Shown in pieces: positions 1-64,000 of a DNA stretch of 64,000 nucleotides. Position numbers and translations under genes: made by a program. Source of the DNA: an uncultured Candidatus Saccharibacteria bacterium (GTDB lineage: Bacteria > Patescibacteriota > Minisyncoccia > Phycocordibacterales > UBA9973); the NCBI GenBank assembly GCA_964496425.1, contig CAZBZO010000003.1:55728-119727 (forward strand), read 5' to 3'. How positions within the stretch are numbered: the stretch's first letter is position 1; every line of letters begins with the position of its first letter. A model generated the notes under the pieces. The model ran no database searches and had not been told where the DNA came from. It was given only the letters and a program-made list of their open reading frames with translations.

Positions 1-251
1 CTCTCCGGCTTTTCCATTAATCGGCCATTACAGACTGCGACTACATCACTTGAAATAAGTATTGCTGGCTCCTGTATAAGCGGGAGTAAGGCGTCAGCCT
101 TGGCTTCAGCGAGCAAAAGCGGAAGCATATAAAAATCATCATGCCGTATCGCCTTCTCGTCGATATCAGCAGACATGACTTCAAATTCAAAGCCAGCTTT
201 TGCAAGTTCTTCTTTTTTTGTTGGAGAGGCAGAACCTAAAATGAGTTTCAT
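1..251 (-). CDS. Maf-like nucleoside triphosphate pyrophosphatase. Partial: the 3' end lies beyond the window start.
   Basis: Reverse-complement translation from the ATG at 251 gives MKLILGSASPTKKEELAKAGFEFEVMSADIDEKAIRHDDFYMLPLLLAEAKADALL. This matches the Maf/Ham1 N-terminal pattern (LILASxSPRRxELL...E). It is not in the ORF track because it is truncated by the window edge. Confidence 0.55.
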   Translation of the reverse strand, partial: MKLILGSASPTKKEELAKAGFEFEVMSADIDEKAIRHDDFYMLPLLLAEAKADALLPLIQEPAILISSDVVAVCNGRLMEKPE

Positions 252-257
252 ACAAAT

Positions 258-1085
258 TTAAGACATCGCACAAACAGTTTCTGTATACGTCATTTCTTTA
301 CTTACAAGTCCAAGTTGTCCGGTGTAACATTTATTTTGACTGCTATCGATCGTACCAAATACGCGTATGTATGCTTCACCACCTTCGCCAGCAAACGGTT
401 CATTATGACTCTCTGCGTTTTCCTTATCCCAAAAATACTGGAAGTCGAACTTAAAAATAGAAGGATTGGTACCAGAGAGACCGTAATGATTCACATAATA
501 ATCAACTGCACTTAAACTGTTTGAAAAAGCGAACGCGTCATTGAGATTGATCGTTGAGAGACCTTGTCGACCGCTGACTTCAATGCTTCGCTCGAGCGGC
601 CATTCTGACGGCGTTGCAAGATGAGTGCGAGTAGCATTGTAAAGCAAAAACTGATCTTCCCGCTGTACAATAACCCAGGATTTTGTGATTGTGTAATCGA
701 CAATATACTCGTAATTTGTTCCGAATGTATTGAAATCAGTTGATTTAATCGAGATGTAAGAATTGAATAGTGCATCAGTAAGATTGTTTTCTGCTTTAAA
801 TGCCGAGATCCAGGCATTTTTGTATGCATCACAACTATACCCTGTTACAAGTGCGCATTCATCATTTTGAGGCGGGATAGGTGTAGGGCTAGGGATCGGC
901 GATGGAGTAGGAGTAGGTGCGGGAGTAGAAGGAAGAGTTTCTTCCTGGGTCTCTTGGGTTTCTGGAAGCGGAGTGGTCGGGACAAAGACAATTTCAGGTT
1001 CGGGACGTGGGACAAGTACGAGGATAATGAAGATACCAGCAAGGATAATAGCGATAATGGAAAGTAAGAAATTTTTGTTTTTCAT
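258..1085 (-). CDS. Membrane-anchored secreted protein of unknown function, with an N-terminal TM helix and a Pro/Thr-rich linker
   Basis: 275-aa ORF. It has a hydrophobic N-terminus (LLSIIAIILAGIFIILVLV) and a PEPEIVFVPTTPLPETQETQEETLPSTPAPTPTPSPIPSPTPIP linker, followed by a Cys-containing globular domain. Confidence 0.5.
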   Translation of the reverse strand: MKNKNFLLSIIAIILAGIFIILVLVPRPEPEIVFVPTTPLPETQETQEETLPSTPAPTPTPSPIPSPTPIPPQNDECALVTGYSCDAYKNAWISAFKAENNLTDALFNSYISIKSTDFNTFGTNYEYIVDYTITKSWVIVQREDQFLLYNATRTHLATPSEWPLERSIEVSGRQGLSTINLNDAFAFSNSLSAVDYYVNHYGLSGTNPSIFKFDFQYFWDKENAESHNEPFAGEGGEAYIRVFGTIDSSQNKCYTGQLGLVSKEMTYTETVCAMS

Positions 1086-1143
1086 GTAAATATGGAAACT
1101 TTATTAATATTTATATATGACGATACATAAACCCTAATCTTAC

Positions 1144-4100
1144 TTAGGCCTTGAGCAGGATTTTGATTGTGAGGGATTCGATTTTTATGCTTTCTCCATC
1201 ATTTTCTGCAAATTCCACATCCTTGGCAAGTACTGTTTTTTTGAAGTCATCCATGAATAGTTCGATAAGCCCAAGAGCATTGTCTGAAATTGTGATTGAA
1301 ATAACATCCTTAGGAGTTAGCCCTTGTTTTTTGCGAAGATCTTGCACAGCGCGAACGAGCTCGCGATACTGACCTTCCTGCTTGAGTTCAGGGGTAATTT
1401 CTGTATTGATTTGTAATTCTGTACCACTTAATACTTCTTTAACATTCAGTTCATCTTTAATAAGACCATGGAATTGTTCCTCAAGAACAGGGGTACTTGG
1501 AATTGTAATACTCTGTAATGTTTGTCGCACTGGGATACCTGCCTTCTGGCGAAGCGCATTTCCCTGCTGGCAAAAACCAATTACAATTTCCATTTTTGTA
1601 ATAAGTTCTTCATTTTCCGCCTTTTTCATTTCTGGCCATTTTGCCAAATGCACACTCTCCTGGTCTCCTTCAATCTTTAATTTCTGCCACAAGTCTTCCG
1701 CAAAAAATGGTGCGAATGGTGCCATGACTTTTGCAAGATTTTTCAAAACAAAATACAAAGTCATTTTTGCCTCTTCCCCGTCCCTCGTCTCGCCGGAGCC
1801 TTGCGCGGAGGCGGATTTCAGTCGATCTCGTGAACGACGCAGATACCAGGTGGAAAGATCGTCAATAAATTCCCGTATGGCTCGCGCTGGCTCGAGCACT
1901 TTATATTCATCAAGTGAGCTCGTTGTAAGTGCGATAAGCTGGTCGAGTCGTGCCACAATCCACGCATCCAAAACGTTCTCGTGCAACTCGTAACTTGTAA
2001 CTCGTAACTCCAAACTTTTATCTCTGTATAGTTCATAAAATGCCACGACGTTGTCGAGTAAGGTGAAAATCTTTCCCTGAAGTTCCTTCACAGTTTTTTC
2101 ATCAAAGTTTTTTGATTCACCTGGCTGATTGACCGAATACATCCACATGCGAAGCGTATCGACACCGTATTTGTCGATCATAGCCCATGGCTCAATAATG
2201 TTACCTTGCGACTTGCTCATTTTTTTACCTTTGTCGTCGAGGATGTGGCCAAGACAAATCACATTCTTATACGCTTTGCCGCGACCAAGAAGCGTCCCAA
2301 CAGCATGCAGTGTGTAGAACCATCCACGTGTTTGGTCGATCGCTTCGCAAATATAGTCTGCCGGATATCCAGCGCCATCTACCCACTCCTTATTTTCGAA
2401 AGGATAATGATCCTGCGCGAGCGGCATCGCGCCACTATCAAACCAGACATCCATGACTTCTTTTACTCGACGATATTCCTTCTTCGTCACGCCGGAGCCA
2501 TCGGCAGAGGCGGGGCCGTCTTTCTCAAGCACTATCTCATCAATGTACGGCCTATGCGGATCAAATTCGTAGTTTTCATTGTGCGGGAGTGGAGCGAAAG
2601 AGAGCTCGCGGATTTCAGCGTTTAGTAAATCAGAATGTTCGTTATTCTTTTTTTCTAAATCCCTAAATGTAAATCCTGAAGCGACAAATTCGAGCGCTCG
2701 ACTCGATGCTGCATGACCGACAATGAGAATATTTTTATTCTGAAATTTTGATTCAATATCATAAATAAAATCTCCCTGCCGTTTTAGCACATCCGCAAAG
2801 CTTTCTCCCCCTGCCAATCTTTTTTCTGGAGAATACACATAATCGTGATTGTAATATTGTTTCACTGCCGAAAGTTCTTGACCTTCAAACTCATTACCGG
2901 GTTCAAGTTCTTGAAGCCGTGCATCATACATCACTTCATCCGAAGGAAAACCTAGTTTCTGACAAACAATTTCTGTACTTTGGCGGGCTCGCTCAAAGGG
3001 CGAAGAAAAGACAACATCAATCTTTTCCCCCAGTTTTGAAATGCTCTCCAAGACTTGTCCTTGTCCTTTTTCTGTCAAAACAGCGTGATGATGATATTCG
3101 TCGGTCCACATTTTACTTGTATTGTTACCCGCTTCTCCGTGCCGCATCACAAAATATTTATTGCCAGATTTCTTGGCATATTTTTTGAGCATGTCGTACG
3201 AATCCACGACCAATCGCTCTCCATCTTCAGCCACCCAAATCGGAAGCGGTGTACCCCAGTACCGCTCACGCGAAATCGCCCAGTCTTTGATGTCTTTCAA
3301 CCATTCACCAAAACGGCCTTGCTTGATGTAACTCGGCTCCCAATTAATTCCTTCGTTTGCTTGTATGAGCTCTTCACGAAGCGTGGACATGCCGATATAC
3401 CACGAATCTCGCGCGTAGTAGATAAGCGGTGTTTTACAACGCCAGCAATGCGGATATGAGTGCGTATAGAGTTCTTTTTTGAAAAATAAATTTTTTGCTG
3501 TGAGGTAGCGAATGATGTCGACGTCGAGCGTCGGTTTGCCGGCTTCATCTTTTTCTTTTACAAATCGTCCTTCGAATTCACCAGTGCCTTTTACAAATGT
3601 GCCGTCAGGATTGACCAGATGAAATTTCGGCAAGCCGACTTTGGTACCAAGCTCAAAGTCTTCTTGTCCATACATGACTGCCGTGTGCACAATACCGGTA
3701 CCGTCCGTCGTCGTCACGAAGTCTGCTGGATAGACTTTATATGCGTTTGCGAGTTTTGGATCACCGGCATCAAGCTCTTGTAAATATGGAAAAAGCGGTT
3801 CATATGAGAGGCCAATTAAATCTCTTCCTTTCATTTCCTTTTCCATTATTTTCTCTGAACCAATCTCCATCTTTTGGAAGAAATCTTTAGAAGCAATAAA
3901 TATATCGTCTGATATTTTAATAAGAGTAGGCTTTTCCGCATCAAAATCCTGGCGATAGTATTTAAAAGCTACATAATCAATATCTTCTCCGACCGCAAGT
4001 CCAACATTCCCAGGTAAAGTCCAAGGTGTTGTTGTCCACGCGAGCAAATAGGTATTTTCTTGTCCAACAATTTTAAATTTCGCAGTGATCGAGAGATCCT

Positions 4101-4758
4101 TATCATCTTGATAGCCTTGTGCAAGTTCGTGACTCGAAAGCGCTGTGCCACAGCGCGGACAGTAGGGCACGACTTTGTAATCTTTATAGAGCAATTTTCG
4201 CTCGTCCACTTTGGCGAGCACGTTCCAAAGCGATTCGATGTAATCGTTGTGATAGGTCACATATGGATGCTCTTCGTCCACCCAGTAGCCGATGCGCTTG
4301 GTAAAGTCTTGCCAGGCATCGACGTATTTCCAGACATTTTCGCGACATTTTTGATTGAAAGCGGCAATGCCGTACTCTTCAATTTCTTTTTTTGATTTGA
4401 GACCAAGCGTTTTCTCGACTTCAAGTTCTACCGGAAGTCCATGCGTATCCCAGCCACCCTTGCGACGCACATGAAAACCCTGCATAGTTTTGTAGCGTGG
4501 AATAATGTCTTTGAATGAGCGGGATTCGAGGTGGTGGATACCCGGCTTGCCGTTGGCAGTCGGCGGACCCTCATAAAAAACAAATTCCTTTCCGCCTTCA
4601 TTTTTGGCCACTGATTGTTCAAATATTTTTCCTTCTTCCCAAAACTCTAAAACGCTCTCTTCACGCTGCGCAAGTGGTGATTTGCTTGTCCCGTTAGAAG
4701 TAGGTTCTACTTGGGAACCGTTAGTTCTAACGGGATGATTTTTTTTATTTTCATCCAT
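1144..4758 (-). CDS. ileS: Isoleucine--tRNA ligase (type 2) carrying an inserted histidine-phosphatase (PGAM-like) domain
   Basis: 1204-aa ORF. Class I HIGH region PPTANGKPGIHH and KMSKS are present, together with the IleRS-specific YPHCWRCKTPLIY and WAISRERYWGTPLP motifs. Between the WAISRERYWG motif and DVWFDSG there is a roughly 270-aa segment, against about 80 aa in E. coli IleRS. The segment contains RHGEAGNN, SSPFERARQSTEI and IVGHAASSRAL, which are the hallmark motifs of the histidine phosphatase superfamily. Confidence 0.9.
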   Translation of the reverse strand: MDENKKNHPVRTNGSQVEPTSNGTSKSPLAQREESVLEFWEEGKIFEQSVAKNEGGKEFVFYEGPPTANGKPGIHHLESRSFKDIIPRYKTMQGFHVRRKGGWDTHGLPVELEVEKTLGLKSKKEIEEYGIAAFNQKCRENVWKYVDAWQDFTKRIGYWVDEEHPYVTYHNDYIESLWNVLAKVDERKLLYKDYKVVPYCPRCGTALSSHELAQGYQDDKDLSITAKFKIVGQENTYLLAWTTTPWTLPGNVGLAVGEDIDYVAFKYYRQDFDAEKPTLIKISDDIFIASKDFFQKMEIGSEKIMEKEMKGRDLIGLSYEPLFPYLQELDAGDPKLANAYKVYPADFVTTTDGTGIVHTAVMYGQEDFELGTKVGLPKFHLVNPDGTFVKGTGEFEGRFVKEKDEAGKPTLDVDIIRYLTAKNLFFKKELYTHSYPHCWRCKTPLIYYARDSWYIGMSTLREELIQANEGINWEPSYIKQGRFGEWLKDIKDWAISRERYWGTPLPIWVAEDGERLVVDSYDMLKKYAKKSGNKYFVMRHGEAGNNTSKMWTDEYHHHAVLTEKGQGQVLESISKLGEKIDVVFSSPFERARQSTEIVCQKLGFPSDEVMYDARLQELEPGNEFEGQELSAVKQYYNHDYVYSPEKRLAGGESFADVLKRQGDFIYDIESKFQNKNILIVGHAASSRALEFVASGFTFRDLEKKNNEHSDLLNAEIRELSFAPLPHNENYEFDPHRPYIDEIVLEKDGPASADGSGVTKKEYRRVKEVMDVWFDSGAMPLAQDHYPFENKEWVDGAGYPADYICEAIDQTRGWFYTLHAVGTLLGRGKAYKNVICLGHILDDKGKKMSKSQGNIIEPWAMIDKYGVDTLRMWMYSVNQPGESKNFDEKTVKELQGKIFTLLDNVVAFYELYRDKSLELRVTSYELHENVLDAWIVARLDQLIALTTSSLDEYKVLEPARAIREFIDDLSTWYLRRSRDRLKSASAQGSGETRDGEEAKMTLYFVLKNLAKVMAPFAPFFAEDLWQKLKIEGDQESVHLAKWPEMKKAENEELITKMEIVIGFCQQGNALRQKAGIPVRQTLQSITIPSTPVLEEQFHGLIKDELNVKEVLSGTELQINTEITPELKQEGQYRELVRAVQDLRKKQGLTPKDVISITISDNALGLIELFMDDFKKTVLAKDVEFAENDGESIKIESLTIKILLKA

Positions 4759-4761
4759 AAT

Positions 4762-5040
4762 TTAAATAAAAGCTGTGATAACAGTAAAAATTCCTAGCGC
4801 TATTCCTGGAAGATTCGCCCAAAACAAAAACCAGTCTTTCCTCCAATATGCGTATAGGGACCAGACACTACAGTTGATAGTTACCAAGATAGGTTGAATA
4901 AATATATTGCTCTCCCCATGTAGGTTTGAAAGTGCAACTTCAATAAGCGCAAAAAACATACCGAGCGCTAAGCACGTACCCATAAAACCAAATATTTTTA
5001 TAATTTTCTCGTTCATAAAAAAGAAAACTCGTCCGGACAC
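4762..5040 (-). CDS. Small 3-TM membrane protein, possibly SemiSWEET/PQ-loop-like
   Basis: 92 aa with three predicted TM helices. WSLYAYWRKDWFLFWANLPG resembles the SemiSWEET W..YG...D.P....AN..G pattern, but the TM1 PQ motif is not clear. Confidence 0.35.
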   Translation of the reverse strand: MSGRVFFFMNEKIIKIFGFMGTCLALGMFFALIEVALSNLHGESNIFIQPILVTINCSVWSLYAYWRKDWFLFWANLPGIALGIFTVITAFI

Positions 5041-5059
5041 AACAATATCTTGTCATGCA

Positions 5060-5258
5060 AGGACGAGTTTCCTCGTGGTACCACCTTGGTTCCTCTCTTT
5101 CGAGAGCTTATTTAGGACTATGACGGGTCTATCCGCTGGATTCTACTTTGTCACGCCGTAGTTTTACACGAAGGCGGACTTTCTTCCCAGAGCTGCCCGC
5201 CGCATTGGTGGGCTTAGAGGTGATTCCTGCCCGGATTTTCAGACGGGGCCTCTTTTTA
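5060..5258 (+). ncRNA. Candidate structured RNA or cis-regulatory leader ending in a terminator-like hairpin. Its class is unidentified.
   Basis: A 290-nt divergent intergenic region whose GC content is visibly higher than the flanks. The only ORF here (4907-5161) has no protein-like composition. GCCCGGATTTTCAGACGGGGC followed by CTCTTTTTA at 5229-5258 forms an intrinsic-terminator-like element on the plus strand, about 70 nt upstream of the ATG at 5328. Confidence 0.25.
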
Positions 5259-5327
5259 GCTTGTACTCCTATCATACTTGAAATAATGCCTCTGTAAAGC
5301 TCTCATGTTTCCTGATACAATATATCT

Positions 5328-5591
5328 ATGGATTTTACTTCCAACCTTCCTAAGTTGCCATCTTCCATCCCGGATCCAAGCACCTGGTTTCACCCGTCAT
5401 ATCTTGTCGCTGGTTTTTGGATCGTAGTAGCGATCGTCATGATCATTTCTATGGTGTTGGTCTGGCATTGGAAAGAATATGGCGAAAATTATGTGAGAGG
5501 ATTTCTCGTCCAAGCAATATATGGATTTGGACTTTTACTGATCCTAAGCACACTCCTAACAAAAGTGCATGCTCTCGCCGCACTTCTATGA
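5328..5591 (+). CDS. Small membrane protein (2 TM), hypothetical
   Basis: 87-aa ORF with two hydrophobic helices. Its TGA stop overlaps the ATG of the next gene (ATGA). Confidence 0.5.
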   Translation: MDFTSNLPKLPSSIPDPSTWFHPSYLVAGFWIVVAIVMIISMVLVWHWKEYGENYVRGFLVQAIYGFGLLLILSTLLTKVHALAALL

Positions 5592-6121
5592 AACTCCATC
5601 CGCATGAAAAGAAAATAGCTGTCTTTCGTAAGCATCCCTTTTACATCGCCGTCGATGCCGCACTCTTTTTATTTTTGGCCATACTGCCGATCGCACTCTA
5701 TCGATACGGCCTGCCATTTTTGGGAATAGAACTCTCCATCGTACTCGTCACCGTACTCGACACGTTGTTTTGGCTCTGGGTATTGTTTCTCTGGGTTGGA
5801 TTTTTTGTAGCTTGGACCAACTACTCGCTTGATCTCTGGATTCTCACCAACGAACGCCTCGTCGATGTCGAACAACTCGGGCTTTTTTCTCGAAGTGTCG
5901 CCACCTTGGAGCTTTCGCATGTCGAAGACGTCACTATAGAAACTCATGGCATGTGGGACGAGCTACTTCGTAGTGGCACAGTCAAAGTCCAAACCGCCGG
6001 CACTAAAGATGAATTTCGTATCAGAAATGTCGCCCTCCCCGAATCCGTCAAAGATACGATCCTTATCGCTCATCGAGCAAAGCGAGACGAAGTGAAAAAA
6101 GTGGAAGTCGTCAACGGATAA
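5588..6121 (+). CDS. Membrane protein with a bacterial PH-like (bPH_2/YdbS-like) domain
   Basis: An in-frame ATG at 5588 overlaps the upstream stop; the track ORF 5417-6121 is N-terminally over-extended. The protein has an N-terminal two-TM hairpin (FYIAVDAALFLFLAILPIAL...FWLWVLFLWVGFFVAW) followed by WILTNERLVDVEQLGLFSRSVATLELSHVEDVTIE...GTVKVQTAG, which is typical of the DUF304/bPH_2 fold. Confidence 0.55.
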   Translation: MKLHPHEKKIAVFRKHPFYIAVDAALFLFLAILPIALYRYGLPFLGIELSIVLVTVLDTLFWLWVLFLWVGFFVAWTNYSLDLWILTNERLVDVEQLGLFSRSVATLELSHVEDVTIETHGMWDELLRSGTVKVQTAGTKDEFRIRNVALPESVKDTILIAHRAKRDEVKKVEVVNG

Positions 6122-6231
6122 AAACACTTTCGTAAAAATAAGGTATTTCTCCTCCCACTTTTACTTCTTGCCACACAAGGAGTAGAATCATAGTAAATCA
6201 CACCCTTTCAAGTCACCTTAAAAACTCTCCC

Positions 6232-7086
6232 ATGAAAAAGACACTGCTCTTTTCATTGATGCTCATCTCGGCTACCGTGTGCGCTCAATACACTCCCAAA
6301 TCTCCGGGAAACGACACAATCATTTCTCGTTTTAATGCGCAAAGCGAATTTTTACTTTCGTATATCGCTTCCCCGATGTGTTTCAAGCACCTCAGGAGTT
6401 CGTATGCTTATCAAGCACAGATCATGTATATTGGTTCTGAAACAGATCCCTTAGACTCGATTCTTGCTCGAAATGAACAAAATATCCGCTATGATCGTGT
6501 CTGCACTGCATCGTATGCTATTCAAGAAAAAACAATATTGGATATGCTAATCGAACTTGCCACGAGTAACGGTGTAAGTTTTATCGGCCTCTACGCCGTC
6601 GAATCACCAGTGGCTATTTTTACTATCAGACCAAGCTACGGCATACTACATCACGTAGACAAAGGATCAATACTTTTTTCGCCGCTCGCACACGAAAAAT
6701 TGTATCGCACCTGTCCGATCCACGAACTCACACATCGAAGTACTGACGGTTCAGTGCGACTCAATCGAGGGACAATTATGCGCATCAGAGAAAAAACCAA
6801 ACTCGACACTGTGAGTTCCGGATTGTTTCTCGATCTGCGTACCAATACAATACATTGCTACTATGACAATCCATGTGAAGTGACAGCGCGACTCAATGCA
6901 CTTCGATATATTTTGTACCAGGCTGGAATATATGATCCACGATACCAGGAATTCAAAAAAGAATACCTGAGCTTTACTCAAAAATATTGTTCGGAGAAAA
7001 ATCCAGAATTCGACACCAATGTAGCTGATTTACTATCCATAGCCTCTCCAGACGATTTAGTCTGGCTAATGAATAATATTGATTGA
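6232..7086 (+). CDS. Secreted protein with a signal peptide and one HExxH motif, hypothetical
   Basis: MKKTLLFSLMLISATVCAQ is signal-peptide-like. There is a single IHELTHR (HExxH) motif. No other family resemblance was recognised. Confidence 0.45.
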   Translation: MKKTLLFSLMLISATVCAQYTPKSPGNDTIISRFNAQSEFLLSYIASPMCFKHLRSSYAYQAQIMYIGSETDPLDSILARNEQNIRYDRVCTASYAIQEKTILDMLIELATSNGVSFIGLYAVESPVAIFTIRPSYGILHHVDKGSILFSPLAHEKLYRTCPIHELTHRSTDGSVRLNRGTIMRIREKTKLDTVSSGLFLDLRTNTIHCYYDNPCEVTARLNALRYILYQAGIYDPRYQEFKKEYLSFTQKYCSEKNPEFDTNVADLLSIASPDDLVWLMNNID

Positions 7087-7090
7087 AATG

Positions 7091-7130
7091 AACGCCTGAC
7101 CGTTTTCCCAAACTGGTCAGGCGTTTTTTA
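7091..7130. terminator. Bidirectional intrinsic terminator between convergent genes
   Basis: AACGCCTGACC-(13 nt)-GGTCAGGCGTT followed by TTTTTT, located between the stop of the 6232-7086 gene (+) and argS (-). Confidence 0.7.
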
Positions 7131-8897
7131 CATCCTCTCCGGCATTTTGATGCCAAGGAGATAGAGGCCATTTTTCATGGTCGCTATAAATGCTTCCGTA
7201 AGCGCTATTTTGTACGGCGAATACTGGTCATCTTTACTCACAATTGGGTGCTGTGCATAGAAAGCATTGAACTCGCCGGCAAGCGCAGTGAGGTACGTAA
7301 CGATATGGTGTGGTTCGTATTCTTCTAAAGCGCGGGTGACCACTTCTGGAAATCGATATAAATATTTTTCGAGGGTAAAAATTTCTGCTGGCGTATCTCC
7401 CGTATTTGAAGCCAGGCTTTCTCCTTCGGCCTTTTTCAACACCGAACCAGCGCGCGTGGCACTGTATTGTAAGTACGGACCCGAATCACCCTCGAAAGAA
7501 ATAGACTTCTCTGCGTCGTAGACGATATCACTACCGATGCCAGAGCGAAGGATCGAATACTTAAGTGCCGCCACGCCAACGATCTCGGCGATTTCTTTTT
7601 TCTCACCATCGGCAAATTCTCGCTCGGCTATTTTTTCCAAAATCATATTTTGCGCATCAGCAAGGAGTGCCTCTCCGGTCACCACATTGCCTTTCCGCGA
7701 GCCCATCTTGCCTGTCGTAAGACGCATCATGCCGTGAGTGATATGCTTCATGCGAGCTGCTATATCGGGCTTCATAAGCTCGATAGCCTTTTGTACGACT
7801 TTCATATACTCAGCTTGTTCATTGGCAGTGATGACGATAGAGAGAGCGAGGTCAGATTCTTTTTCAAATTTGGTCTCAGTGAGACCAAGCTCTTTGGTTT
7901 CATACGTCGGCAGACCTTGCGAAGTGATGAACACGCGAGTATGAAGCTTCGGATCATGCTCTTCGGCTTTAAAGACGATCGCTCCATCACTTTCACTAAA
8001 CACTGAACCAACATTGTTTTTCACAATATCTACTCCGATCGGCGCCATGTCACTTTCAAAAAAATAATGCACAAACTTTGTACCCAAAAGTGCGTAAATC
8101 TCTTCAAATGCAGCAAGTGTCACTTCGCGACCCCAGTCATACAGCGCATTGATTTCAGGATCGCTCTTTTCATAGATTTTTTTATTGATCGCATCAATCT
8201 CTTTTTTGGCGTTTTCGTCTTCGTCATAGAGATTGGAACCTTCACTGTATCGCATACCGATATACTGCGCTTGAACCGAATCCGGCAAAGTTTCTTCCGG
8301 TTTACCGGTTTGCAAAAGTCGGTAGATAGTTTTAGCAACATGAAGACCGACATCTCCTTGATAGTTGGCACGGATCACCTGGGCGCCACTCCACTCCCCA
8401 AGACGAGCAATCGACTCACCAATAACATTGGTCATCAAGTGACCGATATGAAATGGCTTGAAGGGATTGGGGTCGGTGTACTCGACCATGATCTTTTTGC
8501 CGGCACTCATGCTATTTTGCCCCCATGTTTTAGTGTCTTTCAAAATGCCAATGGTCGCATCGGAGAAGAATCCGCGGGAGAGGTGGAAGTTGATAAAGCC
8601 GGGACCTGCAACTTGAATTTCCTGTATTTCAGGAAATTCACCCTGAGTCTGCCGAAGGGTCGCCACTATTTTCTCCGCAAGCTCGCGAGGATTTGTTTTG
8701 GCTTGGTTTGCCAAAACGAGTGCCACATTGGTCGAATAGTCTCCATGCGTAATATCGCTCGGATGCTCAAGCGCAAAATCCACCTCGGGCAATCCGAGCT
8801 GGGCAAGACTTTTTTGTATGAGATTTCGTATAGAATCGACGATCACGGAATCAGTGTAACATAAAAAAATGGACTCCTGCATTGAGCTGAAGTCCAT
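7128..8897 (-). CDS. argS: Arginine--tRNA ligase
   Basis: 589-aa ORF. PFHIGHLMTNVIGESIARL is the class I HIGH region in ArgRS context, and a DALR-type anticodon-binding C-terminus is present. The N-terminal SIRNLIQKSLAQLG...GDYSTNVAL aligns with the E. coli ArgRS N-terminus. The true start may be the GTG at 8846, because a terminator-like hairpin (8861-8899) covers the first ATG. Confidence 0.9.
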   Translation of the reverse strand: MDFSSMQESIFLCYTDSVIVDSIRNLIQKSLAQLGLPEVDFALEHPSDITHGDYSTNVALVLANQAKTNPRELAEKIVATLRQTQGEFPEIQEIQVAGPGFINFHLSRGFFSDATIGILKDTKTWGQNSMSAGKKIMVEYTDPNPFKPFHIGHLMTNVIGESIARLGEWSGAQVIRANYQGDVGLHVAKTIYRLLQTGKPEETLPDSVQAQYIGMRYSEGSNLYDEDENAKKEIDAINKKIYEKSDPEINALYDWGREVTLAAFEEIYALLGTKFVHYFFESDMAPIGVDIVKNNVGSVFSESDGAIVFKAEEHDPKLHTRVFITSQGLPTYETKELGLTETKFEKESDLALSIVITANEQAEYMKVVQKAIELMKPDIAARMKHITHGMMRLTTGKMGSRKGNVVTGEALLADAQNMILEKIAEREFADGEKKEIAEIVGVAALKYSILRSGIGSDIVYDAEKSISFEGDSGPYLQYSATRAGSVLKKAEGESLASNTGDTPAEIFTLEKYLYRFPEVVTRALEEYEPHHIVTYLTALAGEFNAFYAQHPIVSKDDQYSPYKIALTEAFIATMKNGLYLLGIKMPERM

Positions 8898-8899
8898 TT
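8861..8899 (-). terminator. Terminator-like hairpin with a U-run, probably ending the upstream dut operon
   Basis: On the minus strand, AAATGGACT-(15 nt)-AGTCCATTT is followed by TTTTTTT. It lies between the dut stop (9099) and argS. Confidence 0.45.
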
Positions 8900-9098
8900 A
8901 TCGACTAAATTATTAGCAGATTTGCTAATAACCGATGTAGTCGAATTTACCAAATTGTTCCCAATACCAATCAGGTTTTGGAGGCAGTTCCACTTTTTCG
9001 GGTGGATTTTTTTTCTTTTTTTTCACAGATTTATTTTTTTATACAATACCATAAAAATAGAAAATAATCAACAGCCTGCAATTCTTACTCTTAAAGTC

Positions 9099-9521
9099 TT
9101 ATTTTCTTCCTGTGGAGCCAAATTGGCCCATACCGCGCGAAGAATCCGAAAGCTCGTCTACCTCTTCGAGCTCCACGATTTCTACTGGCATAATAAGAAG
9201 CTGAGCGACTTTGTCGCCTTTCTCCACCGCATAGGGCTGGTCTCCAAGATTCACCAGGTGCACATTGTATTCACCACGAAAGCCGGCATCAAAGGTACCA
9301 CCCATAGTGTGGAGTCCTGCTTTGGAAATACTACTTTTGTCTTTTACAAGCGCTGCATAACCTTCTGGAAATTCAAGCGCAAAGCCGCTCATAAAACGAT
9401 GGTGCTCGCCTGGCGGGATCACCACGTCTTCCATGGCGTACATATCGAGACCCACATCCCCTGGATGGGCGTAGCTCGGCATTTTCGTTTCAGAATATAA
9501 TTTTTTAATTTTGATTTTCAT
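9099..9521 (-). CDS. dut: dUTP diphosphatase
   Basis: 140 aa. PGDVGLDMYA, the HTMGGTFDAGFRGE motif and the C-terminal RGMGQFGSTG are conserved dUTPase motifs. Confidence 0.85.
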   Translation of the reverse strand: MKIKIKKLYSETKMPSYAHPGDVGLDMYAMEDVVIPPGEHHRFMSGFALEFPEGYAALVKDKSSISKAGLHTMGGTFDAGFRGEYNVHLVNLGDQPYAVEKGDKVAQLLIMPVEIVELEEVDELSDSSRGMGQFGSTGRK

Positions 9522-10005
9522 TGTTTAAAAAATAATTTGAATACATTCCAAAGTTTTTTAGAAATATGCTTGGATCTTTTTGATAAGCACTCAATAATTC
9601 TTCTGTGGTAAACCACCGTACTTCTTCGACTTCTTTCTTCTCGATTACAAGTAACGTATTCTTTGGTATCACGAGAGTAAACCATTGTACAAAATATTCG
9701 TGGGTAGTGGAACGACGCATCTTAGGCCCAAGTTTTGGTTTAATATTTTTTAACCCAATTTCTTCTTCTGCTTCTTTGATGATATTTGATTCATATGTTT
9801 CTCCTTCTTCGACTGTGCCTGCTACCGCTGGCCCCCACAGTCCAGGAAGTTTTCGTTTCAGATATGATCTTTGTGCAAGCAATATTTTGCCGGACGAATC
9901 AGTAATCCATAGGCCAGTCACACGCGTGATCTCTTTTTCGCCTCGTAGATCACGATCTTTATACTCTATGATTTCATCTTGTTCATTAACGATTGGAATT
10001 TTCAT
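9505..10005 (-). CDS. Nudix hydrolase
   Basis: GTVEEGETYESNIIKEAEEEIGL matches the Nudix box GX5EX7REUXEEXGU. It overlaps dut by 17 nt. Confidence 0.7.
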   Translation of the reverse strand: MKIPIVNEQDEIIEYKDRDLRGEKEITRVTGLWITDSSGKILLAQRSYLKRKLPGLWGPAVAGTVEEGETYESNIIKEAEEEIGLKNIKPKLGPKMRRSTTHEYFVQWFTLVIPKNTLLVIEKKEVEEVRWFTTEELLSAYQKDPSIFLKNFGMYSNYFLNNENQN

Positions 10006-10703
10006 TTGAATATCTTCTTTACTTTCTCGTAAATTTCTTCATGTATATCGTCTATCATGCGAAGTGCATTGTTGGGTGTACAGTCGATTTGAATATAATT
10101 CTTTTGTGTTTTCGAAAGCCAAAGCGCACTCTTACGAGAATTTTCCATATACGCAACATTGCCTTCCACAATATCTTTTTTCTTGCCAAGGTACGCCCGC
10201 TTGGTCTTTTTGTTGCGCTCTTTAATGAGATTTTTTATAAAGCTCATGGAAAGATTGAGGTAGAACACAGCTGCCGGACGCGGAATTTTGAATACTTCAT
10301 ATTCCATCTGATCGAGCCAGCGGATAAATTCTTGACGTTTCTTAGGGTTTCGGATTTTGCCGCCTTGATGGATTTGGTTCGCACTGGCATAACGATTGGC
10401 AAGTACGATATAGCCTTTTTTAAGCCATCCATTGATCTCTTCTTTGGATTCCCATCGATCAGCTGCATAGGCAAGCGAGGCGATTTTTGGATGAATCGTG
10501 ACCCAATTGTAGTAGCTTTCTGAAAGACACTCTCCGATGAATTTGCCAAAGAAGTTTTTGTAGTACTCGGGAAAGTCCACCACTTTCACTTTTTTGCCTT
10601 CTTTTAGGAGTCGCTTCCGCAAGAGCTCTACTTGAGTCGCCTTCCCGGAGCCATCCGTACCGTCTATGACAATGAGTTTGCCGCTTTTCATGCCCTTCAT
10701 CAT
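10002..10703 (-). CDS. tmk: Thymidylate (dTMP) kinase
   Basis: IVIDGTDGSGKATQVELLRKRL is the P-loop in dTMP kinase context. There is a 4-nt overlap with both neighbours. Confidence 0.8.
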   Translation of the reverse strand: MMKGMKSGKLIVIDGTDGSGKATQVELLRKRLLKEGKKVKVVDFPEYYKNFFGKFIGECLSESYYNWVTIHPKIASLAYAADRWESKEEINGWLKKGYIVLANRYASANQIHQGGKIRNPKKRQEFIRWLDQMEYEVFKIPRPAAVFYLNLSMSFIKNLIKERNKKTKRAYLGKKKDIVEGNVAYMENSRKSALWLSKTQKNYIQIDCTPNNALRMIDDIHEEIYEKVKKIFK

Positions 10704-11488
10704 AGCATACCGGTCTTTTCTCGAAGTTGCTTAAAATGTTTGAGGTAGGCGACGATTATGAAGCTGATGATGACCATGAGAAACCAGGAGCTAATCTTGT
10801 TGGCTGAAACTACATTCCACACATGGACTTGGTCCGGGTACTGCCAAGCTCCGAGAAATGTTGAAATGTTCTCTGCGATCCAGATAAAAAAAGCAATGAG
10901 AAGAAAAGAGATTCCGAGCGGCATACGGCGACGCTTCGTGGTGACAGTGAAGTAGACCTTTGTTTTCCAAAAAAATATAAATACGAGCGGAATAAGGAAA
11001 AGCCGAATATCAGGTAAGAAATGATTGGTAAAAAAGTTGAGGTAGATAAGTATTCCAAGTACAAAGCAACCGGTGTACGAATAGAGATGAGAGAGCTCAA
11101 GCTTGAAAATTTTCCAGGCTGCGACTATATAGCTTCCGATAGCTGCGTACATAAACCCGCTATAGAGTGGCACGGTCCAGATTTTGAAAAAAGCGTCTTC
11201 CGGATAGCTCCATGAACCGACAAAAGCGCTGGTCTTGTAGATCTCGAGCATGAGACCGATAATATGAAAAAGAAAAATAGTTTTGAGCTCATCTTTGGTT
11301 TCTAGTTTGAAGACATAGAGTAATACCTGGACGAGCACGCTGGCAAGAAAGAGAAAATCATAGCGCGCGAGCCCAAGCGTCGTAATGTATTGTGAGGTAA
11401 AGAGAAGCAGAAAAAATACTCCAGCAAAGAGCGCAGCTTGTGCCTGCTTTAAACCAAAAATGAGAAACTCTTTAGCGAAATTCTTCAT
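10700..11488 (-). CDS. Polytopic membrane protein of unknown function, embedded in the nucleotide operon
   Basis: 262 aa with about 8 hydrophobic helices and no recognisable motif. Its position suggests a transporter, possibly for a nucleoside or base. Confidence 0.45.
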   Translation of the reverse strand: MKNFAKEFLIFGLKQAQAALFAGVFFLLLFTSQYITTLGLARYDFLFLASVLVQVLLYVFKLETKDELKTIFLFHIIGLMLEIYKTSAFVGSWSYPEDAFFKIWTVPLYSGFMYAAIGSYIVAAWKIFKLELSHLYSYTGCFVLGILIYLNFFTNHFLPDIRLFLIPLVFIFFWKTKVYFTVTTKRRRMPLGISFLLIAFFIWIAENISTFLGAWQYPDQVHVWNVVSANKISSWFLMVIISFIIVAYLKHFKQLREKTGML

Positions 11489-11913
11489 TGAGATTCAATA
11501 TCAAAATAATTTCTTCCAGTTTTAAGTGCCTCAAAATATGAAGGGATGGTTGAAAAAAGAGGAGTTGGTAATTGCTCAGGATCATACCAATCCCAACCTT
11601 CACATTTTTCTGGCTCTCGTACTTCCGGCTCACCACTTTTCCAATCTGCCACCATGGCAATATCAACATAATGCTTACCGTAATTTGTCATATTCAACAA
11701 CCGTAGAAATTTAATATTTGTGACCTCAATTCCAGTTTCTTCTTTTACTTCCCGGCATACACACTCGCTGATTGATTCCATAAATTCCAAATGTCCTCCT
11801 GGCCATGCATACTCGCCTTCTCCATGAGAACTTTTACGCTTCCCCATTAACACCTTCCCATCCTTAAAAATCATCACCCCTACCCCTACTTTTGGCCGTT
11901 GTTCGTCTGTCAT
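11485..11913 (-). CDS. Nudix hydrolase
   Basis: GGHLEFMESISECVCREVKEETGIE is a Nudix box. Confidence 0.7.
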   Translation of the reverse strand: MTDEQRPKVGVGVMIFKDGKVLMGKRKSSHGEGEYAWPGGHLEFMESISECVCREVKEETGIEVTNIKFLRLLNMTNYGKHYVDIAMVADWKSGEPEVREPEKCEGWDWYDPEQLPTPLFSTIPSYFEALKTGRNYFDIESQ

Positions 11914-11916
11914 AAA

Positions 11917-12462
11917 TTAATTAGGTTTAATCTTTTGAATTAATCCTTCTTCAAGCAAACGAACCGCCGCCGGTGGTACATATTCTTTCCATTTATTGTT
12001 CCCCAAGACAATCATGCTGCGGATTTCGCTACCGCTAATTATTTTCTTTACTTCTCGTGATCTCACATCAAGACCAAGCTTTGCTAAAACTTTTTCTTTC
12101 TTTTTTCCCCATTCATCATATATATCGATAAAATAAATTGCGTCCGGAGGAGCATAATATTTTATCTTCTCTGGAAAATTAATCGGGAAAGGCACAATTT
12201 CAAATCTATCTCTGGAAATTCCTATATCAATCAAGGTGTCGCGAATCATCTCCAAGCGTTCCCAGTAAGAAAAAGGATTATTGATCTCTTCGGAACGATG
12301 AGGATTGGCATCATCAAAGCGGGTAAGGTCAGGATCTGGATTACATATACCGATTATAACTTTTTCGCATTCTTCAAATGCATGTAAAATCAAATCGTCC
12401 ACGTGGCCGTTATGAAGTATCTGAAATCGCCCATGCACTACCCCTATTTTTTCTTTTTTCAT
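11917..12462 (-). CDS. NadM/archaeal-type NMN adenylyltransferase-like nucleotidyltransferase
   Basis: IGVVHGRFQILHNGHVDDLI matches the (H/T)xGH nucleotidyltransferase motif in the GRFQPxHxGH form typical of NadM-type NMNATs. The start is taken at MKKEKIGVV, which abuts the DNPH1-like gene. Confidence 0.6.
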   Translation of the reverse strand: MKKEKIGVVHGRFQILHNGHVDDLILHAFEECEKVIIGICNPDPDLTRFDDANPHRSEEINNPFSYWERLEMIRDTLIDIGISRDRFEIVPFPINFPEKIKYYAPPDAIYFIDIYDEWGKKKEKVLAKLGLDVRSREVKKIISGSEIRSMIVLGNNKWKEYVPPAAVRLLEEGLIQKIKPN

Positions 12463-12463
12463 A

Positions 12464-12874
12464 CTAAAATTTATGGATGCTAATAAATTCCTCAAGAATT
12501 CGAGGTACGTCTTCAATGGTTTGATATTCACGCACGGTCACATGTGGACTCCCTGCAATCATGTTTGAGAGTTTGCGATCAGAGCCTGAACGGTAAAGAC
12601 ATAGTATGGGAATCTTGAGATGCTCTGCAGAAGCGATCTCATACCCAACCCCGAGACTTGGCGTCGTCACTTCAGCAATGAGTATATCAGTGGATTTGAG
12701 TTCTTCTCTATCTCTTTCATAGCTTTCTTGATCAGACATTATCTTGGTCTCTTCGCGAGGTCGGAGATGAAAAGAAATCACTTCACCATATTTTTGAATT
12801 TCACGAATGATCTCTTGGTAAAGCTCCTTATCATCACTTCCTCCTCGCACTGATCCAGAAAAATAGATTTTCAT
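12464..12874 (-). CDS. DNPH1/Rcl-like 2'-deoxynucleoside 5'-phosphate N-hydrolase (nucleoside 2-deoxyribosyltransferase fold)
   Basis: MKIYFSGSVRGG...ILIAEVTTPSLGVGYEIASA...IPILCLYRSGSDRKLSNMIAG aligns closely with mammalian Rcl/DNPH1 (YFCGSIRGG...VVVAEVTQPSLGVGYELG...RILCLFRPQSGRVLSAMIRG), including the catalytic Glu of PSLGVGYE. Confidence 0.7.
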   Translation of the reverse strand: MKIYFSGSVRGGSDDKELYQEIIREIQKYGEVISFHLRPREETKIMSDQESYERDREELKSTDILIAEVTTPSLGVGYEIASAEHLKIPILCLYRSGSDRKLSNMIAGSPHVTVREYQTIEDVPRILEEFISIHKF

Positions 12875-12876
12875 GG

Positions 12877-13527
12877 TTATGCGGTCGGCCGTTTAATGAT
12901 TAATTCTTCTTCCGGATTTTCTCGCTCGAGATTGTTTACAATTTTTTGAGCTACAAAATCAGAATCCATATACTCTTCAAAATTCGCTGGCTTATTTTCA
13001 CCATACAAATCCGTACGCGTACCTCCAGGATATACAGAAAAAATATTAACACCAGATCCTTCGTTCTCGGCTTTTAAGGCTTGTACATAGCCACGAATCG
13101 CCCATTTGCTGGCTGCATAAATCTTTGCATTCTTAGCACGAGTGGCATCAAGTGCCGCGCTTGAGAGAATATTTACTACTACACCACTATTGTTCGTTTT
13201 CATATATCCGAGCGCTGTTCGACAGCCAAATATAGTACCAAAAAGATTCGTGTCAATAATTTCATGCACTTTAATCATATCAATCAATGCTTCTTCAGGA
13301 GAAAATGTGTGGAACACGCCAGCATTGTTAATCCACACATCAATGCGGCCAAATTCTGCCACAGTTCTTTTTGCCAACGCTTGTACTTCCGTTTCCTTGC
13401 GCACATCGGTATCACTGCGGTCTGAAGCCACGACCTGTGCGCCTTTGTTTGTAAATAAAACAGCTAAGGATTTTCCTATCCCTTTTGACGCTCCAGTAAT
13501 AACAATGACTTTATCTTTGAGGATCAT
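12877..13527 (-). CDS. Short-chain dehydrogenase/reductase (SDR)
   Basis: VIVITGASKGIGKSLA is a TGxxxGxG Rossmann motif, and NAG plus YAASKWAIRGY gives the YxxxK catalytic motif. Confidence 0.75.
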   Translation of the reverse strand: MILKDKVIVITGASKGIGKSLAVLFTNKGAQVVASDRSDTDVRKETEVQALAKRTVAEFGRIDVWINNAGVFHTFSPEEALIDMIKVHEIIDTNLFGTIFGCRTALGYMKTNNSGVVVNILSSAALDATRAKNAKIYAASKWAIRGYVQALKAENEGSGVNIFSVYPGGTRTDLYGENKPANFEEYMDSDFVAQKIVNNLERENPEEELIIKRPTA

Positions 13528-13530
13528 TTT

Positions 13531-13974
13531 TTATTTTGAATGAGTGCTTTCACTAGCAAGTTTTTCCAGAAGTTTATCTCTAAATTTCATAACCATCATC
13601 TCTTGAGTAATAACTGAAGGATCTGAAGAATCAGTGAGCTCGTTGCCATAGTGTTCATGCATAAGCCAAGTACGAATGTATTTCTCATCTCTTTCATCTG
13701 GCATCGCTTCTGCAATCGCAATAAGTTTCTTCACAAAATTATTTTGCCGCATCGCGCGAAGTTTATCTAAATTCTTTTCAAGGCCTGCTGCAGTATCGAT
13801 TTTCAAAAGTGGTTTATCTTCAAAACCCTTTTGTACCATCTTTTGTTGGGTAATACCTTTTGTAAGCGGAACACCATTAAGGACAATAATAGGCTCCCCT
13901 TTTCTAATGATGTAAGTATCACGGGGTTTTTCGGAACTCCCAAAGTTATTCATATTTTCACTAAATCGAATCAT
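13531..13974 (-). CDS. Hypothetical protein
   Basis: 147 aa with a charged, non-repetitive composition and no recognised motif. It is translationally coupled within the operon. Confidence 0.4.
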   Translation of the reverse strand: MIRFSENMNNFGSSEKPRDTYIIRKGEPIIVLNGVPLTKGITQQKMVQKGFEDKPLLKIDTAAGLEKNLDKLRAMRQNNFVKKLIAIAEAMPDERDEKYIRTWLMHEHYGNELTDSSDPSVITQEMMVMKFRDKLLEKLASESTHSK

Positions 13975-13979
13975 ATCTT

Positions 13980-15236
13980 TTACACAAACTTCTCCGGTAT
14001 CGGATGACTTTCCGCCAGCGCTTTGATTTCAGCGCGAATGCGGTCTTTTACTCCGCTATCATCTTTATTACGCAAAGTTTCGATCAAGAGCTCCGCCACG
14101 CGAGCACAATCTGCTTCCATAAATCCTCGTGTGGTAATAGCTGGCGTGCCGAAGCGAATACCTGACGGATCAAGTGGCTTACGAGTGTCACCCGCAATAG
14201 AGTTCATATTGAGCGTAATGCCGACTTCATCGAGCACCGTCTGGGCTTCTTTGCCGGTCACACCGAGCGAGCCGAAAACATCAGCCAAGATCAAGTGATT
14301 GTCCGTGCCGCCGCCGATCATGCGCACGCCTTCTCGCTTGAGGACTTCTTCCATAGCTTTAGCGTTTTTGAGTATTTGCTTGGTATACGCTTGGTACGCT
14401 GGAGTCATAGCTTCACCAAAGGCCACGGCTTTAGCGGCAATGGTATGCATGTGCGGACCGCCTTGAATACCAGGAAAAATGGATTTGTCGATCTTCTTGG
14501 CAAGCTCTTCACTCTCACGGGTGAGTATCATGCCCCCACGTGGACCACGAAGTGTTTTGTGGGTCGTCGTGGTGATGATATCAAAACCATAATCAAATGG
14601 ATTCTCCAGTGCCTTACCTGCAATGAGTCCAGCGATATGCGCCATATCAGCCATGGTGATCGCCCCGACTTCGCGAGCAATCTCCACAAACTTTTTATAA
14701 TCGAGCGTGCGTGAGTACGCAGAAAATCCAGCGAGAATTATTTTTGGCTTCTTCTCGATAGCGACTTGTCGGAGGGCCTCGTAGTCAATCTCCCCTGTTT
14801 CCGGATCTTTCATTTTGTAAGTCACGAAGTTGTAAATCTTCGCCGGCAAAGTCATTGGATGACCATGGGTAAGGTGCCCACCATGAGAGAGATCCATACC
14901 AAGCACGGTATCGCCAGGAGAAAGAAGTGCGGCGTAGACTGCCAAGTTGGCCGGGGCACCGGAGTGCGGCTGGACATTGGCGTAGGCGCAATTAAAAAGT
15001 TTTTTCGCTCGCTCGATAGCAAGTGTCTCCACGATGTCAGTAAAATCCTGTCCGCCATAATAGCGCCGCCCTGGATACCCTTCGGAATATTTGTTGGTAA
15101 ACACCGAGCCGTTGGCTTCAAGGACGGCGCGCGATACGTAGTTTTCAGATGGAATGAGCTCAAGCCCTTCCCGCTCGCGCTTCTCTTCGCCTTCGATAGC
15201 CGCTAATACTTCAGGATCTTGTTGTAAATAATGCAT
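13980..15236 (-). CDS. glyA: Serine hydroxymethyltransferase
   Basis: 418 aa. The PLP-lysine region TTTTHKTLRGPRGG and the general SHMT signature are present. Confidence 0.95.
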   Translation of the reverse strand: MHYLQQDPEVLAAIEGEEKREREGLELIPSENYVSRAVLEANGSVFTNKYSEGYPGRRYYGGQDFTDIVETLAIERAKKLFNCAYANVQPHSGAPANLAVYAALLSPGDTVLGMDLSHGGHLTHGHPMTLPAKIYNFVTYKMKDPETGEIDYEALRQVAIEKKPKIILAGFSAYSRTLDYKKFVEIAREVGAITMADMAHIAGLIAGKALENPFDYGFDIITTTTHKTLRGPRGGMILTRESEELAKKIDKSIFPGIQGGPHMHTIAAKAVAFGEAMTPAYQAYTKQILKNAKAMEEVLKREGVRMIGGGTDNHLILADVFGSLGVTGKEAQTVLDEVGITLNMNSIAGDTRKPLDPSGIRFGTPAITTRGFMEADCARVAELLIETLRNKDDSGVKDRIRAEIKALAESHPIPEKFV

Positions 15237-15255
15237 GGAATATAAAAATTAATTA

Positions 15256-15765
15256 TTAATCAAACTGATGCCCAACAATATTCTGTGGATCTTTAATATT
15301 GAAAAGTTTCTCGCTATTTTTAAGTAAAGTAGCGTCTGAGATACCTGCTTTCAACATTTTATCCCAACATGGCTTGCAACACCACCAATGTCCCCATAAA
15401 TACAGCCGAGCTCCTCGCATATCAGCTTTATGCTTTTCTCCATCACGCACGGCGCGAAACTCTCCATGGTTTTTATGAGATGCACAGCCAGGGCAAAGAA
15501 AATAAAGTTTTCCAGATGGAACACCGAACAATCGTCGTATGCAATATTTTTTATGAAGTGCGACGAGCCTTGGATCTCGAAGTGCTGATTGATTGGCTCC
15601 TTTGGCGACAACTTTCCCGTCTTTAACGATGATCGCCCCCGTGGAGATGCTTGCATCAGTCGAATACCTCCGCGCTTCTTCTTTGGCTTCTGCCATATAA
15701 GGATCAGAGATTTCCACATAGGCAATTTTTCCACTTTGTGGCATATAGGGATATTGGATTTCCAT
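15256..15765 (-). CDS. dCMP deaminase-like zinc deaminase (CDA fold) with an extra Cys-rich insertion
   Basis: ISTGAIIVKDGKVVAKGANQ...HGEFRAV...GARLYLWGHWWCCKPCWDKMLKAGI aligns with the dCMP deaminase H(A/C)E...PCxxC...AGI zinc site. An extra CIRRLFGVPSGKLYFLCPGC block is inserted. Confidence 0.6.
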   Translation of the reverse strand: MEIQYPYMPQSGKIAYVEISDPYMAEAKEEARRYSTDASISTGAIIVKDGKVVAKGANQSALRDPRLVALHKKYCIRRLFGVPSGKLYFLCPGCASHKNHGEFRAVRDGEKHKADMRGARLYLWGHWWCCKPCWDKMLKAGISDATLLKNSEKLFNIKDPQNIVGHQFD

Positions 15766-15804
15766 ATGTAGCTATACTAACAGCTTTTATAGTAGAATGA
15801 AAAC

Positions 15805-16656
15805 ATGACAAAGTTCGACCAGCTCTACCAGGATCTTCTGAGAAATATTATGGAAACTGGTATTGCAGAGCACAACGAACGCACGGGCCATGAGACCAAA
15901 GCTTTGCCGGGAGTCTCGTTTTCGACCGATATTGAGCGTGACGGTCTCCCTATTCTTACGCTTCGCAAAATCCCCGTCAAAAGTTTCATCGCTGAACAAA
16001 TCTGGTTTATATCTGGTGCCAAACGTCCAGATGAATTTTTAAATAAACACACTCAAATCTGGAACGACTTTATGGAAACTGATGGCACGATTGCGGCCGC
16101 ATACGGCTATCGGTGGCGACACCATTTCGGACGCGATCAACTCGGACAACTCATCGCTCACTTAAAAGCTGAGCCACATTCCCGCCAAGGCGTCATCATC
16201 ACCTGGGATCCAGCCGACGACGGACTCTATGGGGATGGGCTTACCGCCACATACAAAAAAAATGCACCGTGTCCGTTTGCATTTACCGTCAATATTATCG
16301 GCGGACGACTTCACATGATGAATATCGTGAGATCAAATGATGCCATACTCGGTCTGCCTTTTGATGTCGCTGGATTTTCAATCCTGCAATGTATTCTTGC
16401 TCAAAAGCTCGGCGTGACGCCAGGTATCTATACCCACGTCATTGCCAACGCGCATGTCTATGACAATCACTATGAAGCGGCGAAGGAAATCGTTGCACGA
16501 GACCATGATCATACGCCAATCATATTGCACTTGCCAGAACATTCATTTGAACGCGCAGAAAAAAAAGATGATGCGCTCCTTGAAGAAATACAAAATGATA
16601 TCGCCTCGCAATATCAACCACTTGAATCAATTAAAGGACTGAAGATAGTACTGTAA
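15805..16656 (+). CDS. Thymidylate synthase-family enzyme with Asp at the Asn177-equivalent position, predicted dCMP-specific methylase or hydroxymethylase
   Basis: The region after the catalytic Cys aligns with E. coli ThyA without gaps. APCPFAFTVNIIGGRLHMMNIVRSNDAILGLPFDVAGF lines up with [38 protein letters not shown], and ANAHVYDNH with GDTHLYSNH. R21, R166, S167 and D169 are conserved. N177 is replaced by D (codon 16363-16365) and H147 by P. Confidence 0.8.
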   Translation: MTKFDQLYQDLLRNIMETGIAEHNERTGHETKALPGVSFSTDIERDGLPILTLRKIPVKSFIAEQIWFISGAKRPDEFLNKHTQIWNDFMETDGTIAAAYGYRWRHHFGRDQLGQLIAHLKAEPHSRQGVIITWDPADDGLYGDGLTATYKKNAPCPFAFTVNIIGGRLHMMNIVRSNDAILGLPFDVAGFSILQCILAQKLGVTPGIYTHVIANAHVYDNHYEAAKEIVARDHDHTPIILHLPEHSFERAEKKDDALLEEIQNDIASQYQPLESIKGLKIVL

Positions 16657-16668
16657 GTACATTCTTAT

Positions 16669-17079
16669 ATGAATACTCGCCACGTCGTTGTGGGTCTCGT
16701 CACCCACAAAAAGAAGGTATTGATATTGAAACGATCTGAAAATGATCCGACATACCCTGATATGTGGGAATTTATTTCCTGGGTCTCCAGAGAAAAAGCC
16801 ACACCGAAAATAGATGCGGTAAAACGGCACATCTGCCATGCCACAGGACTTTCTTTATCGGAGCCATATGCAGGGAAAAAATTTCGGGTAGCAAGCGTGC
16901 ACAGCACGTTGTATATGCACCCGTTTATTTTTCAGGCCGATAGTGATGAGGTCACGCTACTGCCAGAAAAACACGAGAGTTATAGATGGGTGCGGCCGCA
17001 AGATATAGGTAAATATGCCTTAGTGCAAGATTTGGACAACTGCCTCAAACTTCTTAGTATTTTGCTTGAACACTGGTAA
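16669..17079 (+). CDS. Nudix-fold protein with a degenerate Nudix box
   Basis: 136 aa. The N-terminal VVVGLVTHKKKVLILKR and overall length are Nudix-like, but the box region REKATPKIDAVKRHICHATGL lacks the REUXEE glutamates. Confidence 0.4.
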   Translation: MNTRHVVVGLVTHKKKVLILKRSENDPTYPDMWEFISWVSREKATPKIDAVKRHICHATGLSLSEPYAGKKFRVASVHSTLYMHPFIFQADSDEVTLLPEKHESYRWVRPQDIGKYALVQDLDNCLKLLSILLEHW

Positions 17080-17088
17080 ACTAGAGGT

Positions 17089-17607
17089 ATGATACTTTCT
17101 TTTATTGCCGCTATCGGCAAAAACCACGAGCTCGGCTTCGGCAATCAGTTGCCGTGGCATTTGCCGGACGATCTGAAGCGTTTCAAAGACATCACCCGCG
17201 GACACACAGTGCTGATGGGCCGAAAAACGTATGATTCCATCGGGCGACCACTCCCCGACCGACGTAACATAATCATCACTCGGGATACGACCTTTGTGGC
17301 GCCGGGTATTGAAGTCGCACATTCACTTGATGAAGCACTCCGCCTCGCCTCGCTTGATAATGGAAAACGATTTGAAGAGGTACCAGAAGAGCCTGAAGTA
17401 TTTGTGATCGGCGGAGGACAAGTCTTCACCGAGGCTCTCCCTCGCGCCCAAAAAATGTATCTCTCTCATGTCGAGACTGCTCTCCCCGCTGATTCTTTTT
17501 TCCCAAAATTTGATCTAGGGGAGTGGAAAATCCTAAGCGAAGAATTTCATCCAAAAGACGAAAAACATCTCTACGATTTTACCTTTAAACAATATGAACG
17601 AAAATAA
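17089..17607 (+). CDS. folA: Dihydrofolate reductase
   Basis: MILSFIAAIGKNHELGFGNQLPWHLPDDLKRFKDITRGHTVLMGRKTYDSIG is the canonical DHFR N-terminus, and the VIGGGQVF motif is present. Confidence 0.85.
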   Translation: MILSFIAAIGKNHELGFGNQLPWHLPDDLKRFKDITRGHTVLMGRKTYDSIGRPLPDRRNIIITRDTTFVAPGIEVAHSLDEALRLASLDNGKRFEEVPEEPEVFVIGGGQVFTEALPRAQKMYLSHVETALPADSFFPKFDLGEWKILSEEFHPKDEKHLYDFTFKQYERK

Positions 17608-17610
17608 CTA

Positions 17611-18195
17611 TCAGAGTAGAGCGTTTGGGAAATCTGATTGAAACTGAGATGCTGTGGTAAATAAGAGTGCACGCATACCAAGTCCAGCTGCAGCAGCAAT
17701 ATTTGCCGGGTTGTCATCCGTAAAAAGAATTTCATTTGCCATAAAGCCAGTTTTCTCAATAAAATATTTAAAAAAGTTTGGATCAGGCTTGATCATGTGG
17801 ACATCTCCTGAGATAGCAGTAGTATCAAAGAGAGCGAGTTTCTCTTTTAAAACATTTTCAATTAAACTTCGAGGGGCATTCGTGAGCAGGCCAATCTGGT
17901 ATTTCTTTTTTAATTCTAAAATAAACGTTAACAATTCTTCGTTTAAAATAGCATACTCATACGAACGCTGCTTGAGTTCACTAGAATCTTGATTAACTTC
18001 TGCCGCGAGTCTGCCGACAAATGCATCCTCCGAAACATCTCCAATATCGAGATCATGCACAACAATTTTCATCCATTCATTATATTTATTTTCGTCTCCG
18101 GAAAATACATCGCGCAAAAAGCCACCATACATTGGTGGACACAACACCCCAAAGAAATCGAATGCAATCATTTTAACCATAGTGCTATGGATCAA
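17611..18195 (-). CDS. HAD-superfamily hydrolase, 5'-nucleotidase-like
   Basis: The N-terminal MIAFDFFGVL is HAD motif I-like. GLLTNAP and a C-terminal DD... motif are present. It resembles the small HAD nucleotidase/phosphatase family. Confidence 0.5.
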   Translation of the reverse strand: MIHSTMVKMIAFDFFGVLCPPMYGGFLRDVFSGDENKYNEWMKIVVHDLDIGDVSEDAFVGRLAAEVNQDSSELKQRSYEYAILNEELLTFILELKKKYQIGLLTNAPRSLIENVLKEKLALFDTTAISGDVHMIKPDPNFFKYFIEKTGFMANEILFTDDNPANIAAAAGLGMRALLFTTASQFQSDFPNALL

Positions 18196-18514
18196 GCGGG
18201 GTACGCATGCGGATAAATATGTCTTTACCGTCCGGTGATTTCTCCTTTTTGTATTTTCTATTTTTATTTATTTCAATCTTGCGCACCAATTCTTTCTCGA
18301 GGTCGTAGCCAAGTGTTTCGCACATACCAAGAAGAAAAATAGCAACGTCGGCGAATTCTTCCGCTACTCCAGGCTGGTTTTTACTGTATTTAGAAAATGC
18401 CTCGGAAAGCTCTTCGTGTGCGCGACAGAATTCAAAGGCAATATCACTGGTATTAAAGCCCTTTTCGAGCTTATTACGCATGACTTCCGCCTGTAAAACT
18501 TTAAGATCAATCAT
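18185..18514 (-). CDS. MazG-like all-alpha nucleoside triphosphate pyrophosphohydrolase
   Basis: 109 aa. AHEELSEAFSKY...GVAEEFADVAIFLLGM carries the EExxE...E..D metal-binding pattern of small MazG/dCTPase-like NTP-PPases. Confidence 0.55.
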   Translation of the reverse strand: MIDLKVLQAEVMRNKLEKGFNTSDIAFEFCRAHEELSEAFSKYSKNQPGVAEEFADVAIFLLGMCETLGYDLEKELVRKIEINKNRKYKKEKSPDGKDIFIRMRTPLDP

Positions 18515-18551
18515 AGGTACAGTATAAAGTATTATGTATAAAGTATAAAGC

Positions 18552-19832
18552 CTAAAAACTCTTCCGATTCTTCAAAACATATTCCTCAGAATACCAACGC
18601 TTGCGAAGCTCGCCAATCAAATAGAAAGAGCCAGTGACCAAAATCAGATCACCCTTGGTAGCATTTTTCATCGCTTTATCCAGGGCCTGACCAGGATCAA
18701 GAAACATCTCAAGTGTCATAGTTTTCTTTTTGTATTTTTTTGAAAGCTGATAGAGTTCTCGTGGATTGGCCGCCTTGTGACCAGACCCGAGCTGAGTCAG
18801 ATAGACATGGTCTGCGAGAGACAAAAGTGGAGCAAGCGTATGAAGCGGATTTTTGCCTTGCTTCATACCGAAGACGAGGTGGAGTTTCTTGTATTTTAAT
18901 TTTTTTACATTCTCAACGGTTGTTAAAATCTTGGCTCTATTGTGGGCACCATCGAGCACAACAAGTGGAGACTTTTGCATCGTCTCAAATCGCCCCGGCA
19001 ACCGACACTTCTCTATCGCCTCCTTTACTTTTATTTCCGGTAAACCAATGTAGGCACAGATAGCTTCTACAAGCATTCGGTTGGCTTTCTTATACTCCTG
19101 AGTGACAGGGAGCGGCATATACTTGGCCCCGACTTTTTTCGCCAAGGTCACCAAATAGCTCCGGATCGCAGGACGAGTTTCGGTTGTAAAAAATGCACTT
19201 CCCCTTTTTAGAATACCAGCTTTGTTCCAAGCAATATTTTTGAGCGTGGGCCCGAGAAGTTCAATGTGGTCATAATCGATATTGGTGATCGCTGTCACTT
19301 GAGGCTTTGCGATAATATTTGTCGAGTCATACCTGCCACCACAGCCGACTTCAAGTACAACATGCTCGCATTTCATATCGCGAAAGTAGAGGAGCGCAAT
19401 CGCAGTCTTAAGCTCGGTATATGACGGGCCGCCATACGGCGCGTCACGATAGGCTTTATCAACCAACGGTTTGCATTGCTCCATATAGGCTGCAAAAGCC
19501 CCCGGTGCAATATAGGTATCATTTACTTTTATATTTTCAATCGCGGAGGAAACATAGGGCGACGTATAGAGGCCAACTTTTTTGCCGCTTCTCCATAAGG
19601 CTTCCGCTACTGTAGCTGAAATCGTACCTTTGCCTGACGTACCGGTAATATGAATATATTTCATTCCCCGCTCCGGATGACCGAGAAGATCTAGAAAATA
19701 TTCCATCCGCTTGAGATAGAACGTCGTGTGTTGGCGATCACGCATATAATCGCGGTTGGCGACATTTGCCAGACTCGTGAGATACTCGTGAGCCTTGTGA
19801 TATGCTGTGAAATTTTTATCCTTTACGTTCAT
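18552..19832 (-). CDS. folC: Folylpolyglutamate synthase / dihydrofolate synthase (Mur ligase family)
   Basis: IHITGTSGKGTISATVAEAL is the Mur-ligase P-loop, and the FolC-type central and C-terminal domains are present. Confidence 0.8.
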   Translation of the reverse strand: MNVKDKNFTAYHKAHEYLTSLANVANRDYMRDRQHTTFYLKRMEYFLDLLGHPERGMKYIHITGTSGKGTISATVAEALWRSGKKVGLYTSPYVSSAIENIKVNDTYIAPGAFAAYMEQCKPLVDKAYRDAPYGGPSYTELKTAIALLYFRDMKCEHVVLEVGCGGRYDSTNIIAKPQVTAITNIDYDHIELLGPTLKNIAWNKAGILKRGSAFFTTETRPAIRSYLVTLAKKVGAKYMPLPVTQEYKKANRMLVEAICAYIGLPEIKVKEAIEKCRLPGRFETMQKSPLVVLDGAHNRAKILTTVENVKKLKYKKLHLVFGMKQGKNPLHTLAPLLSLADHVYLTQLGSGHKAANPRELYQLSKKYKKKTMTLEMFLDPGQALDKAMKNATKGDLILVTGSFYLIGELRKRWYSEEYVLKNRKSF

Positions 19833-19864
19833 CGAAAGATTTTAGAATATAACAGATCAGTGCA

Positions 19865-20536
19865 CTAAACTTTTGTACCCTGCACATTAAAATTTGTTTC
19901 ACTTGTTGTGTGCGCTCCGCGAAGCAATCGAATACCAAGATATGAGAATGGTGTATAGAGTGCACCCATAGCTACTTTATAGAGCCACCAGGGAATGATC
20001 ATGAGGATAAGCGTTTTGATATCATATACTCCCACAAACGCAATCGCCATCCAGAGCACGGTATCAAGAAGTTCAGACCAGAGATTGGAAAGGTTTGAGC
20101 GAAGCCAAAATTTCTTGCTGCCAAACTTTCTCTTCAAAAAAAAGAACGCCGTAACATCTTGATATTCCGCGACCGCAAATGCGACAACAGATGCGATCGA
20201 CATTCGGATCGAAATACCAAAAAGCGTATTGTATGAATCATGCGCCCAGAGGCTCGCGTCCGACCATGGCATCACGATCGAAAGAATATTCCAGAGTGTA
20301 AATAAAACAGTTGTAATAATCCCCGCGAGGACAAAGGACCTGGCCATTGGTTTCCCATATACCTCGCCAACCACGTCGGTGATGATGTAAACAAAGGGAA
20401 AATAGAAGATCGACACCGACAGATGAGTGCCAAAAAGAAACGGCATGGTTTTAACGCCAAGGGTATTGGCTGCCAAAAGCGCCGTGAGGTAGAGCGCGAG
20501 CGCTATAATGATTTTCCGATCAATGATTTTTTCCAC
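19865..20536 (-). CDS. YhhQ/DUF165-family queuosine-precursor/vitamin uptake transporter-like membrane protein
   Basis: SIFYFPFVYIITDVVGEVYGKPMARS and NLWSELLDTVLWM parallel E. coli YhhQ (FSFPFIFLATDLTVRIFGAPLARR and LFGNVSDTLAFF). It has 6 TM helices. Confidence 0.6.
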   Translation of the reverse strand: MEKIIDRKIIIALALYLTALLAANTLGVKTMPFLFGTHLSVSIFYFPFVYIITDVVGEVYGKPMARSFVLAGIITTVLFTLWNILSIVMPWSDASLWAHDSYNTLFGISIRMSIASVVAFAVAEYQDVTAFFFLKRKFGSKKFWLRSNLSNLWSELLDTVLWMAIAFVGVYDIKTLILMIIPWWLYKVAMGALYTPFSYLGIRLLRGAHTTSETNFNVQGTKV

Positions 20537-20576
20537 TGTAAAAAACTAAAAATACCCGCAAGGGTATTTTTAGTGG

Positions 20577-21002
20577 TTAGTCTTTGATGTCGATACCGGC
20601 TGAGCGAGCAGATCCCGCAACAATCGCCATTGCACCTTCGATGTTTTTTGCATTCAAATCAGGAAGTTTCTTCTCAGCAATCTCTCGCACTTGTGCCTTG
20701 GTGATTTTGCCTACTTTGGAGCTATTGGGTTTACCAGAACCTTTCTCCACGCCTGCGGCTTTGAAAATGAGACCTGCAACAGGAGGTGTCTTGATGACAA
20801 AGTCATAACTGCGGTCTTCGTAGACAGAAAGAAGGACTCCGACAGTGTTGCCGATATCGTCCTTGGTCGCAGCGTTGAATTTGGTGACAAAGTCTCCAAT
20901 ATTCACACCTGCCTGACCCAAGGCGGGACCAAGTGGTGGCGCAGGGGTAGCTTTACCAGCCGGTACGTTTAATTTGATTTTTTTGAGTATTTTTTTAGCC
21001 AT
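20577..21002 (-). CDS. rplK: 50S ribosomal protein L11
   Basis: [43 protein letters not shown] is the canonical L11 N-terminus. Confidence 0.95.
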
Positions 21003-21100
21003 ATATACAAGGTATACGATTTAATGATAGAGATAAGAAGCGAGCGTAACGAGAGCACAATACCAGAAATATCTTTTAAAAACAAGTGTCGAGAGACAGC

Positions 21101-21649
21101 TTAGATCTTCTTCACTTGGAGGAAGTCGAGCTCTACAGGTGTTTCGCGGCCAAACATAGCCACGAGCACCTTGACCTTGCCACGCTCCTGGTCGACTTCT
21201 GAAACTTTACCTTCAAGTTCTTTAAACGGTCCGTCGGCAATAGTCACCATTTCTCCTGGTGCAAGATCGATCAGATGCTTTGAAGTGGTGCCTGCTTCCA
21301 TTTTAGAGAAGAGGGCATCTACTTCAGACTTTTCAAGTGGCACCGGATTGACGCCGGCGCCGACGAAACCAGTAACCCGTGGAGTGTTGCGCACAACATA
21401 CCAAGAATCATCAGTCACCATCATGTCGACCAAGACATAGCCAGGATACACTTTTTCTTCGACTTCGACGCGCTTACCACCTTTGATTTTGACTTTCTTC
21501 TCAGTTGGCACGATGACGTTAAAAATTTTGTCGTTCATGCCGAGACTATCGATACGCTGCTTCAAATTACGCAGCACAGCATTTTCATAGCCGGCATACG
21601 TATGAATGGCGTACCAATTTCGCTCAGGACGTAGTTCTTGTTTTGACAT
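21101..21649 (-). CDS. nusG: Transcription termination/antitermination factor NusG
   Basis: [14 protein letters not shown] is the NGN domain, and the C-terminal KOW is [22 protein letters not shown]. Confidence 0.9.
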
Positions 21650-21685
21650 AAGGATAATGAAAATTTAGTAATAAAGAAAAGCGAA

Positions 21686-21868
21686 TTAAAAACGTATCAA
21701 TTCAGCAACGCCTTTTGAAAAAATATAATCAAACACACCAAGCAAGTACGCTACGCCGACTGAAATCACAATAACAAAAGCCGTATAAATAATAGTCTGC
21801 TGTCGTGTTGGCCAGTTGACGTGCTTAAGCTCTGTGTGTGTATCTTTTAAGTATGTAATGATGCTCAT
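21686..21868 (-). CDS. secE: Preprotein translocase subunit SecE
   Basis: 60 aa with a single C-terminal TM. ELKHVNWPTRQQTIIYTAFVIVISV is SecE-like. It sits in the conserved position upstream of nusG. Confidence 0.7.
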   Translation of the reverse strand: MSIITYLKDTHTELKHVNWPTRQQTIIYTAFVIVISVGVAYLLGVFDYIFSKGVAELIRF

Positions 21869-22024
21869 AGTGTTGTAGTGTAATTATTAGTAAATAGGTA
21901 GTAAATAAAAGGGTTTTTCCTCTTACTGTTCTTCAATTTTCCCAATTTAAAAAGCCCGCGGGGGCTTTATATTTCTATACTACTTTATTTAAAATAAAAG
22001 TCAAACACACTATCTATGCTCAAT

Positions 22025-22060
22025 CAAAAAACCGCTCCTCTGCTATGAGGGCGGTTTTTT
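22025..22060. terminator. Intrinsic terminator downstream of the SIMPL gene, with a second hairpin at 21946-21972
   Basis: AAAAAACCGCTCCTCTGCTATGAGGGCGGTTTTTT, plus AAAGCCCGCGGGGGCTTT flanked by A and T runs, lie between the 22081 stop and the secE promoter region. Confidence 0.6.
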
Positions 22061-22080
22061 GAAGATTGCAGTAATCTATT

Positions 22081-22902
22081 TTAGCGAATCTCGTAGGTAA
22101 TCGAAACAGTGGAAACAAATTTATTTTCACCGGTTGGTATGCTTGGAGCTGACTCAACTTTGTTGGCAGAGCCCATAGCCATATCTGCAGCATAATACAT
22201 TGGAGGTGTGTAGCCTCCGTCGGATTCTGAGAAGTTCACAATACGGACCAAATTGACGCCGAGCTCATCGGCAAGTTCATCGGCTTTCGCTTTGGCATCT
22301 GAAATAGCATCTGCGCGAGCTTGTGCGAGTACCGCATCTTTATCGTCAATTGCAAACTCTGGACCAGAAATATTTGTTACGCCTTTTGTACCAAGCAAAG
22401 TAAGGACGTCCCCGGTCTTTGCTGTGTCACGAACCTTTACTGCGATTGTCTGTGATACTTCATAGCCTATGATTTTTGGAGTTTGTGTAGGACATGGATA
22501 AAACGTGCATGGCTTGCCGTAATCATATTTGGGATTGGCGCTATAGTTTGCAGTTTTAATATCTTTTTCTTCAATGCCACTTTCTTTCAGCGCGTCGATT
22601 GCTGCGTTTACTTTGTCAGTGGCGCTTTTTTGTGCAATTGCCGTCGTCGCGCCTTCTGTGTTTACCGTAAAGGTAATCGTGGCGATATCAGGAATTGCAA
22701 ATGCTTCACCAGTGCCTGACACCGTAATAGTATTTGAAGACGGCACCCCGCCGCCAATATACTTCAAGCCTTTCGCTTCACCAATAAATTTAACGAACAT
22801 AAACAAGGATGCGATAACCAAGAACACAAACAAGACACCGAGCACTTTTTTAGCTTCACGCGGCGGCACAGGAAACACATGCACATTTTTATTTTCTTCC
22901 AT
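22081..22902 (-). CDS. SIMPL-domain (DUF541) membrane-anchored protein
   Basis: An N-terminal TM is followed by ITVSGTGEAFAIPDIATITFTV...AIDALKESGIEEKDIKTANYSANPKY, which is characteristic of the SIMPL/26-kDa periplasmic immunogenic protein family. Confidence 0.6.
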   Translation of the reverse strand: MEENKNVHVFPVPPREAKKVLGVLFVFLVIASLFMFVKFIGEAKGLKYIGGGVPSSNTITVSGTGEAFAIPDIATITFTVNTEGATTAIAQKSATDKVNAAIDALKESGIEEKDIKTANYSANPKYDYGKPCTFYPCPTQTPKIIGYEVSQTIAVKVRDTAKTGDVLTLLGTKGVTNISGPEFAIDDKDAVLAQARADAISDAKAKADELADELGVNLVRIVNFSESDGGYTPPMYYAADMAMGSANKVESAPSIPTGENKFVSTVSITYEIR

Positions 22903-22974
22903 ACGATAATATAAAATTATATAAATTAATAATATTCTACCTCTTTTGACGGTTCGTAAGACAAAATCTTACGC

Positions 22975-23514
22975 CTATTGTTTTGGTGCTGATGTATACA
23001 CTATCTTAATATCATCGATCATACCAAGATTGCCGGCATCATATGTTCCTTTTCCAGTGATTGAGTATGCGTCGTATTCGGTATTCTCTACACCGTTGAC
23101 ATACATGGTAATCGTACCTCCCGAAGCACTCGTATTGCCTAAAATAGAATCCTGAGAAAAATCTTTACCCCAGACTTTAAAAAAGTTGCCAATATCAAGC
23201 ATGTCGTAGGTCACCATGCCCGCGAACTCCGCGTGAACAACACCATCAGGCTCATGGGTGTGAAGCTCCATTGGATCTCCACCTGCTCCCATTGGGCCGT
23301 TTACACCAATATTGGCTGGCACGGGCACATCTACTCCGTTTACTTCAATAGCAAGATGAGCATGCCAATGCAGGCCATTTTTGGAGGCAACATCTGGAGT
23401 GGCAATTTTGGGTGCGGTTGCGATTTTATAAATCCCAAGACCTGCAAGAACAATAACGACGACGATAACAAGCGCTGTAGTGATTTTAGCAGACATACAA
23501 GAAGTATAACGCAA
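22975..23514 (-). CDS. Membrane-anchored secreted protein with His-rich motifs, hypothetical
   Basis: N-terminal TM with HWHAH and HTHEPDGVVH clusters, which may bind metal. No family assignment. Confidence 0.4.
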   Translation of the reverse strand: MRYTSCMSAKITTALVIVVVIVLAGLGIYKIATAPKIATPDVASKNGLHWHAHLAIEVNGVDVPVPANIGVNGPMGAGGDPMELHTHEPDGVVHAEFAGMVTYDMLDIGNFFKVWGKDFSQDSILGNTSASGGTITMYVNGVENTEYDAYSITGKGTYDAGNLGMIDDIKIVYTSAPKQ

Positions 23515-23593
23515 AACAAAGAAATAAAAAATATCTTGAATAAATACTATTATTGGAATCCGCTATAAAAATAAGGGAAGAGATTCTATCCGA

Positions 23594-24271
23594 CTAGCGA
23601 TTCACCACATCAGAAATCAGCTTTCCGTCAGAAAGCGTGAAGACTCGATGCCCGAGAGCGGCATATTCTGGCTCATGAGACACCATGACGATCGTCTGCC
23701 CGTCGCGGTTGAGGTCGAGAAATACTTGAATGACTTGATCGGAAGTTTCAGAATCGAGGTTGGCAGTCGGCTCATCGGCAAAAATGATTTTCGGGTCATG
23801 GGCGATGGCGCGCGCAATCGCTACACGCTGCTGCTGACCACCCGAGAGCTGGGATGGCAGATTGTTCATGCGGTCAGCAAGCCCGACTTTTTCCAGCGCT
23901 CGCATGGATTTTTTGCGAGCCTCGGCCAGACTGTACCCCTGCATTAAAAGCGGCACTTGAGTGTTCTCAAGCGCAGTGAGCGACGGCAAGATAGCATAAT
24001 CTTGAAAAATATACCCGAGCTCATTGAGACGAATCATCGTACGCTCATTTTCTGGAAGACCAACTACCTCTTTGCCATCAATAAAAATCTCTCCGGAAGT
24101 TGGGATATCAAGAAGGCCGAGCTGGTAGAGAAGTGTGGATTTTCCGGAACCAGACTTACCGGTAATCGTAAGAAATTGCCCTTCAGGTACAGAGAACGAA
24201 AGATCATTAATAGCAATAATTTCCTGATCGCCGCTTTGAAATATTTTTTTTATTTTTTCAACTTTAATCAT
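23594..24271 (-). CDS. ABC transporter ATP-binding protein (MacB/LolD-like)
   Basis: Walker A GKSGSGKST, signature LSGGQQQRVAIARA and Walker B IIFADEPT. Confidence 0.9.
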   Translation of the reverse strand: MIKVEKIKKIFQSGDQEIIAINDLSFSVPEGQFLTITGKSGSGKSTLLYQLGLLDIPTSGEIFIDGKEVVGLPENERTMIRLNELGYIFQDYAILPSLTALENTQVPLLMQGYSLAEARKKSMRALEKVGLADRMNNLPSQLSGGQQQRVAIARAIAHDPKIIFADEPTANLDSETSDQVIQVFLDLNRDGQTIVMVSHEPEYAALGHRVFTLSDGKLISDVVNR

Positions 24272-24276
24272 ATGTT

Positions 24277-25554
24277 TTATCGTCCCAAAATTGCCGATAG
24301 TGTATTTTGCTTCACGACCAATCGCGCAGGAATAAAGCCGGCCAAAATCGTAGCTACGAGCAAGATCCCCGCCCGAGTCAATGTGCCAGGAAGTGTCGCC
24401 ACCAAAATACCGTCTGAGAATGGGAAATTAATCGGGTGAGCGGCAAAGTAGGGTTTGATCAGGAAAAATATCAGCACCATGCCGATCAACACTCCAAGCA
24501 ATGCATAAATAAGCGCTTGGATCATATACGAGAAAAGAATGGCGCGCTTATGAATACCTATTCCCTTTAAGATTCCGATATATCGGCGGCGAGTAATTGC
24601 GTTTACGAATATCACGATAAAAATAGTAATCGACGCTACCACAAGACCAATCGCGGAAATGGCACTCCCCAAAATCCCAAACGTCGCTTTAATGTCTTTC
24701 AGAAATTTTGGAAAGGCTTCTTCCGCTGTCTGGACTCGGGCAAATTCCCCTACTCCGTTATCAAGCAGAAACTTTTGTGCAAAGAGAAGATCAGTACCGG
24801 GCATAAGCTGGATCGCAATTGTATTGGCATTCAAATCACCCCGGCCGAGAAGCTTCCTTACTTCGCTATCAATCGCAATGATTGAGGTATCAAATTCGTC
24901 CACCTTACTCGAGACAAAACCTTTCACATAGTATTCTTTGATAGTGTCGCCGACCGTGATTTTTACTCGCGAACCAATTTCCACATTTTTTAGCGTTTGA
25001 AATCCTGGTGCTTCAATTGGAGTAAATTCGTAGAGCAAGTTTTTACCGATGAGCACGCTGTCTGAATCTTGCGGCGTGAGATACGAGCCGCGAGTCACAA
25101 ACTTTGATATGCCAGAAAATTCTTCTTCCTGCACTGGATCAATACCAAGGAGCACTCCTCCGGCTCCGTCGCGAAGCTCGCCCGGCTTTACCGTTTTGCG
25201 ATAATCTGATTCGATACGGGCAGTGCCGCTATAGCGCACCGTATGATCTTTATAGCCAGGAATCGTTTTAACAATATTAACCACCTGTGGCGTCTGGTCG
25301 ATCGAGATTTTATTTAAATATGGCGAAATAACAATGTCTCCGATCGCGTATTTCTTTTGCGCATCTTCCGAACCTTGAATCAGTCCGACTAAAATTCCTG
25401 AAACGACAACAAGATTTAAAAAGGTCAGAACCATGACCGCGACAATAAGAAGCGTCGTCCAAATATTGGCCCGCTTTATATCGCGCTTGGCCAAAAACCA
25501 GCCGACGCGCGCCTGGGTCACGAGAGTATGTTCTTTCGGATGACGATCAGCCAT
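24277..25554 (-). CDS. ABC transporter permease, FtsX/MacB family
   Basis: 425 aa. TM1 is followed by a large periplasmic domain and then 3 C-terminal TM helices, which is the MacB-type FtsX topology. It is operon-coupled to the ATPase. Confidence 0.8.
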   Translation of the reverse strand: MADRHPKEHTLVTQARVGWFLAKRDIKRANIWTTLLIVAVMVLTFLNLVVVSGILVGLIQGSEDAQKKYAIGDIVISPYLNKISIDQTPQVVNIVKTIPGYKDHTVRYSGTARIESDYRKTVKPGELRDGAGGVLLGIDPVQEEEFSGISKFVTRGSYLTPQDSDSVLIGKNLLYEFTPIEAPGFQTLKNVEIGSRVKITVGDTIKEYYVKGFVSSKVDEFDTSIIAIDSEVRKLLGRGDLNANTIAIQLMPGTDLLFAQKFLLDNGVGEFARVQTAEEAFPKFLKDIKATFGILGSAISAIGLVVASITIFIVIFVNAITRRRYIGILKGIGIHKRAILFSYMIQALIYALLGVLIGMVLIFFLIKPYFAAHPINFPFSDGILVATLPGTLTRAGILLVATILAGFIPARLVVKQNTLSAILGR

Positions 25555-25555
25555 A

Positions 25556-27070
25556 CTATTTATCCTGCATTATTTCTACTTGTTCGCCGCCAGAGAGACC
25601 AGACACAATTTCTACCAAATTCCCGTCCCCGATTGATCCAGTCACGACAGCCACATCAGTAGTCGCATTTTTTTTATCAGGCGAAATGACACGAACAAAC
25701 TCTGTGCCGTCTTTTGTGCCGATAGCTTTCTGTGGCACCACAAGCACATCTTTTTTCTCGAAAATTGTAATTGTCATGTTCGCAGTCATATCAGGGCGAA
25801 TGTCAGGATTTTTCTCGATTGCGGCTTTGATTTTGTAGTTTACGACGCCGTCATCAATAGTGCCTGAAGGTTCAACTTCAGAAATCGTGGCTGGGAAGTG
25901 GCGGTCAGTACCGAACGCATCAAACGTCACGTCAACAACTAGCCCGAGAATAATATTTTGAATGTTGGTTTCGTTTATTTTCGCTTCGATATAGAGATTG
26001 TCGACATCTTGAAGAACCATGACTTCATCGAGCGCTTGAGCAATTTCTCCATATTTGATATCAACCCGAGTAATCGTGCCAGTGGTGGGCGACACAAGGA
26101 TAGTTTTATCATATTTGGCCCGCGCAGTATCAAGTGCTGCTTCGGCAGAGAGTACGTCAGTGGAAAGATTGGAGAGTGAGAAATCAAGATTAGCTTGTTT
26201 TTCTGCAACTGCCGCTTGAGCAGTAGCTATTTCTGTATCTTTGTTCTTTAATGCCTCTTGGTACGCATTGTAATTGGCGACATAAGAATCTGTTTTCGTA
26301 TTTGGAATTGTAACGTACCAGATCGTATCCACATATTCTGATAAATCACCAGAAAAACTAATAAAAAGACCGTGAGTACCGAGCATAGTAGGCTCATTTT
26401 CGAGTACTTCTGCAACCGTTGTTTCAAGGTCAAACGTTCGAATTTCAAAATCATCTTGGCTGCTTGAACCACGTTTGAAAATAATCTTATAGGTTCCTTC
26501 CTGGCCGTTATAAATACCTGTAACGGTCGGCGGTACGACATTGTACGTATCGGATTCAGCCACAGCAGTAAGTCCACTTGAAAGAAGTGTGCGGTAGGCG
26601 CTTGCAACAAGTGAGTCTTGTTTTATCTTCGTATTTGAAAGTGCAACCATAGCACTATTGAGCGCTGCTTCGGAGATACCGATCTCCCCTGTTTTTGCCT
26701 TTGCAAGATCAGCTTCAGCGCTTTTAAGTGAAGCAAGTTCATCTTTATTATCAAGGCTCGCAAGGAGCTGGCCTTGCTTCACCACATCGCCGACTTTTAC
26801 CGTCACAGATCGTACGATCCCGCTCCCGGTAAAAGAGAGCCCGAGATCAGTTCCAGAAGTGACAGTCCCTGTCGCCAGCACTGTTTTCCGGAGATCAATG
26901 CGATTGACCGTCTCAGTTACGGCATTGCTTGCGCTATTGCCAGATGCTGTAAAAAAAATAATGACGATAAGTACGAGCGCGCCGAAAATACTCGACTTTT
27001 TGTGAGTTTTTACAAACATTTTTAACCGAAGGAAAAAAGCATTTAATTTTTCACGAATTGATTGAGCCAT
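25556..27070 (-). CDS. Periplasmic adaptor / membrane-fusion protein (HlyD/MacA-like)
   Basis: An N-terminal TM is followed by coiled-coil segments and a barrel-like C-terminus. It lies directly upstream of the MacB-like pair. Confidence 0.6.
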   Translation of the reverse strand: MAQSIREKLNAFFLRLKMFVKTHKKSSIFGALVLIVIIFFTASGNSASNAVTETVNRIDLRKTVLATGTVTSGTDLGLSFTGSGIVRSVTVKVGDVVKQGQLLASLDNKDELASLKSAEADLAKAKTGEIGISEAALNSAMVALSNTKIKQDSLVASAYRTLLSSGLTAVAESDTYNVVPPTVTGIYNGQEGTYKIIFKRGSSSQDDFEIRTFDLETTVAEVLENEPTMLGTHGLFISFSGDLSEYVDTIWYVTIPNTKTDSYVANYNAYQEALKNKDTEIATAQAAVAEKQANLDFSLSNLSTDVLSAEAALDTARAKYDKTILVSPTTGTITRVDIKYGEIAQALDEVMVLQDVDNLYIEAKINETNIQNIILGLVVDVTFDAFGTDRHFPATISEVEPSGTIDDGVVNYKIKAAIEKNPDIRPDMTANMTITIFEKKDVLVVPQKAIGTKDGTEFVRVISPDKKNATTDVAVVTGSIGDGNLVEIVSGLSGGEQVEIMQDK

Positions 27071-27075
27071 GAGAT

Positions 27076-27579
27076 TTAGTTGATTGCCACCAGCTCGACA
27101 TCAAAAATAAGAGTTGCATTAGCAGGAATCGGTCCGTGAGCAGTCGCGCCATATCCTTTCTCCGGTGGTATTGTCAAAGTTCTCTTTTCGCCAACTTTCA
27201 TGCCGATAAATCCTTCGTCCCAACCCTTTATGACCTGCCCAGCACCGACTGTAAACTGAAATGGGCTCACGTGATTGAACTGTGGGAGCACATTGGAGTC
27301 AAAGACCGTGCCGTCTGTGAGTTTACCAGTGTAATTGACCGTGAGAAGATCTCCAGCTTGAGCGACAGATGCTGCTTGGTTTGTATTTTCGTCAGTAGTT
27401 TGCATGGTAGTAGTGGGAGCTGCTGGAGCATCAGTTTTTTTAAAACCAAAATACACCGCCGCGCCGATAATAACTAAAACAATAATAATAGAAGTGAGAA
27501 GACTCAAGTTTCCTTTATTTTGCTGCATATAATTTTTTATATTGCCTAATAAGTGCCTAGTATACACCATAGAGGGCAT
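27076..27579 (-). CDS. FKBP-type peptidyl-prolyl cis-trans isomerase, membrane-anchored
   Basis: [21 protein letters not shown]...[38 protein letters not shown] is the FKBP domain. Confidence 0.8.
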
Positions 27580-27606
27580 ATTAAAAACTCTGGAGAATTG
27601 TTGCTT

Positions 27607-28737
27607 TTATTGAGCACTCGCTGATACGGCACCGTTTAAAATCGGCGCACAAACACTGTTGAGTGATGCCCGAGTCAGCGGCCCAACAATGCCGATCGGA
27701 TCAATACCGTGAGCAGATTGATATTCGCGAAGTGCTTTGTCAGTTATGCTGTAAAAGCCACCCGTAATCGGCGTGCTCGCACCATAACTTGTCGTCACTG
27801 CACGCAAACACAGTTGGAGGCGTGTTACTTCAGGATGCGTTGAACCAAACAAAAGTGTGGTAGTGAAAAACCCACCCGGAAAAACTGAAGAAGGGAGTGC
27901 GGTAAAAGAAAGTGTTTGGCCCACAAACGGAACGAGTCCTGGTGGAGTGAGGCCTGTTGGTCCTGATGAAAAACGATAGTAATACGTTGTCCCTGGAACT
28001 AAATTGGATAGCGCGGCCGTATATCGTGTACTACCATCAGGATTTGCGACGAGTGCCATGATCGGCTGAGCAAAGGCATAATTACCCAATGCTAAAGACG
28101 TGCCATAGTCGAAGTGAAATTCTTGTGGATTTGGTATTTGAGAATTTATTTGTGGAAAAAAAGCACCATTGATAAAGGCGGAAGTGGTGGTGAGATTGGT
28201 TGCAGGCAGTGTTTGAATGCCGATTACACTATTTCCAAATGTAGTAAATGTAAATGTATTGCCGTAAAAATAGGCAGTTTCAGTACTGTTTTGCAAACGC
28301 CAACTTACAACAAAACGATAATAGTAGGTTGTGCTCGATTGTAAATTGGTAAGTTGAGCATTATACATAGAGCGACCATCAGTGACCGGAACGAGTGTCG
28401 GTACTGGTTGTGCAGTGACTTCATTCCCAAAAGAATTGGTGGGGCCGTATTCGAAATAAAAACTACTCCACAAAACTGGGTTCTGGGGAGTTGAATCTGC
28501 AAGCATTCGATAATAATCCCCTGACACATATGCGCCCGTAGACGTTACCCCGCCGGCAGTGCCAGTAACAGCAGGATACGGATAAGAATTGGCGAAGACG
28601 GTTGAACTTATGAGTAGAAAACTGAAGCTCAAAAGGGATATAACAGTGGTTTTTTTCATCTGGTTTATAGGTGTTATTAGCTTATAGTAGGTAAGACGCA
28701 TGAACGAACCTCTATCTGACGCAATGAAATATACCAT
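27607..28737 (-). CDS. Secreted protein with two FN3-like repeats and a C-terminal peptidoglycan-binding domain
   Basis: Signal peptide, two ...TTYYYRF... repeat modules, and a C-terminal LREYQSAHGIDPIGIVGPLTRASL matching PG_binding_1. Confidence 0.5.
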   Translation of the reverse strand: MVYFIASDRGSFMRLTYYKLITPINQMKKTTVISLLSFSFLLISSTVFANSYPYPAVTGTAGGVTSTGAYVSGDYYRMLADSTPQNPVLWSSFYFEYGPTNSFGNEVTAQPVPTLVPVTDGRSMYNAQLTNLQSSTTYYYRFVVSWRLQNSTETAYFYGNTFTFTTFGNSVIGIQTLPATNLTTTSAFINGAFFPQINSQIPNPQEFHFDYGTSLALGNYAFAQPIMALVANPDGSTRYTAALSNLVPGTTYYYRFSSGPTGLTPPGLVPFVGQTLSFTALPSSVFPGGFFTTTLLFGSTHPEVTRLQLCLRAVTTSYGASTPITGGFYSITDKALREYQSAHGIDPIGIVGPLTRASLNSVCAPILNGAVSASAQ

Positions 28738-28751
28738 GATAAAATGAGATC

Positions 28752-29861
28752 ATGAAAAAAATGCACTTCGGTACGACACTCATCCTCTTCGTAGGGATTA
28801 TGGAGATCGCTTCGTGGATCATACTCGAAGTCGCGCGTGCAGTTGGCTTTCTTCCCCCTTCATCAGTTTCTATTCTCCCTACGATTCTTTTTATATGTAT
28901 GCCGCTGGTATTTATTTTCACGATGGCAATCGGTATGAAACATTACAGCACGTTTCTAGTAATTGCTTACACAAAAAGCGTTATGTGGCTCGGCGCTTTT
29001 TTATTTTTCTTTTGTGGCGCCATACTACTCTGGCTTTTATATCTCATAGAAATATTTGTAGGAATTGAGATGCCGCTTATAGTACTCGCCTGGATCATCA
29101 CCCTCAGCACAATCATTTGCCTTTCCTATGGCATATGGAATGCCTCACGTCCGCGCATCACCAAGCGAACAATATCTTCTATGGCACTTTCAAAAGATTG
29201 GAAAGACAAAACAATGGTGCTGGTATCAGATATACACCTCGGACTTATTCGACAAGGAAAATTCTTGACTAAAGTGGTGAATCTAATTAATGCCCAAAAT
29301 CCTGATATTGTTTTTATCGCCGGCGACATTATCGATGGACCGAAATTCCCCTATGAGAACGAGCTAGCACCATTAAAAAACCTCCGCGCTCCGCTTGGAG
29401 TGTTTTACACACCAGGCAATCATGAAGCCTACAACCAAGAGCCAAATCAATGGAAACCGCTTGTTAAAGCGGCAACAAAAATGCTTGTTGATGAAAAAAT
29501 GCTCGTGAATGGTACGCAAATCATAGGACTTGATTATGCTTCAGAGACTCCGTCGGAATCCACAGCAAAGCTTTTACATACCGGTTTTGATAAAACTATT
29601 CCTTCGATTGTCATACTTCACGATCCTAGGCATGCAAAAGCGCTTCAAGAAGCTGGGGTTTCCCTCGTGCTCTCCGGCCATACGCACCGCGGACAGTTTT
29701 TTCCTATGACAATAATCGTAAAACTTATCTATAAAAAGTACACCTATGGACAAACAGTATACAAAGGAAATACGAGCATCACAACTTCAGGTGTCGGCAC
29801 AGCGATGACGCCAATTCGCTTAGGGACAAATCCTGAAATCGTAGTAATCAAGATTGTGTAG
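28752..29861 (+). CDS. Membrane-anchored calcineurin-like metallophosphoesterase
   Basis: About 4 N-terminal TM helices followed by the phosphoesterase motifs VSDIHLG, AGDIIDG, GNHE and SGHTHRGQ. Confidence 0.75.
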   Translation: MKKMHFGTTLILFVGIMEIASWIILEVARAVGFLPPSSVSILPTILFICMPLVFIFTMAIGMKHYSTFLVIAYTKSVMWLGAFLFFFCGAILLWLLYLIEIFVGIEMPLIVLAWIITLSTIICLSYGIWNASRPRITKRTISSMALSKDWKDKTMVLVSDIHLGLIRQGKFLTKVVNLINAQNPDIVFIAGDIIDGPKFPYENELAPLKNLRAPLGVFYTPGNHEAYNQEPNQWKPLVKAATKMLVDEKMLVNGTQIIGLDYASETPSESTAKLLHTGFDKTIPSIVILHDPRHAKALQEAGVSLVLSGHTHRGQFFPMTIIVKLIYKKYTYGQTVYKGNTSITTSGVGTAMTPIRLGTNPEIVVIKIV

Positions 29862-30744
29862 CACTCCACCTTGCAAAAATACCCGCAGGCAGGAGACGAT
29901 CTGAGCTTTCTTCAGCAATAGTAAGTTCGCCGATTTCAGTTTTTCCCTTCCATTCTTTCATCAGATCTTTCAGATTATTTTCATAGGCAATCGGTGAATA
30001 CCCAGAGGCATATCCATTGATGAGAAAGAAAAGTGGCTCATCAGAAAGCACCTGCTTACAGAGTTGAAGCAGCTCACCAAAATGCTCTTCGATCTTCCAG
30101 AGTTCCCCTTTTGGCCCATGGCCGAAAGATGGCGGATCCATAATGATGCCGTCATAACGCACGCCTCGTTTTACCTCACGGCGTAAAAATCCACGAGCGT
30201 CATCGAGGATCCAACGAATTGGGCAGTCGGCAAGCCCCGACAATGCTGCATTTTTTCGCGCCCACGTGATCGCCATAGAACTACCATCAAGATGCACTAC
30301 TTCTGCACCAGCTTGAGCGCATGCGAGCGTCGCACCGCCAGTGTAGCCAAATAAATTTAAAACTTTTGGCTTTTCATTACTCCTTGATGATTTGTAATGT
30401 GTAATTATTTCCTTCATCCAGTCCCAGTTGGGTAACTGCTCCGGGAAGAGCCCGGTATGCTTAAATGACGTTGGCCGAATCTCAAATAGCAGTCCGCCGA
30501 AATCAATTGTCCATTCTTTTGGTAAGGTTTTTTTCTTTTTCCATTCAGTGGTTTTGCCACTTCGCACAAAAATGGCGTCGGCGTTTCCCCATTCTTTTTT
30601 CTCTAGTCGCTTGGGCCAGAGGGCTTGCGGATCAGGCCGCGCAAGCACAAACTCTCCATAGCGCTCGAGCTTTTCGCCATCACCGGAATCAAGGAGGCTG
30701 TAGTTTTTTTCACCGTGGGTTTTCGTGACTTCCATACTCATCAC
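29848..30744 (-). CDS. Class I SAM-dependent RNA methyltransferase (RlmI/RlmK-like)
   Basis: LNLFGYTGGATLACAQAGAEVVHLDGS is SAM-binding motif I, and IIMDPPSFGHGPKGELW is the DPP catalytic motif typical of m5C/m2G rRNA methyltransferases. Confidence 0.65.
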   Translation of the reverse strand: MMSMEVTKTHGEKNYSLLDSGDGEKLERYGEFVLARPDPQALWPKRLEKKEWGNADAIFVRSGKTTEWKKKKTLPKEWTIDFGGLLFEIRPTSFKHTGLFPEQLPNWDWMKEIITHYKSSRSNEKPKVLNLFGYTGGATLACAQAGAEVVHLDGSSMAITWARKNAALSGLADCPIRWILDDARGFLRREVKRGVRYDGIIMDPPSFGHGPKGELWKIEEHFGELLQLCKQVLSDEPLFFLINGYASGYSPIAYENNLKDLMKEWKGKTEIGELTIAEESSDRLLPAGIFARWSATQS

Positions 30745-30780
30745 TCTAGCAAGTTATGCTCTGTTTTAAAAGCGGAGGTA

Positions 30781-30822
30781 GATAAAAAGAAAAATCCTCA
30801 TATGAGGATTTTTCTTTTTATC
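30781..30822. terminator. Perfect 42-nt palindrome acting as a bidirectional intrinsic terminator
   Basis: GATAAAAAGAAAAATCCTCAT|ATGAGGATTTTTCTTTTTATC is a perfect palindrome with A-run and T-run flanks in either orientation. Confidence 0.65.
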
Positions 30823-30830
30823 TACAGTAA

Positions 30831-32135
30831 TTATTGGATCTTTGAGAGACCGCTATATTCTTGTGGACAACTCTCGACAATCAATTCTTCATACGCCATC
30901 GGGATTACGACTGCATCGATCGCATCATCTTCATTTAGACTGTGGTCGGATCCAGGAAAACATTGGAAGTAGCTCGGAACACCGAGCACACTCAGCGCTG
31001 CCGTGAACACTTCTCCTGTTGCACACGTCCATCCATGCGTCAGATCAAGACCACCTAAAAATAAAACTGTTGGCGGATCTTTTGCATCAGCCAAGGTATT
31101 CGTAGATACCATCGGTGCACCAGAGTTACTTTTTGCCATACAGCTCCATGAGGGCACGATATCCCCATTGGAATACGTTGCATTGGTTCTGTTTATGAGC
31201 GGATCAGAAGTTGGGAACCAGTTTGTACTATCAAGATTATCGCCTGTGGTCGCTGCTTCCAGAGCAGTAGTGCCTCCAGCCGACACACCGGCAAGCATAA
31301 TTTTGTTTGGATCAATACGATATTCGCTGGCATGGAGGCGAGCGAAACGTATGAGAGCATGCATATCTGACGTAGCACGTTTTTGTTCAGTTGATGAAAA
31401 CCCGGGAATACTATTGTCATTTCGGTAAATTCCCGACATACACACATACCCGAGTCTTGCTGCTTGTCCGCACGGAGCAGCTCCTCCTTCAGCTGTCCCG
31501 CCGCCGCCTGGGAAAAATATTTCAAGCGGACGATTGGTTGCTGTATCAGAGAGTGGTGGAGTATAAAGATCAAATGTGAGATTAGTGGAAGCAATAGTAG
31601 AATACGTGATTCCCGAAGTAACTACAATTTCTGATTCATCAAAAATTTCATTGCAATAGCGGACAGCGCCTGACGCTCCGGGGTTGGTACATGTAAGGGG
31701 TATATATGATGAATTAACAGTAAATATCTCACTCGTACCGACAGTCAAAGTGGCCGATGCAACAGTAACATAGTAACTCCCCGGAGGTGTTGAAGTAGGA
31801 TCTATGGTTACTGTGAGGGATTTATTATTGACTGTTGCGGTAGTCCCTAACACAGTAGCAAAACCAGAACCTGCCTTAATAAGACTTACCGTATATGGCC
31901 CAGGAGCATCACACGCAGACCATTTCACAGCAAAAGAAGTCCCAGCTGTAATAACAGTTGCAGCAACTGGTTTTTTGATTGTCACCGACGGAGGAAGGCC
32001 CACACACTGCGCTGGACCAGCCATAAAACCAATACCTCGACTTTGGCTCGCAATAATAAATATACTAACAATGATTATCACTAGTAATAACAGGAGCAAT
32101 AACGGATTATTTGACGGGTCTTTAAAAAATCTCAT
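30831..32135 (-). CDS. Membrane-anchored secreted alpha/beta-hydrolase (esterase/lipase) with an N-terminal Ig-like domain
   Basis: N-terminal TM and an Ig-like segment (VAATVITAGTSFAVKW...). The C-terminus has FFPGGGG (oxyanion region) and the GVSAGG nucleophile elbow (GxSxG). Confidence 0.55.
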   Translation of the reverse strand: MRFFKDPSNNPLLLLLLLVIIIVSIFIIASQSRGIGFMAGPAQCVGLPPSVTIKKPVAATVITAGTSFAVKWSACDAPGPYTVSLIKAGSGFATVLGTTATVNNKSLTVTIDPTSTPPGSYYVTVASATLTVGTSEIFTVNSSYIPLTCTNPGASGAVRYCNEIFDESEIVVTSGITYSTIASTNLTFDLYTPPLSDTATNRPLEIFFPGGGGTAEGGAAPCGQAARLGYVCMSGIYRNDNSIPGFSSTEQKRATSDMHALIRFARLHASEYRIDPNKIMLAGVSAGGTTALEAATTGDNLDSTNWFPTSDPLINRTNATYSNGDIVPSWSCMAKSNSGAPMVSTNTLADAKDPPTVLFLGGLDLTHGWTCATGEVFTAALSVLGVPSYFQCFPGSDHSLNEDDAIDAVVIPMAYEELIVESCPQEYSGLSKIQ

Positions 32136-32245
32136 ATTAAATTACGATATTAGCTTAATTATTAATTTCACTCTACGAGTATATATACGTACAAGGCGTC
32201 TATTTGTAACTTTGATTCGACACCATCTCACCAGCAAAATTGACT

Positions 32246-32282
32246 CAAAACAAAAATCTCCGGATAGGAGATTTTTGTTTTG
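32246..32282. terminator. Intrinsic terminator (A/T-rich long-stem hairpin)
   Basis: CAAAACAAAAATCTCCGGATAGGAGATTTTTGTTTTG lies between the two esterase paralogues. Confidence 0.6.
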
Positions 32283-32301
32283 AGTATCTCTAGATCATTT
32301 C

Positions 32302-33333
32302 CTATTGTGAACACCCTTTGACTATCATTTCTTCATAGGCCGCCGGAATTACGACTGCGTCAATTTCCTCAGCGTGACCTAAACTGTGATTGGTATCTTC
32401 AAAACATTGGAAATAGCTTTGGATTCCAAATCCTACAAGAAGGTCATTGAAGACTTGGCCGGTCGTACACGTCCATCCATGAGTTACGTCGTCTTCACCC
32501 AAAAACAGTGAGGTACGAGGATCACCGGCATCAATCAAAATATTTGTTGATTCCATGGGCGCCCCAGAATTACTTGTCGCATAGCAACTCGCTGATGATA
32601 CAACACCAAATTGATTGTCTCTATTGACAGCCAAGTCACTCGCAGAAAACCAATTGACGTTATCGAGATTGTTCCCGGAAATAGCAGCTTCGAGGGAAAC
32701 AGTGCCGCCAGCTGATATACCACTTAACATTATTTTATTTGGATCAATTCCAAAATCACTCGCATGAATCCTAATATAGCGAAGAAGTGCAAGTGCGTCG
32801 CTCGCTGCATGTTTTTGTTCTGCGGAGCTAAATCCTTGTGGAGGGTTGTCGTTTCTATAGTCTCCCGAGAAGCAGACGTATCCAAGGCTTGCATATTGTT
32901 TACAAGGACCAACACTCGTCTCATCAGATCCGCCTCCGTGAAAATTTATAACAGCGGTCCGATTTTTCACTGTATCAGAGGCTGGTGGAGCATAGACATC
33001 CATCTTAAGACCGTAGGTTGAAGAAAAAACTATTCCTGAAGTAATGACTACATCGAGTGGATTAAAGATTTCATTACAATAACGGAGTGTGCCCGCTACG
33101 CCAGCATTGCTTGCATTACAGTCTACTCCCGGCTCAGTTCCAGGAACTACAACATTTATTCCTGTTTGCACGTTATTATTAACAGGAGCAATAACTGTAT
33201 CTCTTTTGTTGAAGACACGACCAAGGAGACCCCCATTTGTTCCTCCGGCGATAAACACACCAGAAATTACAATAAGTGCCAAAAGAAAAAAAACTTTTAC
33301 AGAATCATATGATTGGTCTTTAAAAAATGGCAT
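32302..33333 (-). CDS. Secreted alpha/beta-hydrolase (esterase), paralogue of 30831-32135
   Basis: Same C-terminal architecture: NFHGGGS, GISAGG and an identical tail pattern (IDAVVIP.AYEE.IV). It lacks the Ig-like insert. Confidence 0.55.
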   Translation of the reverse strand: MPFFKDQSYDSVKVFFLLALIVISGVFIAGGTNGGLLGRVFNKRDTVIAPVNNNVQTGINVVVPGTEPGVDCNASNAGVAGTLRYCNEIFNPLDVVITSGIVFSSTYGLKMDVYAPPASDTVKNRTAVINFHGGGSDETSVGPCKQYASLGYVCFSGDYRNDNPPQGFSSAEQKHAASDALALLRYIRIHASDFGIDPNKIMLSGISAGGTVSLEAAISGNNLDNVNWFSASDLAVNRDNQFGVVSSASCYATSNSGAPMESTNILIDAGDPRTSLFLGEDDVTHGWTCTTGQVFNDLLVGFGIQSYFQCFEDTNHSLGHAEEIDAVVIPAAYEEMIVKGCSQ

Positions 33334-33437
33334 ATATACTCTTTGTTATGGTTTCTAATATAGAAAGTATAAATCTATCTCATGAACATGTCAACAACGC
33401 TGCGTAAACTGACAGCATATGTACCAAGCTAAAGTTC

Positions 33438-35213
33438 CTACGCACCGATTGTTATTTCGGTAATCGAATACGGACGAATCATTACCTCTTCGAGGGTGAT
33501 ATATGACGTCACGCCTTCCACAACAATAGGAGTAAATAGATCTCCATGACCTTTTTCGCCATACGTAGAGGTAAGACTTGTCCCATGCATATCTTTTGAA
33601 GTAATAACTCCAGTTCCAATAAGTGGTACGCCACCAATTGAAAATGATGTAAGCGGAATATTACTTCCTCCTCGATTGATAATATACATACGCAGACCAC
33701 CAGTCGGGTTTGCAAATGCATATGCTCGTACAATACTCCCAAAACCTGCAGTCGTACTTTGTACCGGCGAAGCGACTAAACGATAAGTGCCATCAAAAAG
33801 ATCGCGGAGAAGCGCATAGGCTTGCCACGGTTCGCGTTTTACAAATGCTCCCTTGCCGCTCCCTTCCATGACGACGTGTCCGCTATCGCTTGAGTTTGGG
33901 ATCGTATCACCGATCATATTGCGAATACTACCGCCGCCGCCAAAATTCATAAAGCTAGCATTTTTTACTATTGCGCCGTGCTTTGCATCATACTCAGCAA
34001 GTGTGAGTAAGAAATCCGCCACATGAATAGCATGAAGCATAGAATTGTTGAATGTCACATCGGTTGAACCACCTCCTGGTGTATCAGAAAAATTACGCGT
34101 AGAAATATTGTACTGTCCGATCCAGATTGATTTGCCAGGAAACAAACTCCGCATACTATCGAGCGATGCCGGCAAGGTCACATGACGAAAGGTATCTGAA
34201 TAAATATCCATACAGGCGTATGCAGCTTTTGTAAGTCCTGAACAATCCACGTCTTCAGGTCTAATCCACGCATACATGATTACGCCATCGTACCAGCTTG
34301 AATCAGCACCCAAGCCTTCATTCCAATCTTTACCTCTCCCAGCTTTCGTGGGGAGCGCTGGATGAACAGTAATAGTAATACTTGGGTATGCAGCGCGGAT
34401 CGCAAGCGCAACTGGCTTGGCGCGGGTAATATAGTCGGCAACAGTCGGATACACGGCCCGCATATCTTCACTTCCGAGATGATTCTCTGCTCCGAGCTGT
34501 ACTGAAACTATTTTTACGCCTTTGGCTTGAGCATCGGATAAAATAGCCAAATTTTCACCTATGGCTTCTTGCGCAGAACCTTGGGTCATAATATTGAGCG
34601 AAATCATACCAACACTTCCGGTATTTTGAAGCAACTTGATATATTTATCATAAAATCGATACGACAGTGTTGTTGTCCAGGATGCTTCCGGATCTTTTTG
34701 AGGACTGGCATTAAACGCATTGACCTCGCTTTGAAGTACTCCTAAGCCATTTCCTTCTAAAAGATGTGTATAGTTTGCTGTAATACCCGGGACAAACCGC
34801 AAGAGATTGATGCCTCCATCAGTCACCATTTTATAAAATGCCGATGTATCGGTTTCCATATTTTCAAATGTGCTATCGATACCTGAACCCGGAAGCGTGG
34901 CGGGTATCGCTTCCCCTACGACAGGCCATACACTCTGCAAAGCAGATGATTGTGGCGAAAAAATTTTGGTCAGTGATGTGGAGATTACGGGATCATGTGC
35001 ACTATTTGAACCTGTAAAAAAATCCTCGACGGCGTTTTTTGCTTTTTCCCCGATTGACGTAAGTCCCGTGCTCGGCAAAGTAGCATCGGAAACACTTTCC
35101 TCTACAACCGGGGGGAATGAATTTTTGGATATCCCACCGGAACGAGTGGCTCCATACCCAATGAGGGCGAGGACGAGACAAACACATAGTATAAAAATCT
35201 CAGTACGATCCAT
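33438..35213 (-). CDS. Secreted protein, possibly a TIM-barrel glycoside hydrolase
   Basis: 591 aa with an N-terminal TM or signal. The central region (KIVSVQLGAENHLG..., IWIGQYNIS) loosely resembles a clan GH-A (beta/alpha)8 hydrolase. Confidence 0.3.
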   Translation of the reverse strand: MDRTEIFILCVCLVLALIGYGATRSGGISKNSFPPVVEESVSDATLPSTGLTSIGEKAKNAVEDFFTGSNSAHDPVISTSLTKIFSPQSSALQSVWPVVGEAIPATLPGSGIDSTFENMETDTSAFYKMVTDGGINLLRFVPGITANYTHLLEGNGLGVLQSEVNAFNASPQKDPEASWTTTLSYRFYDKYIKLLQNTGSVGMISLNIMTQGSAQEAIGENLAILSDAQAKGVKIVSVQLGAENHLGSEDMRAVYPTVADYITRAKPVALAIRAAYPSITITVHPALPTKAGRGKDWNEGLGADSSWYDGVIMYAWIRPEDVDCSGLTKAAYACMDIYSDTFRHVTLPASLDSMRSLFPGKSIWIGQYNISTRNFSDTPGGGSTDVTFNNSMLHAIHVADFLLTLAEYDAKHGAIVKNASFMNFGGGGSIRNMIGDTIPNSSDSGHVVMEGSGKGAFVKREPWQAYALLRDLFDGTYRLVASPVQSTTAGFGSIVRAYAFANPTGGLRMYIINRGGSNIPLTSFSIGGVPLIGTGVITSKDMHGTSLTSTYGEKGHGDLFTPIVVEGVTSYITLEEVMIRPYSITEITIGA

Positions 35214-35262
35214 GACTAGAGTATACTACGCGCACGCTTTGCTAGAGTGACAATAGAAGTTG

Positions 35263-35568
35263 TTATTTCGCTCTTCGACGTTTTTCTCTTCGGACAAAAA
35301 ACGTAGTTATGACCACCGCAAGTGCAGTAACAACTATGGAATAGAGGAGTTTTTGGCTCAACTCTTCTGTGGGACCAAATATAAAATGAAAAACTTCACG
35401 CAAAGTTTCATCCCAGGCGAGCGCAGTGATAAGTCCGAGTGATGCCACAAGGAGAGTAAACACGTGGTTGGAAAACTTATTGCCAAGCTCGACCACGGTC
35501 GTACCTTCGATTTGTTTTAATAATTCATCTCCGCGGATATGCCGCGAATGTTCATTGATTTCTTGCAT
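35263..35568 (-). CDS. Small membrane protein, hypothetical
   Basis: The start is taken at MQEINEHSRH, downstream of the terminator hairpin at 35589-35611. Two TM helices. Confidence 0.4.
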   Translation of the reverse strand: MQEINEHSRHIRGDELLKQIEGTTVVELGNKFSNHVFTLLVASLGLITALAWDETLREVFHFIFGPTEELSQKLLYSIVVTALAVVITTFFVRREKRRRAK

Positions 35569-35580
35569 AGAAAAAGTATA

Positions 35581-35611
35581 ACAAAAAGTCCGGCAGGATA
35601 CACCTGCCGGA
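35581..35611 (-). terminator. Intrinsic terminator (GC-rich hairpin plus U-run) after the propeller-protein gene
   Basis: On the minus strand, CCGGCAGGTGTATCCTGCCGG is followed by ACTTTTT. Confidence 0.6.
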
Positions 35612-35635
35612 CGCATTAGATTTTAGTGTGCAAAA

Positions 35636-36949
35636 CTATCGAATAATTGCAAATATACTCTGGTAATCATCCGCAACAATAGCATACAATCCGCTCGAAA
35701 GTGATTCGGTATTTATTTGTAAGCGTGAACCAATTCGCGATAATGGTACATACCTCTGTACTCCTAATAAAGAATAGACTTTCGGGATTTCATCTCCAGG
35801 AATATCGCCTACAATGAAGTCTCGCGCGGGATTTGGATAAAACTGAACGGAAAATATTTCCGGAATATTATTTGCTGCATCAAGTCGCAACAAATTTTTC
35901 CCGCCAAAATATAAATCCCCGGCAAATACTGTCGCACACCCGACTCCTTCGAATTCACTCTCCTCTGAAGTAACGGATGCCCAGAGGAAGCCGTCGTATG
36001 AAGAAACATAATGGGTATGCAACACACCATTCACATCGGCAAAATCACCAGCAGTATAGAGTCGATCGTCATATCCAATCATTACTTTTGGTAAACTTTC
36101 TGAGAATGTGCCTATGGTTTGCCAATTCGTTTCAGTAATTCGCTTTTTGATAACAAAAATATTTTCAAATTCTCCAGCCAAATAGAGAGACGCGTTCCAG
36201 ATATAGGCCGAGGAAATAAAACTATTTGGAGGCACTTCAAAATTGATCCAATAATTCCCAGATATCGACCAAACAGAAAAATTCTGTGTAGATAAACCTT
36301 CCGAATCATAGACAACATACACCAAATCACCTTCAATGATAATTTGTGTGACATTACCAATAGGACGAAGTGAATCGCCAAGCATTGTATTTACTCCACC
36401 GTTTGCATCAACAATGGCGATATACGGTGAGCGAATACCATTCACAGTATCAAATGCCCCACCATACATCATTGATGAACCGATCGCTGCCATAGTGTAT
36501 ACAAGACCGTTGGTGCTGTCCTTGTAATTTAGGAAAGATTTTGTCTGTGGGTCCACTTTTTTAATATGTGGTTTCGCACCAACAGACACCAGGTGCTCAC
36601 CTGTAGAAGTCCCTGCCTGCTCAAAACAAATACCAGCCGGGAACCCGACTATCGCAGTATTGGGAATACCGGCAGAATTATATTCCGCATAATTTATACA
36701 ACTCGTTTTTTGGCTACCAGAAAAATATCCGGCAGCAGAGAGAAGTGTGTCATTGAGATTGAAAAGCGATCCAATAATCCCATTATATGAGTCTTTCTGG
36801 TCAATTTGTGCCGAAACAGCACCTGCTGCTAATGTAGCCAGCGAAAGGAGAAGTAACTTTTTCATAGTTTTAATTTTTAAAGTGAATGAATTACTTAAAC
36901 TATATGAAAAAATGTACCCACCTTGCAAGTACATGGTAAAAATAGGCAT
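35636..36949 (-). CDS. Secreted beta-propeller-like protein with a T9SS-type C-terminal sorting domain-like tail
   Basis: Signal peptide MKKLLLLSLATLAAGAVSAQ. The C-terminal approximately 70 aa (FYPNPARDFIVGDI...VYSLLGVQ...SLSSGLYAIVADDYQSIFAIIR) matches the pattern of Por-secretion CTDs (PNPA.D...LSSGLY.....D). Confidence 0.45.
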   Translation of the reverse strand: MPIFTMYLQGGYIFSYSLSNSFTLKIKTMKKLLLLSLATLAAGAVSAQIDQKDSYNGIIGSLFNLNDTLLSAAGYFSGSQKTSCINYAEYNSAGIPNTAIVGFPAGICFEQAGTSTGEHLVSVGAKPHIKKVDPQTKSFLNYKDSTNGLVYTMAAIGSSMMYGGAFDTVNGIRSPYIAIVDANGGVNTMLGDSLRPIGNVTQIIIEGDLVYVVYDSEGLSTQNFSVWSISGNYWINFEVPPNSFISSAYIWNASLYLAGEFENIFVIKKRITETNWQTIGTFSESLPKVMIGYDDRLYTAGDFADVNGVLHTHYVSSYDGFLWASVTSEESEFEGVGCATVFAGDLYFGGKNLLRLDAANNIPEIFSVQFYPNPARDFIVGDIPGDEIPKVYSLLGVQRYVPLSRIGSRLQINTESLSSGLYAIVADDYQSIFAIIR

Positions 36950-37005
36950 ACAGAAAAATTCGAAGCTTTGCAGGCTTCGACTTTTTCTGTAGGTAATGTT
37001 AAAAC

Positions 37006-38004
37006 TTACTTATCCTCCTCTTTCTTTGTGTGCCCGTGGGCATCGACTTCGTATGCAGTGTTCTGGGCTTCAAAGAAGTTCACAAGTTCATAGACATCGG
37101 TGGCGCCGGCCATCCATTTTGCTGGATTGGTAGCATTGTAATGCTTCGGCATACCGAGCTCTTCCAAGCGGCGATCTGCTACGTATTTCACATATTGATT
37201 TACATAGTCAGCATTGAGGCCTAAAATGCCGTTTGGAAAGAGGTCTTTGTTGTAGGCGACTTCAAGATCGACACCTTCCACAACAATCGTCCGGATTTCT
37301 TCAGCAAATTCTGGCGTCAACAAATCAGGATTCTCTTCAAGAATATGCATGATGAGATTCATGCCAAACTTCAAGTGGAGTGACTCGTCGCGAATAACCC
37401 AGTTGATCATACTCGCAAAGTTTCGAAGTTTATTGCGCTGGCGGAACGACAAGACCACCATGAAGCCCGAATAGAACCAAACACCTTCCATGACAATATT
37501 GGTTGCTACGAGATTGCGAATAAAATCTTTTTTCCCTTGTGTCGTTTCAATATCTAGCGTGTCTTCGGTCATGCGGCGCAAATATTTTGTGATGAAGGCC
37601 TCTTTTTTTACCATTGAATCAGTCTGCGTGTGCACTTCATATATCGTATCGCGACCCATAGGAAATGTTTCAAGCACGTACTCAAAGGCTACACAGTGGT
37701 TGGCCTCTTCCCACATTTGCTTCGCAAGATACAAATGGCATTCAGGAGACTTAATATACGGATAGACACCGAGCGCAAGAGAGCGGTTCACAATAAGCTC
37801 TGCCGGATTGAAAAATGACATGAGGAATTTTACGGCATGACGTTCATCTTCCGTCATATCGTTCCAGTCTTTCAAATCTTCCCCGAGCGGGATCTCATGA
37901 GGGAACCATGTGTTGCGCACAGCTTGGTTGTAGAGTTCATAGGCCCACTTATAGTGCATGGGATGCAGGGATGTATCTTCTGGTGTAGCTTTTCCGATCA
38001 ACAT
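37006..38004 (-). CDS. nrdB: Ribonucleoside-diphosphate reductase beta (small) subunit, class I
   Basis: Ferritin-like di-iron sites (EANHCVAFEYVLETF, RDESLHLKFG) and the tyrosyl-radical region. It is adjacent to nrdA. Confidence 0.9.
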   Translation of the reverse strand: MLIGKATPEDTSLHPMHYKWAYELYNQAVRNTWFPHEIPLGEDLKDWNDMTEDERHAVKFLMSFFNPAELIVNRSLALGVYPYIKSPECHLYLAKQMWEEANHCVAFEYVLETFPMGRDTIYEVHTQTDSMVKKEAFITKYLRRMTEDTLDIETTQGKKDFIRNLVATNIVMEGVWFYSGFMVVLSFRQRNKLRNFASMINWVIRDESLHLKFGMNLIMHILEENPDLLTPEFAEEIRTIVVEGVDLEVAYNKDLFPNGILGLNADYVNQYVKYVADRRLEELGMPKHYNATNPAKWMAGATDVYELVNFFEAQNTAYEVDAHGHTKKEEDK

Positions 38005-38094
38005 AATAGTAGTTAGTAGTTAGTAGTAAATAGTTAGTAGGACGACATAGTTAGTGTATTTTTCTACTTACTACTAACTACTTTCTACTAACTG
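38005..38094. repeat. Inverted repeat of TAGTTAGTAG-type units (long imperfect hairpin) in the nrdA-nrdB intergenic spacer
   Basis: AGTTAGTAGTAAATAGTTAGTAG (left arm) pairs with CTACTAACTACTTTCTACTAACT (right arm), giving an approximately 23-bp imperfect stem around a roughly 25-nt loop. The arms are built from direct repeats of (T)AGTTAGTAG. Confidence 0.6.
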
Positions 38095-40659
38095 TTATTG
38101 GCATCCTTCACACAACAATGCATCTTGCGGATCCTCCGGTCCATGAACAACAAGTGTTGGTTTTTCCTTTTTTAATACGAGAGGAGGAGTCTCAATAGCA
38201 ATCTCAGGCATTGCCGCAACTACAGGAGTAGGTTCCACATATGGAGCTTCGGCAACCTCCTCTTTCTTTTCTTTGGTGCTAAATACTGCTGAAAATCCTT
38301 TATGTCCTTGCGCTTCGGATTTGTTGACTCGCGTCGTAGATTGCTCCGCATTGTGCTTCGGCTTCATGTGAAGATAGTACGTCGTCTTCAATCCCTTCTC
38401 CCACGCTGTCGAATAAATCTTCATTATTTCATCAACATCCCGGATTTCAAGATACATATTGCGCGAAATAGCTTGGTCTACCCATTTTTGCGCTCGAGCT
38501 GCAACTTCCACGAAAGCATATGGTGAAGTAGAAAATGATGTCTTATACATTGCTTTGATGTGCTCGGGGATTTCAGGAATATCGGCAAGGTCGCCATGCT
38601 GTTCAAGAATGGTCTCGCGATGCTTGTCCCAAAGATCAAGCGCGCGCAAATCGTTCACCAGGTTTGGATTGATCTCAAGATATTTTCCGGAAATTTTATT
38701 TCGAGAAAACATTTGAGCAAAGCGCGGATCAATGCCTGGCGACGTACCGGCGACGAGACCGATGTTCGCATTTGGAGCGATAGCAAGCACCGTAGCATTG
38801 CGAACACCTTTACGTACTTTTTTACGAAGTGCATCCCAATCCACTTGCGGAATCACTTCAAGACTTTCGGTCGGAATCGTCACCGCGAGTCCACGCTCAG
38901 ATTCAAGTTTTTTAAATGTATCCATCGGCACCATACCTTTACTCCAGCCGGAACCCTCGAAATTGTCATAACTACCACGTTCTGCAGCTAAATTGGCCGA
39001 CTCATCGATCGCCATGTAGCTAATGAATTCAAATACTTTGTCCGATAGATCAAACGCTTCTTTGTCTTCATATGAAAACCCGAGTTGTTCAATAGCGTCG
39101 GCAAAACCCATAAGTCCGAGTCCCACAGCACGGTTTTCAGAGTCGGCCTTGATCGCTTCTGCGATCGGGAGCTTGTTGACGTCGATCAAATTGTCGAGCT
39201 GGCGGATCGCTAAGCGTACGCTCTCTTCAAGACGCATCCAGTCGATCTGGCGGGCCACGATATGGCGCGGTAAGTTGATGGAAACCAAATTACAGACTGC
39301 CACATTGTCTTTATTTTGCGGCAAAGTGACTTCGGTACAGAGGTTGGAGGCATGGATCGTCCCGGTGTTGTTATTGAGTGCACGGAGATTGATGGTATCT
39401 TTCCAGGTTAGCCATGGATGCGATGTGGTCTCAAGGGAAACAAGGATATTCTTATACTGCTGGCGAGCTGGCATTTTCTTCCACATTTTCATATCGCCTG
39501 CTTCGGCCATTTGGGTATATTCCCCATAGCGCTTGGAAAAAGCTTTACCGTAGAGCTCTATCAAATCTGGTGTTTCTTTCGGATCAAACAAGTACCAATC
39601 ACTATCTTCTTTGACGCGCTTCATAAATTCGTCCGAAAGATAGACTGCGGTATCGGCGGTACGAGTACGACGATAGTCATCCCCTGCGTTTTGCTTCAGA
39701 TCGAGAAAATCTTGGAAATCAATATGCCAGTTTTCCATATAGAAACACAGAGCACCTTTTTTCTTGCCCCCGCGCTGCACGGCACGCACGGCCGAGTCAA
39801 TAATATGAAGAAATGGCACTGGGCCAGACGAGACAGTGTTGTTTGATTTGAGTACCGATCCATTGGCGCGAAGTTTAGTGACCGCAAGGCCGATGCCGCC
39901 GGTAGCCTTCGAGAGCATCAGCACATCCTTCACAGTTTTTCCAATATGATCCATATCGTCTTCGACTTGCATCAAGAAACAGTTGGAAAGCGAAGGACGA
40001 GTTGTCGCGGCACCAATGTTGGTCGAACCGGCAGAGAGATATTCAAGTTTGCTCATTTTGTCATAAAACTTTTTCGCCCAATCAGTCGGATTTTTTTCTT
40101 TCAAGGACATACCCATAGCAACTCGCATCCAAAAATATTGTGGTGTCTCGAGTGGTTTCTGGCTCGCATCTTTAATAAGATAGCGATCCATCATTGTTGA
40201 GATACCAGAATACTTATAGAGCTCATCGCGTTCGATCTTGAGCGCTTTGGAAAGTTCGTCGAGATCGAAAACTTTCGCAAGCTTTGGATCAAGAAGTCCA
40301 AGTTCGATACCGAGACGAATATAATGAGGGAAATGTCCGCGGTGAAGCGTGGTGAGCTCTTCTTTGGTGTCGAATCCGCCGATGACTTTCTTGTAGAGCG
40401 TTTTCAAAAGGAGACGTGTGGCAATTTTATCGTAATCGAGATCATACTGCGCGTTTTGAAGAGCCGCATTGATCGTCGCTTGATCCATTTCCTCCGTCGT
40501 AATCCCGTCATAGACCGTGAGCTCGGTCTCGGAAGCGATTTGGGTCACCTTACCGATCGGATCAGAGAGACCATAACATGCACGTTCGATCGAACGATTG
40601 ATTCGATCGGCGTTAAAAGGCTCTCGGGTTCCGTCTCGTTTGGTGATTGAAATGCTCAT
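38095..40659 (-). CDS. nrdA: Ribonucleoside-diphosphate reductase alpha (large) subunit, class I, with an ATP-cone
   Basis: 854 aa. The N-terminal ATP-cone is ISITKRDGTREPFNADRINRSIERA. The catalytic NLCTE thiyl-radical cysteine region and the C-terminal Cys pair (CEGC) are present. Confidence 0.9.
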   Translation of the reverse strand: MSISITKRDGTREPFNADRINRSIERACYGLSDPIGKVTQIASETELTVYDGITTEEMDQATINAALQNAQYDLDYDKIATRLLLKTLYKKVIGGFDTKEELTTLHRGHFPHYIRLGIELGLLDPKLAKVFDLDELSKALKIERDELYKYSGISTMMDRYLIKDASQKPLETPQYFWMRVAMGMSLKEKNPTDWAKKFYDKMSKLEYLSAGSTNIGAATTRPSLSNCFLMQVEDDMDHIGKTVKDVLMLSKATGGIGLAVTKLRANGSVLKSNNTVSSGPVPFLHIIDSAVRAVQRGGKKKGALCFYMENWHIDFQDFLDLKQNAGDDYRRTRTADTAVYLSDEFMKRVKEDSDWYLFDPKETPDLIELYGKAFSKRYGEYTQMAEAGDMKMWKKMPARQQYKNILVSLETTSHPWLTWKDTINLRALNNNTGTIHASNLCTEVTLPQNKDNVAVCNLVSINLPRHIVARQIDWMRLEESVRLAIRQLDNLIDVNKLPIAEAIKADSENRAVGLGLMGFADAIEQLGFSYEDKEAFDLSDKVFEFISYMAIDESANLAAERGSYDNFEGSGWSKGMVPMDTFKKLESERGLAVTIPTESLEVIPQVDWDALRKKVRKGVRNATVLAIAPNANIGLVAGTSPGIDPRFAQMFSRNKISGKYLEINPNLVNDLRALDLWDKHRETILEQHGDLADIPEIPEHIKAMYKTSFSTSPYAFVEVAARAQKWVDQAISRNMYLEIRDVDEIMKIYSTAWEKGLKTTYYLHMKPKHNAEQSTTRVNKSEAQGHKGFSAVFSTKEKKEEVAEAPYVEPTPVVAAMPEIAIETPPLVLKKEKPTLVVHGPEDPQDALLCEGCQ

Positions 40660-40952
40660 AGATGTTTTTTAAATAATGTTACGTGAGTAATAATAGATGC
40701 AAAAATAAATTGATATGGGGAATCAATTATAACTTAAAAAAACAAAGAAGGATACACGGGCGACATCAGTAGGAGTAATGCGGGTACAATTGTAGCATCG
40801 GAAAAATCACTCGCAAGTGGGGATAACCCTACGATATATAGGTTTTTTGATGAGTGGTAAACGAGCTTACGGTAATTGATTTATTTACCGCAAAAAAACA
40901 TGGATTAGACTCGGAGTCTATACTATGAGGAGAAAAATCGGCTTAGAAAAAT

Positions 40953-41612
40953 TTAAACTGGTGTAAAATCCAAAAATTTTTCACAATATGGAGCGACGGA
41001 AGCGTCAGTAATAGCGGCAATTGAACCAATTAACTGCTTTTCAATCTCTTTTTCAAGCAAAAACACGCCTTGATGGAATTTTTCTCGCTCTTCACGCTTA
41101 TCTTGATCTTCCGGCATGCCATAACGGACAATACCGTCGGAAATTCTCTCTACAACAGAGACCACGCCCTGCGGAACAACTCGTAAATCAGCATATGCAC
41201 AAATATATTTTGAAAAATCCTTGGAATCAAGAACAAAAAATACTCGATCGAACCCAACACCATCTATACACTCCTGCGTAAACGGAGAAACACCAAGATC
41301 TTTCGCAATACGCACATGCACCTGATGTTCATTGGTGCCGTAACGAGCAATAAAATCTTTTTTCACAATTTCCCAGTACGGGATATCGATTTCAGGATAA
41401 AACTTTTTAGTCTTTTCAAAATCAAATTTGATAATATTTCCCATATCATGAAGCAGGCAAGCGGAAATAATTTCGTCTCGATGTAATTGTTTTTGTACTT
41501 CTTCACTCGTGTGGTCACATACCCACGCCGCGACGCCTGCCACGCGCAGCATGTGCTCGCGGAGATTCGGAATAATATTATACTCGTCGTAAATTTCAGA
41601 AATAGTTTTCAT
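40953..41612 (-). CDS. HD-domain phosphohydrolase
   Basis: H...(28)...HD is the metal-binding pattern (HMLRVAGVAAWVC...CLLHDMGN). Confidence 0.7.
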   Translation of the reverse strand: MKTISEIYDEYNIIPNLREHMLRVAGVAAWVCDHTSEEVQKQLHRDEIISACLLHDMGNIIKFDFEKTKKFYPEIDIPYWEIVKKDFIARYGTNEHQVHVRIAKDLGVSPFTQECIDGVGFDRVFFVLDSKDFSKYICAYADLRVVPQGVVSVVERISDGIVRYGMPEDQDKREEREKFHQGVFLLEKEIEKQLIGSIAAITDASVAPYCEKFLDFTPV

Positions 41613-41675
41613 GCTGTGAGTATATAAAAAATGACCCGTAACTCAAAACAAGTTACAGGCCAAGTCAAAATAATT

Positions 41676-42341
41676 TCAGTCACCTTCCATCAATAAATAC
41701 CGAGTACTGGTGAAATGCCAATGATCTCCATACCAAAACAATTTGATTTTCTGGTAATTCCCAATATCATTCTCGACAGACTTCTCAATTGAAAATGTAT
41801 ACGCAATATCTTTTCTCATACATATACCCCAAAGCTTCTCCGCTTGTTTTGATTTTTTAAACAAAACGAAGAGAATACGCCAGAACATTTTTTCTTTAAT
41901 GGGAGCGAATTCAGAATTCATTCGTATTTCATCAATCGGATCGCCTATAAATACTGGGGAAATAATATTCTTCAATCCAGTAAGAATTTTTGGGACAGCA
42001 ATAATTTCATTTTTTGTAGGGAGGTAGAAAGTCTTCTCGAATTCTTCTTCAAAACTAAAATGATCTCGAGAGAACACTTCCCAAACTTTAAAGAGTTTAC
42101 ACTCATCCAGTTCCCCGTCCTTGATTTTTTCAAGGGCATATTGAAGCAACATAGGATTAAGTTTGCAGCAACGACTACGATATTGCTTCTCGATTTCGAA
42201 AATTATACTGCTTAAGTGATCACGCTGATCACTACTAACGCTAAAGAACGTCATAAAAAAGATTTTATTTGAAATGAAAAGAAACTGTTTCAGGAGAGCT
42301 AAAGAGCTCAACAGCAAACCGAAGAGAGAAACTTCAACCAC
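41676..42341 (-). CDS. Hypothetical protein
   Basis: 221-aa ORF. The N-terminal approximately 30 aa are probably an over-extension, and MTFFSVSSDQRDH is a plausible start. No family was recognised. Confidence 0.35.
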   Translation of the reverse strand: MVEVSLFGLLLSSLALLKQFLFISNKIFFMTFFSVSSDQRDHLSSIIFEIEKQYRSRCCKLNPMLLQYALEKIKDGELDECKLFKVWEVFSRDHFSFEEEFEKTFYLPTKNEIIAVPKILTGLKNIISPVFIGDPIDEIRMNSEFAPIKEKMFWRILFVLFKKSKQAEKLWGICMRKDIAYTFSIEKSVENDIGNYQKIKLFWYGDHWHFTSTRYLLMEGD

Positions 42342-42362
42342 ATTTAAGCACGACAGAATAGA

Positions 42363-43619
42363 TTAGTCAACGGAAGCAGCTGTCAGTTTTGGTTTGAAGA
42401 AAAAATTGAAAATAATTCCTCCGACCATGATCACGATACCCCCGATAATGATCGGTGTGGAGGGCGTCAGTGTCGCCGCAACAAATCCTGAGATGATTGG
42501 CGGGATAGCTTGGGCAAGAGCTTGGACGCTCGCATTGATACCAAGTATTTCGCCTTGAATCGAAGGCTCAACTGATCGAGACAAAAGAGCAGTTAGGTTG
42601 GCCATTGAAAGCCCAGCGGGAATTGAAACAAACGGCACCACAAAGAGAAGCTGCCACGGCATATTCGGCAAGAAATATAAAAAGAGACACGCACCAGCGG
42701 CGACAAGCGTAATCCGTACAATTTTATCTTCGCTAAATCGCTTATTCATCCGCCGTGTGATGACGACTTGAGTAAATGCTGTCCAAAGTCCAAGGTAGGC
42801 AAAAAAGTCCCCAATGTTGCCTTGGCTAAAACCGAATTTCTTGATCAGAAAAACGCTAAAGAATGTGGTGAAAAATGTGAAGCCGGCGTAAAAGAAAAAG
42901 TTGGTAAGAAATAAAACATTCACGCCTTTCATACTAAACGCTTTTTTAATATTTTGTATTGAGCGATTCCATGTGACTTTTCCATGGATAAGATATTTAT
43001 TCGTCTCGGGAAACCGGATGATGACGGAAATAGCATTGGCACCGGCCAAAAGAGCCGCAAACCAAAATGGCGTGGCAGCGTTAAACCACGATATGACTGA
43101 CGGATCAGAAAGTTTGCCACCAATGAAAGGACCGACGATGAAACCGAGTCCAAAGGCGGCTCCGATCAAACCAAAATTCTTTGCACGTTTTTCAGGCGGT
43201 GTGACGTCCGCGATCGCCGCTTGTGCAACCGCAATATTGCCGCCCGTAAGACCATCAAAAAATCGTGCCGCAAACAAAAGCGGGATATTATGGGTGATGA
43301 CGCCGATAGCGAAAACGATATAGGAAAGCGAGGTACCGGCAATAGAAAATGCCAGCACTTTCCTGCGACCATAAAAATCAGAAAGCTGACCGAGTATCGG
43401 AGTGGCGATGAATTGTCCGATCGGAAAAATCGCGATTAAAAGTCCTAGCAATATGTATCCATGGGAAACTGAAGCTCCAATGGGTAGTAAATAAAATGGC
43501 GATGCTGGATCAGCGAGAAGCTCGGGAATAACCGGGATAAGAATTCCGAAACCTAACAGATCGATAAATATCGTAAAAAAAATAAGTCCGATGGGGCTTT
43601 TTGGTTTCGTATCTGACAT
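42363..43619 (-). CDS. MFS transporter
   Basis: 12 TM helices with the MFS motif GxLSDRxGRRKVL (GQLSDFYGRRKVL). Confidence 0.8.
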   Translation of the reverse strand: MSDTKPKSPIGLIFFTIFIDLLGFGILIPVIPELLADPASPFYLLPIGASVSHGYILLGLLIAIFPIGQFIATPILGQLSDFYGRRKVLAFSIAGTSLSYIVFAIGVITHNIPLLFAARFFDGLTGGNIAVAQAAIADVTPPEKRAKNFGLIGAAFGLGFIVGPFIGGKLSDPSVISWFNAATPFWFAALLAGANAISVIIRFPETNKYLIHGKVTWNRSIQNIKKAFSMKGVNVLFLTNFFFYAGFTFFTTFFSVFLIKKFGFSQGNIGDFFAYLGLWTAFTQVVITRRMNKRFSEDKIVRITLVAAGACLFLYFLPNMPWQLLFVVPFVSIPAGLSMANLTALLSRSVEPSIQGEILGINASVQALAQAIPPIISGFVAATLTPSTPIIIGGIVIMVGGIIFNFFFKPKLTAASVD

Positions 43620-43701
43620 ATTCTTATCCTAACACAATTTTTATGTGAATTTAAAAAATGTGCGTTCAGGCACATTAGAAAAAAATTAACTAATTACAAT
43701 C

Positions 43702-44331
43702 TTAGCTCAGATGCCGATAGTCGTTCCATTCTATCAAATGCCAATGAGCTGGTTCACGATGCTCAAAGACCACGAGACCTCCGGTCTTAATATTTGTGGA
43801 AAGTAAAAAGCGATAGTAGATATCAAAGGTCAGATGTTCTTCAAACATCAGCGTGAGTGCAAGTGCCTTAATAAAAGTACTGTGGGTAACGATCGCAATC
43901 TTTTCTTTATTGAGAGCGATCAAGTATGCGATCGCTTTCTCTGCACGAGCACGAATGTCGAGAAAATTTTCTTCGTCCTCATAGTGCCACAGCGGCTCTG
44001 TACGATTGTGCTCGCGAATGGTCGTACGAATCTTTTGTATCGACTCTTCATAAAATGGCTTATTCAAAAATGAGCTGGCAATTTTTTTCTCTCGAAAAAT
44101 ATCATGGGCGACTGGAGTTCTGCCGATCGCTCGGCCCACGATAGTGGCTGTTTCTTCTGCTCGCGATATTGGGCTTGTGATAAGAGCATCAAATGGCGCT
44201 TCTTTCGCAAGATGCTCTGCCAAAAGCCGAGCCTGATGTATACCAGCATCGTTTAAATGATCAGCATCTGGGCCAAAAATCTTGTCCCGGGCGTTGTCTG
44301 TCTCTCCATGTCGAATAAAATAAAATTTCAT
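43702..44331 (-). CDS. Histidine phosphatase family protein (phosphoglycerate-mutase-like)
   Basis: MKFYFIRHGETDNARDKIFG is the RHGE motif, ITSPISRAEETATIV is the SPLxRAxxTA motif, and the C-terminal His motif is present. The track ORF start at 44349 is a TTG. The ATG at 44331 is preferred. Confidence 0.75.
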   Translation of the reverse strand: MKFYFIRHGETDNARDKIFGPDADHLNDAGIHQARLLAEHLAKEAPFDALITSPISRAEETATIVGRAIGRTPVAHDIFREKKIASSFLNKPFYEESIQKIRTTIREHNRTEPLWHYEDEENFLDIRARAEKAIAYLIALNKEKIAIVTHSTFIKALALTLMFEEHLTFDIYYRFLLSTNIKTGGLVVFEHREPAHWHLIEWNDYRHLS

Positions 44332-44351
44332 AGTATTTCCAACTCCCAAAG

Positions 44352-44446
44352 TTGAAATAGCATTTTTGAGGTCTCTCGCAGGCCGGCGGGCCGAGAGGGA
44401 GCAAATTTTAGTAAAAAATTATGCGACCTCAAAAATACTATTTCAA
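44352..44446. repeat. 22-bp inverted repeat (1 mismatch) enclosing a GC-rich inner hairpin, between glmS and the histidine-phosphatase gene
   Basis: TTGAAATAGCATTTTTGAGGTC at 44352-44373 matches GACCTCAAAAATACTATTTCAA at 44425-44446. The inner element CTCTCGCAGGCCGGCGGGCCGAGAG is itself self-complementary. Confidence 0.6.
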
Positions 44447-44453
44447 TGCCCTT

Positions 44454-46274
44454 CTATTCCACCGTCACCGACTTCGCCAAGTTACGCGGCTTGTCGACCG
44501 GTTTGCCGGAGAGTGACGCGATATAGTAGGCGAAAAGCTGAAGTGGTACTGCCGCCAAAATCGGAGAAAGCATTTCTTTTGTTTCTGGAATAAAAAACAC
44601 GTCACTCACAAGCTCTTCGACATCCTTATCCCCCACCGTCGCAAGCGCCAAGACCGGTCCCTTGCGAGCGCGTACTTCAGTCACATTGGAAATCATTTTT
44701 TCATACACACTATCTTTGAGGAGAAGTGCAACAGTCGGGAAAAGCTCATCAATCATAGCAAGCGGTCCATGTTTCATTTCACCGGCACCATAACCTTCCG
44801 CGTGAATATATGAAATCTCTTTGAGCTTGAGCGCTCCTTCAAGTGCCGAAGGATAATTGTATTTGCGGCCGATAAACATAAAGTCTCGATATCCGCTGTA
44901 TCGCTCGGCGAGAATTTTAATTTCCTCTCGCGCATGCAGTATCTCGTCGAGCTTAGCGGGAATATCCAAAAGACCCTGCACAAGCGATTTACCTTCTTCT
45001 TCTGTCATGCTTCTTTGTCGTCCAAGATACAACGTAAAAAGAGAAAGCACGATGAGTTGTGAAATAAAAGCTTTGGTGGATGCGACACCAATCTCCGGCC
45101 CAGCATGATTGTAGACGCCGGCATCAGTTTCGCGAGCAATGGTGGATCCAACGACGTTTACAATACCCAAGGTCAGTGCACCCTTACGCTTGGCCTCACG
45201 GATCGCTTCAATTGTGTCTGCTGTTTCACCGGATTGTGATACGGCAAGAAGGACCGTATCTTTGTCGATCACGGGCGAGCGATAGCGGAATTCAGAGGCA
45301 ATCTCCACTTCCACTGGTATCCCCGCATATTCTTCAAGCATGTATTCTCCGACCAGTCCTGCATAGTAGGCCGTACCGCAACCGACAATAATGATCCGTT
45401 TAATATTTTTGAGTTTGTCTGCCACATCGATCAAGCCGCCGAGCTTTGCCATGCCACGCTCAGCAATCAGCCGGCCACGAAGCGTATTGCGCACGACTTC
45501 CGGCGCTTCCATCATTTCCTTCAACATAAAATGCTCGTAGCCACCTTTGGTGATCTCTTCAATATTGAAATCAATAATGTCAGGCAGTCGATCAATCAGC
45601 GTTTGCTCGAGCGTGTAAATCTTATATGCGTTCGGCGTAAGCACTGCTACTTCCCCATCGTTTAAGTACACGACATTTTTTGTATGCTGCATGAGTGGTG
45701 TAGCATCGGACGCAATAAAATTCTCATCCACACCCACACCGATGATGAGCGGGCTCCCCATGCGCGCAGCAATTATTTTTTCGGGCTCCTTCGTATCCAC
45801 GACCGCGAGTCCATAGGTGCCGCGAAGTTCTTTAAGCACGATCATCATGGCATCGAGTATCTTTGGTGTCGTTTTCAAAGTCTCAGCGATCAAATGCGCA
45901 ATGACTTCCGAATCGGTATCAGATGCAAATTGGTGCCCACGACCAGCAAGCATTGTTTTCAACTCTTTATAGTTTTCAATGATGCCATTGTGTACCAAAG
46001 ATATCCGCCCGGTATCGTCTGCGTGCGGATGAGCATTTTTTTCAAGCGGCTCACCATGAGTCGCCCAACGAGTGTGAGCAATGCCTGACGTACCTGTAAA
46101 ACCCGTAGGAATTTTTTTCTCGAGGTTATCAACTGGTCCGACTGCCCGAACAACTCCTGTCCCAGGAATAAAAATACCTGAGGAGTCATAGCCGCGATAT
46201 TCAAGCGCATGCAAGCCTTCAACCAAAAGGGTTGTAGCATTTCGTTTACCAGTGTAGGCGATAATTCCGCACAT
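44454..46274 (-). CDS. glmS: Glutamine--fructose-6-phosphate aminotransferase (isomerising)
   Basis: MCGIIAYTG is the Ntn-Cys start, two SIS domains are present, and the C-terminal KSVTVE end is present. Confidence 0.95.
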   Translation of the reverse strand: MCGIIAYTGKRNATTLLVEGLHALEYRGYDSSGIFIPGTGVVRAVGPVDNLEKKIPTGFTGTSGIAHTRWATHGEPLEKNAHPHADDTGRISLVHNGIIENYKELKTMLAGRGHQFASDTDSEVIAHLIAETLKTTPKILDAMMIVLKELRGTYGLAVVDTKEPEKIIAARMGSPLIIGVGVDENFIASDATPLMQHTKNVVYLNDGEVAVLTPNAYKIYTLEQTLIDRLPDIIDFNIEEITKGGYEHFMLKEMMEAPEVVRNTLRGRLIAERGMAKLGGLIDVADKLKNIKRIIIVGCGTAYYAGLVGEYMLEEYAGIPVEVEIASEFRYRSPVIDKDTVLLAVSQSGETADTIEAIREAKRKGALTLGIVNVVGSTIARETDAGVYNHAGPEIGVASTKAFISQLIVLSLFTLYLGRQRSMTEEEGKSLVQGLLDIPAKLDEILHAREEIKILAERYSGYRDFMFIGRKYNYPSALEGALKLKEISYIHAEGYGAGEMKHGPLAMIDELFPTVALLLKDSVYEKMISNVTEVRARKGPVLALATVGDKDVEELVSDVFFIPETKEMLSPILAAVPLQLFAYYIASLSGKPVDKPRNLAKSVTVE

Positions 46275-46310
46275 ATGGGTCTATCGTAACAGAAAACAAA
46301 CAACTCGCAA

Positions 46311-46481
46311 CTATATGAACCCGAGCAAAATAGCAAAAATAAAGAGGCTACCAAGGAAGCCGAGGACGGGATGGATGCGGTAGAGGATGATATCAGCCAC
46401 CAAAAGCACGAAAAACACCACATAGCCGAGGTCCTGAATACGAACGAGTATATCTTGGGCGATTTGTTGTAGGGATTCCAT
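46311..46481 (-). CDS. Possible small hydrophobic protein (56 aa), below the ORF-track threshold
   Basis: Manual translation gives MESLQQIAQDILVRIQDLGYVVFFVLLVADIILYRIHPVLGFLGSLFIFAILLGFI. Two TM-like segments. It sits in the glmS upstream intergenic region. Confidence 0.25.
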   Translation of the reverse strand: MESLQQIAQDILVRIQDLGYVVFFVLLVADIILYRIHPVLGFLGSLFIFAILLGFI

Positions 46482-46583
46482 ACATAAATTATATCATCGC
46501 TACTGCTCTTGTCGAGCTTTGACTCAAGGTAAAGGAAAGGATATAGTAGGGGCAAAATTTAACTCATTGTAAAAAACAAACTC

Positions 46584-47066
46584 ATGAAACTGAAAGAAAT
46601 AGCTCGTTACATGTTGAAAAAACATGGCATCCCTTCTGTTGCCGCAATCCCCAAAGCTTGTGGATTTTGTCTCGGTAATGTCCTTTTTAATGACACCCAT
46701 GGTGAACCGGGAAGAATTTTATTTTGTCCGTACTGTGAAGAAACTGGAGAAGAATCGCTAATCCACGTAAACATCCCAAAAGGGAAAGATTTTGTGATGT
46801 TAAAAATTCAACGTACAAAAAAATCTTTCATTTTGCCGGCTGGTGCTACCAACTCTTCCAGAATTTATATGATGGCTAAAAATAGCAACCATCGTAGAAC
46901 AGATGATAGTTACACTTCTGTTTCTGTTTCCGAATATAAGCACGGCAAACGACCAGAGAAAAAGGTTGCTCCAATCAACTCAGAACCGACCCGAACTAAC
47001 GAGCCTCGAATATCGGGGAATAATAAGAAGCAAAAAATAAACCTCCACACGATTTTTGACGAATGA
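46584..47066 (+). CDS. Zinc-ribbon-containing hypothetical protein
   Basis: CGFC...(16)...CPYC is a four-Cys cluster near the N-terminus. The rest is basic and low-complexity. Confidence 0.4.
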   Translation: MKLKEIARYMLKKHGIPSVAAIPKACGFCLGNVLFNDTHGEPGRILFCPYCEETGEESLIHVNIPKGKDFVMLKIQRTKKSFILPAGATNSSRIYMMAKNSNHRRTDDSYTSVSVSEYKHGKRPEKKVAPINSEPTRTNEPRISGNNKKQKINLHTIFDE

Positions 47067-47089
47067 ATGACAACTAACCATCTCTATCA

Positions 47090-47130
47090 GAAAAGCGCTC
47101 AATGTAATATACTGAGCGCTTCTTTTTTTC
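47090..47130. terminator. Bidirectional intrinsic terminator between convergent genes
   Basis: GAAAAGCGCTCAATGTAATATACTGAGCGCTTCTTTTTTT. The mscL stop is at 47131 on the opposite strand. Confidence 0.65.
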
Positions 47131-47544
47131 CTACAAATGTTTTTCTTTGAGCAAATCTCTGATTTCAATAAGAAGTTTTTCTTCCGTCGTTGGTGCGGGT
47201 GGAGTTTCTGGCGCTTTTTCTTTACGAAAGCGATTGACCTGTTTGATGATGAGATAAATTGCAAAGGCAACGATGATAAAATTTATAAGTGCGGTAATAA
47301 ACATGCCGTAATTCCAAGTGACAGCCTTGCTCGTTTCAGTCGCTGCTTTAAGAATGAGGAGTTTGTCAGAAAAATCGAGCCCGCCAGTGACAAGCGATAG
47401 AACAGGCATAATAATGTCGTTTACAAATGATGTCACCACGGAGCCAAACGCCGCACCGATAATGACACCGACTGCAAGGTCTACCATATTGCCTTTCATG
47501 GCAAACTCTTTAAATTCCTGAAGCGTAGAACTGTGTGTTTCCAT
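47131..47544 (-). CDS. mscL: Large-conductance mechanosensitive channel
   Basis: [25 protein letters not shown] is nearly identical to the E. coli MscL N-terminus ([25 protein letters not shown]). The start was chosen at the METHSS Met. Confidence 0.85.
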
Positions 47545-47666
47545 ATAATACAATTATACGCGCCACATTATAAAAGCCAACCTGGTATCACATATTGGTT
47601 TGTCATTCGTTTATATTAGTGGACCGATTATTATTCGATTTAATTGCTAATTTTTAGCCTACTATC

Positions 47667-47834
47667 ATGCTTGGATGGAGTATTACATTTCTAATCGTTG
47701 CGCTTATCGCAGGAGTTTTGGGATTTACCTCGATTGTCGGTATTTCAATCGGAATCGCTAAGATTTTATTCTTCGTCTTTTTGGTTCTGTTCATTATCTC
47801 GCTGATTACCGGCCGCGGCACTACTGCTGCCTAA
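47667..47834 (+). CDS. DUF1328/UPF0391-family small membrane protein (55 aa), below the track threshold
   Basis: Manual translation gives [55 protein letters not shown]. It is a paralogue of 48753-48941 ([44 protein letters not shown]...). Confidence 0.5.
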
Positions 47835-47885
47835 CTCTCCCTACACAACGAACATTAAAAAATCGAGACTGATAGTCGCGATTTT

Positions 47886-48593
47886 TTAATGTTCGTATAT
47901 GAAATGACCATCACCGTTTTGATCCGGCAATTCGCCCCGACGGAAACTATTGACCAGGTTGTGCGCCAGACGTGTGACGTCTGGCAAACGATATTTGTGC
48001 GAAGTGGCAAGTGCAATATCAGCGGCATCAGCAATCGTTGCGCGATGTCCGGGAGAAACAAAGATGGGTTTTACTTTATCTTTCGTCCGAAGCACCACGC
48101 CGAGCCTTTCATTATTTTTGGGATCTTTAAGGTATGAAAAATCACCCTTCACCATACCCGGCTCCTCATAGCTGCCATAGAGAATACTTTTTGCAAAACC
48201 GATCGTCGGTATATCGATCGCAAGACCGAAATGCGCCGCAATCCCAAGCCGTCGTGGATGAGCAATACCATGTCCGTCGACAACAACCACATCCGGTCGA
48301 TGTGTTATTTTTTCCCAGACAAGAAGCAACGGCGGGATCTCGCGAAATGAGAGAAGCCCCGGAATGTATGGAAAATCCACTTCGATCTTTACGAGTGCAT
48401 GTTCGATCGGCAAAAGATCAGGATACGAAAGTACGATTATCCCGGCATAGACATCTTTTTCATATTTATTAAATGACACATCAGCTCCCGCAATACGAGT
48501 GATGGGCCGCGCAATTGGTTCTTGTCTGAGCTCTTCGCGTATCTTTTTTTGTATTTCTATGGCCTCACGTGGCGTAGCGTTCCAGGTATGCAT
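47886..48593 (-). CDS. nfi: Endonuclease V (deoxyinosine 3' endonuclease)
   Basis: IAGADVSF...PYIPGLLSFRE...VVVDGHGIAHPRRLGIAAHFG are the conserved EndoV catalytic motifs. Confidence 0.85.
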   Translation of the reverse strand: MHTWNATPREAIEIQKKIREELRQEPIARPITRIAGADVSFNKYEKDVYAGIIVLSYPDLLPIEHALVKIEVDFPYIPGLLSFREIPPLLLVWEKITHRPDVVVVDGHGIAHPRRLGIAAHFGLAIDIPTIGFAKSILYGSYEEPGMVKGDFSYLKDPKNNERLGVVLRTKDKVKPIFVSPGHRATIADAADIALATSHKYRLPDVTRLAHNLVNSFRRGELPDQNGDGHFIYEH

Positions 48594-48752
48594 ACTCTTA
48601 GTATACCCGGGTTCACTTTAAGAAAAATAAATAACCACGAAAAGCCTGTATTGCCAAGAATCACAAGATACAAGTCCATACGTCTTAAACACTAGACCAC
48701 TACGCTCTATGGCGTATAATGGAAATATTATTAATTAAGATATAATAAATAT

Positions 48753-48941
48753 ATGCTTAAATGGAGTTTTATTTTTCTCGTTATCGCGCTTATCGCTGGA
48801 CTTCTCGGATTTACTACAATAGCAGGTACATCGATTGCTATTGCCAAGATACTCTTCTTTGTTTTCCTTATCGTCTTTATCGTTATGCTTGTGCTCGGTA
48901 GTGCAGCAGTCAAAGGAATCAAAAATACTATTCAGAAATAG
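48753..48941 (+). CDS. DUF1328/UPF0391-family small membrane protein
   Basis: 62 aa with 2 TM. It is paralogous to 47667-47834. Confidence 0.5.
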
Positions 48942-48953
48942 TTTCTTAAAATA

Positions 48954-48983
48954 AAAAACAACCACTATTGTGGTTGTTTTTTA
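48954..48983. terminator. Bidirectional intrinsic terminator between convergent genes
   Basis: AAACAACCACTATTGTGGTTGTTTTTTATTTT lies between convergent genes. Confidence 0.65.
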
Positions 48984-48999
48984 TTTTGTTTTCAATTCT

Positions 49000-49839
49000 T
49001 TAGATAACATAGATATCCTGATTGTACTCGCCGACCCCTATATGAGTCGCCTCACCTCGAAGTATTTTTTCAAATGGCGTGCACGAAAAACAACCCCCTT
49101 CCCCTCTCGGGCACGCAAATTCTTTTTTGGCGCGCGCGTTTTTGACCTTGCGTGCGACTGCCAGGACTCGTTCTTTCGCTTCGACTAGATCAGGCACCGT
49201 CATCGTCTCCGGCATATCGGAGCGATCCAAGTACCAATACGAAACTCCAGATACTTTTCGCTTTTGGAGAGCGTTCAAAAGGAGTGCATAGATCGGCAAC
49301 TGAAGTGAACCCTCTTTTTCATCATGCTTGCCGGTTTTAAAATCAAGGACATGGATCGAATCATCTGCCGGCACGTACGAGAGCCAGTCGATTTTGCCAC
49401 AGAGTATTATATTGTCGTCGTCCGAAAGGAAAAAATTCGGCGGCATACCATTGTGTCCCTCTGGAAGTTTTACAACTTTTTCGCGAAGCATACCAGGATG
49501 AGCCGCGACGCGCTCGATCATTTCCCGTCCACGCGCTTTACTCGCTGCTTCCTCTTCTTCACTTTTAAATCCACCCTTGAGGCCAGTAAATTTTTTCCAC
49601 GCTACTTCGAAGTCAGTCAGCAGATCGTGATCAAATCGCTCTTCGGCTTTAAAGCGCGCCAAACCTTCAACGACTTCATGCACCGCGGAGCCAAGCGAAA
49701 GTGCCGGACTCGCGAGTGTCATCTTGCGATTGGTCTTTGGATCTTTGTAGACATTGTGCAGATAATACGCCCGCGGGCAAGAAAGATAGTCCCCCATAGA
49801 CGAATGTGACACCCACACTGCACTGTATTTGTCTTGCAT
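49000..49839 (-). CDS. PD-(D/E)XK nuclease with a Cas4/AddB-like Fe-S cysteine cluster
   Basis: An N-terminal Cys (YLSCPRAYYL), a core GKIDWL...VLDFKTGK (D...D/ExK) and a C-terminal CPRGEGGCFSC give the four-Cys arrangement typical of Cas4/RecB-family nucleases. Confidence 0.55.
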   Translation of the reverse strand: MQDKYSAVWVSHSSMGDYLSCPRAYYLHNVYKDPKTNRKMTLASPALSLGSAVHEVVEGLARFKAEERFDHDLLTDFEVAWKKFTGLKGGFKSEEEEAASKARGREMIERVAAHPGMLREKVVKLPEGHNGMPPNFFLSDDDNIILCGKIDWLSYVPADDSIHVLDFKTGKHDEKEGSLQLPIYALLLNALQKRKVSGVSYWYLDRSDMPETMTVPDLVEAKERVLAVARKVKNARAKKEFACPRGEGGCFSCTPFEKILRGEATHIGVGEYNQDIYVI

Positions 49840-49863
49840 GTATTGATTATATAGCGAAAAGAA

Positions 49864-50643
49864 ATGAGAGGAAAGAATATGCTACAATCACGCCATATGA
49901 CTAAGCCAAAGGCCAAATTTATTGAGTCTCTCCACCTAAAAAAAGCACGGAAGGAAAAAGGATTGTTTTTGGTTGAGGGCGGGAAAAGCATCCTCGAGCT
50001 TGCACGATCTTCGTTTGAAATTCTCGAACTTTACACTACGAAAGAATTTTATACGGAGCACCTCGATATTCTCTCAAAATATAAAAAAATCTTGGAAATC
50101 GTTGAATCTGGTGAACTTCAGAAAATAACGACACTTGAACACAACGACACCAGCATTGCTATCGTCAAACAAAAAGAAAATATTGCATTTGAAATCAAAG
50201 ACAATGATATTATTATCGCCCTCGATGATATTCGCGACCCGGGCAACCTTGGCACCATCATCCGCACGGCTGATTGGTATGGAGTAAGTAAGATAGTCTG
50301 CTCGAAGGAAACGGCAGAATTTTATAATCCGAAAGTTATCGCCGCTTCGATGGGATCTTTTACTCGCGTCGCTGTCTACTACACCGATCTTGCGACATTT
50401 TTCCAAAAAAATAAAACACCAGTGATCGGTGCAGTTTTAAAGGGTACTTCGGCTCATAGCTTTGATTTTCCTACATCCGGAATTCTACTTCTCGGCAATG
50501 AATCAAACGGTATTCATGGATCCCTTCTCCCGCTCATCACACACCCAGTCACAATACCAGCATACGGAAGCGCAGAGTCGCTCAATGTCGCTCTAGCAAC
50601 AGGCATACTCTTGGATAATTGGAAGCGATCAGAGAAGGCCTAG
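49864..50643 (+). CDS. TrmH/SpoU-family RNA 2'-O-methyltransferase
   Basis: IIALDDIRDPGNLGTIIRTADWYGV is SPOUT motif 1, and LLLGNESNGI...ESLNVALATGILL are motifs 2 and 3. The start could be the internal MTKPK Met at 49897. Confidence 0.75.
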   Translation: MRGKNMLQSRHMTKPKAKFIESLHLKKARKEKGLFLVEGGKSILELARSSFEILELYTTKEFYTEHLDILSKYKKILEIVESGELQKITTLEHNDTSIAIVKQKENIAFEIKDNDIIIALDDIRDPGNLGTIIRTADWYGVSKIVCSKETAEFYNPKVIAASMGSFTRVAVYYTDLATFFQKNKTPVIGAVLKGTSAHSFDFPTSGILLLGNESNGIHGSLLPLITHPVTIPAYGSAESLNVALATGILLDNWKRSEKA

Positions 50644-50645
50644 TT

Positions 50646-52850
50646 TTATTTTTCAATCGCAAAGCGAGCAAGCAAGTAGGACAGCGTAGATTCAGCACCT
50701 TGATTGAGATTGATTTCTTTTTCCAAAATCCCGTCATAGCACCCACCGTCTGGCGTACACATCGTCTGATGGTGAACATTGTTGCCCAAAAACCAATCAA
50801 AGGCAAGGTCTATTTTTTGCTCGTACTTTTCTTCATGTGATATCTGATACATTGCACCGAGCACGCACACCAGTGCCGCTACTTCTTCTGGCTGTTGATC
50901 AAAAATATGTTTTGTTCCTCCCCGCTTAAGCCAGCCTGCTTGTCCCACCGGTGCACACAAATCGCCGTCAAAACTTTTTGTTACTAAAAAATCAAGTGTG
51001 GCTTGCGCGACATCAAAATATCGCTGTTTCCCTGTTGCGACAAAAGCGACAAGCAATGCTTCAGGCAATACGCCATTGGAGTAAGAGAGCACTTCTTCAA
51101 ACCATTGCCATTCGTCACTTGCAACATGCTCGTAGTGAGCAATCAATACCCGCGCGTACTCTTCAAGGATTGTGCGCACTCCATCATCATTGTGCTCCGT
51201 AAGCCATGTACCGAGCGCCTTGATATAAAAGGCAATCGCTCTCGGCGAATGGAGCGTCTCTTTCAAATGAGACCTCAGAGAAAATATTTCTTTCGCTTGG
51301 TCTTTTTCTGCTTGACCGATCGAGGAAGTGGCTGCCACCGAGAGAGCATAGAGTGCGCGAGCATTGGCATCATCAAGGTTTTCATTTTGATTGCGCTCAA
51401 CATCCGGCAGACCTTCTTTTGTAAAATAATTTATAAATCCTCCACTTGATTTCATGGAGCGCTCCATAAAATCCAAATATATTTTGATGAGGGGAAGTAT
51501 TGTTGTGTCGCCGCTCGTATCCCAATATCTGATTGCAACAATAAGTGCGCGGGCATTGTCGTCGAGCGTGTATCCCCACTCTGGATCTGGCTCGTCGAGT
51601 ACAGCAAATTGAAACATCCCAAACGAATCCGTGAGCCTGCGGAAATGAACAAGAGAAATTGGTGGCACATTTTTTTCTTTCCGTGCAATCTGTGGCGACA
51701 GCTCACGAAAGACCCTCATATGCGAAAGCGCCACATTTTGCCAGGCCATACTACGAGTGCGAAAATATGCTGCTCGGCCCATACTCAACAGAAGACTCGG
51801 ATCGCTCAAAAGCGCACAGACTTCTTTTTCTATGCCTTCAGATTCACCAAAAGAGATGAGCCGCCCAATCTCTGGCGTCACTACTTCCCGAGCTTGCGTA
51901 AACGGTGTTGAAATCACCGGCCGTCCGGCGCCGAGCGCATAGGTGAGCGTACCGGAAACCGCTTGATCGGGGTCTTGTACGAGTGACAAATAAATATCAG
52001 TTGCTTGGAGAAAATCGAGCAATTTCGGCACATTAAAATATTCATTATAAAAAATAACGTTCTTTTCAAGTCCGAGTCTCCGTACAGTTTCTTCTAAAAA
52101 TTCACGGTAGCGCTCTCCTTCGTGACTTAAGATCACAGGATGCGTCGCGCCGATCACGAGATAGACAGTATCAGGATATATCTGGACAATTTTCTGTAGT
52201 GCCGCAATCCCGTACTCAATGCCTTTGCCACGGCTCAACAAGCCAAATGTTGAAAGAACATGTTTACCCGTAAGTCCAAGATGCGCTTTGGCATCCGTCG
52301 TATCACGATACGGTGCAAAATGAAGTCCGTGCGGGATGATGCGAACCTTTTCCTCCAAAACACCGTACACCTCGTGCAAGATTTTTTTTGATGCTTCTGT
52401 CATGACAATGAGTCGGTCGGCCCGCGCTACGAGCGCTTCCATGAGTGCTTTCATTTCGTCTCCCGGATGCGGGAGTACCGTATGAAGCGTGATCACGACT
52501 GGTTTATTAAGTCCCTGTAAAAACGTCAGAATATTTTTCCCATAGTCATCGCCGAAAATTCCAAATTCGTGTTCAATAAGGACGAGCGACACATCCCGCA
52601 TGGCGTTTATTTTATCTCTCGTCTCTATATAGTCGCTTTGATTATTCTCAGAAATCTTCATTACCACTTTTTTGCCGTAAGAAAGGTGCGCCAAGATATC
52701 GCTTTCAAGCGCAACAACACCGGTGGTAACTCCATCCGAATACACCCGGTCAAAATTTTCGACTAGATCAGAACTATAAGTGGCAATACCACATTCTCGC
52801 GGCGGATATGTCGAAATAACAACAATTGTATTTTTTTTGTCTTTTGGCAT
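50646..52850 (-). CDS. Fused GT4-family glycosyltransferase and six-hairpin (GH63/GDE-like) glycoside hydrolase domain protein
   Basis: The start is taken at MPKDKKNTIVVISTYPPRECGIATYS, immediately after the upstream stop. The preceding approximately 98 codons of the track ORF look non-coding. The N-terminal approximately 420 aa are GT-B/GT4-like (EX7E-type C-terminal motif region). The C-terminal approximately 330 aa (FQFAVLDEPDPEWGYTLDDNARALIV...) are alpha/alpha-toroid hydrolase-like. Confidence 0.55.
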   Translation of the reverse strand: MPKDKKNTIVVISTYPPRECGIATYSSDLVENFDRVYSDGVTTGVVALESDILAHLSYGKKVVMKISENNQSDYIETRDKINAMRDVSLVLIEHEFGIFGDDYGKNILTFLQGLNKPVVITLHTVLPHPGDEMKALMEALVARADRLIVMTEASKKILHEVYGVLEEKVRIIPHGLHFAPYRDTTDAKAHLGLTGKHVLSTFGLLSRGKGIEYGIAALQKIVQIYPDTVYLVIGATHPVILSHEGERYREFLEETVRRLGLEKNVIFYNEYFNVPKLLDFLQATDIYLSLVQDPDQAVSGTLTYALGAGRPVISTPFTQAREVVTPEIGRLISFGESEGIEKEVCALLSDPSLLLSMGRAAYFRTRSMAWQNVALSHMRVFRELSPQIARKEKNVPPISLVHFRRLTDSFGMFQFAVLDEPDPEWGYTLDDNARALIVAIRYWDTSGDTTILPLIKIYLDFMERSMKSSGGFINYFTKEGLPDVERNQNENLDDANARALYALSVAATSSIGQAEKDQAKEIFSLRSHLKETLHSPRAIAFYIKALGTWLTEHNDDGVRTILEEYARVLIAHYEHVASDEWQWFEEVLSYSNGVLPEALLVAFVATGKQRYFDVAQATLDFLVTKSFDGDLCAPVGQAGWLKRGGTKHIFDQQPEEVAALVCVLGAMYQISHEEKYEQKIDLAFDWFLGNNVHHQTMCTPDGGCYDGILEKEINLNQGAESTLSYLLARFAIEK

Positions 52851-52851
52851 A

Positions 52852-53889
52852 TCATTTCTTCGAAGGAGAAGAATTTTTAAGTTCAGTAAGAAGCTCTGAA
52901 AGAGACCCTGTCGCAAGTCCGATGTATCGGTCGGAGGCACCGTAGTAAATGAAAAGCGTATCGCCATCGATATACCCGCCCGATGGAAAGACCACACCGG
53001 AAACGGTGTCCCACACGCTTTCGCGCTCATACCATTCTTCCGGTTCCAAAATATTATACGAGAGCTTACCAATACACACACGAGGATCCTCAAGCTTAAG
53101 GAGTGCTGCGCGGGCAGCATAAACAACCTTACCACCTTCACCACGTTCCACGTGATGATAAATCACCAGCCAGCCTTCAGGAGTTTCCAAGGGCGGCAGG
53201 CCTGGACCGATACGTGCATCAGCTTCGTGTGTCGGCCAAATAAGGGAATACTGATCCGACCAATTTTTTAAATCTGTAGAAAATGAAATCCAAATCGCCG
53301 GTAAGTTTGGCAAATGAAGCGGAAAATGTGACACAACATCTTCCTTTTTTTCCGCAAGCATGCGCTCCTGCCAACTTCTGGTCCAGTGATAGGGGCGATG
53401 AAGCATGGCATAGCGGCCGCCGATTTTTTTCGGGAAAAGTACCAAGTCTTTATTGTCTGAGCCTTCAGGAGATATAATGCCAAGATTTTCGTATGTTATA
53501 AAATCGCGAGTTTTTAAAAGTGCGATCGATGTCACGATCGGAGTCGGAGATGGAGCGCCGTCATACATAACACGAGACGGTACCGCTACGTAGGTAACAT
53601 AAAATTCTCCATCGATCGCCACCACGCGCGGATCTTCAGTCGCCCACGCATCAAAGGTTTGGTGCGGACCAAACACAGGCACTGACGACGCACGTTCAAA
53701 CGAAATACCATCCGTACTTTTGGCCAAACCAAAATGTGATGTATAGGAGTGCCGCTCGCCAACGGCTCGATAGAGCATCACGATACCACTATCAGTTTTG
53801 ACAATGCCAGGATTGAATACGCCCGCCTCTTCCCATGGAAGAGTCGGGGTAAGTATTGGGTTTGAAGAATGACGGGTCAGCTTATACAT
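52852..53889 (-). CDS. GH130-family beta-mannoside phosphorylase/hydrolase-like protein
   Basis: MYKLTRHSSNPILTPTLPWEEAGVFNPGIVKTDSGIVMLYRAVGE is the characteristic GH130 N-terminus (5-bladed propeller). Confidence 0.65.
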   Translation of the reverse strand: MYKLTRHSSNPILTPTLPWEEAGVFNPGIVKTDSGIVMLYRAVGERHSYTSHFGLAKSTDGISFERASSVPVFGPHQTFDAWATEDPRVVAIDGEFYVTYVAVPSRVMYDGAPSPTPIVTSIALLKTRDFITYENLGIISPEGSDNKDLVLFPKKIGGRYAMLHRPYHWTRSWQERMLAEKKEDVVSHFPLHLPNLPAIWISFSTDLKNWSDQYSLIWPTHEADARIGPGLPPLETPEGWLVIYHHVERGEGGKVVYAARAALLKLEDPRVCIGKLSYNILEPEEWYERESVWDTVSGVVFPSGGYIDGDTLFIYYGASDRYIGLATGSLSELLTELKNSSPSKK

Positions 53890-53891
53890 AA

Positions 53892-54242
53892 TTAGATTCG
53901 CCCATATTTATCTTCGAGCCTCGTAATGTCTTCTTCGCGAAAATTCCCAAATGCGATTTCAAGTATCTCTACATCGTCTTTCGGCGCGGCGATCTGGTGT
54001 ATTGCTTTCACTGGAACTGTAAACTCATCACCTGGTTTGGCTTCTACTATAGTGTCCCCAATCCTGATAGTCGGATGGCCGGAGATGACATGCCAAAATT
54101 CGCTCCGTTCATTGTGATATTGAAGGCTCAAGCTAGCACCAGCATGTACGGAAATAACCTTTACTGTAGAAGGATCATTTAGCGTAAAACGCCGAAAACG
54201 CCCCCAAGGGCGTTCTTCTTCATAGGATGAAATTGATGACAT
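53892..54242 (-). CDS. Cupin-domain protein, mannose-6-phosphate isomerase type II-like
   Basis: EERPWGRF...SLQYHNERSEFWHVISGH...GDEFTVPVKAIHQI is the cupin 2 motif set found in PMI/GMP C-terminal domains. Confidence 0.6.
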   Translation of the reverse strand: MSSISSYEEERPWGRFRRFTLNDPSTVKVISVHAGASLSLQYHNERSEFWHVISGHPTIRIGDTIVEAKPGDEFTVPVKAIHQIAAPKDDVEILEIAFGNFREEDITRLEDKYGRI

Positions 54243-54293
54243 ACATTGATTATGCCACTCTTTACCCCCTATCGGCAAGTAAATTAAGCTTTA

Positions 54294-54683
54294 TTAGTTG
54301 GCAGCTTTCGGGATAGATTGTATGCTACTGCTAAAACTAACCGGATCATTATTAACGCTTATGATAGGAGTACAGGTGTCCATGTTGCCGCAATTCCCGA
54401 CGCTCCCTGTCCCGCACCAAAACTGCGTACCACCCGCTGCTCCGCTACAAATAGCGCCACAGCCGCCATTATCATTTTCCCACCACATACAACTAATCTC
54501 TTGCATCGGGTCACCAGCATGCCCATCAATCACAACCGTAGGAGCAGTGTTGACGACGCGTGCCGTACCACCGAGGGAGTCACCGTGGCCAGCTGTGTAG
54601 GCAAAATAGCCAACACCAACAATAATCGCAACGAGAAGAAACATACGAACCGCACTATACTCAGGATTTTTTAAAAAATTCAT
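54294..54683 (-). CDS. Small secreted Cys/Gly-rich protein, hypothetical
   Basis: N-terminal TM or signal with 9 Cys in a Gly-rich C-terminal half (CMWWENDNGGCGAICSG...WCGTGSVGNCGNMDTC). Confidence 0.4.
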   Translation of the reverse strand: MNFLKNPEYSAVRMFLLVAIIVGVGYFAYTAGHGDSLGGTARVVNTAPTVVIDGHAGDPMQEISCMWWENDNGGCGAICSGAAGGTQFWCGTGSVGNCGNMDTCTPIISVNNDPVSFSSSIQSIPKAAN

Positions 54684-54749
54684 GTGTGTAAGCTCTGAGA
54701 GCTAAAATTATTTATACTAATTCGACAATAAAAAAAATTATACTACAAT

Positions 54750-55097
54750 TTAATTACTCATACTTTTAATCTCCTCAGGTGTCACACTCGGTGGCAACAT
54801 ATTGTTTTTGATTTTTGAAATCACCAACTCGGCAACATATTGCGCCTCGGCTTCGGTCGCAAATCCTGTGTTGCCACCAACGGCAGGCTTGGTAGGCTGA
54901 TGCACGTAGATATTGCCGTCGATCAAAATGTCGTAGCCAAATGTTCCGTCAGAGTTGGTAAGGATGGTAGTCGTAACAACCGAATCAGCATACGGATTTA
55001 CTGTCTCTTCTTTTTTATTCTTATCCAAATACAACGCTCCGCCAACAATGACTGCAAGAAAGACTACAACAATAATAATTTTTTGAGTGGTGTTCAT
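54750..55097 (-). CDS. Small membrane-anchored protein, hypothetical
   Basis: 115 aa with an N-terminal TM and the motif DGTFGYDILIDGNIYVHQP. Confidence 0.4.
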   Translation of the reverse strand: MNTTQKIIIVVVFLAVIVGGALYLDKNKKEETVNPYADSVVTTTILTNSDGTFGYDILIDGNIYVHQPTKPAVGGNTGFATEAEAQYVAELVISKIKNNMLPPSVTPEEIKSMSN

Positions 55098-55142
55098 GAT
55101 TTCAATTTGTAATTAGTAATTTTAAATTCTTAATTATCTATC

Positions 55143-57161
55143 TTACGGGCAGTATTCCCAGAAGTCTTTTGTCACCCCAAAAATAGTCGATCCTGTTCCC
55201 AAATATCCTTTTGAACCAATGGAAAAGCCGATGGCACGAAAACGCGCACTTCCCCCAAAATCTGCTTTCTGTGTCCAAATATTTGTGGCAGGATCATATT
55301 CCCAGAAATCTTTCGAAGGAGTAGTATAATTTATCACCCCTGTTCCAATATATCCTTTTGAACCAATAGAAAAAGAAGTTGCAAAATTCCTTTCTGTTCC
55401 CCCAAAATCAGCTTTCTGTGTCCAGATATTTAAAGTTGGATCATACTGCCAAAAGTCTTTTTTAAAACTATTACCATCGTGTCCAATAGCGATATATCCT
55501 TTCCCATCAATCGAAAGACCAGCGGCTGCAAAGCGCGCTGTACTGAAATCTGCCTTTTGTGTCCACGTATTCGCCATTGGATCATACTGCCAGAAATCTT
55601 TTAGATAGGAATTACTACTGCCGGTACCTTGATATCCCTTACTGCCAATCGAAAAACCGACGGCTCCCTGGCGCGCTGTACTGAAATCTGCCTTTTGTGT
55701 CCACGTATTCGCCATTGGATCATACTGCCAGAAATCACCTGAATTATTACCAAGTCCAATCGATCCTGTTCCCAAATATCCTTTTCCATTTAAAGAAAAT
55801 CCTGTCCCTGCAGTACGTGCACTCCCTCCAAAATCAGCTTTCTGTGTCCAGATATTTGTTGAGGGATCGTATTCCCAGAAGTCTTTAGAGAGAGCAGTGT
55901 CCCAACCCGTTCCAACATATCCTTTCCCATCAACCGAAAAACCGACGGCTGCTTCTCTTGCTGTCCCTCCAAAATCCGCCTTCTGCGTCCAAGTATTCGG
56001 TGTACATGCAAGCGGCGTCACCGTAATTGTCGTCTGCTTGGTGACATTCCCCGGCTGGGCAGTGATAGTAAATGTTTTTGTTTCTGTCAGAGTTCCAGTT
56101 GAAGCAGTACCCGTCGGTACAGTAACTGTTCCAATATTTTGATCAATTAATGCAGAGGTGCAGTTGGTTGTTGCCCATGACAGTGTGGATGAAGATCCGC
56201 TTGCAATCGTGGTTGGATTGGCGATGAAAGTTGAAATAGCACAAGGGGGTGGAGCTGTCACTGTAATGGTTTTGATGGCTGTGATGTTGCCTGGCTGTGC
56301 CGTAAGTTTGTAGGTCGTGGTTTGCGTCAGTGGACTCGTGAGTACGGTCCCAAGTGATACTGGAGTGACAGATCCAACGTTGTTGTCGATAGTTGTGCTA
56401 GTACAGTTGGTAGTGCTCCATTTCAGTGTTGATGTTTGTCCAGAGGTGACGGAGGCGGGCAATGCATTGAAGTAGTTGATTGCACATGGTGGAGGTGCAG
56501 TGACGGTGACAGTTTTGGTGGCCGTGGCAGAGTTGATGGCATTGCTTGCGGTGAGAGTGAAGGCGGTAGTGGTGGAGAGGATCGGAGTAGTGGTGGAGCC
56601 GATGCCGACAGGTGTGACTGGACCGATGCCGGAGATGGAAGCCGCAGTGCAATTGAATGTTTTCCAAGAGAGAGTAGATGTTTGGCCAGTGATGATGGAA
56701 GGTGGTGTGGCAGAAAAAGCTTGGATGACGCATTGGGGTCCGACGGTGACCGTGATGGTAGCGTTGACTACGTTGCCACCATTGGCGGTGAGGGTAAATG
56801 GTGTGGTGGTAGTAAGTGGACCGGTGGAAATTGTGCCGCCGTTGGGATTGACTGGACCGATACCGGAGATGGAAGCAGAGGTCAGACAACCGTGAGTACT
56901 CCAAGTGAGAGTGGATGCAGTGTTGGTGGCAATGACGGAAGGAGTGGCAAAGAAAGAAATGATTTCACAACCGGCAAAGGAGGGATGGGTTTCTTCTTCA
57001 GCTGGGGTGGAAGGGAGAGAGGTGGATTGTTTTTCAATGTTGAGGGCTCTTCCAGAAAAATCACCGCTACGGTCGCCAGAGAAGTAGTAGACCGTGCCAC
57101 CTAAGAGTGCAACAACTGCGAGGAATGCAATGACTTTCAGAGAGTTATATTGTTGATCCAT
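55143..57161 (-). CDS. Large surface protein with an N-terminal TM, about 4 tandem Ig-like domains and about 6 beta-propeller-type 48-aa repeats
   Basis: Ig-like repeats of about 88 aa (PPPCAI..F.A.P..V.SGQTSTL.W.T.NCT...ID.N.G.V...) are followed by repeats WTQKADFGG.AR..A.GFS..GKGY.GTG...KDFW.YDP..N. Confidence 0.6.
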   Translation of the reverse strand: MDQQYNSLKVIAFLAVVALLGGTVYYFSGDRSGDFSGRALNIEKQSTSLPSTPAEEETHPSFAGCEIISFFATPSVIATNTASTLTWSTHGCLTSASISGIGPVNPNGGTISTGPLTTTTPFTLTANGGNVVNATITVTVGPQCVIQAFSATPPSIITGQTSTLSWKTFNCTAASISGIGPVTPVGIGSTTTPILSTTTAFTLTASNAINSATATKTVTVTAPPPCAINYFNALPASVTSGQTSTLKWSTTNCTSTTIDNNVGSVTPVSLGTVLTSPLTQTTTYKLTAQPGNITAIKTITVTAPPPCAISTFIANPTTIASGSSSTLSWATTNCTSALIDQNIGTVTVPTGTASTGTLTETKTFTITAQPGNVTKQTTITVTPLACTPNTWTQKADFGGTAREAAVGFSVDGKGYVGTGWDTALSKDFWEYDPSTNIWTQKADFGGSARTAGTGFSLNGKGYLGTGSIGLGNNSGDFWQYDPMANTWTQKADFSTARQGAVGFSIGSKGYQGTGSSNSYLKDFWQYDPMANTWTQKADFSTARFAAAGLSIDGKGYIAIGHDGNSFKKDFWQYDPTLNIWTQKADFGGTERNFATSFSIGSKGYIGTGVINYTTPSKDFWEYDPATNIWTQKADFGGSARFRAIGFSIGSKGYLGTGSTIFGVTKDFWEYCP

Positions 57162-57268
57162 GGATATGTGATCTTTTGTGAGAAGTTAGGTTGATATGCA
57201 TATATAGTAGCCTGAGGAGGAAGTGAAACAAAGTGGGGTTATGCACAGAGCAAAAGATCGAGCTTTTC

Positions 57269-59920
57269 CTATGTTGCTTTGATGTGCTTCCTGCGATTGC
57301 TTAAATACCGAAACCACAATTTGGCAAGTTCAACTAAGGCAACATTCAACACGAGCCACACGCCGATAAGCCAGAGCCACGACAGTGGCAGGGGGGCAAT
57401 ACCAAAGATATCGCGCATAAACGGTATGGTCATCGTGGCAATCAATATTGCAAAGGCAATGAGAACACTCAGGTTGAGTTTTTTGTTTGAAAAAATATTG
57501 TATGAAAAAAGTGGTCGGTGCAGTGACCGAAACGAAAACGCTACCACCAAAATATACGAGGAAAAACACACGAAAAATATTGACCGCGCTACGGATATGT
57601 CGAGTCCGATTTTAAGGAGCCAGTAATATAAAAAGAAGAGAAGTGTCGAGGTAAACACACCGATGCCAAAAGAAATGAGCTTCACTTCACTAGTAAATAG
57701 ATCTTTGGCAAACGAATGATGGTTTTTTTCTTTGTCCAAATCCTGATCAAACGCAAACGCCAAGGCCGGCAAACTGCCAGTAAACAAATTAACCCAAATG
57801 ATCTGGAGTGCCGTGACGGGAAGCGCAATACCAGCGATCAGGCTGCCGCCGACCACAAACACTTCGTCGAGTGAGTTGGACATGAGATACATAAACGTTT
57901 TGCGCACGTTGGCCAAAATCCGTCGGCCTTCGTCGATCGCCATCGTGATAGTTTGAAAATTATCATCGAGAAGTACGAGATCCGCTGCGCTTTTTGCCAC
58001 ATCAGATCCCGAGCCAAGCGAGACGCCAATATCCATGGCTTTGAGTGCCGGCGCGTCGTTGACCCCGTCTCCGGTCATCGCCACTACTTCTCCTAAACTA
58101 CGGAAAAGCGTACCGATCCGCAGTTTATCTTCTGGAGTCACCCGCGCAAATATTTTGATGCGTGAAATAATTTCGCGGAGTTCCTCATCGCTCATGCTAT
58201 GAATATCGCCACCAGTGATAATTTCGTCATCTGCCACACTCCAACCGAGGTCGGTCGCCACTGCGCGCGCCGTACCTGCGAGATCCCCGGTCATGATTAC
58301 CACCCGCACGCCGCGCCCTTCAATGGTACGGATCGCTTCTGGCACTTCTTCGCGAATCGGATCATGAAAAGAAAGTATTCCTTCCAAGGTGATCCCGGTG
58401 ATCGCTTCCAGTTTGATATGCGATAAATGTCCTTTAGGGAATGTGCCGACAGCAATCAACCGCTCTCCACGCTCACTGGTATCGGCGATCCAGGACTCGA
58501 TTGCAAGATAGGTATCCTTATCAACCGTAGAACGTTTGAGAAGTACATCCGGTGCGCCCATGACAATATATCTGTGCGCATCTGAAGACACGGAAAATTT
58601 ATTAGTGGAATTGAATGGAATATGAAGTTCTGTTTTTTTGAGAAGAGCTTCTCGAACAGGGATGTGATGTGTAACGCAGGCTTTGGCGATATTGACTTCA
58701 AAGGGCCGGCCGACAAAGTGCCACAATGCTTCCGGCTGATTTCCATTCTCCACCACGACATCGATGTTTGAAAGTGCCAGTGTAAGAATATGTTTCTGCG
58801 CATCTGAGAGGTGCGTGATGCGTTCTTTAAACGCAGATTTATACAGTAAGGTATCTACGATATGCACCCCGACCAATTCCATGTCAGCTTTGGTAAGCGT
58901 GCCAGTCTTGTCCGTCATGATCATAGTAGTGGACCCAAGCGTTTCAGACGCCGAAAGGTTGCGCACGATGCCTTTCTTGGCGGCAATGCGTTCTGCTCCA
59001 ACGGCCAGGATCACCGTGAGCGCAATCGGCAATGCTTCAGGCACCGCCCCGACAGCGACCGCAAGGGAGAGCACCAGCATCGCAAGAAGCGGCTCACCGT
59101 TTGAAATACCAAGAAGGAAAATACCTGCCACGATCACTAGCGTGATGCACAAGATAAACCATGATAGTTTTTTGATTCCGGCTTGAATCGGGGTGGGCGT
59201 GCGATCAATCGAAGAAACAATACCGGCGATTTTACCGATTTCAGTGTTACTACCAGTCGCAACAACAACCGCTGTCGCAAATCCTTCAACGACGAGAGTT
59301 CCGGCATGAACCATATTGGTCCGATCGGCAACGAGAGATCCTTCAGGAACAAGCTCTGTCTTTTTTTCAATCGGTAAAGATTCGCCAGTGAGAATCGCTT
59401 CGTCGATCCGTATATTGTTGACCGAGATCAATCGAGCATCAGCTGGTACACGAGAACCATAGGACAATTTGATAATATCTCCTGGTACCAAAAGCGCTGA
59501 GTCAATTTCTTGATCCGCCCCGCCGCGGATGACCCGCGAACGATCTTTGATGTAGGTCGCGAGCTGGTCAAGCGTATGCTCAGCATGATATTCGCGATAA
59601 AATCCAAGTCCGACATTTACGATAATCGCTCCGACGATCACACCCATGTTGATCCATTCACCAAGTATGCCGGTAAGAACTGCGGCACCGACTAATATAA
59701 AAATGAGTGGACTTGTAAATTGTTTTGCGAAAATGCGCGGCGCGCTGGCGCGCTCACGACTTTGAAAATTATTTCCTCCGAAACGCATCCGACGTGTGGT
59801 CGCTTCTACTTCAGAAAGCCCTTCGGGGTGAGTACCAAGCAGATTGTATATATCATCAATTGAAGTGAACCATGGAGCAGGAACTAGATTTTTTTTATCC
59901 ATTATATTTTTTATTGGCAT
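57269..59920 (-). CDS. P-type cation-transporting ATPase (type IIA/IIB, Ca2+/Mg2+-like)
   Basis: DKTGTLT phosphorylation site, TGES, MTGDGVNDAPALKAMDIGV hinge, and 10 TM helices. Confidence 0.9.
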   Translation of the reverse strand: MPIKNIMDKKNLVPAPWFTSIDDIYNLLGTHPEGLSEVEATTRRMRFGGNNFQSRERASAPRIFAKQFTSPLIFILVGAAVLTGILGEWINMGVIVGAIIVNVGLGFYREYHAEHTLDQLATYIKDRSRVIRGGADQEIDSALLVPGDIIKLSYGSRVPADARLISVNNIRIDEAILTGESLPIEKKTELVPEGSLVADRTNMVHAGTLVVEGFATAVVVATGSNTEIGKIAGIVSSIDRTPTPIQAGIKKLSWFILCITLVIVAGIFLLGISNGEPLLAMLVLSLAVAVGAVPEALPIALTVILAVGAERIAAKKGIVRNLSASETLGSTTMIMTDKTGTLTKADMELVGVHIVDTLLYKSAFKERITHLSDAQKHILTLALSNIDVVVENGNQPEALWHFVGRPFEVNIAKACVTHHIPVREALLKKTELHIPFNSTNKFSVSSDAHRYIVMGAPDVLLKRSTVDKDTYLAIESWIADTSERGERLIAVGTFPKGHLSHIKLEAITGITLEGILSFHDPIREEVPEAIRTIEGRGVRVVIMTGDLAGTARAVATDLGWSVADDEIITGGDIHSMSDEELREIISRIKIFARVTPEDKLRIGTLFRSLGEVVAMTGDGVNDAPALKAMDIGVSLGSGSDVAKSAADLVLLDDNFQTITMAIDEGRRILANVRKTFMYLMSNSLDEVFVVGGSLIAGIALPVTALQIIWVNLFTGSLPALAFAFDQDLDKEKNHHSFAKDLFTSEVKLISFGIGVFTSTLLFFLYYWLLKIGLDISVARSIFFVCFSSYILVVAFSFRSLHRPLFSYNIFSNKKLNLSVLIAFAILIATMTIPFMRDIFGIAPLPLSWLWLIGVWLVLNVALVELAKLWFRYLSNRRKHIKAT

Positions 59921-59998
59921 TTCTAAAACCGTATAGGTATATGCCTAGTTCTTACTATACTATATATACAATTCTACAGAAATCTCCCTGACGAAAGA

Positions 59999-60757
59999 TT
60001 ATGCTGACAACCAGTCTCGAAGTATGTGTTTAGTGTCTGACACATTCGCAACTTCCACACACCGAGCTCCCATCTCCATCACCGATGCATCATTACCGCC
60101 CGGGAAAAGAGCATCGCCGACATAGACTAAATCATTTTTTTCGAGATTGAGATATTGGAGAAGATGCGTAAGGCCATACGCTTTATCAATTCCGCCATGT
60201 GTAATATCAAGTGAAGACGTGCCACCGATACTGATAGAGAAATCTGGTAAATATTTTTTGAGTATATCACGCAAAATTGTACGCTTGGTTCCGCCGACAT
60301 CCCATGGACCTTTGACTTCTATCGGCGCTTCACTACCAAATGCTGAAAACGTCACTTGGCTTCCTCGATCTTCAATCTGGATACCATAAATTTTCTCGGA
60401 AACAAAAAATCCTGTTTTATTAAATTCCTCCTTTGTTTTTTCAAAAGCTCCAAATATTGCATGTTTCTCGTCTTCGGTAAGTATATTAGTATAGACTTCC
60501 TGCCAGCCATCTTTATATGCGTAAAGCTTCGCACCGTTGGTCGGCAAAATATATAAATTAGAAAGTGCTGATACTGGCGCATCAAGGTGTGAAAGAAATT
60601 GCTTTTCAAATTGATGATACGCCGCACCAGAAATCACGGCAACTTTCTTTTTTTCTAAAAGTCGAGTAAGAAGCCCTGACATTTCACTATCAATCGGCAG
60701 CTTGCTCTCGGCCAGTGTACCATCAAGATCAAAGGCAATAAGTGATTCATCAATCAT
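59999..60757 (-). CDS. HAD-IIB hydrolase resembling eukaryotic-type phosphomannomutase
   Basis: FDLDGTLA (motif I), VISGAAY and GNDASVM parallel PMM2 FDVDGTLT, VVGGSDY and GNDFEIF. Confidence 0.5.
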   Translation of the reverse strand: MIDESLIAFDLDGTLAESKLPIDSEMSGLLTRLLEKKKVAVISGAAYHQFEKQFLSHLDAPVSALSNLYILPTNGAKLYAYKDGWQEVYTNILTEDEKHAIFGAFEKTKEEFNKTGFFVSEKIYGIQIEDRGSQVTFSAFGSEAPIEVKGPWDVGGTKRTILRDILKKYLPDFSISIGGTSSLDITHGGIDKAYGLTHLLQYLNLEKNDLVYVGDALFPGGNDASVMEMGARCVEVANVSDTKHILRDWLSA

Positions 60758-60758
60758 A

Positions 60759-61232
60759 TCATTTTTTATTTTTCTTCTGATTCAGAACACTTTTCTTCAC
60801 AAGTTCGGAGGAGCTTTGCACCTTGCCACCAAACCCGACATCGTTTACGATAGCGCAGCCGATTTCGTTGCAAACTAATACCTCGGGCGATGGAATATTG
60901 CCTTGATTGCGATCTCCTCCTTTGGCAAAAACGTGGGGGCGAAGTGCGCGCAAATCTTCGCTAATACTAATATCTTTGGTATTTTTTGTATGACTACTCA
61001 AAATCACTCGATCGACAGCCGCGAAAGCTTCGATGATTTCTTTGCGCTCATGCTCGGGCATAAAGACATAGCCTTTTTTGAGCATGAGCCAATTGTCGTT
61101 GTTGATCACTACCACAAGCTCGTCGCCGAGCGCTTTGGCTTCTTCAAACATCCGCACATGCCCAATATGGACTGGATCAAATCCGCCTGAGACCATAACG
61201 ATTTTCTTCTTCTTTCGAGGGGTAGGGCTCAT
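60759..61232 (-). CDS. Cytidylyltransferase-like nucleotidyltransferase (HldE domain II / RfaE-like)
   Basis: VMVSGGFDPVHIGHVRMFEEAKALGDELVVVINND is the GxFDxxHxGH motif plus a (V)INSD-like element, as in ADP-heptose synthase domain II and glycerol-3-phosphate cytidylyltransferase. The start is taken at MSPTPRKKKK. Confidence 0.65.
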   Translation of the reverse strand: MSPTPRKKKKIVMVSGGFDPVHIGHVRMFEEAKALGDELVVVINNDNWLMLKKGYVFMPEHERKEIIEAFAAVDRVILSSHTKNTKDISISEDLRALRPHVFAKGGDRNQGNIPSPEVLVCNEIGCAIVNDVGFGGKVQSSSELVKKSVLNQKKNKK

Positions 61233-61304
61233 TATCCGACTATTGTACAACGCTATAGGCAGAATGTACACGCCGCCGTACACCTGTCCATTTGAAATTA
61301 CATG

Positions 61305-61844
61305 TTAGTTTTTCTGGATTTTTCTCCGCCAGAAAATCAGATAGGCAATAGCAACCCCAACAATGGCACCGATAACCATATAATGAATCTGTTCGCCATA
61401 TGACATCGCGAGGGCTGAAACTGTCGCAGCTTGAATGCGGGACTCGACAAGAAATCCCACTTCCCCGCTAGCCTTTGTCGTCGGATCAATAAAATCAAGA
61501 TCGATATCGAAATAATTTTCTTTGGTGAATGTATATGTAAAATCGAGACTACCATTTACATCAGTTGTCATATCTTGCGAGAAAATTTCTGTATCTTTGC
61601 TTTCATCGCCTGGGAACGTATCGATCAAAGTGAGCGTCACCGGAAGATTTTTCAGAGCTAGATCAGTGGCAGCATCAGTAAAAGTAAAATAAAATTTCAC
61701 TTCTTCTCCGACGAGTGGTGAGAGCGGTTCTTGTTTCAAAAACACTCGCACGTTGTCGTCGTGCTTTTCGACACCGCCGTGAGCACATGCATATCCAAAA
61801 CTTACAAAAAACAAAATGAACACTACGAGCAGTTTATATTTCAT
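61305..61844 (-). CDS. Bitopic secreted protein, hypothetical
   Basis: N-terminal signal/TM (MKYKLLVVFILFFVSFGYA) and a C-terminal TM. The ATG overlaps the upstream MFS stop. Confidence 0.4.
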   Translation of the reverse strand: MKYKLLVVFILFFVSFGYACAHGGVEKHDDNVRVFLKQEPLSPLVGEEVKFYFTFTDAATDLALKNLPVTLTLIDTFPGDESKDTEIFSQDMTTDVNGSLDFTYTFTKENYFDIDLDFIDPTTKASGEVGFLVESRIQAATVSALAMSYGEQIHYMVIGAIVGVAIAYLIFWRRKIQKN

Positions 61845-63004
61845 ATTTTTTTCTCGGTGAGTGTAGAAAGAATAAGGAGCCCGATCACCACGCACACTCC
61901 ACTTATAAAAAGTGCTTGCACAATACCTCCATGTTGCCAGAGATAGCCACCCACAATACCTGCAAACAAAAGTCCAAATCCTGTCGCCGCATTCATGAGT
62001 CCATACGCTCCAGCCCGATCTCCACTTTCCGTAAGGGAAGATGCATAGGCCCGACCGACGCCGTCGGTGAGTGCTGGGAAAAGTCCGAGTACTAAAAATG
62101 CTACCACGAGCATCAGCGTAGTGTGAGATACACCAAGAAGTACATACCCAACCAAAAGAACTATGTAGCCCGTGATCATAACTTTGCGCGCCCCGATTTT
62201 GTCACCTACTTTTCCGGCAGAAATAGAAAAAATAATGTAGGAGAGATTGTAGAGCATGTAAAAAAGCGGGATAGTCGCAAGCGCGAGACCGATGTGTTCG
62301 GTTTTAAGAAGCATGACGGCAACTGGCAGACTACCAAGCGATAAAATAAAAAGTGCGAGCAGAAACCGTTTGAATGATGCTGGATAGTGACTCACCACTC
62401 CCCAAGAAAGTTTTTTGCCACTCCATACACCTCTTACATCTTTCACCAGAAAAATAGTACCCACAGCCAGGAGTCCGACGATAAATGCCGTAATAAATAC
62501 TTTGTTGAACGCCAGCGGATAGGCGCGCAAAATAAGATATGCGCCGAGCGGTCCAAGCAAGGCGCCGGCTGTATCCATGGCTCGATGATAGCCGAATGAT
62601 TTTCCAAGTTCTTCTTTGGGAACGGAGAGCGAAATGATAGCATCGCGTGGTCCTTCGCGCAGTCCTTTACCGACCCGATCCAAAAATCGCAGCCCTGCAA
62701 CGCCAGGTACGGCGCTCATTAATATATAGAATGGCCGAATCGCGACTGAAAGCGCATAACCCGCGAACATAAATGGTTTGCGTTTTTGAATGCGATCGGA
62801 AAATGAGCCGGCATAGACTTTGATAATATTGGACGCGCCGTCGGCAATACCTTCTACGAGTCCGAGTGAGGCTGCACCGGTTTTAAGTACTGAGGTAAAA
62901 AATGCCGGGAAAATGGAGAGAATCATTTCGGAGGAGAGATCGTTGAAAAAACTTACCAGTCCCAACAGAAAAATATTTTTTTGTATGCCGAATATTTTTT
63001 TCAT
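61841..63004 (-). CDS. MFS transporter
   Basis: 12 TM helices, with the GxLxDRxGxR-like motif GSFSDRIQKRKPF. Confidence 0.8.
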   Translation of the reverse strand: MKKIFGIQKNIFLLGLVSFFNDLSSEMILSIFPAFFTSVLKTGAASLGLVEGIADGASNIIKVYAGSFSDRIQKRKPFMFAGYALSVAIRPFYILMSAVPGVAGLRFLDRVGKGLREGPRDAIISLSVPKEELGKSFGYHRAMDTAGALLGPLGAYLILRAYPLAFNKVFITAFIVGLLAVGTIFLVKDVRGVWSGKKLSWGVVSHYPASFKRFLLALFILSLGSLPVAVMLLKTEHIGLALATIPLFYMLYNLSYIIFSISAGKVGDKIGARKVMITGYIVLLVGYVLLGVSHTTLMLVVAFLVLGLFPALTDGVGRAYASSLTESGDRAGAYGLMNAATGFGLLFAGIVGGYLWQHGGIVQALFISGVCVVIGLLILSTLTEKKI

Positions 63005-63060
63005 AACGGTATATTACTAAGTGTATCTTATTTATGAAAAAATCGACGAGGGAATTTTAT

Positions 63061-64000
63061 TTACGGGCAGTATTCCCAGAAGTCTTTACTATAATTCCCA
63101 AAAGAAGAGCTCCCTGTCCCGATATATCCTTTTAAGCCAACAGAAATACCTGTTGCAAAAATACGTTCTCCTCCTCCAAAGTCTGCTTTTTGAGTCCAAA
63201 CATTTGTTACTGGATCATATTGCCAGAAGTCTTTTTTGTACGCAAAGTTTTGATCTCCTGTACCCAAATATCCCTTACTACCGATAGAAAAACCAACTGC
63301 AAGTTGTCGAGCTGTTCCCCCAAAATCTGCTTTCTGTGTCCACACATTTGTTAACTGATCATATTCCCAGAAGTCTTTTAAGTAACCACTATTGTTATTA
63401 TATCCTGTACCAATATATCCCTTACTGCCAATCGAAAAGCCAACGGCTCCTTGACGCGCCGTGCTAAAGTCTGCCTTTTGTGTCCAGGTGTTTGCCATTT
63501 GATCATACTCCCAGAAATCTTTAGCTTGAGTATTATTTAAACTATGATTACCTGTACCAATATAACCTTTTGTGCCGATCGAAAAACCAATTGCAGCATA
63601 ACGAGGATCACCCCCAAAATCTGCCTTTTGTGTCCAGGTGTTTGTTGTTGGGTTATACTCCCAGAAATCTTTACGATCATTACCATCATTCCCCGTACCA
63701 ATATATCCTTTGTTGCCAATAGAGAATCCAGCAGTGGCACTACGTGCAGTTCCACCAAAATCTACTTTCTGTGTCCACACATTCGTTGAAGGATCGTATT
63801 CCCAGAAGTCTTTCTTAAGAGCATTCGAAGTTGATCCCATGCCTATATAACCTTTTGAGCCAATCGAGAAACCGGAAAGAATATTATATCGCTCTGCTCC
63901 CCCAAAATCTGCTTTCTGAGTCCAGGTATTCGGTGTACACGCCAGCGGTGTCACGGTAACAGTGGTTAACGCTGTCACCGTATTGTTGATGCCCGCTGCC
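63061..64000 (-). CDS. Paralogue of the 55143-57161 surface propeller-repeat protein. Partial: the 5' end lies beyond the window.
   Basis: It has the same WTQKADFGG...GFSIGSKGY.GTG repeats and the same TVTVTPLACTPNTW junction. The reading frame stays open to the window edge. Confidence 0.6.
   Translation of the reverse strand, partial: AAGINNTVTALTTVTVTPLACTPNTWTQKADFGGAERYNILSGFSIGSKGYIGMGSTSNALKKDFWEYDPSTNVWTQKVDFGGTARSATAGFSIGNKGYIGTGNDGNDRKDFWEYNPTTNTWTQKADFGGDPRYAAIGFSIGTKGYIGTGNHSLNNTQAKDFWEYDQMANTWTQKADFSTARQGAVGFSIGSKGYIGTGYNNNSGYLKDFWEYDQLTNVWTQKADFGGTARQLAVGFSIGSKGYLGTGDQNFAYKKDFWQYDPVTNVWTQKADFGGGERIFATGISVGLKGYIGTGSSSFGNYSKDFWEYCP

Follow-up and report, generated by a model that had tools for sequence, protein, structure and literature searches.

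The thymidylate synthase (TS) homologue encoded in the 64-kb stretch of DNA analysed here (hereafter, the window) is probably a dCMP C5-methyltransferase of TS fold rather than a dUMP-methylating ThyA, and would catalyse the committed step with which a housekeeping synthesis of thymidylate by way of 5-methyl-dCMP begins. Its active site carries a dCMP-type signature and its gene adjoins a conserved deaminase gene, which together suggest that the lineage of this ultra-small bacterium probably makes its thymidylate through 5-methyl-dCMP. To our knowledge, all cellular life is thought to form thymidylate by methylation of dUMP, with either ThyA or ThyX, and the 5-methyl-dCMP route has so far been proposed only for phages. 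A full-text literature search returned no paper tying an Asp-type TS or 5-methyl-dCMP to Patescibacteria or to any cellular lineage; one paper on the CPR treats thyA and folA conventionally, and the description of Minisyncoccus does not mention thymidylate.

The open reading frame of the TS homologue runs from ATG to TAA and encodes 283 amino acids, of which residues 7-254 match the Pfam profile PF00303 (7.8e-56). Its AF2 model (pLDDT 89.6) has canonical TS structures as best Foldseek matches (TM 0.75-0.82). When the protein was aligned by phmmer to solved TSs (3ix6, 6auj, 4h0r and T4 td, 1tis), no gap was found from the catalytic Cys to past the HxYxNH motif: 'APCPFAF' lies opposite 'PPCHCLF', and 'RSNDAILGLPFDVAGF' opposite 'RSADIFLGVPFNIASY'. 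It follows from this register that Cys156, Pro157 and Asp187 of the homologue correspond to C146, H147 and N177 of E. coli ThyA, and Arg176, Ser177 and Asp179 to R166, S167 and D169. Read directly from the DNA, the codons are TGT CCG at 16270-16275 and, for Asp187, GAT at 16363-16365. In a MAFFT alignment with E. coli ThyA and T4 dCMP hydroxymethylase (dCH, in a sequence identical to 1B49/1B5E), Asp187 is opposite Asp179 of dCH. A preliminary description of this DNA had aligned the segment after the Cys without gaps, with C146, R166, S167 and D169 kept, and had read Asp at position 177 and Pro at position 147. The phmmer alignment to solved TSs is in the same register, HMM, pairwise and multiple alignments all return these two residues, and the alignment to PF00303 and to structures that it had proposed as a check places Asp187 at N177 and Pro157 at H147, with no Asn at the former. 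An off-register alignment is ruled out, since Pfam, phmmer against the PDB, MAFFT and AF2/Foldseek concur. Nor does the Asp codon result from faulty sequencing or assembly, as an identical TS gene with the same GAT codon is present on four independent contigs from other samples.

In E. coli numbering, the homologue keeps the catalytic Cys146 and Arg21, Glu58, Trp80, Tyr94, Arg126, Arg166, Ser167, Asp169, His207 and Tyr209. It has Asn143, Pro147, Phe83, Gln127 and Asp177 where the canonical residues are Leu, His, Trp, Arg and Asn, respectively, and its C-terminal tail '...IKGLKIVL' is found opposite '...IKAPVAI' of E. coli. In TS, Asn177 recognizes O4 and N3 of uracil and excludes dCMP. The substitution N177D, or N229D, turns a canonical TS into a dCMP methylase (Liu & Santi 1992; Hardy & Nalivaika 1992, as cited in PMC8670742). 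According to PMC8670742, TS homologues from phage contigs with and without modified cytosine are best told apart by positions 177 and 147. The cytosine specificity that the preliminary description had predicted by analogy with N177D gains support from these two positions, and from a clade shared with verified dCMP methylases.

We retrieved orthologues from 80 GTDB Patescibacteria species representatives, and the N143/P147/D177 signature (motif N-x-P-C-[P/L] together with Asp177) was present in 80/80. Because Asp occupies this position in all 80 orthologues, which come from different species, Asp187 is not a chance substitution. Asn153 and Asp179 of the homologue (positions 143 and 169) are invariant in the family. 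In a search of 1.8 billion proteins, Asp177 was found in every one of the ~85 nearest 50%-identity clusters, most of which also have Pro147 and Phe83, Arg127 being often replaced by Gln or His. Canonical L143/H147/N177 was first met at about E = 1e-35 in a signature table built on the 150 best 50%-identity representatives. In a rough NJ distance tree, drawn without bootstrap, the two signatures form two clades and the homologue lies inside the Asp clade. D177 and P147 are also found in the phages Xp12, DoCa10, phiH2 and 83-24; the homologue matches Xp12 TS at 2e-51 and the best solved canonical TS at 7e-36, two scores that come from different methods. In vivo, 5mdCMP is formed by the TS of Xp12 and by 5 of 7 MetaGPA Asp-type TS homologues, and no 5mdC was obtained with the other 2 in this assay (bioRxiv 10.1101/2024.12.05.627091). 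For the cellular members, dCMP methylation is a prediction from this shared signature. Fusions of a deaminase, or of PRA-PH, with an Asp-type TS are on record. It was also considered whether the first 190 aa of a fused protein, P0125, hide a deaminase; as no similarity came up in hhalign, the idea was dropped.

The genes of the window relevant to nucleotide and folate metabolism are listed in Table 1. SHMT and DHFR, which the preliminary description had named as neighbours of the TS gene, are indeed there; the deaminase, the slot for a nucleotide pyrophosphatase and the phage precedent were absent from that description. It had also assumed a cellular genome, and the IleRS, ArgRS, L11, NusG and class I RNR genes of the window indicate just this. 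A phage or prophage origin is ruled out by these housekeeping genes and by synteny in 80 MAG species. Neither thyX nor a second thyA was found in the 64-kb window (Pfam, on ORFs of at least 100 aa), a scan for the RHRx7S motif of ThyX matched short or off-frame stretches only, and Rfam and tRNA scans of the window found nothing.

Table 1. Features of the window and evidence for their assignment.
Feature	Position	Strand	Remarks
Tmk, thymidylate-kinase-like dNMP kinase	10002..10703	-	PF02223 8.6e-18; under NCBIfam dTMP kinase cut-offs
Dut, canonical trimeric dUTPase	9099..9521	-	PF00692 4.3e-26; NF001862 114 bits, cut-off 103
SHMT	13980..15236	-	PF00464 1.6e-157; would regenerate 5,10-methylene-THF
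CDA-fold zinc deaminase	15256..15765	-	divergent from TS; public gene calls start at Met8, 15744
TS-family enzyme, dCMP-type active site	15805..16656	+	predicted dCMP C5-methyltransferase; predicted products 5-methyl-dCMP and dihydrofolate
NUDIX hydrolase	16669..17079	+	12 nt after TS stop; PF00293/PF14815; weak matches to NudI / pyrimidine dNTP diphosphatase
DHFR	17089..17607	+	9 nt after NUDIX gene; PF00186 1.3e-55; would recycle DHF of reductive methylation
HAD-IA hydrolase	17611..18195	-	PF00702/PF13419; NCBIfam HAD-IA; weak matches to YjjG / pyrimidine nucleotidase
MazG-like all-alpha nucleotide pyrophosphohydrolase, 109 aa	18185..18514	-	PF12643 6.8e-6
Folylpolyglutamate synthase-like Mur ligase	18552..19832	-	folate cofactor handling; PF02875, PF08245; FOL3_C on identical gene
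NrdB, class I RNR	37006..38004	-	PF00268 2e-79
NrdA, class I RNR	38095..40659	-	PF02867 1e-164

Across the 80 Patescibacteria loci, the usual gene order is SHMT< Tmk< deaminase< TS> Dcd-like> DHFR>. The deaminase gene lies within 3 kb of TS in 79/80 loci and is divergent in 77. DHFR, on the same strand, is within this distance in 56/80 loci, SHMT in 44/80 and Tmk in 28/80; in the window the Tmk-like gene is displaced by ~5 kb, and in many relatives it adjoins the deaminase. No second PF00303 gene was found within 10 kb of TS in the 80 loci. In 74/80 loci the gene after TS is Dcd-like, and Pro takes the place of the catalytic glutamate (Glu138 of E. coli Dcd) in each of the 71 copies of full length. 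In some loci this slot is taken by NUDIX, MazG or CYTH genes, and in the window by the NUDIX gene, here a predicted (d)CTP or 5-methyl-dCTP pyrophosphatase. Since a separate canonical Dut is also encoded in the window, a dUTPase function alone does not account for the slot enzyme. The MazG-like gene next to DHFR is kept in the subclade of the window, where it follows DHFR in loci L092 and L093. The HAD-IA hydrolase, weakly similar to pyrimidine 5'-nucleotidases, belongs to the module in 0/80 loci.

The deaminase has a CDA fold with HxE and CxxC zinc motifs, and its nearest structures are dCMP deaminases. Its score is below the cut-off of ComEB (TIGR02571, 22.9 vs 219 bits), and its best PDB sequence matches are only RibD and TadA, with E of at least 1e-3. 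Similarity to the phage cis-deaminases is remote (blastp E 0.02), which leaves orthology with them unsupported. The selectivity of deaminases for 5mC is reported to be polyphyletic and unpredictable from sequence, and the one phage deaminase characterized, mSCD-B5, acts on triphosphates and not on 5mdCMP (bioRxiv 10.1101/2024.12.05.627091). The enzyme of the window is predicted to prefer the methylated base and to turn 5-methyl-dCMP, or its triphosphate, into thymidylate.

The proposed pathway would then begin with class I RNR (37006..40659), which is the source of dCDP/dCTP. A nucleotide pyrophosphatase would release dCMP, a role that the NUDIX and/or the MazG-like protein might play in the window, and in most relatives the Dcd-like protein, which is devoid of the deaminase glutamate. 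The TS homologue would hold dCMP via Asp187 while Cys156 attacks C6, and methylene-THF would give it both the carbon and the hydride, so as to form 5-methyl-dCMP and DHF, the cofactor being regenerated by DHFR and SHMT. The divergent zinc deaminase would convert 5-methyl-dCMP into dTMP, or the triphosphate into dTTP, and dTMP would be carried onward by the Tmk-like kinase. This dCMP to m5dCMP to dTMP route, one of those envisaged in the preliminary description, is the best supported, with a deaminase adjoining TS in 79/80 loci, together with Tmk, SHMT and DHFR.

The same gene content, i.e. deaminase, dUTPase-superfamily protein, TS, DHFR and Tmk, is equally predicted by the classical conversion of dCMP or dUTP into dUMP and then dTMP, so that only the active-site residues and the clade separate the two readings. 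The homologue could indeed be a dUMP-methylating TS despite Asp177, which might be protonated or compensated, acting alongside an ordinary dCMP deaminase, with the Dcd-like protein or Dut adding to the dUMP supply. We consider this unlikely, though worth weighing seriously, and count a dual dUMP/dCMP specificity under the same heading. Its genes make up a textbook dTMP module, dTMP is indispensable to the organism, and no further TS was found in the 64-kb window or within 10 kb in the 80 loci. The presence of Dut indicates moreover that dUMP is made in this cell. The protein also passes the NCBIfam cut-off for TIGR03284, 'thymidylate synthase' (125.7 vs 108.35), and public sources label it thymidylate synthase. 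However, it remains below all PRK01827 ThyA equivalog cut-offs of NCBIfam, with less than half the required score (e.g. 156 vs 327 bits). Asn177 is the established discriminator between uracil and cytosine, and Asp at this site switches canonical enzymes to dCMP. In addition, the Xp12 enzyme, a verified dCMP methylase, likewise has N143, P147, F83 and Q127, and the rough NJ tree places the homologue in the Asp clade and not in the canonical one. As to Dut, it already serves dUTP sanitation as a separate gene, and a Dcd-like slot that coexists with it, and is swapped for NUDIX, MazG or CYTH, fits a substrate other than dUTP.

Another reading is that the cell makes 5mC at the pool level for its own DNA, with partial or full replacement of cytosine, and that the deaminase diverts some 5-methyl-dCTP to dTTP. 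The functions of the module match those of Xp12 and PaMx74-type phages, whose DNA contains 5mC instead of C, and the one characterized cis-deaminase acts on the triphosphate. The Tmk-like kinase, being under the dTMP kinase equivalog cut-offs, could be a broader dNMP kinase, and dNTP pyrophosphatases able to deplete dCTP are present. Yet this reading is improbable: the conserved core includes a gene of the thymidylate kinase family and no dedicated replication machinery, the 80 loci show no conservation of the MazG, NUDIX and HAD genes that the window has, the GC content of the window (43.9%) is unremarkable, and our full-text literature search returned no pool-level 5mC in any cellular genome. 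We give equally little credit to a combined scheme, in which the thymidylate route operates and 5-methyl-dCTP also reaches the replisome, chromosomal cytosines being partly or wholly 5-methylcytosine. If chromosomal 5mC were nevertheless made in this way, a free-standing lineage of cells would have a DNA chemistry of phage type.

Returning to dCMP methylation, the preliminary description had proposed either a C5-methylase or a hydroxymethylase. T4 dCH is marked by Asp/Glu at the third residue ahead of the Cys, by Ser/Thr at the second ahead of the catalytic Tyr, and by the lack of a C-terminal tail, and its D145N mutant is inactive for hydroxymethylation (PMC6400193). The homologue has Asn153 at the former site and Ala98-Ala99-Tyr100 at the latter, where the family has A, S or V. 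The 5-hydroxy-dCMP synthases of RB69 / DLP3 type are marked by D169N (PMC13326640), and the homologue keeps Asp179 there. It has instead a set compatible with a methylase, i.e. a non-acidic residue 143, Asp169 and a C-terminal tail, all three compatible with hydride transfer. Given that the hydroxymethylase and 5-hydroxylase signatures are absent and that DHFR is co-transcribed, methylation is the likely chemistry; the methylase half of the proposal thus stands, with its Xp12-like residues and DHFR in the operon, and the hydroxymethylase half is abandoned. As the published code at position 143 covers only Leu (methyl) and Asp/Glu (hydroxymethyl), Asn143 lies outside it, and the methyl assignment rests on Xp12 sharing this Asn. 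Another C5 product (5-hydroxymethyl-dCMP or 5-hydroxy-dCMP), or CMP as a MilA-like substrate, is very improbable: Asp177 is common to T4 dCH, MilA and the 5hodCMP synthases and residue 143 is polar and not the canonical Leu, but none of the three signatures is found, a hydroxymethylase releases THF and not DHF, Ser at S167 and Arg at R126 would be of deoxy type if these sites are equated with MilA Ala176 and Lys133, and the 50 top Foldseek matches listed are all canonical TSs, with T4 dCH not among them.

If the 5-methyl-dCMP pathway is true, methylation of dCMP followed by deamination would constitute, in a large bacterial radiation, a third cellular route to dTMP, bypassing dUMP as an intermediate. 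Metabolic reconstructions of the CPR would change, the genes concerned being now annotated automatically as thymidylate synthase, dCMP deaminase and dCTP deaminase. Such a pathway would also point to an evolutionary link between housekeeping metabolism in cells and the 5mC-DNA modules of phages. On the practical side, this lineage is a rich source of deaminases with a possible preference for 5-methylcytosine, which would be useful in methylome sequencing.

The closest known system is the module of phage Xp12, composed of a PRA-PH pyrophosphatase, TS, deaminase and DHFR, the same four functions as in the window; the dCMP methyltransferase, with its cis 5mC-selective deaminase, is also known from related Bosavirus, Pamexvirus and Steinhofvirus phages. 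For Xp12-type phages, thymidylate has been proposed to derive from a deaminated 5-methyl-dC nucleotide (bioRxiv 10.1101/2024.12.05.627091). The TS of Xp12 (35% identity, 2e-51) has the same N143, P147, D169, D177 and F83, and the homologue has the tail. In contrast to Xp12, the host here is a cellular genome, and the module, kept across 80 Patescibacteria species, has SHMT, Tmk and FolC around it and looks like a housekeeping pathway. Its deaminase is of another, only remotely related subfamily and is divergently transcribed, and the pyrophosphatase is Dcd-like (E138P) or NUDIX instead of PRA-PH. A PRA-PH/MazG gene precedes TS in Xp12, and a MazG-like gene lies next to DHFR in the window.

Canonical ThyA (EC 2.1.1.45; E. 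coli, L. casei) shares with the homologue the PF00303 fold (TM 0.8), the catalytic residues, the tail, the linkage to DHFR and, as predicted, the reductive methylation chemistry. It differs by the changes Asn177 to Asp, His147 to Pro, Leu143 to Asn, Trp83 to Phe and Arg127 to Gln, and forms a separate clade. T4 dCH (gp42; PDB 1B5E, 6A9B; ~22% identity) resembles the homologue by Asp179 at the 177 equivalent, the RSND motif and dCMP as expected substrate. It has Asp145 at the third residue ahead of the Cys, Lys in place of R21, Val in place of W83 and a Ser94-x-Tyr96 motif, lacks the tail and releases THF; the homologue, which has a tail and is linked to DHFR, shows none of these traits. Finally, in the engineered TSs N177D (E. 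coli) and N229D (L. casei), a single Asp at the discriminating position, as found here, gives dCMP methylation. The natural Asp clade differs from them in that positions 143, 147, 83 and 127 are also changed in a co-varying manner, presumably so as to tune the reaction on cytosine.

The thymidylate synthase (TS)-like protein matches Pfam PF00303 over residues 7-254 (7.8e-56), and a Foldseek search with its AlphaFold2 model (pLDDT 89.6, pTM 0.90) ranks canonical thymidylate synthases highest (TM 0.75-0.82), in agreement with the ThyA-family membership proposed in the preliminary description. From the catalytic Cys to beyond HxYxNH, phmmer aligned it with solved thymidylate synthases without a single gap, as had also been described, pairing 'APCPFAF' with 'PPCHCLF' and 'RSNDAILGLPFDVAGF' with 'RSADIFLGVPFNIASY'. 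Because these alignments are gapless, residues could be assigned in E. coli ThyA numbering: R21, E58, W80, Y94, R126, C146, R166, S167, D169, H207 and Y209 are kept, and L143 is replaced by Asn, H147 by Pro, W83 by Phe, R127 by Gln and N177 by Asp. This Asp (codon GAT, 16363-16365; the Cys-Pro codons are TGT CCG, 16270-16275) stands in a MAFFT alignment opposite Asp179 of T4 dCMP hydroxymethylase, taken as a sequence identical to PDB 1B49/1B5E. The earlier reading of Asp at the Asn177 site and Pro at the His147 site was therefore in register, phmmer, MAFFT and codons agreeing in every detail. Four contigs from other samples, each assembled independently, carry an identical gene with the same Asp codon.

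Relatives of this protein are numerous: more than 2000 by word-index search, and 14049 matches at E <= 1e-3 in an exhaustive phmmer search of 1.84 billion cluster representatives. Signatures were read on an alignment of the best 150 of these 14049 with reference sequences. In this alignment 103 rows have C-P-D at positions 146, 147 and 177, 23 rows have C-[V/L/I/Q/T/C/W]-D and 21 have the canonical C-H-N, the earliest canonical sequence ranking at about 88 (E ~1e-35). A rough, distance-based neighbour-joining tree, drawn without bootstrap, separated a canonical L143/H147/N177 clade from a large N143/P147/D177 clade that includes the window protein. A scan that took one genome for each GTDB species retrieved 80 orthologues, and 80/80 have N-x-P-C-[P/L] and Asp177. 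Fusions also occur inside the Asp-type clade (proteins P0148, L090:10001-11302; P0150; P0163; P0125, L091:10001-11401), of the deaminase+TS, PRA-PH+TS and HNH+TS types. The deaminase+TS fusion is encoded on a contig of phage-like character together with RNR and a DCD gene; a 466-aa TS fusion with a 190-aa N-terminal domain of no recognised family lies on a cellular contig, adjoining MurD and an aaRS gene.

The window comes from a cell and not from a virus: it encodes IleRS, ArgRS, ribosomal protein L11, NusG, class I ribonucleotide reductase, GlmS, MscL and endonuclease V. The TS-like protein has homologues of 57-69% identity in MAGs that carry the labels Paceibacterota, Parcubacteria, Kaiserbacteria, Taylorbacteria, Colwellbacteria, Adlerbacteria, Nomurabacteria and other Patescibacteria; public sources name them 'thymidylate synthase', and CPR papers handle such genes as ordinary thyA. 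Neither thyX nor a canonical thyA was found within the 64-kb window, and none of the 80 loci holds another PF00303 gene within 10 kb. Among other genes, the 1204-aa IleRS (1144-4758, minus strand) carries a His_Phos_1 histidine-phosphatase domain (residues 535-700, 2e-23) that splits the two halves of its class I catalytic domain; L072:1541-5059 encodes a comparable IleRS of 1172 aa with an RHGE motif. Two Kelch-repeat beta-propeller proteins (55143-57161 and 63061-63978, both minus strand) are encoded near glycosyltransferase and GH130 genes in this small bacterial genome.

Coordinates of the TS-like gene and associated features (window positions unless a locus is named)
Feature	Position	Strand	Description
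TS-like protein	15805-16656	+	ATG to TAA, 283 aa; PF00303 (Thymidylat_synt)
CDA-fold deaminase	15256-15765	-	upstream of TS and divergent from it; 162-169 aa; PF00383 4e-9, MafB19-deam
NUDIX gene	16669-17079	+	fills the Dcd-like slot in the window
Dcd-like example	L047:10860-11504		one of 74 loci (L005-L083); equals window slot 16669-17079
Canonical dUTPase	9099-9521	-	140 aa, separate from the TS module

TS homologues from cytosine-modified contigs are best told apart from those of unmodified contigs by the residues at two positions, 177 and 147 (eLife, PMC8670742). In a published product code, N177 is associated with dUMP and D177 with dCMP, L143 with methyl, D/E143 with hydroxymethyl, and D169N with 5-hydroxy-dCMP (2026 NAR, PMC13326640). 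The 5-hydroxylase signature is absent, since Asp169 is retained. Asn153 and Ala98 occupy the hydroxymethylase-diagnostic sites of the window protein, whose C-terminal tail is complete and aligns with the E. coli C-terminus. In place of the canonical Leu it has Asn143, as does the TS of phage Xp12 (35% identity, 2e-51), whose N143/P147/D169/D177/F83 signature is identical and which, like 5/7 metagenomic Asp-type homologues, makes 5-methyl-dC in vivo (Yang et al., bioRxiv 10.1101/2024.12.05.627091). DHFR lies downstream on the same strand, beyond the NUDIX gene, which is set 12 nt from TS and 9 nt from DHFR; DHFR would be required only if the enzyme releases dihydrofolate. Since the hydroxymethylase and 5-hydroxylase signatures are missing, DHFR is linked and Asn143 is that of a methyl-making enzyme, methylation is our best call. 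Of the original alternative, dCMP methylase or hydroxymethylase, the first half is thus retained and the second disfavoured.

The locus is conserved. A deaminase gene lies within 3 kb of TS in 79/80 species loci, divergent in 77; a same-strand DHFR gene is found downstream in 56/80, and genes within 3 kb include SHMT in 44/80 and Tmk in 28/80. The commonest orders are SHMT< DEAM< TS> DHFR> and SHMT< Tmk< DEAM< TS> DHFR> (DEAM, deaminase). The deaminase family has invariant H99xE101 and C129/C132, with a second cluster H70/C74/C90/C93. The window copy is far from curated models (ComEB, 23 vs 219 bits; PDB sequences, E >= 1e-3 only) and only remotely similar to phage cis-deaminases (E 0.02); 5mC selectivity in deaminases is reported to be polyphyletic and unpredictable from sequence. 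The window Tmk-family protein (10002-10703, minus strand) does not reach either of the NCBIfam dTMP kinase cut-offs (66.8 vs 83.25, 90.6 vs 193), and its orthologue in locus L093 is also a weak dNK match; its nucleotide range may be wider than dTMP.

Directly after TS, neighbour-ORF clustering revealed a same-strand Dcd-like gene (210-217 aa, gap usually 2-40 nt) in 74/80 loci. Its product matches Pfam DCD (8e-33) and exceeds the NCBIfam 'dCTP deaminase' equivalog cut-off. As Pro replaces the catalytic Glu138 of E. coli Dcd in 71/71 full-length copies, the protein is probably a dNTP pyrophosphatase that does not deaminate and that annotation pipelines misname. The Dcd-like gene is missing from the window's subclade; the slot holds an ADK-like kinase and a CYTH triphosphatase in L093 and is empty in L092, and a 109-aa MazG-like gene lies near DHFR on the opposite strand in the window, L092 and L093. 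Deaminase and PRA-PH domains also exist fused to Asp-type TS. Asp-type TS genes thus have neighbours from three unrelated pyrophosphatase families. Because the window encodes a canonical dUTPase separately, the enzyme in the slot is probably not just a dUTPase. The simplest common role would be to make dCMP from dCTP or to return 5-methyl-dCTP to the monophosphate; in T4, gp56 has this role for gp42. A plus-strand ORF overlapping the dUTPase gene (8922-9500, 192 aa, no family match) was rejected as spurious. The dUTPase gene runs with NUDIX, Tmk-like, DUF817, NUDIX, cytidylyltransferase-like, nucleoside 2-deoxyribosyltransferase and SDR genes. The 2-deoxyribosyltransferase (12464-12874) and an HD/YfbR-like 5'-deoxynucleotidase (40953-41612), both on the minus strand, share their region with the dTMP module and hint at active deoxynucleoside salvage or recycling, and possibly at dUMP disposal.

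We somewhat favour a housekeeping pathway in which dCTP would be converted to dCMP, dCMP to 5-methyl-dCMP, this to dTMP and then dTDP, with DHFR, SHMT and FolC upholding the folate cycle. The main competitor is the classical route, with an Asp-containing TS still specific for dUMP, or dual-specific; gene content alone is compatible with it, and the case against it is confined to the active-site signature, the clade membership and the pyrophosphatase argument; we hold it to be a minority prospect. Pool-level 5mC in the chromosome appears improbable, and other C5 products, or CMP as substrate, still more so. If the dCMP pathway is true, it would be a third cellular route to thymidylate; full-text literature searches turned up no account of this signature or this pathway from Patescibacteria or from other cellular organisms.

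The enzyme class and its pairing with a deaminase are already known from phages. The best phage matches are siphophage TS of Bosavirus (Xp12-like), Pamexvirus (PaMx74-like), Steinhofvirus and Xiamenvirus (33-38% identity, E 1e-44 to 1e-50). Phage genes called 'HAD superfamily hydrolase' or 'haloacid dehalogenase' lie directly upstream of the dCMP-methylase gene (L094:1731-2504, L001:3219-3992, L002:3204-4001); the first, Xp12 QNN97215, is a PRA-PH/MazG-type nucleotide pyrophosphohydrolase (PF01503, 6.6e-15), which the DoCa10 and phiH2 copies resemble by eye. The Xp12 module runs PRA-PH/MazG pyrophosphatase, TS, deaminase, DHFR. Asp-type TS genes occur in cis with dCMP-deaminase-family genes, some preferring 5-methylcytosine; the characterised phage deaminase acts on triphosphates, and Yang et al. 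proposed that phage dTTP arises by deamination of 5-methyl-dCTP (bioRxiv 10.1101/2024.12.05.627091).
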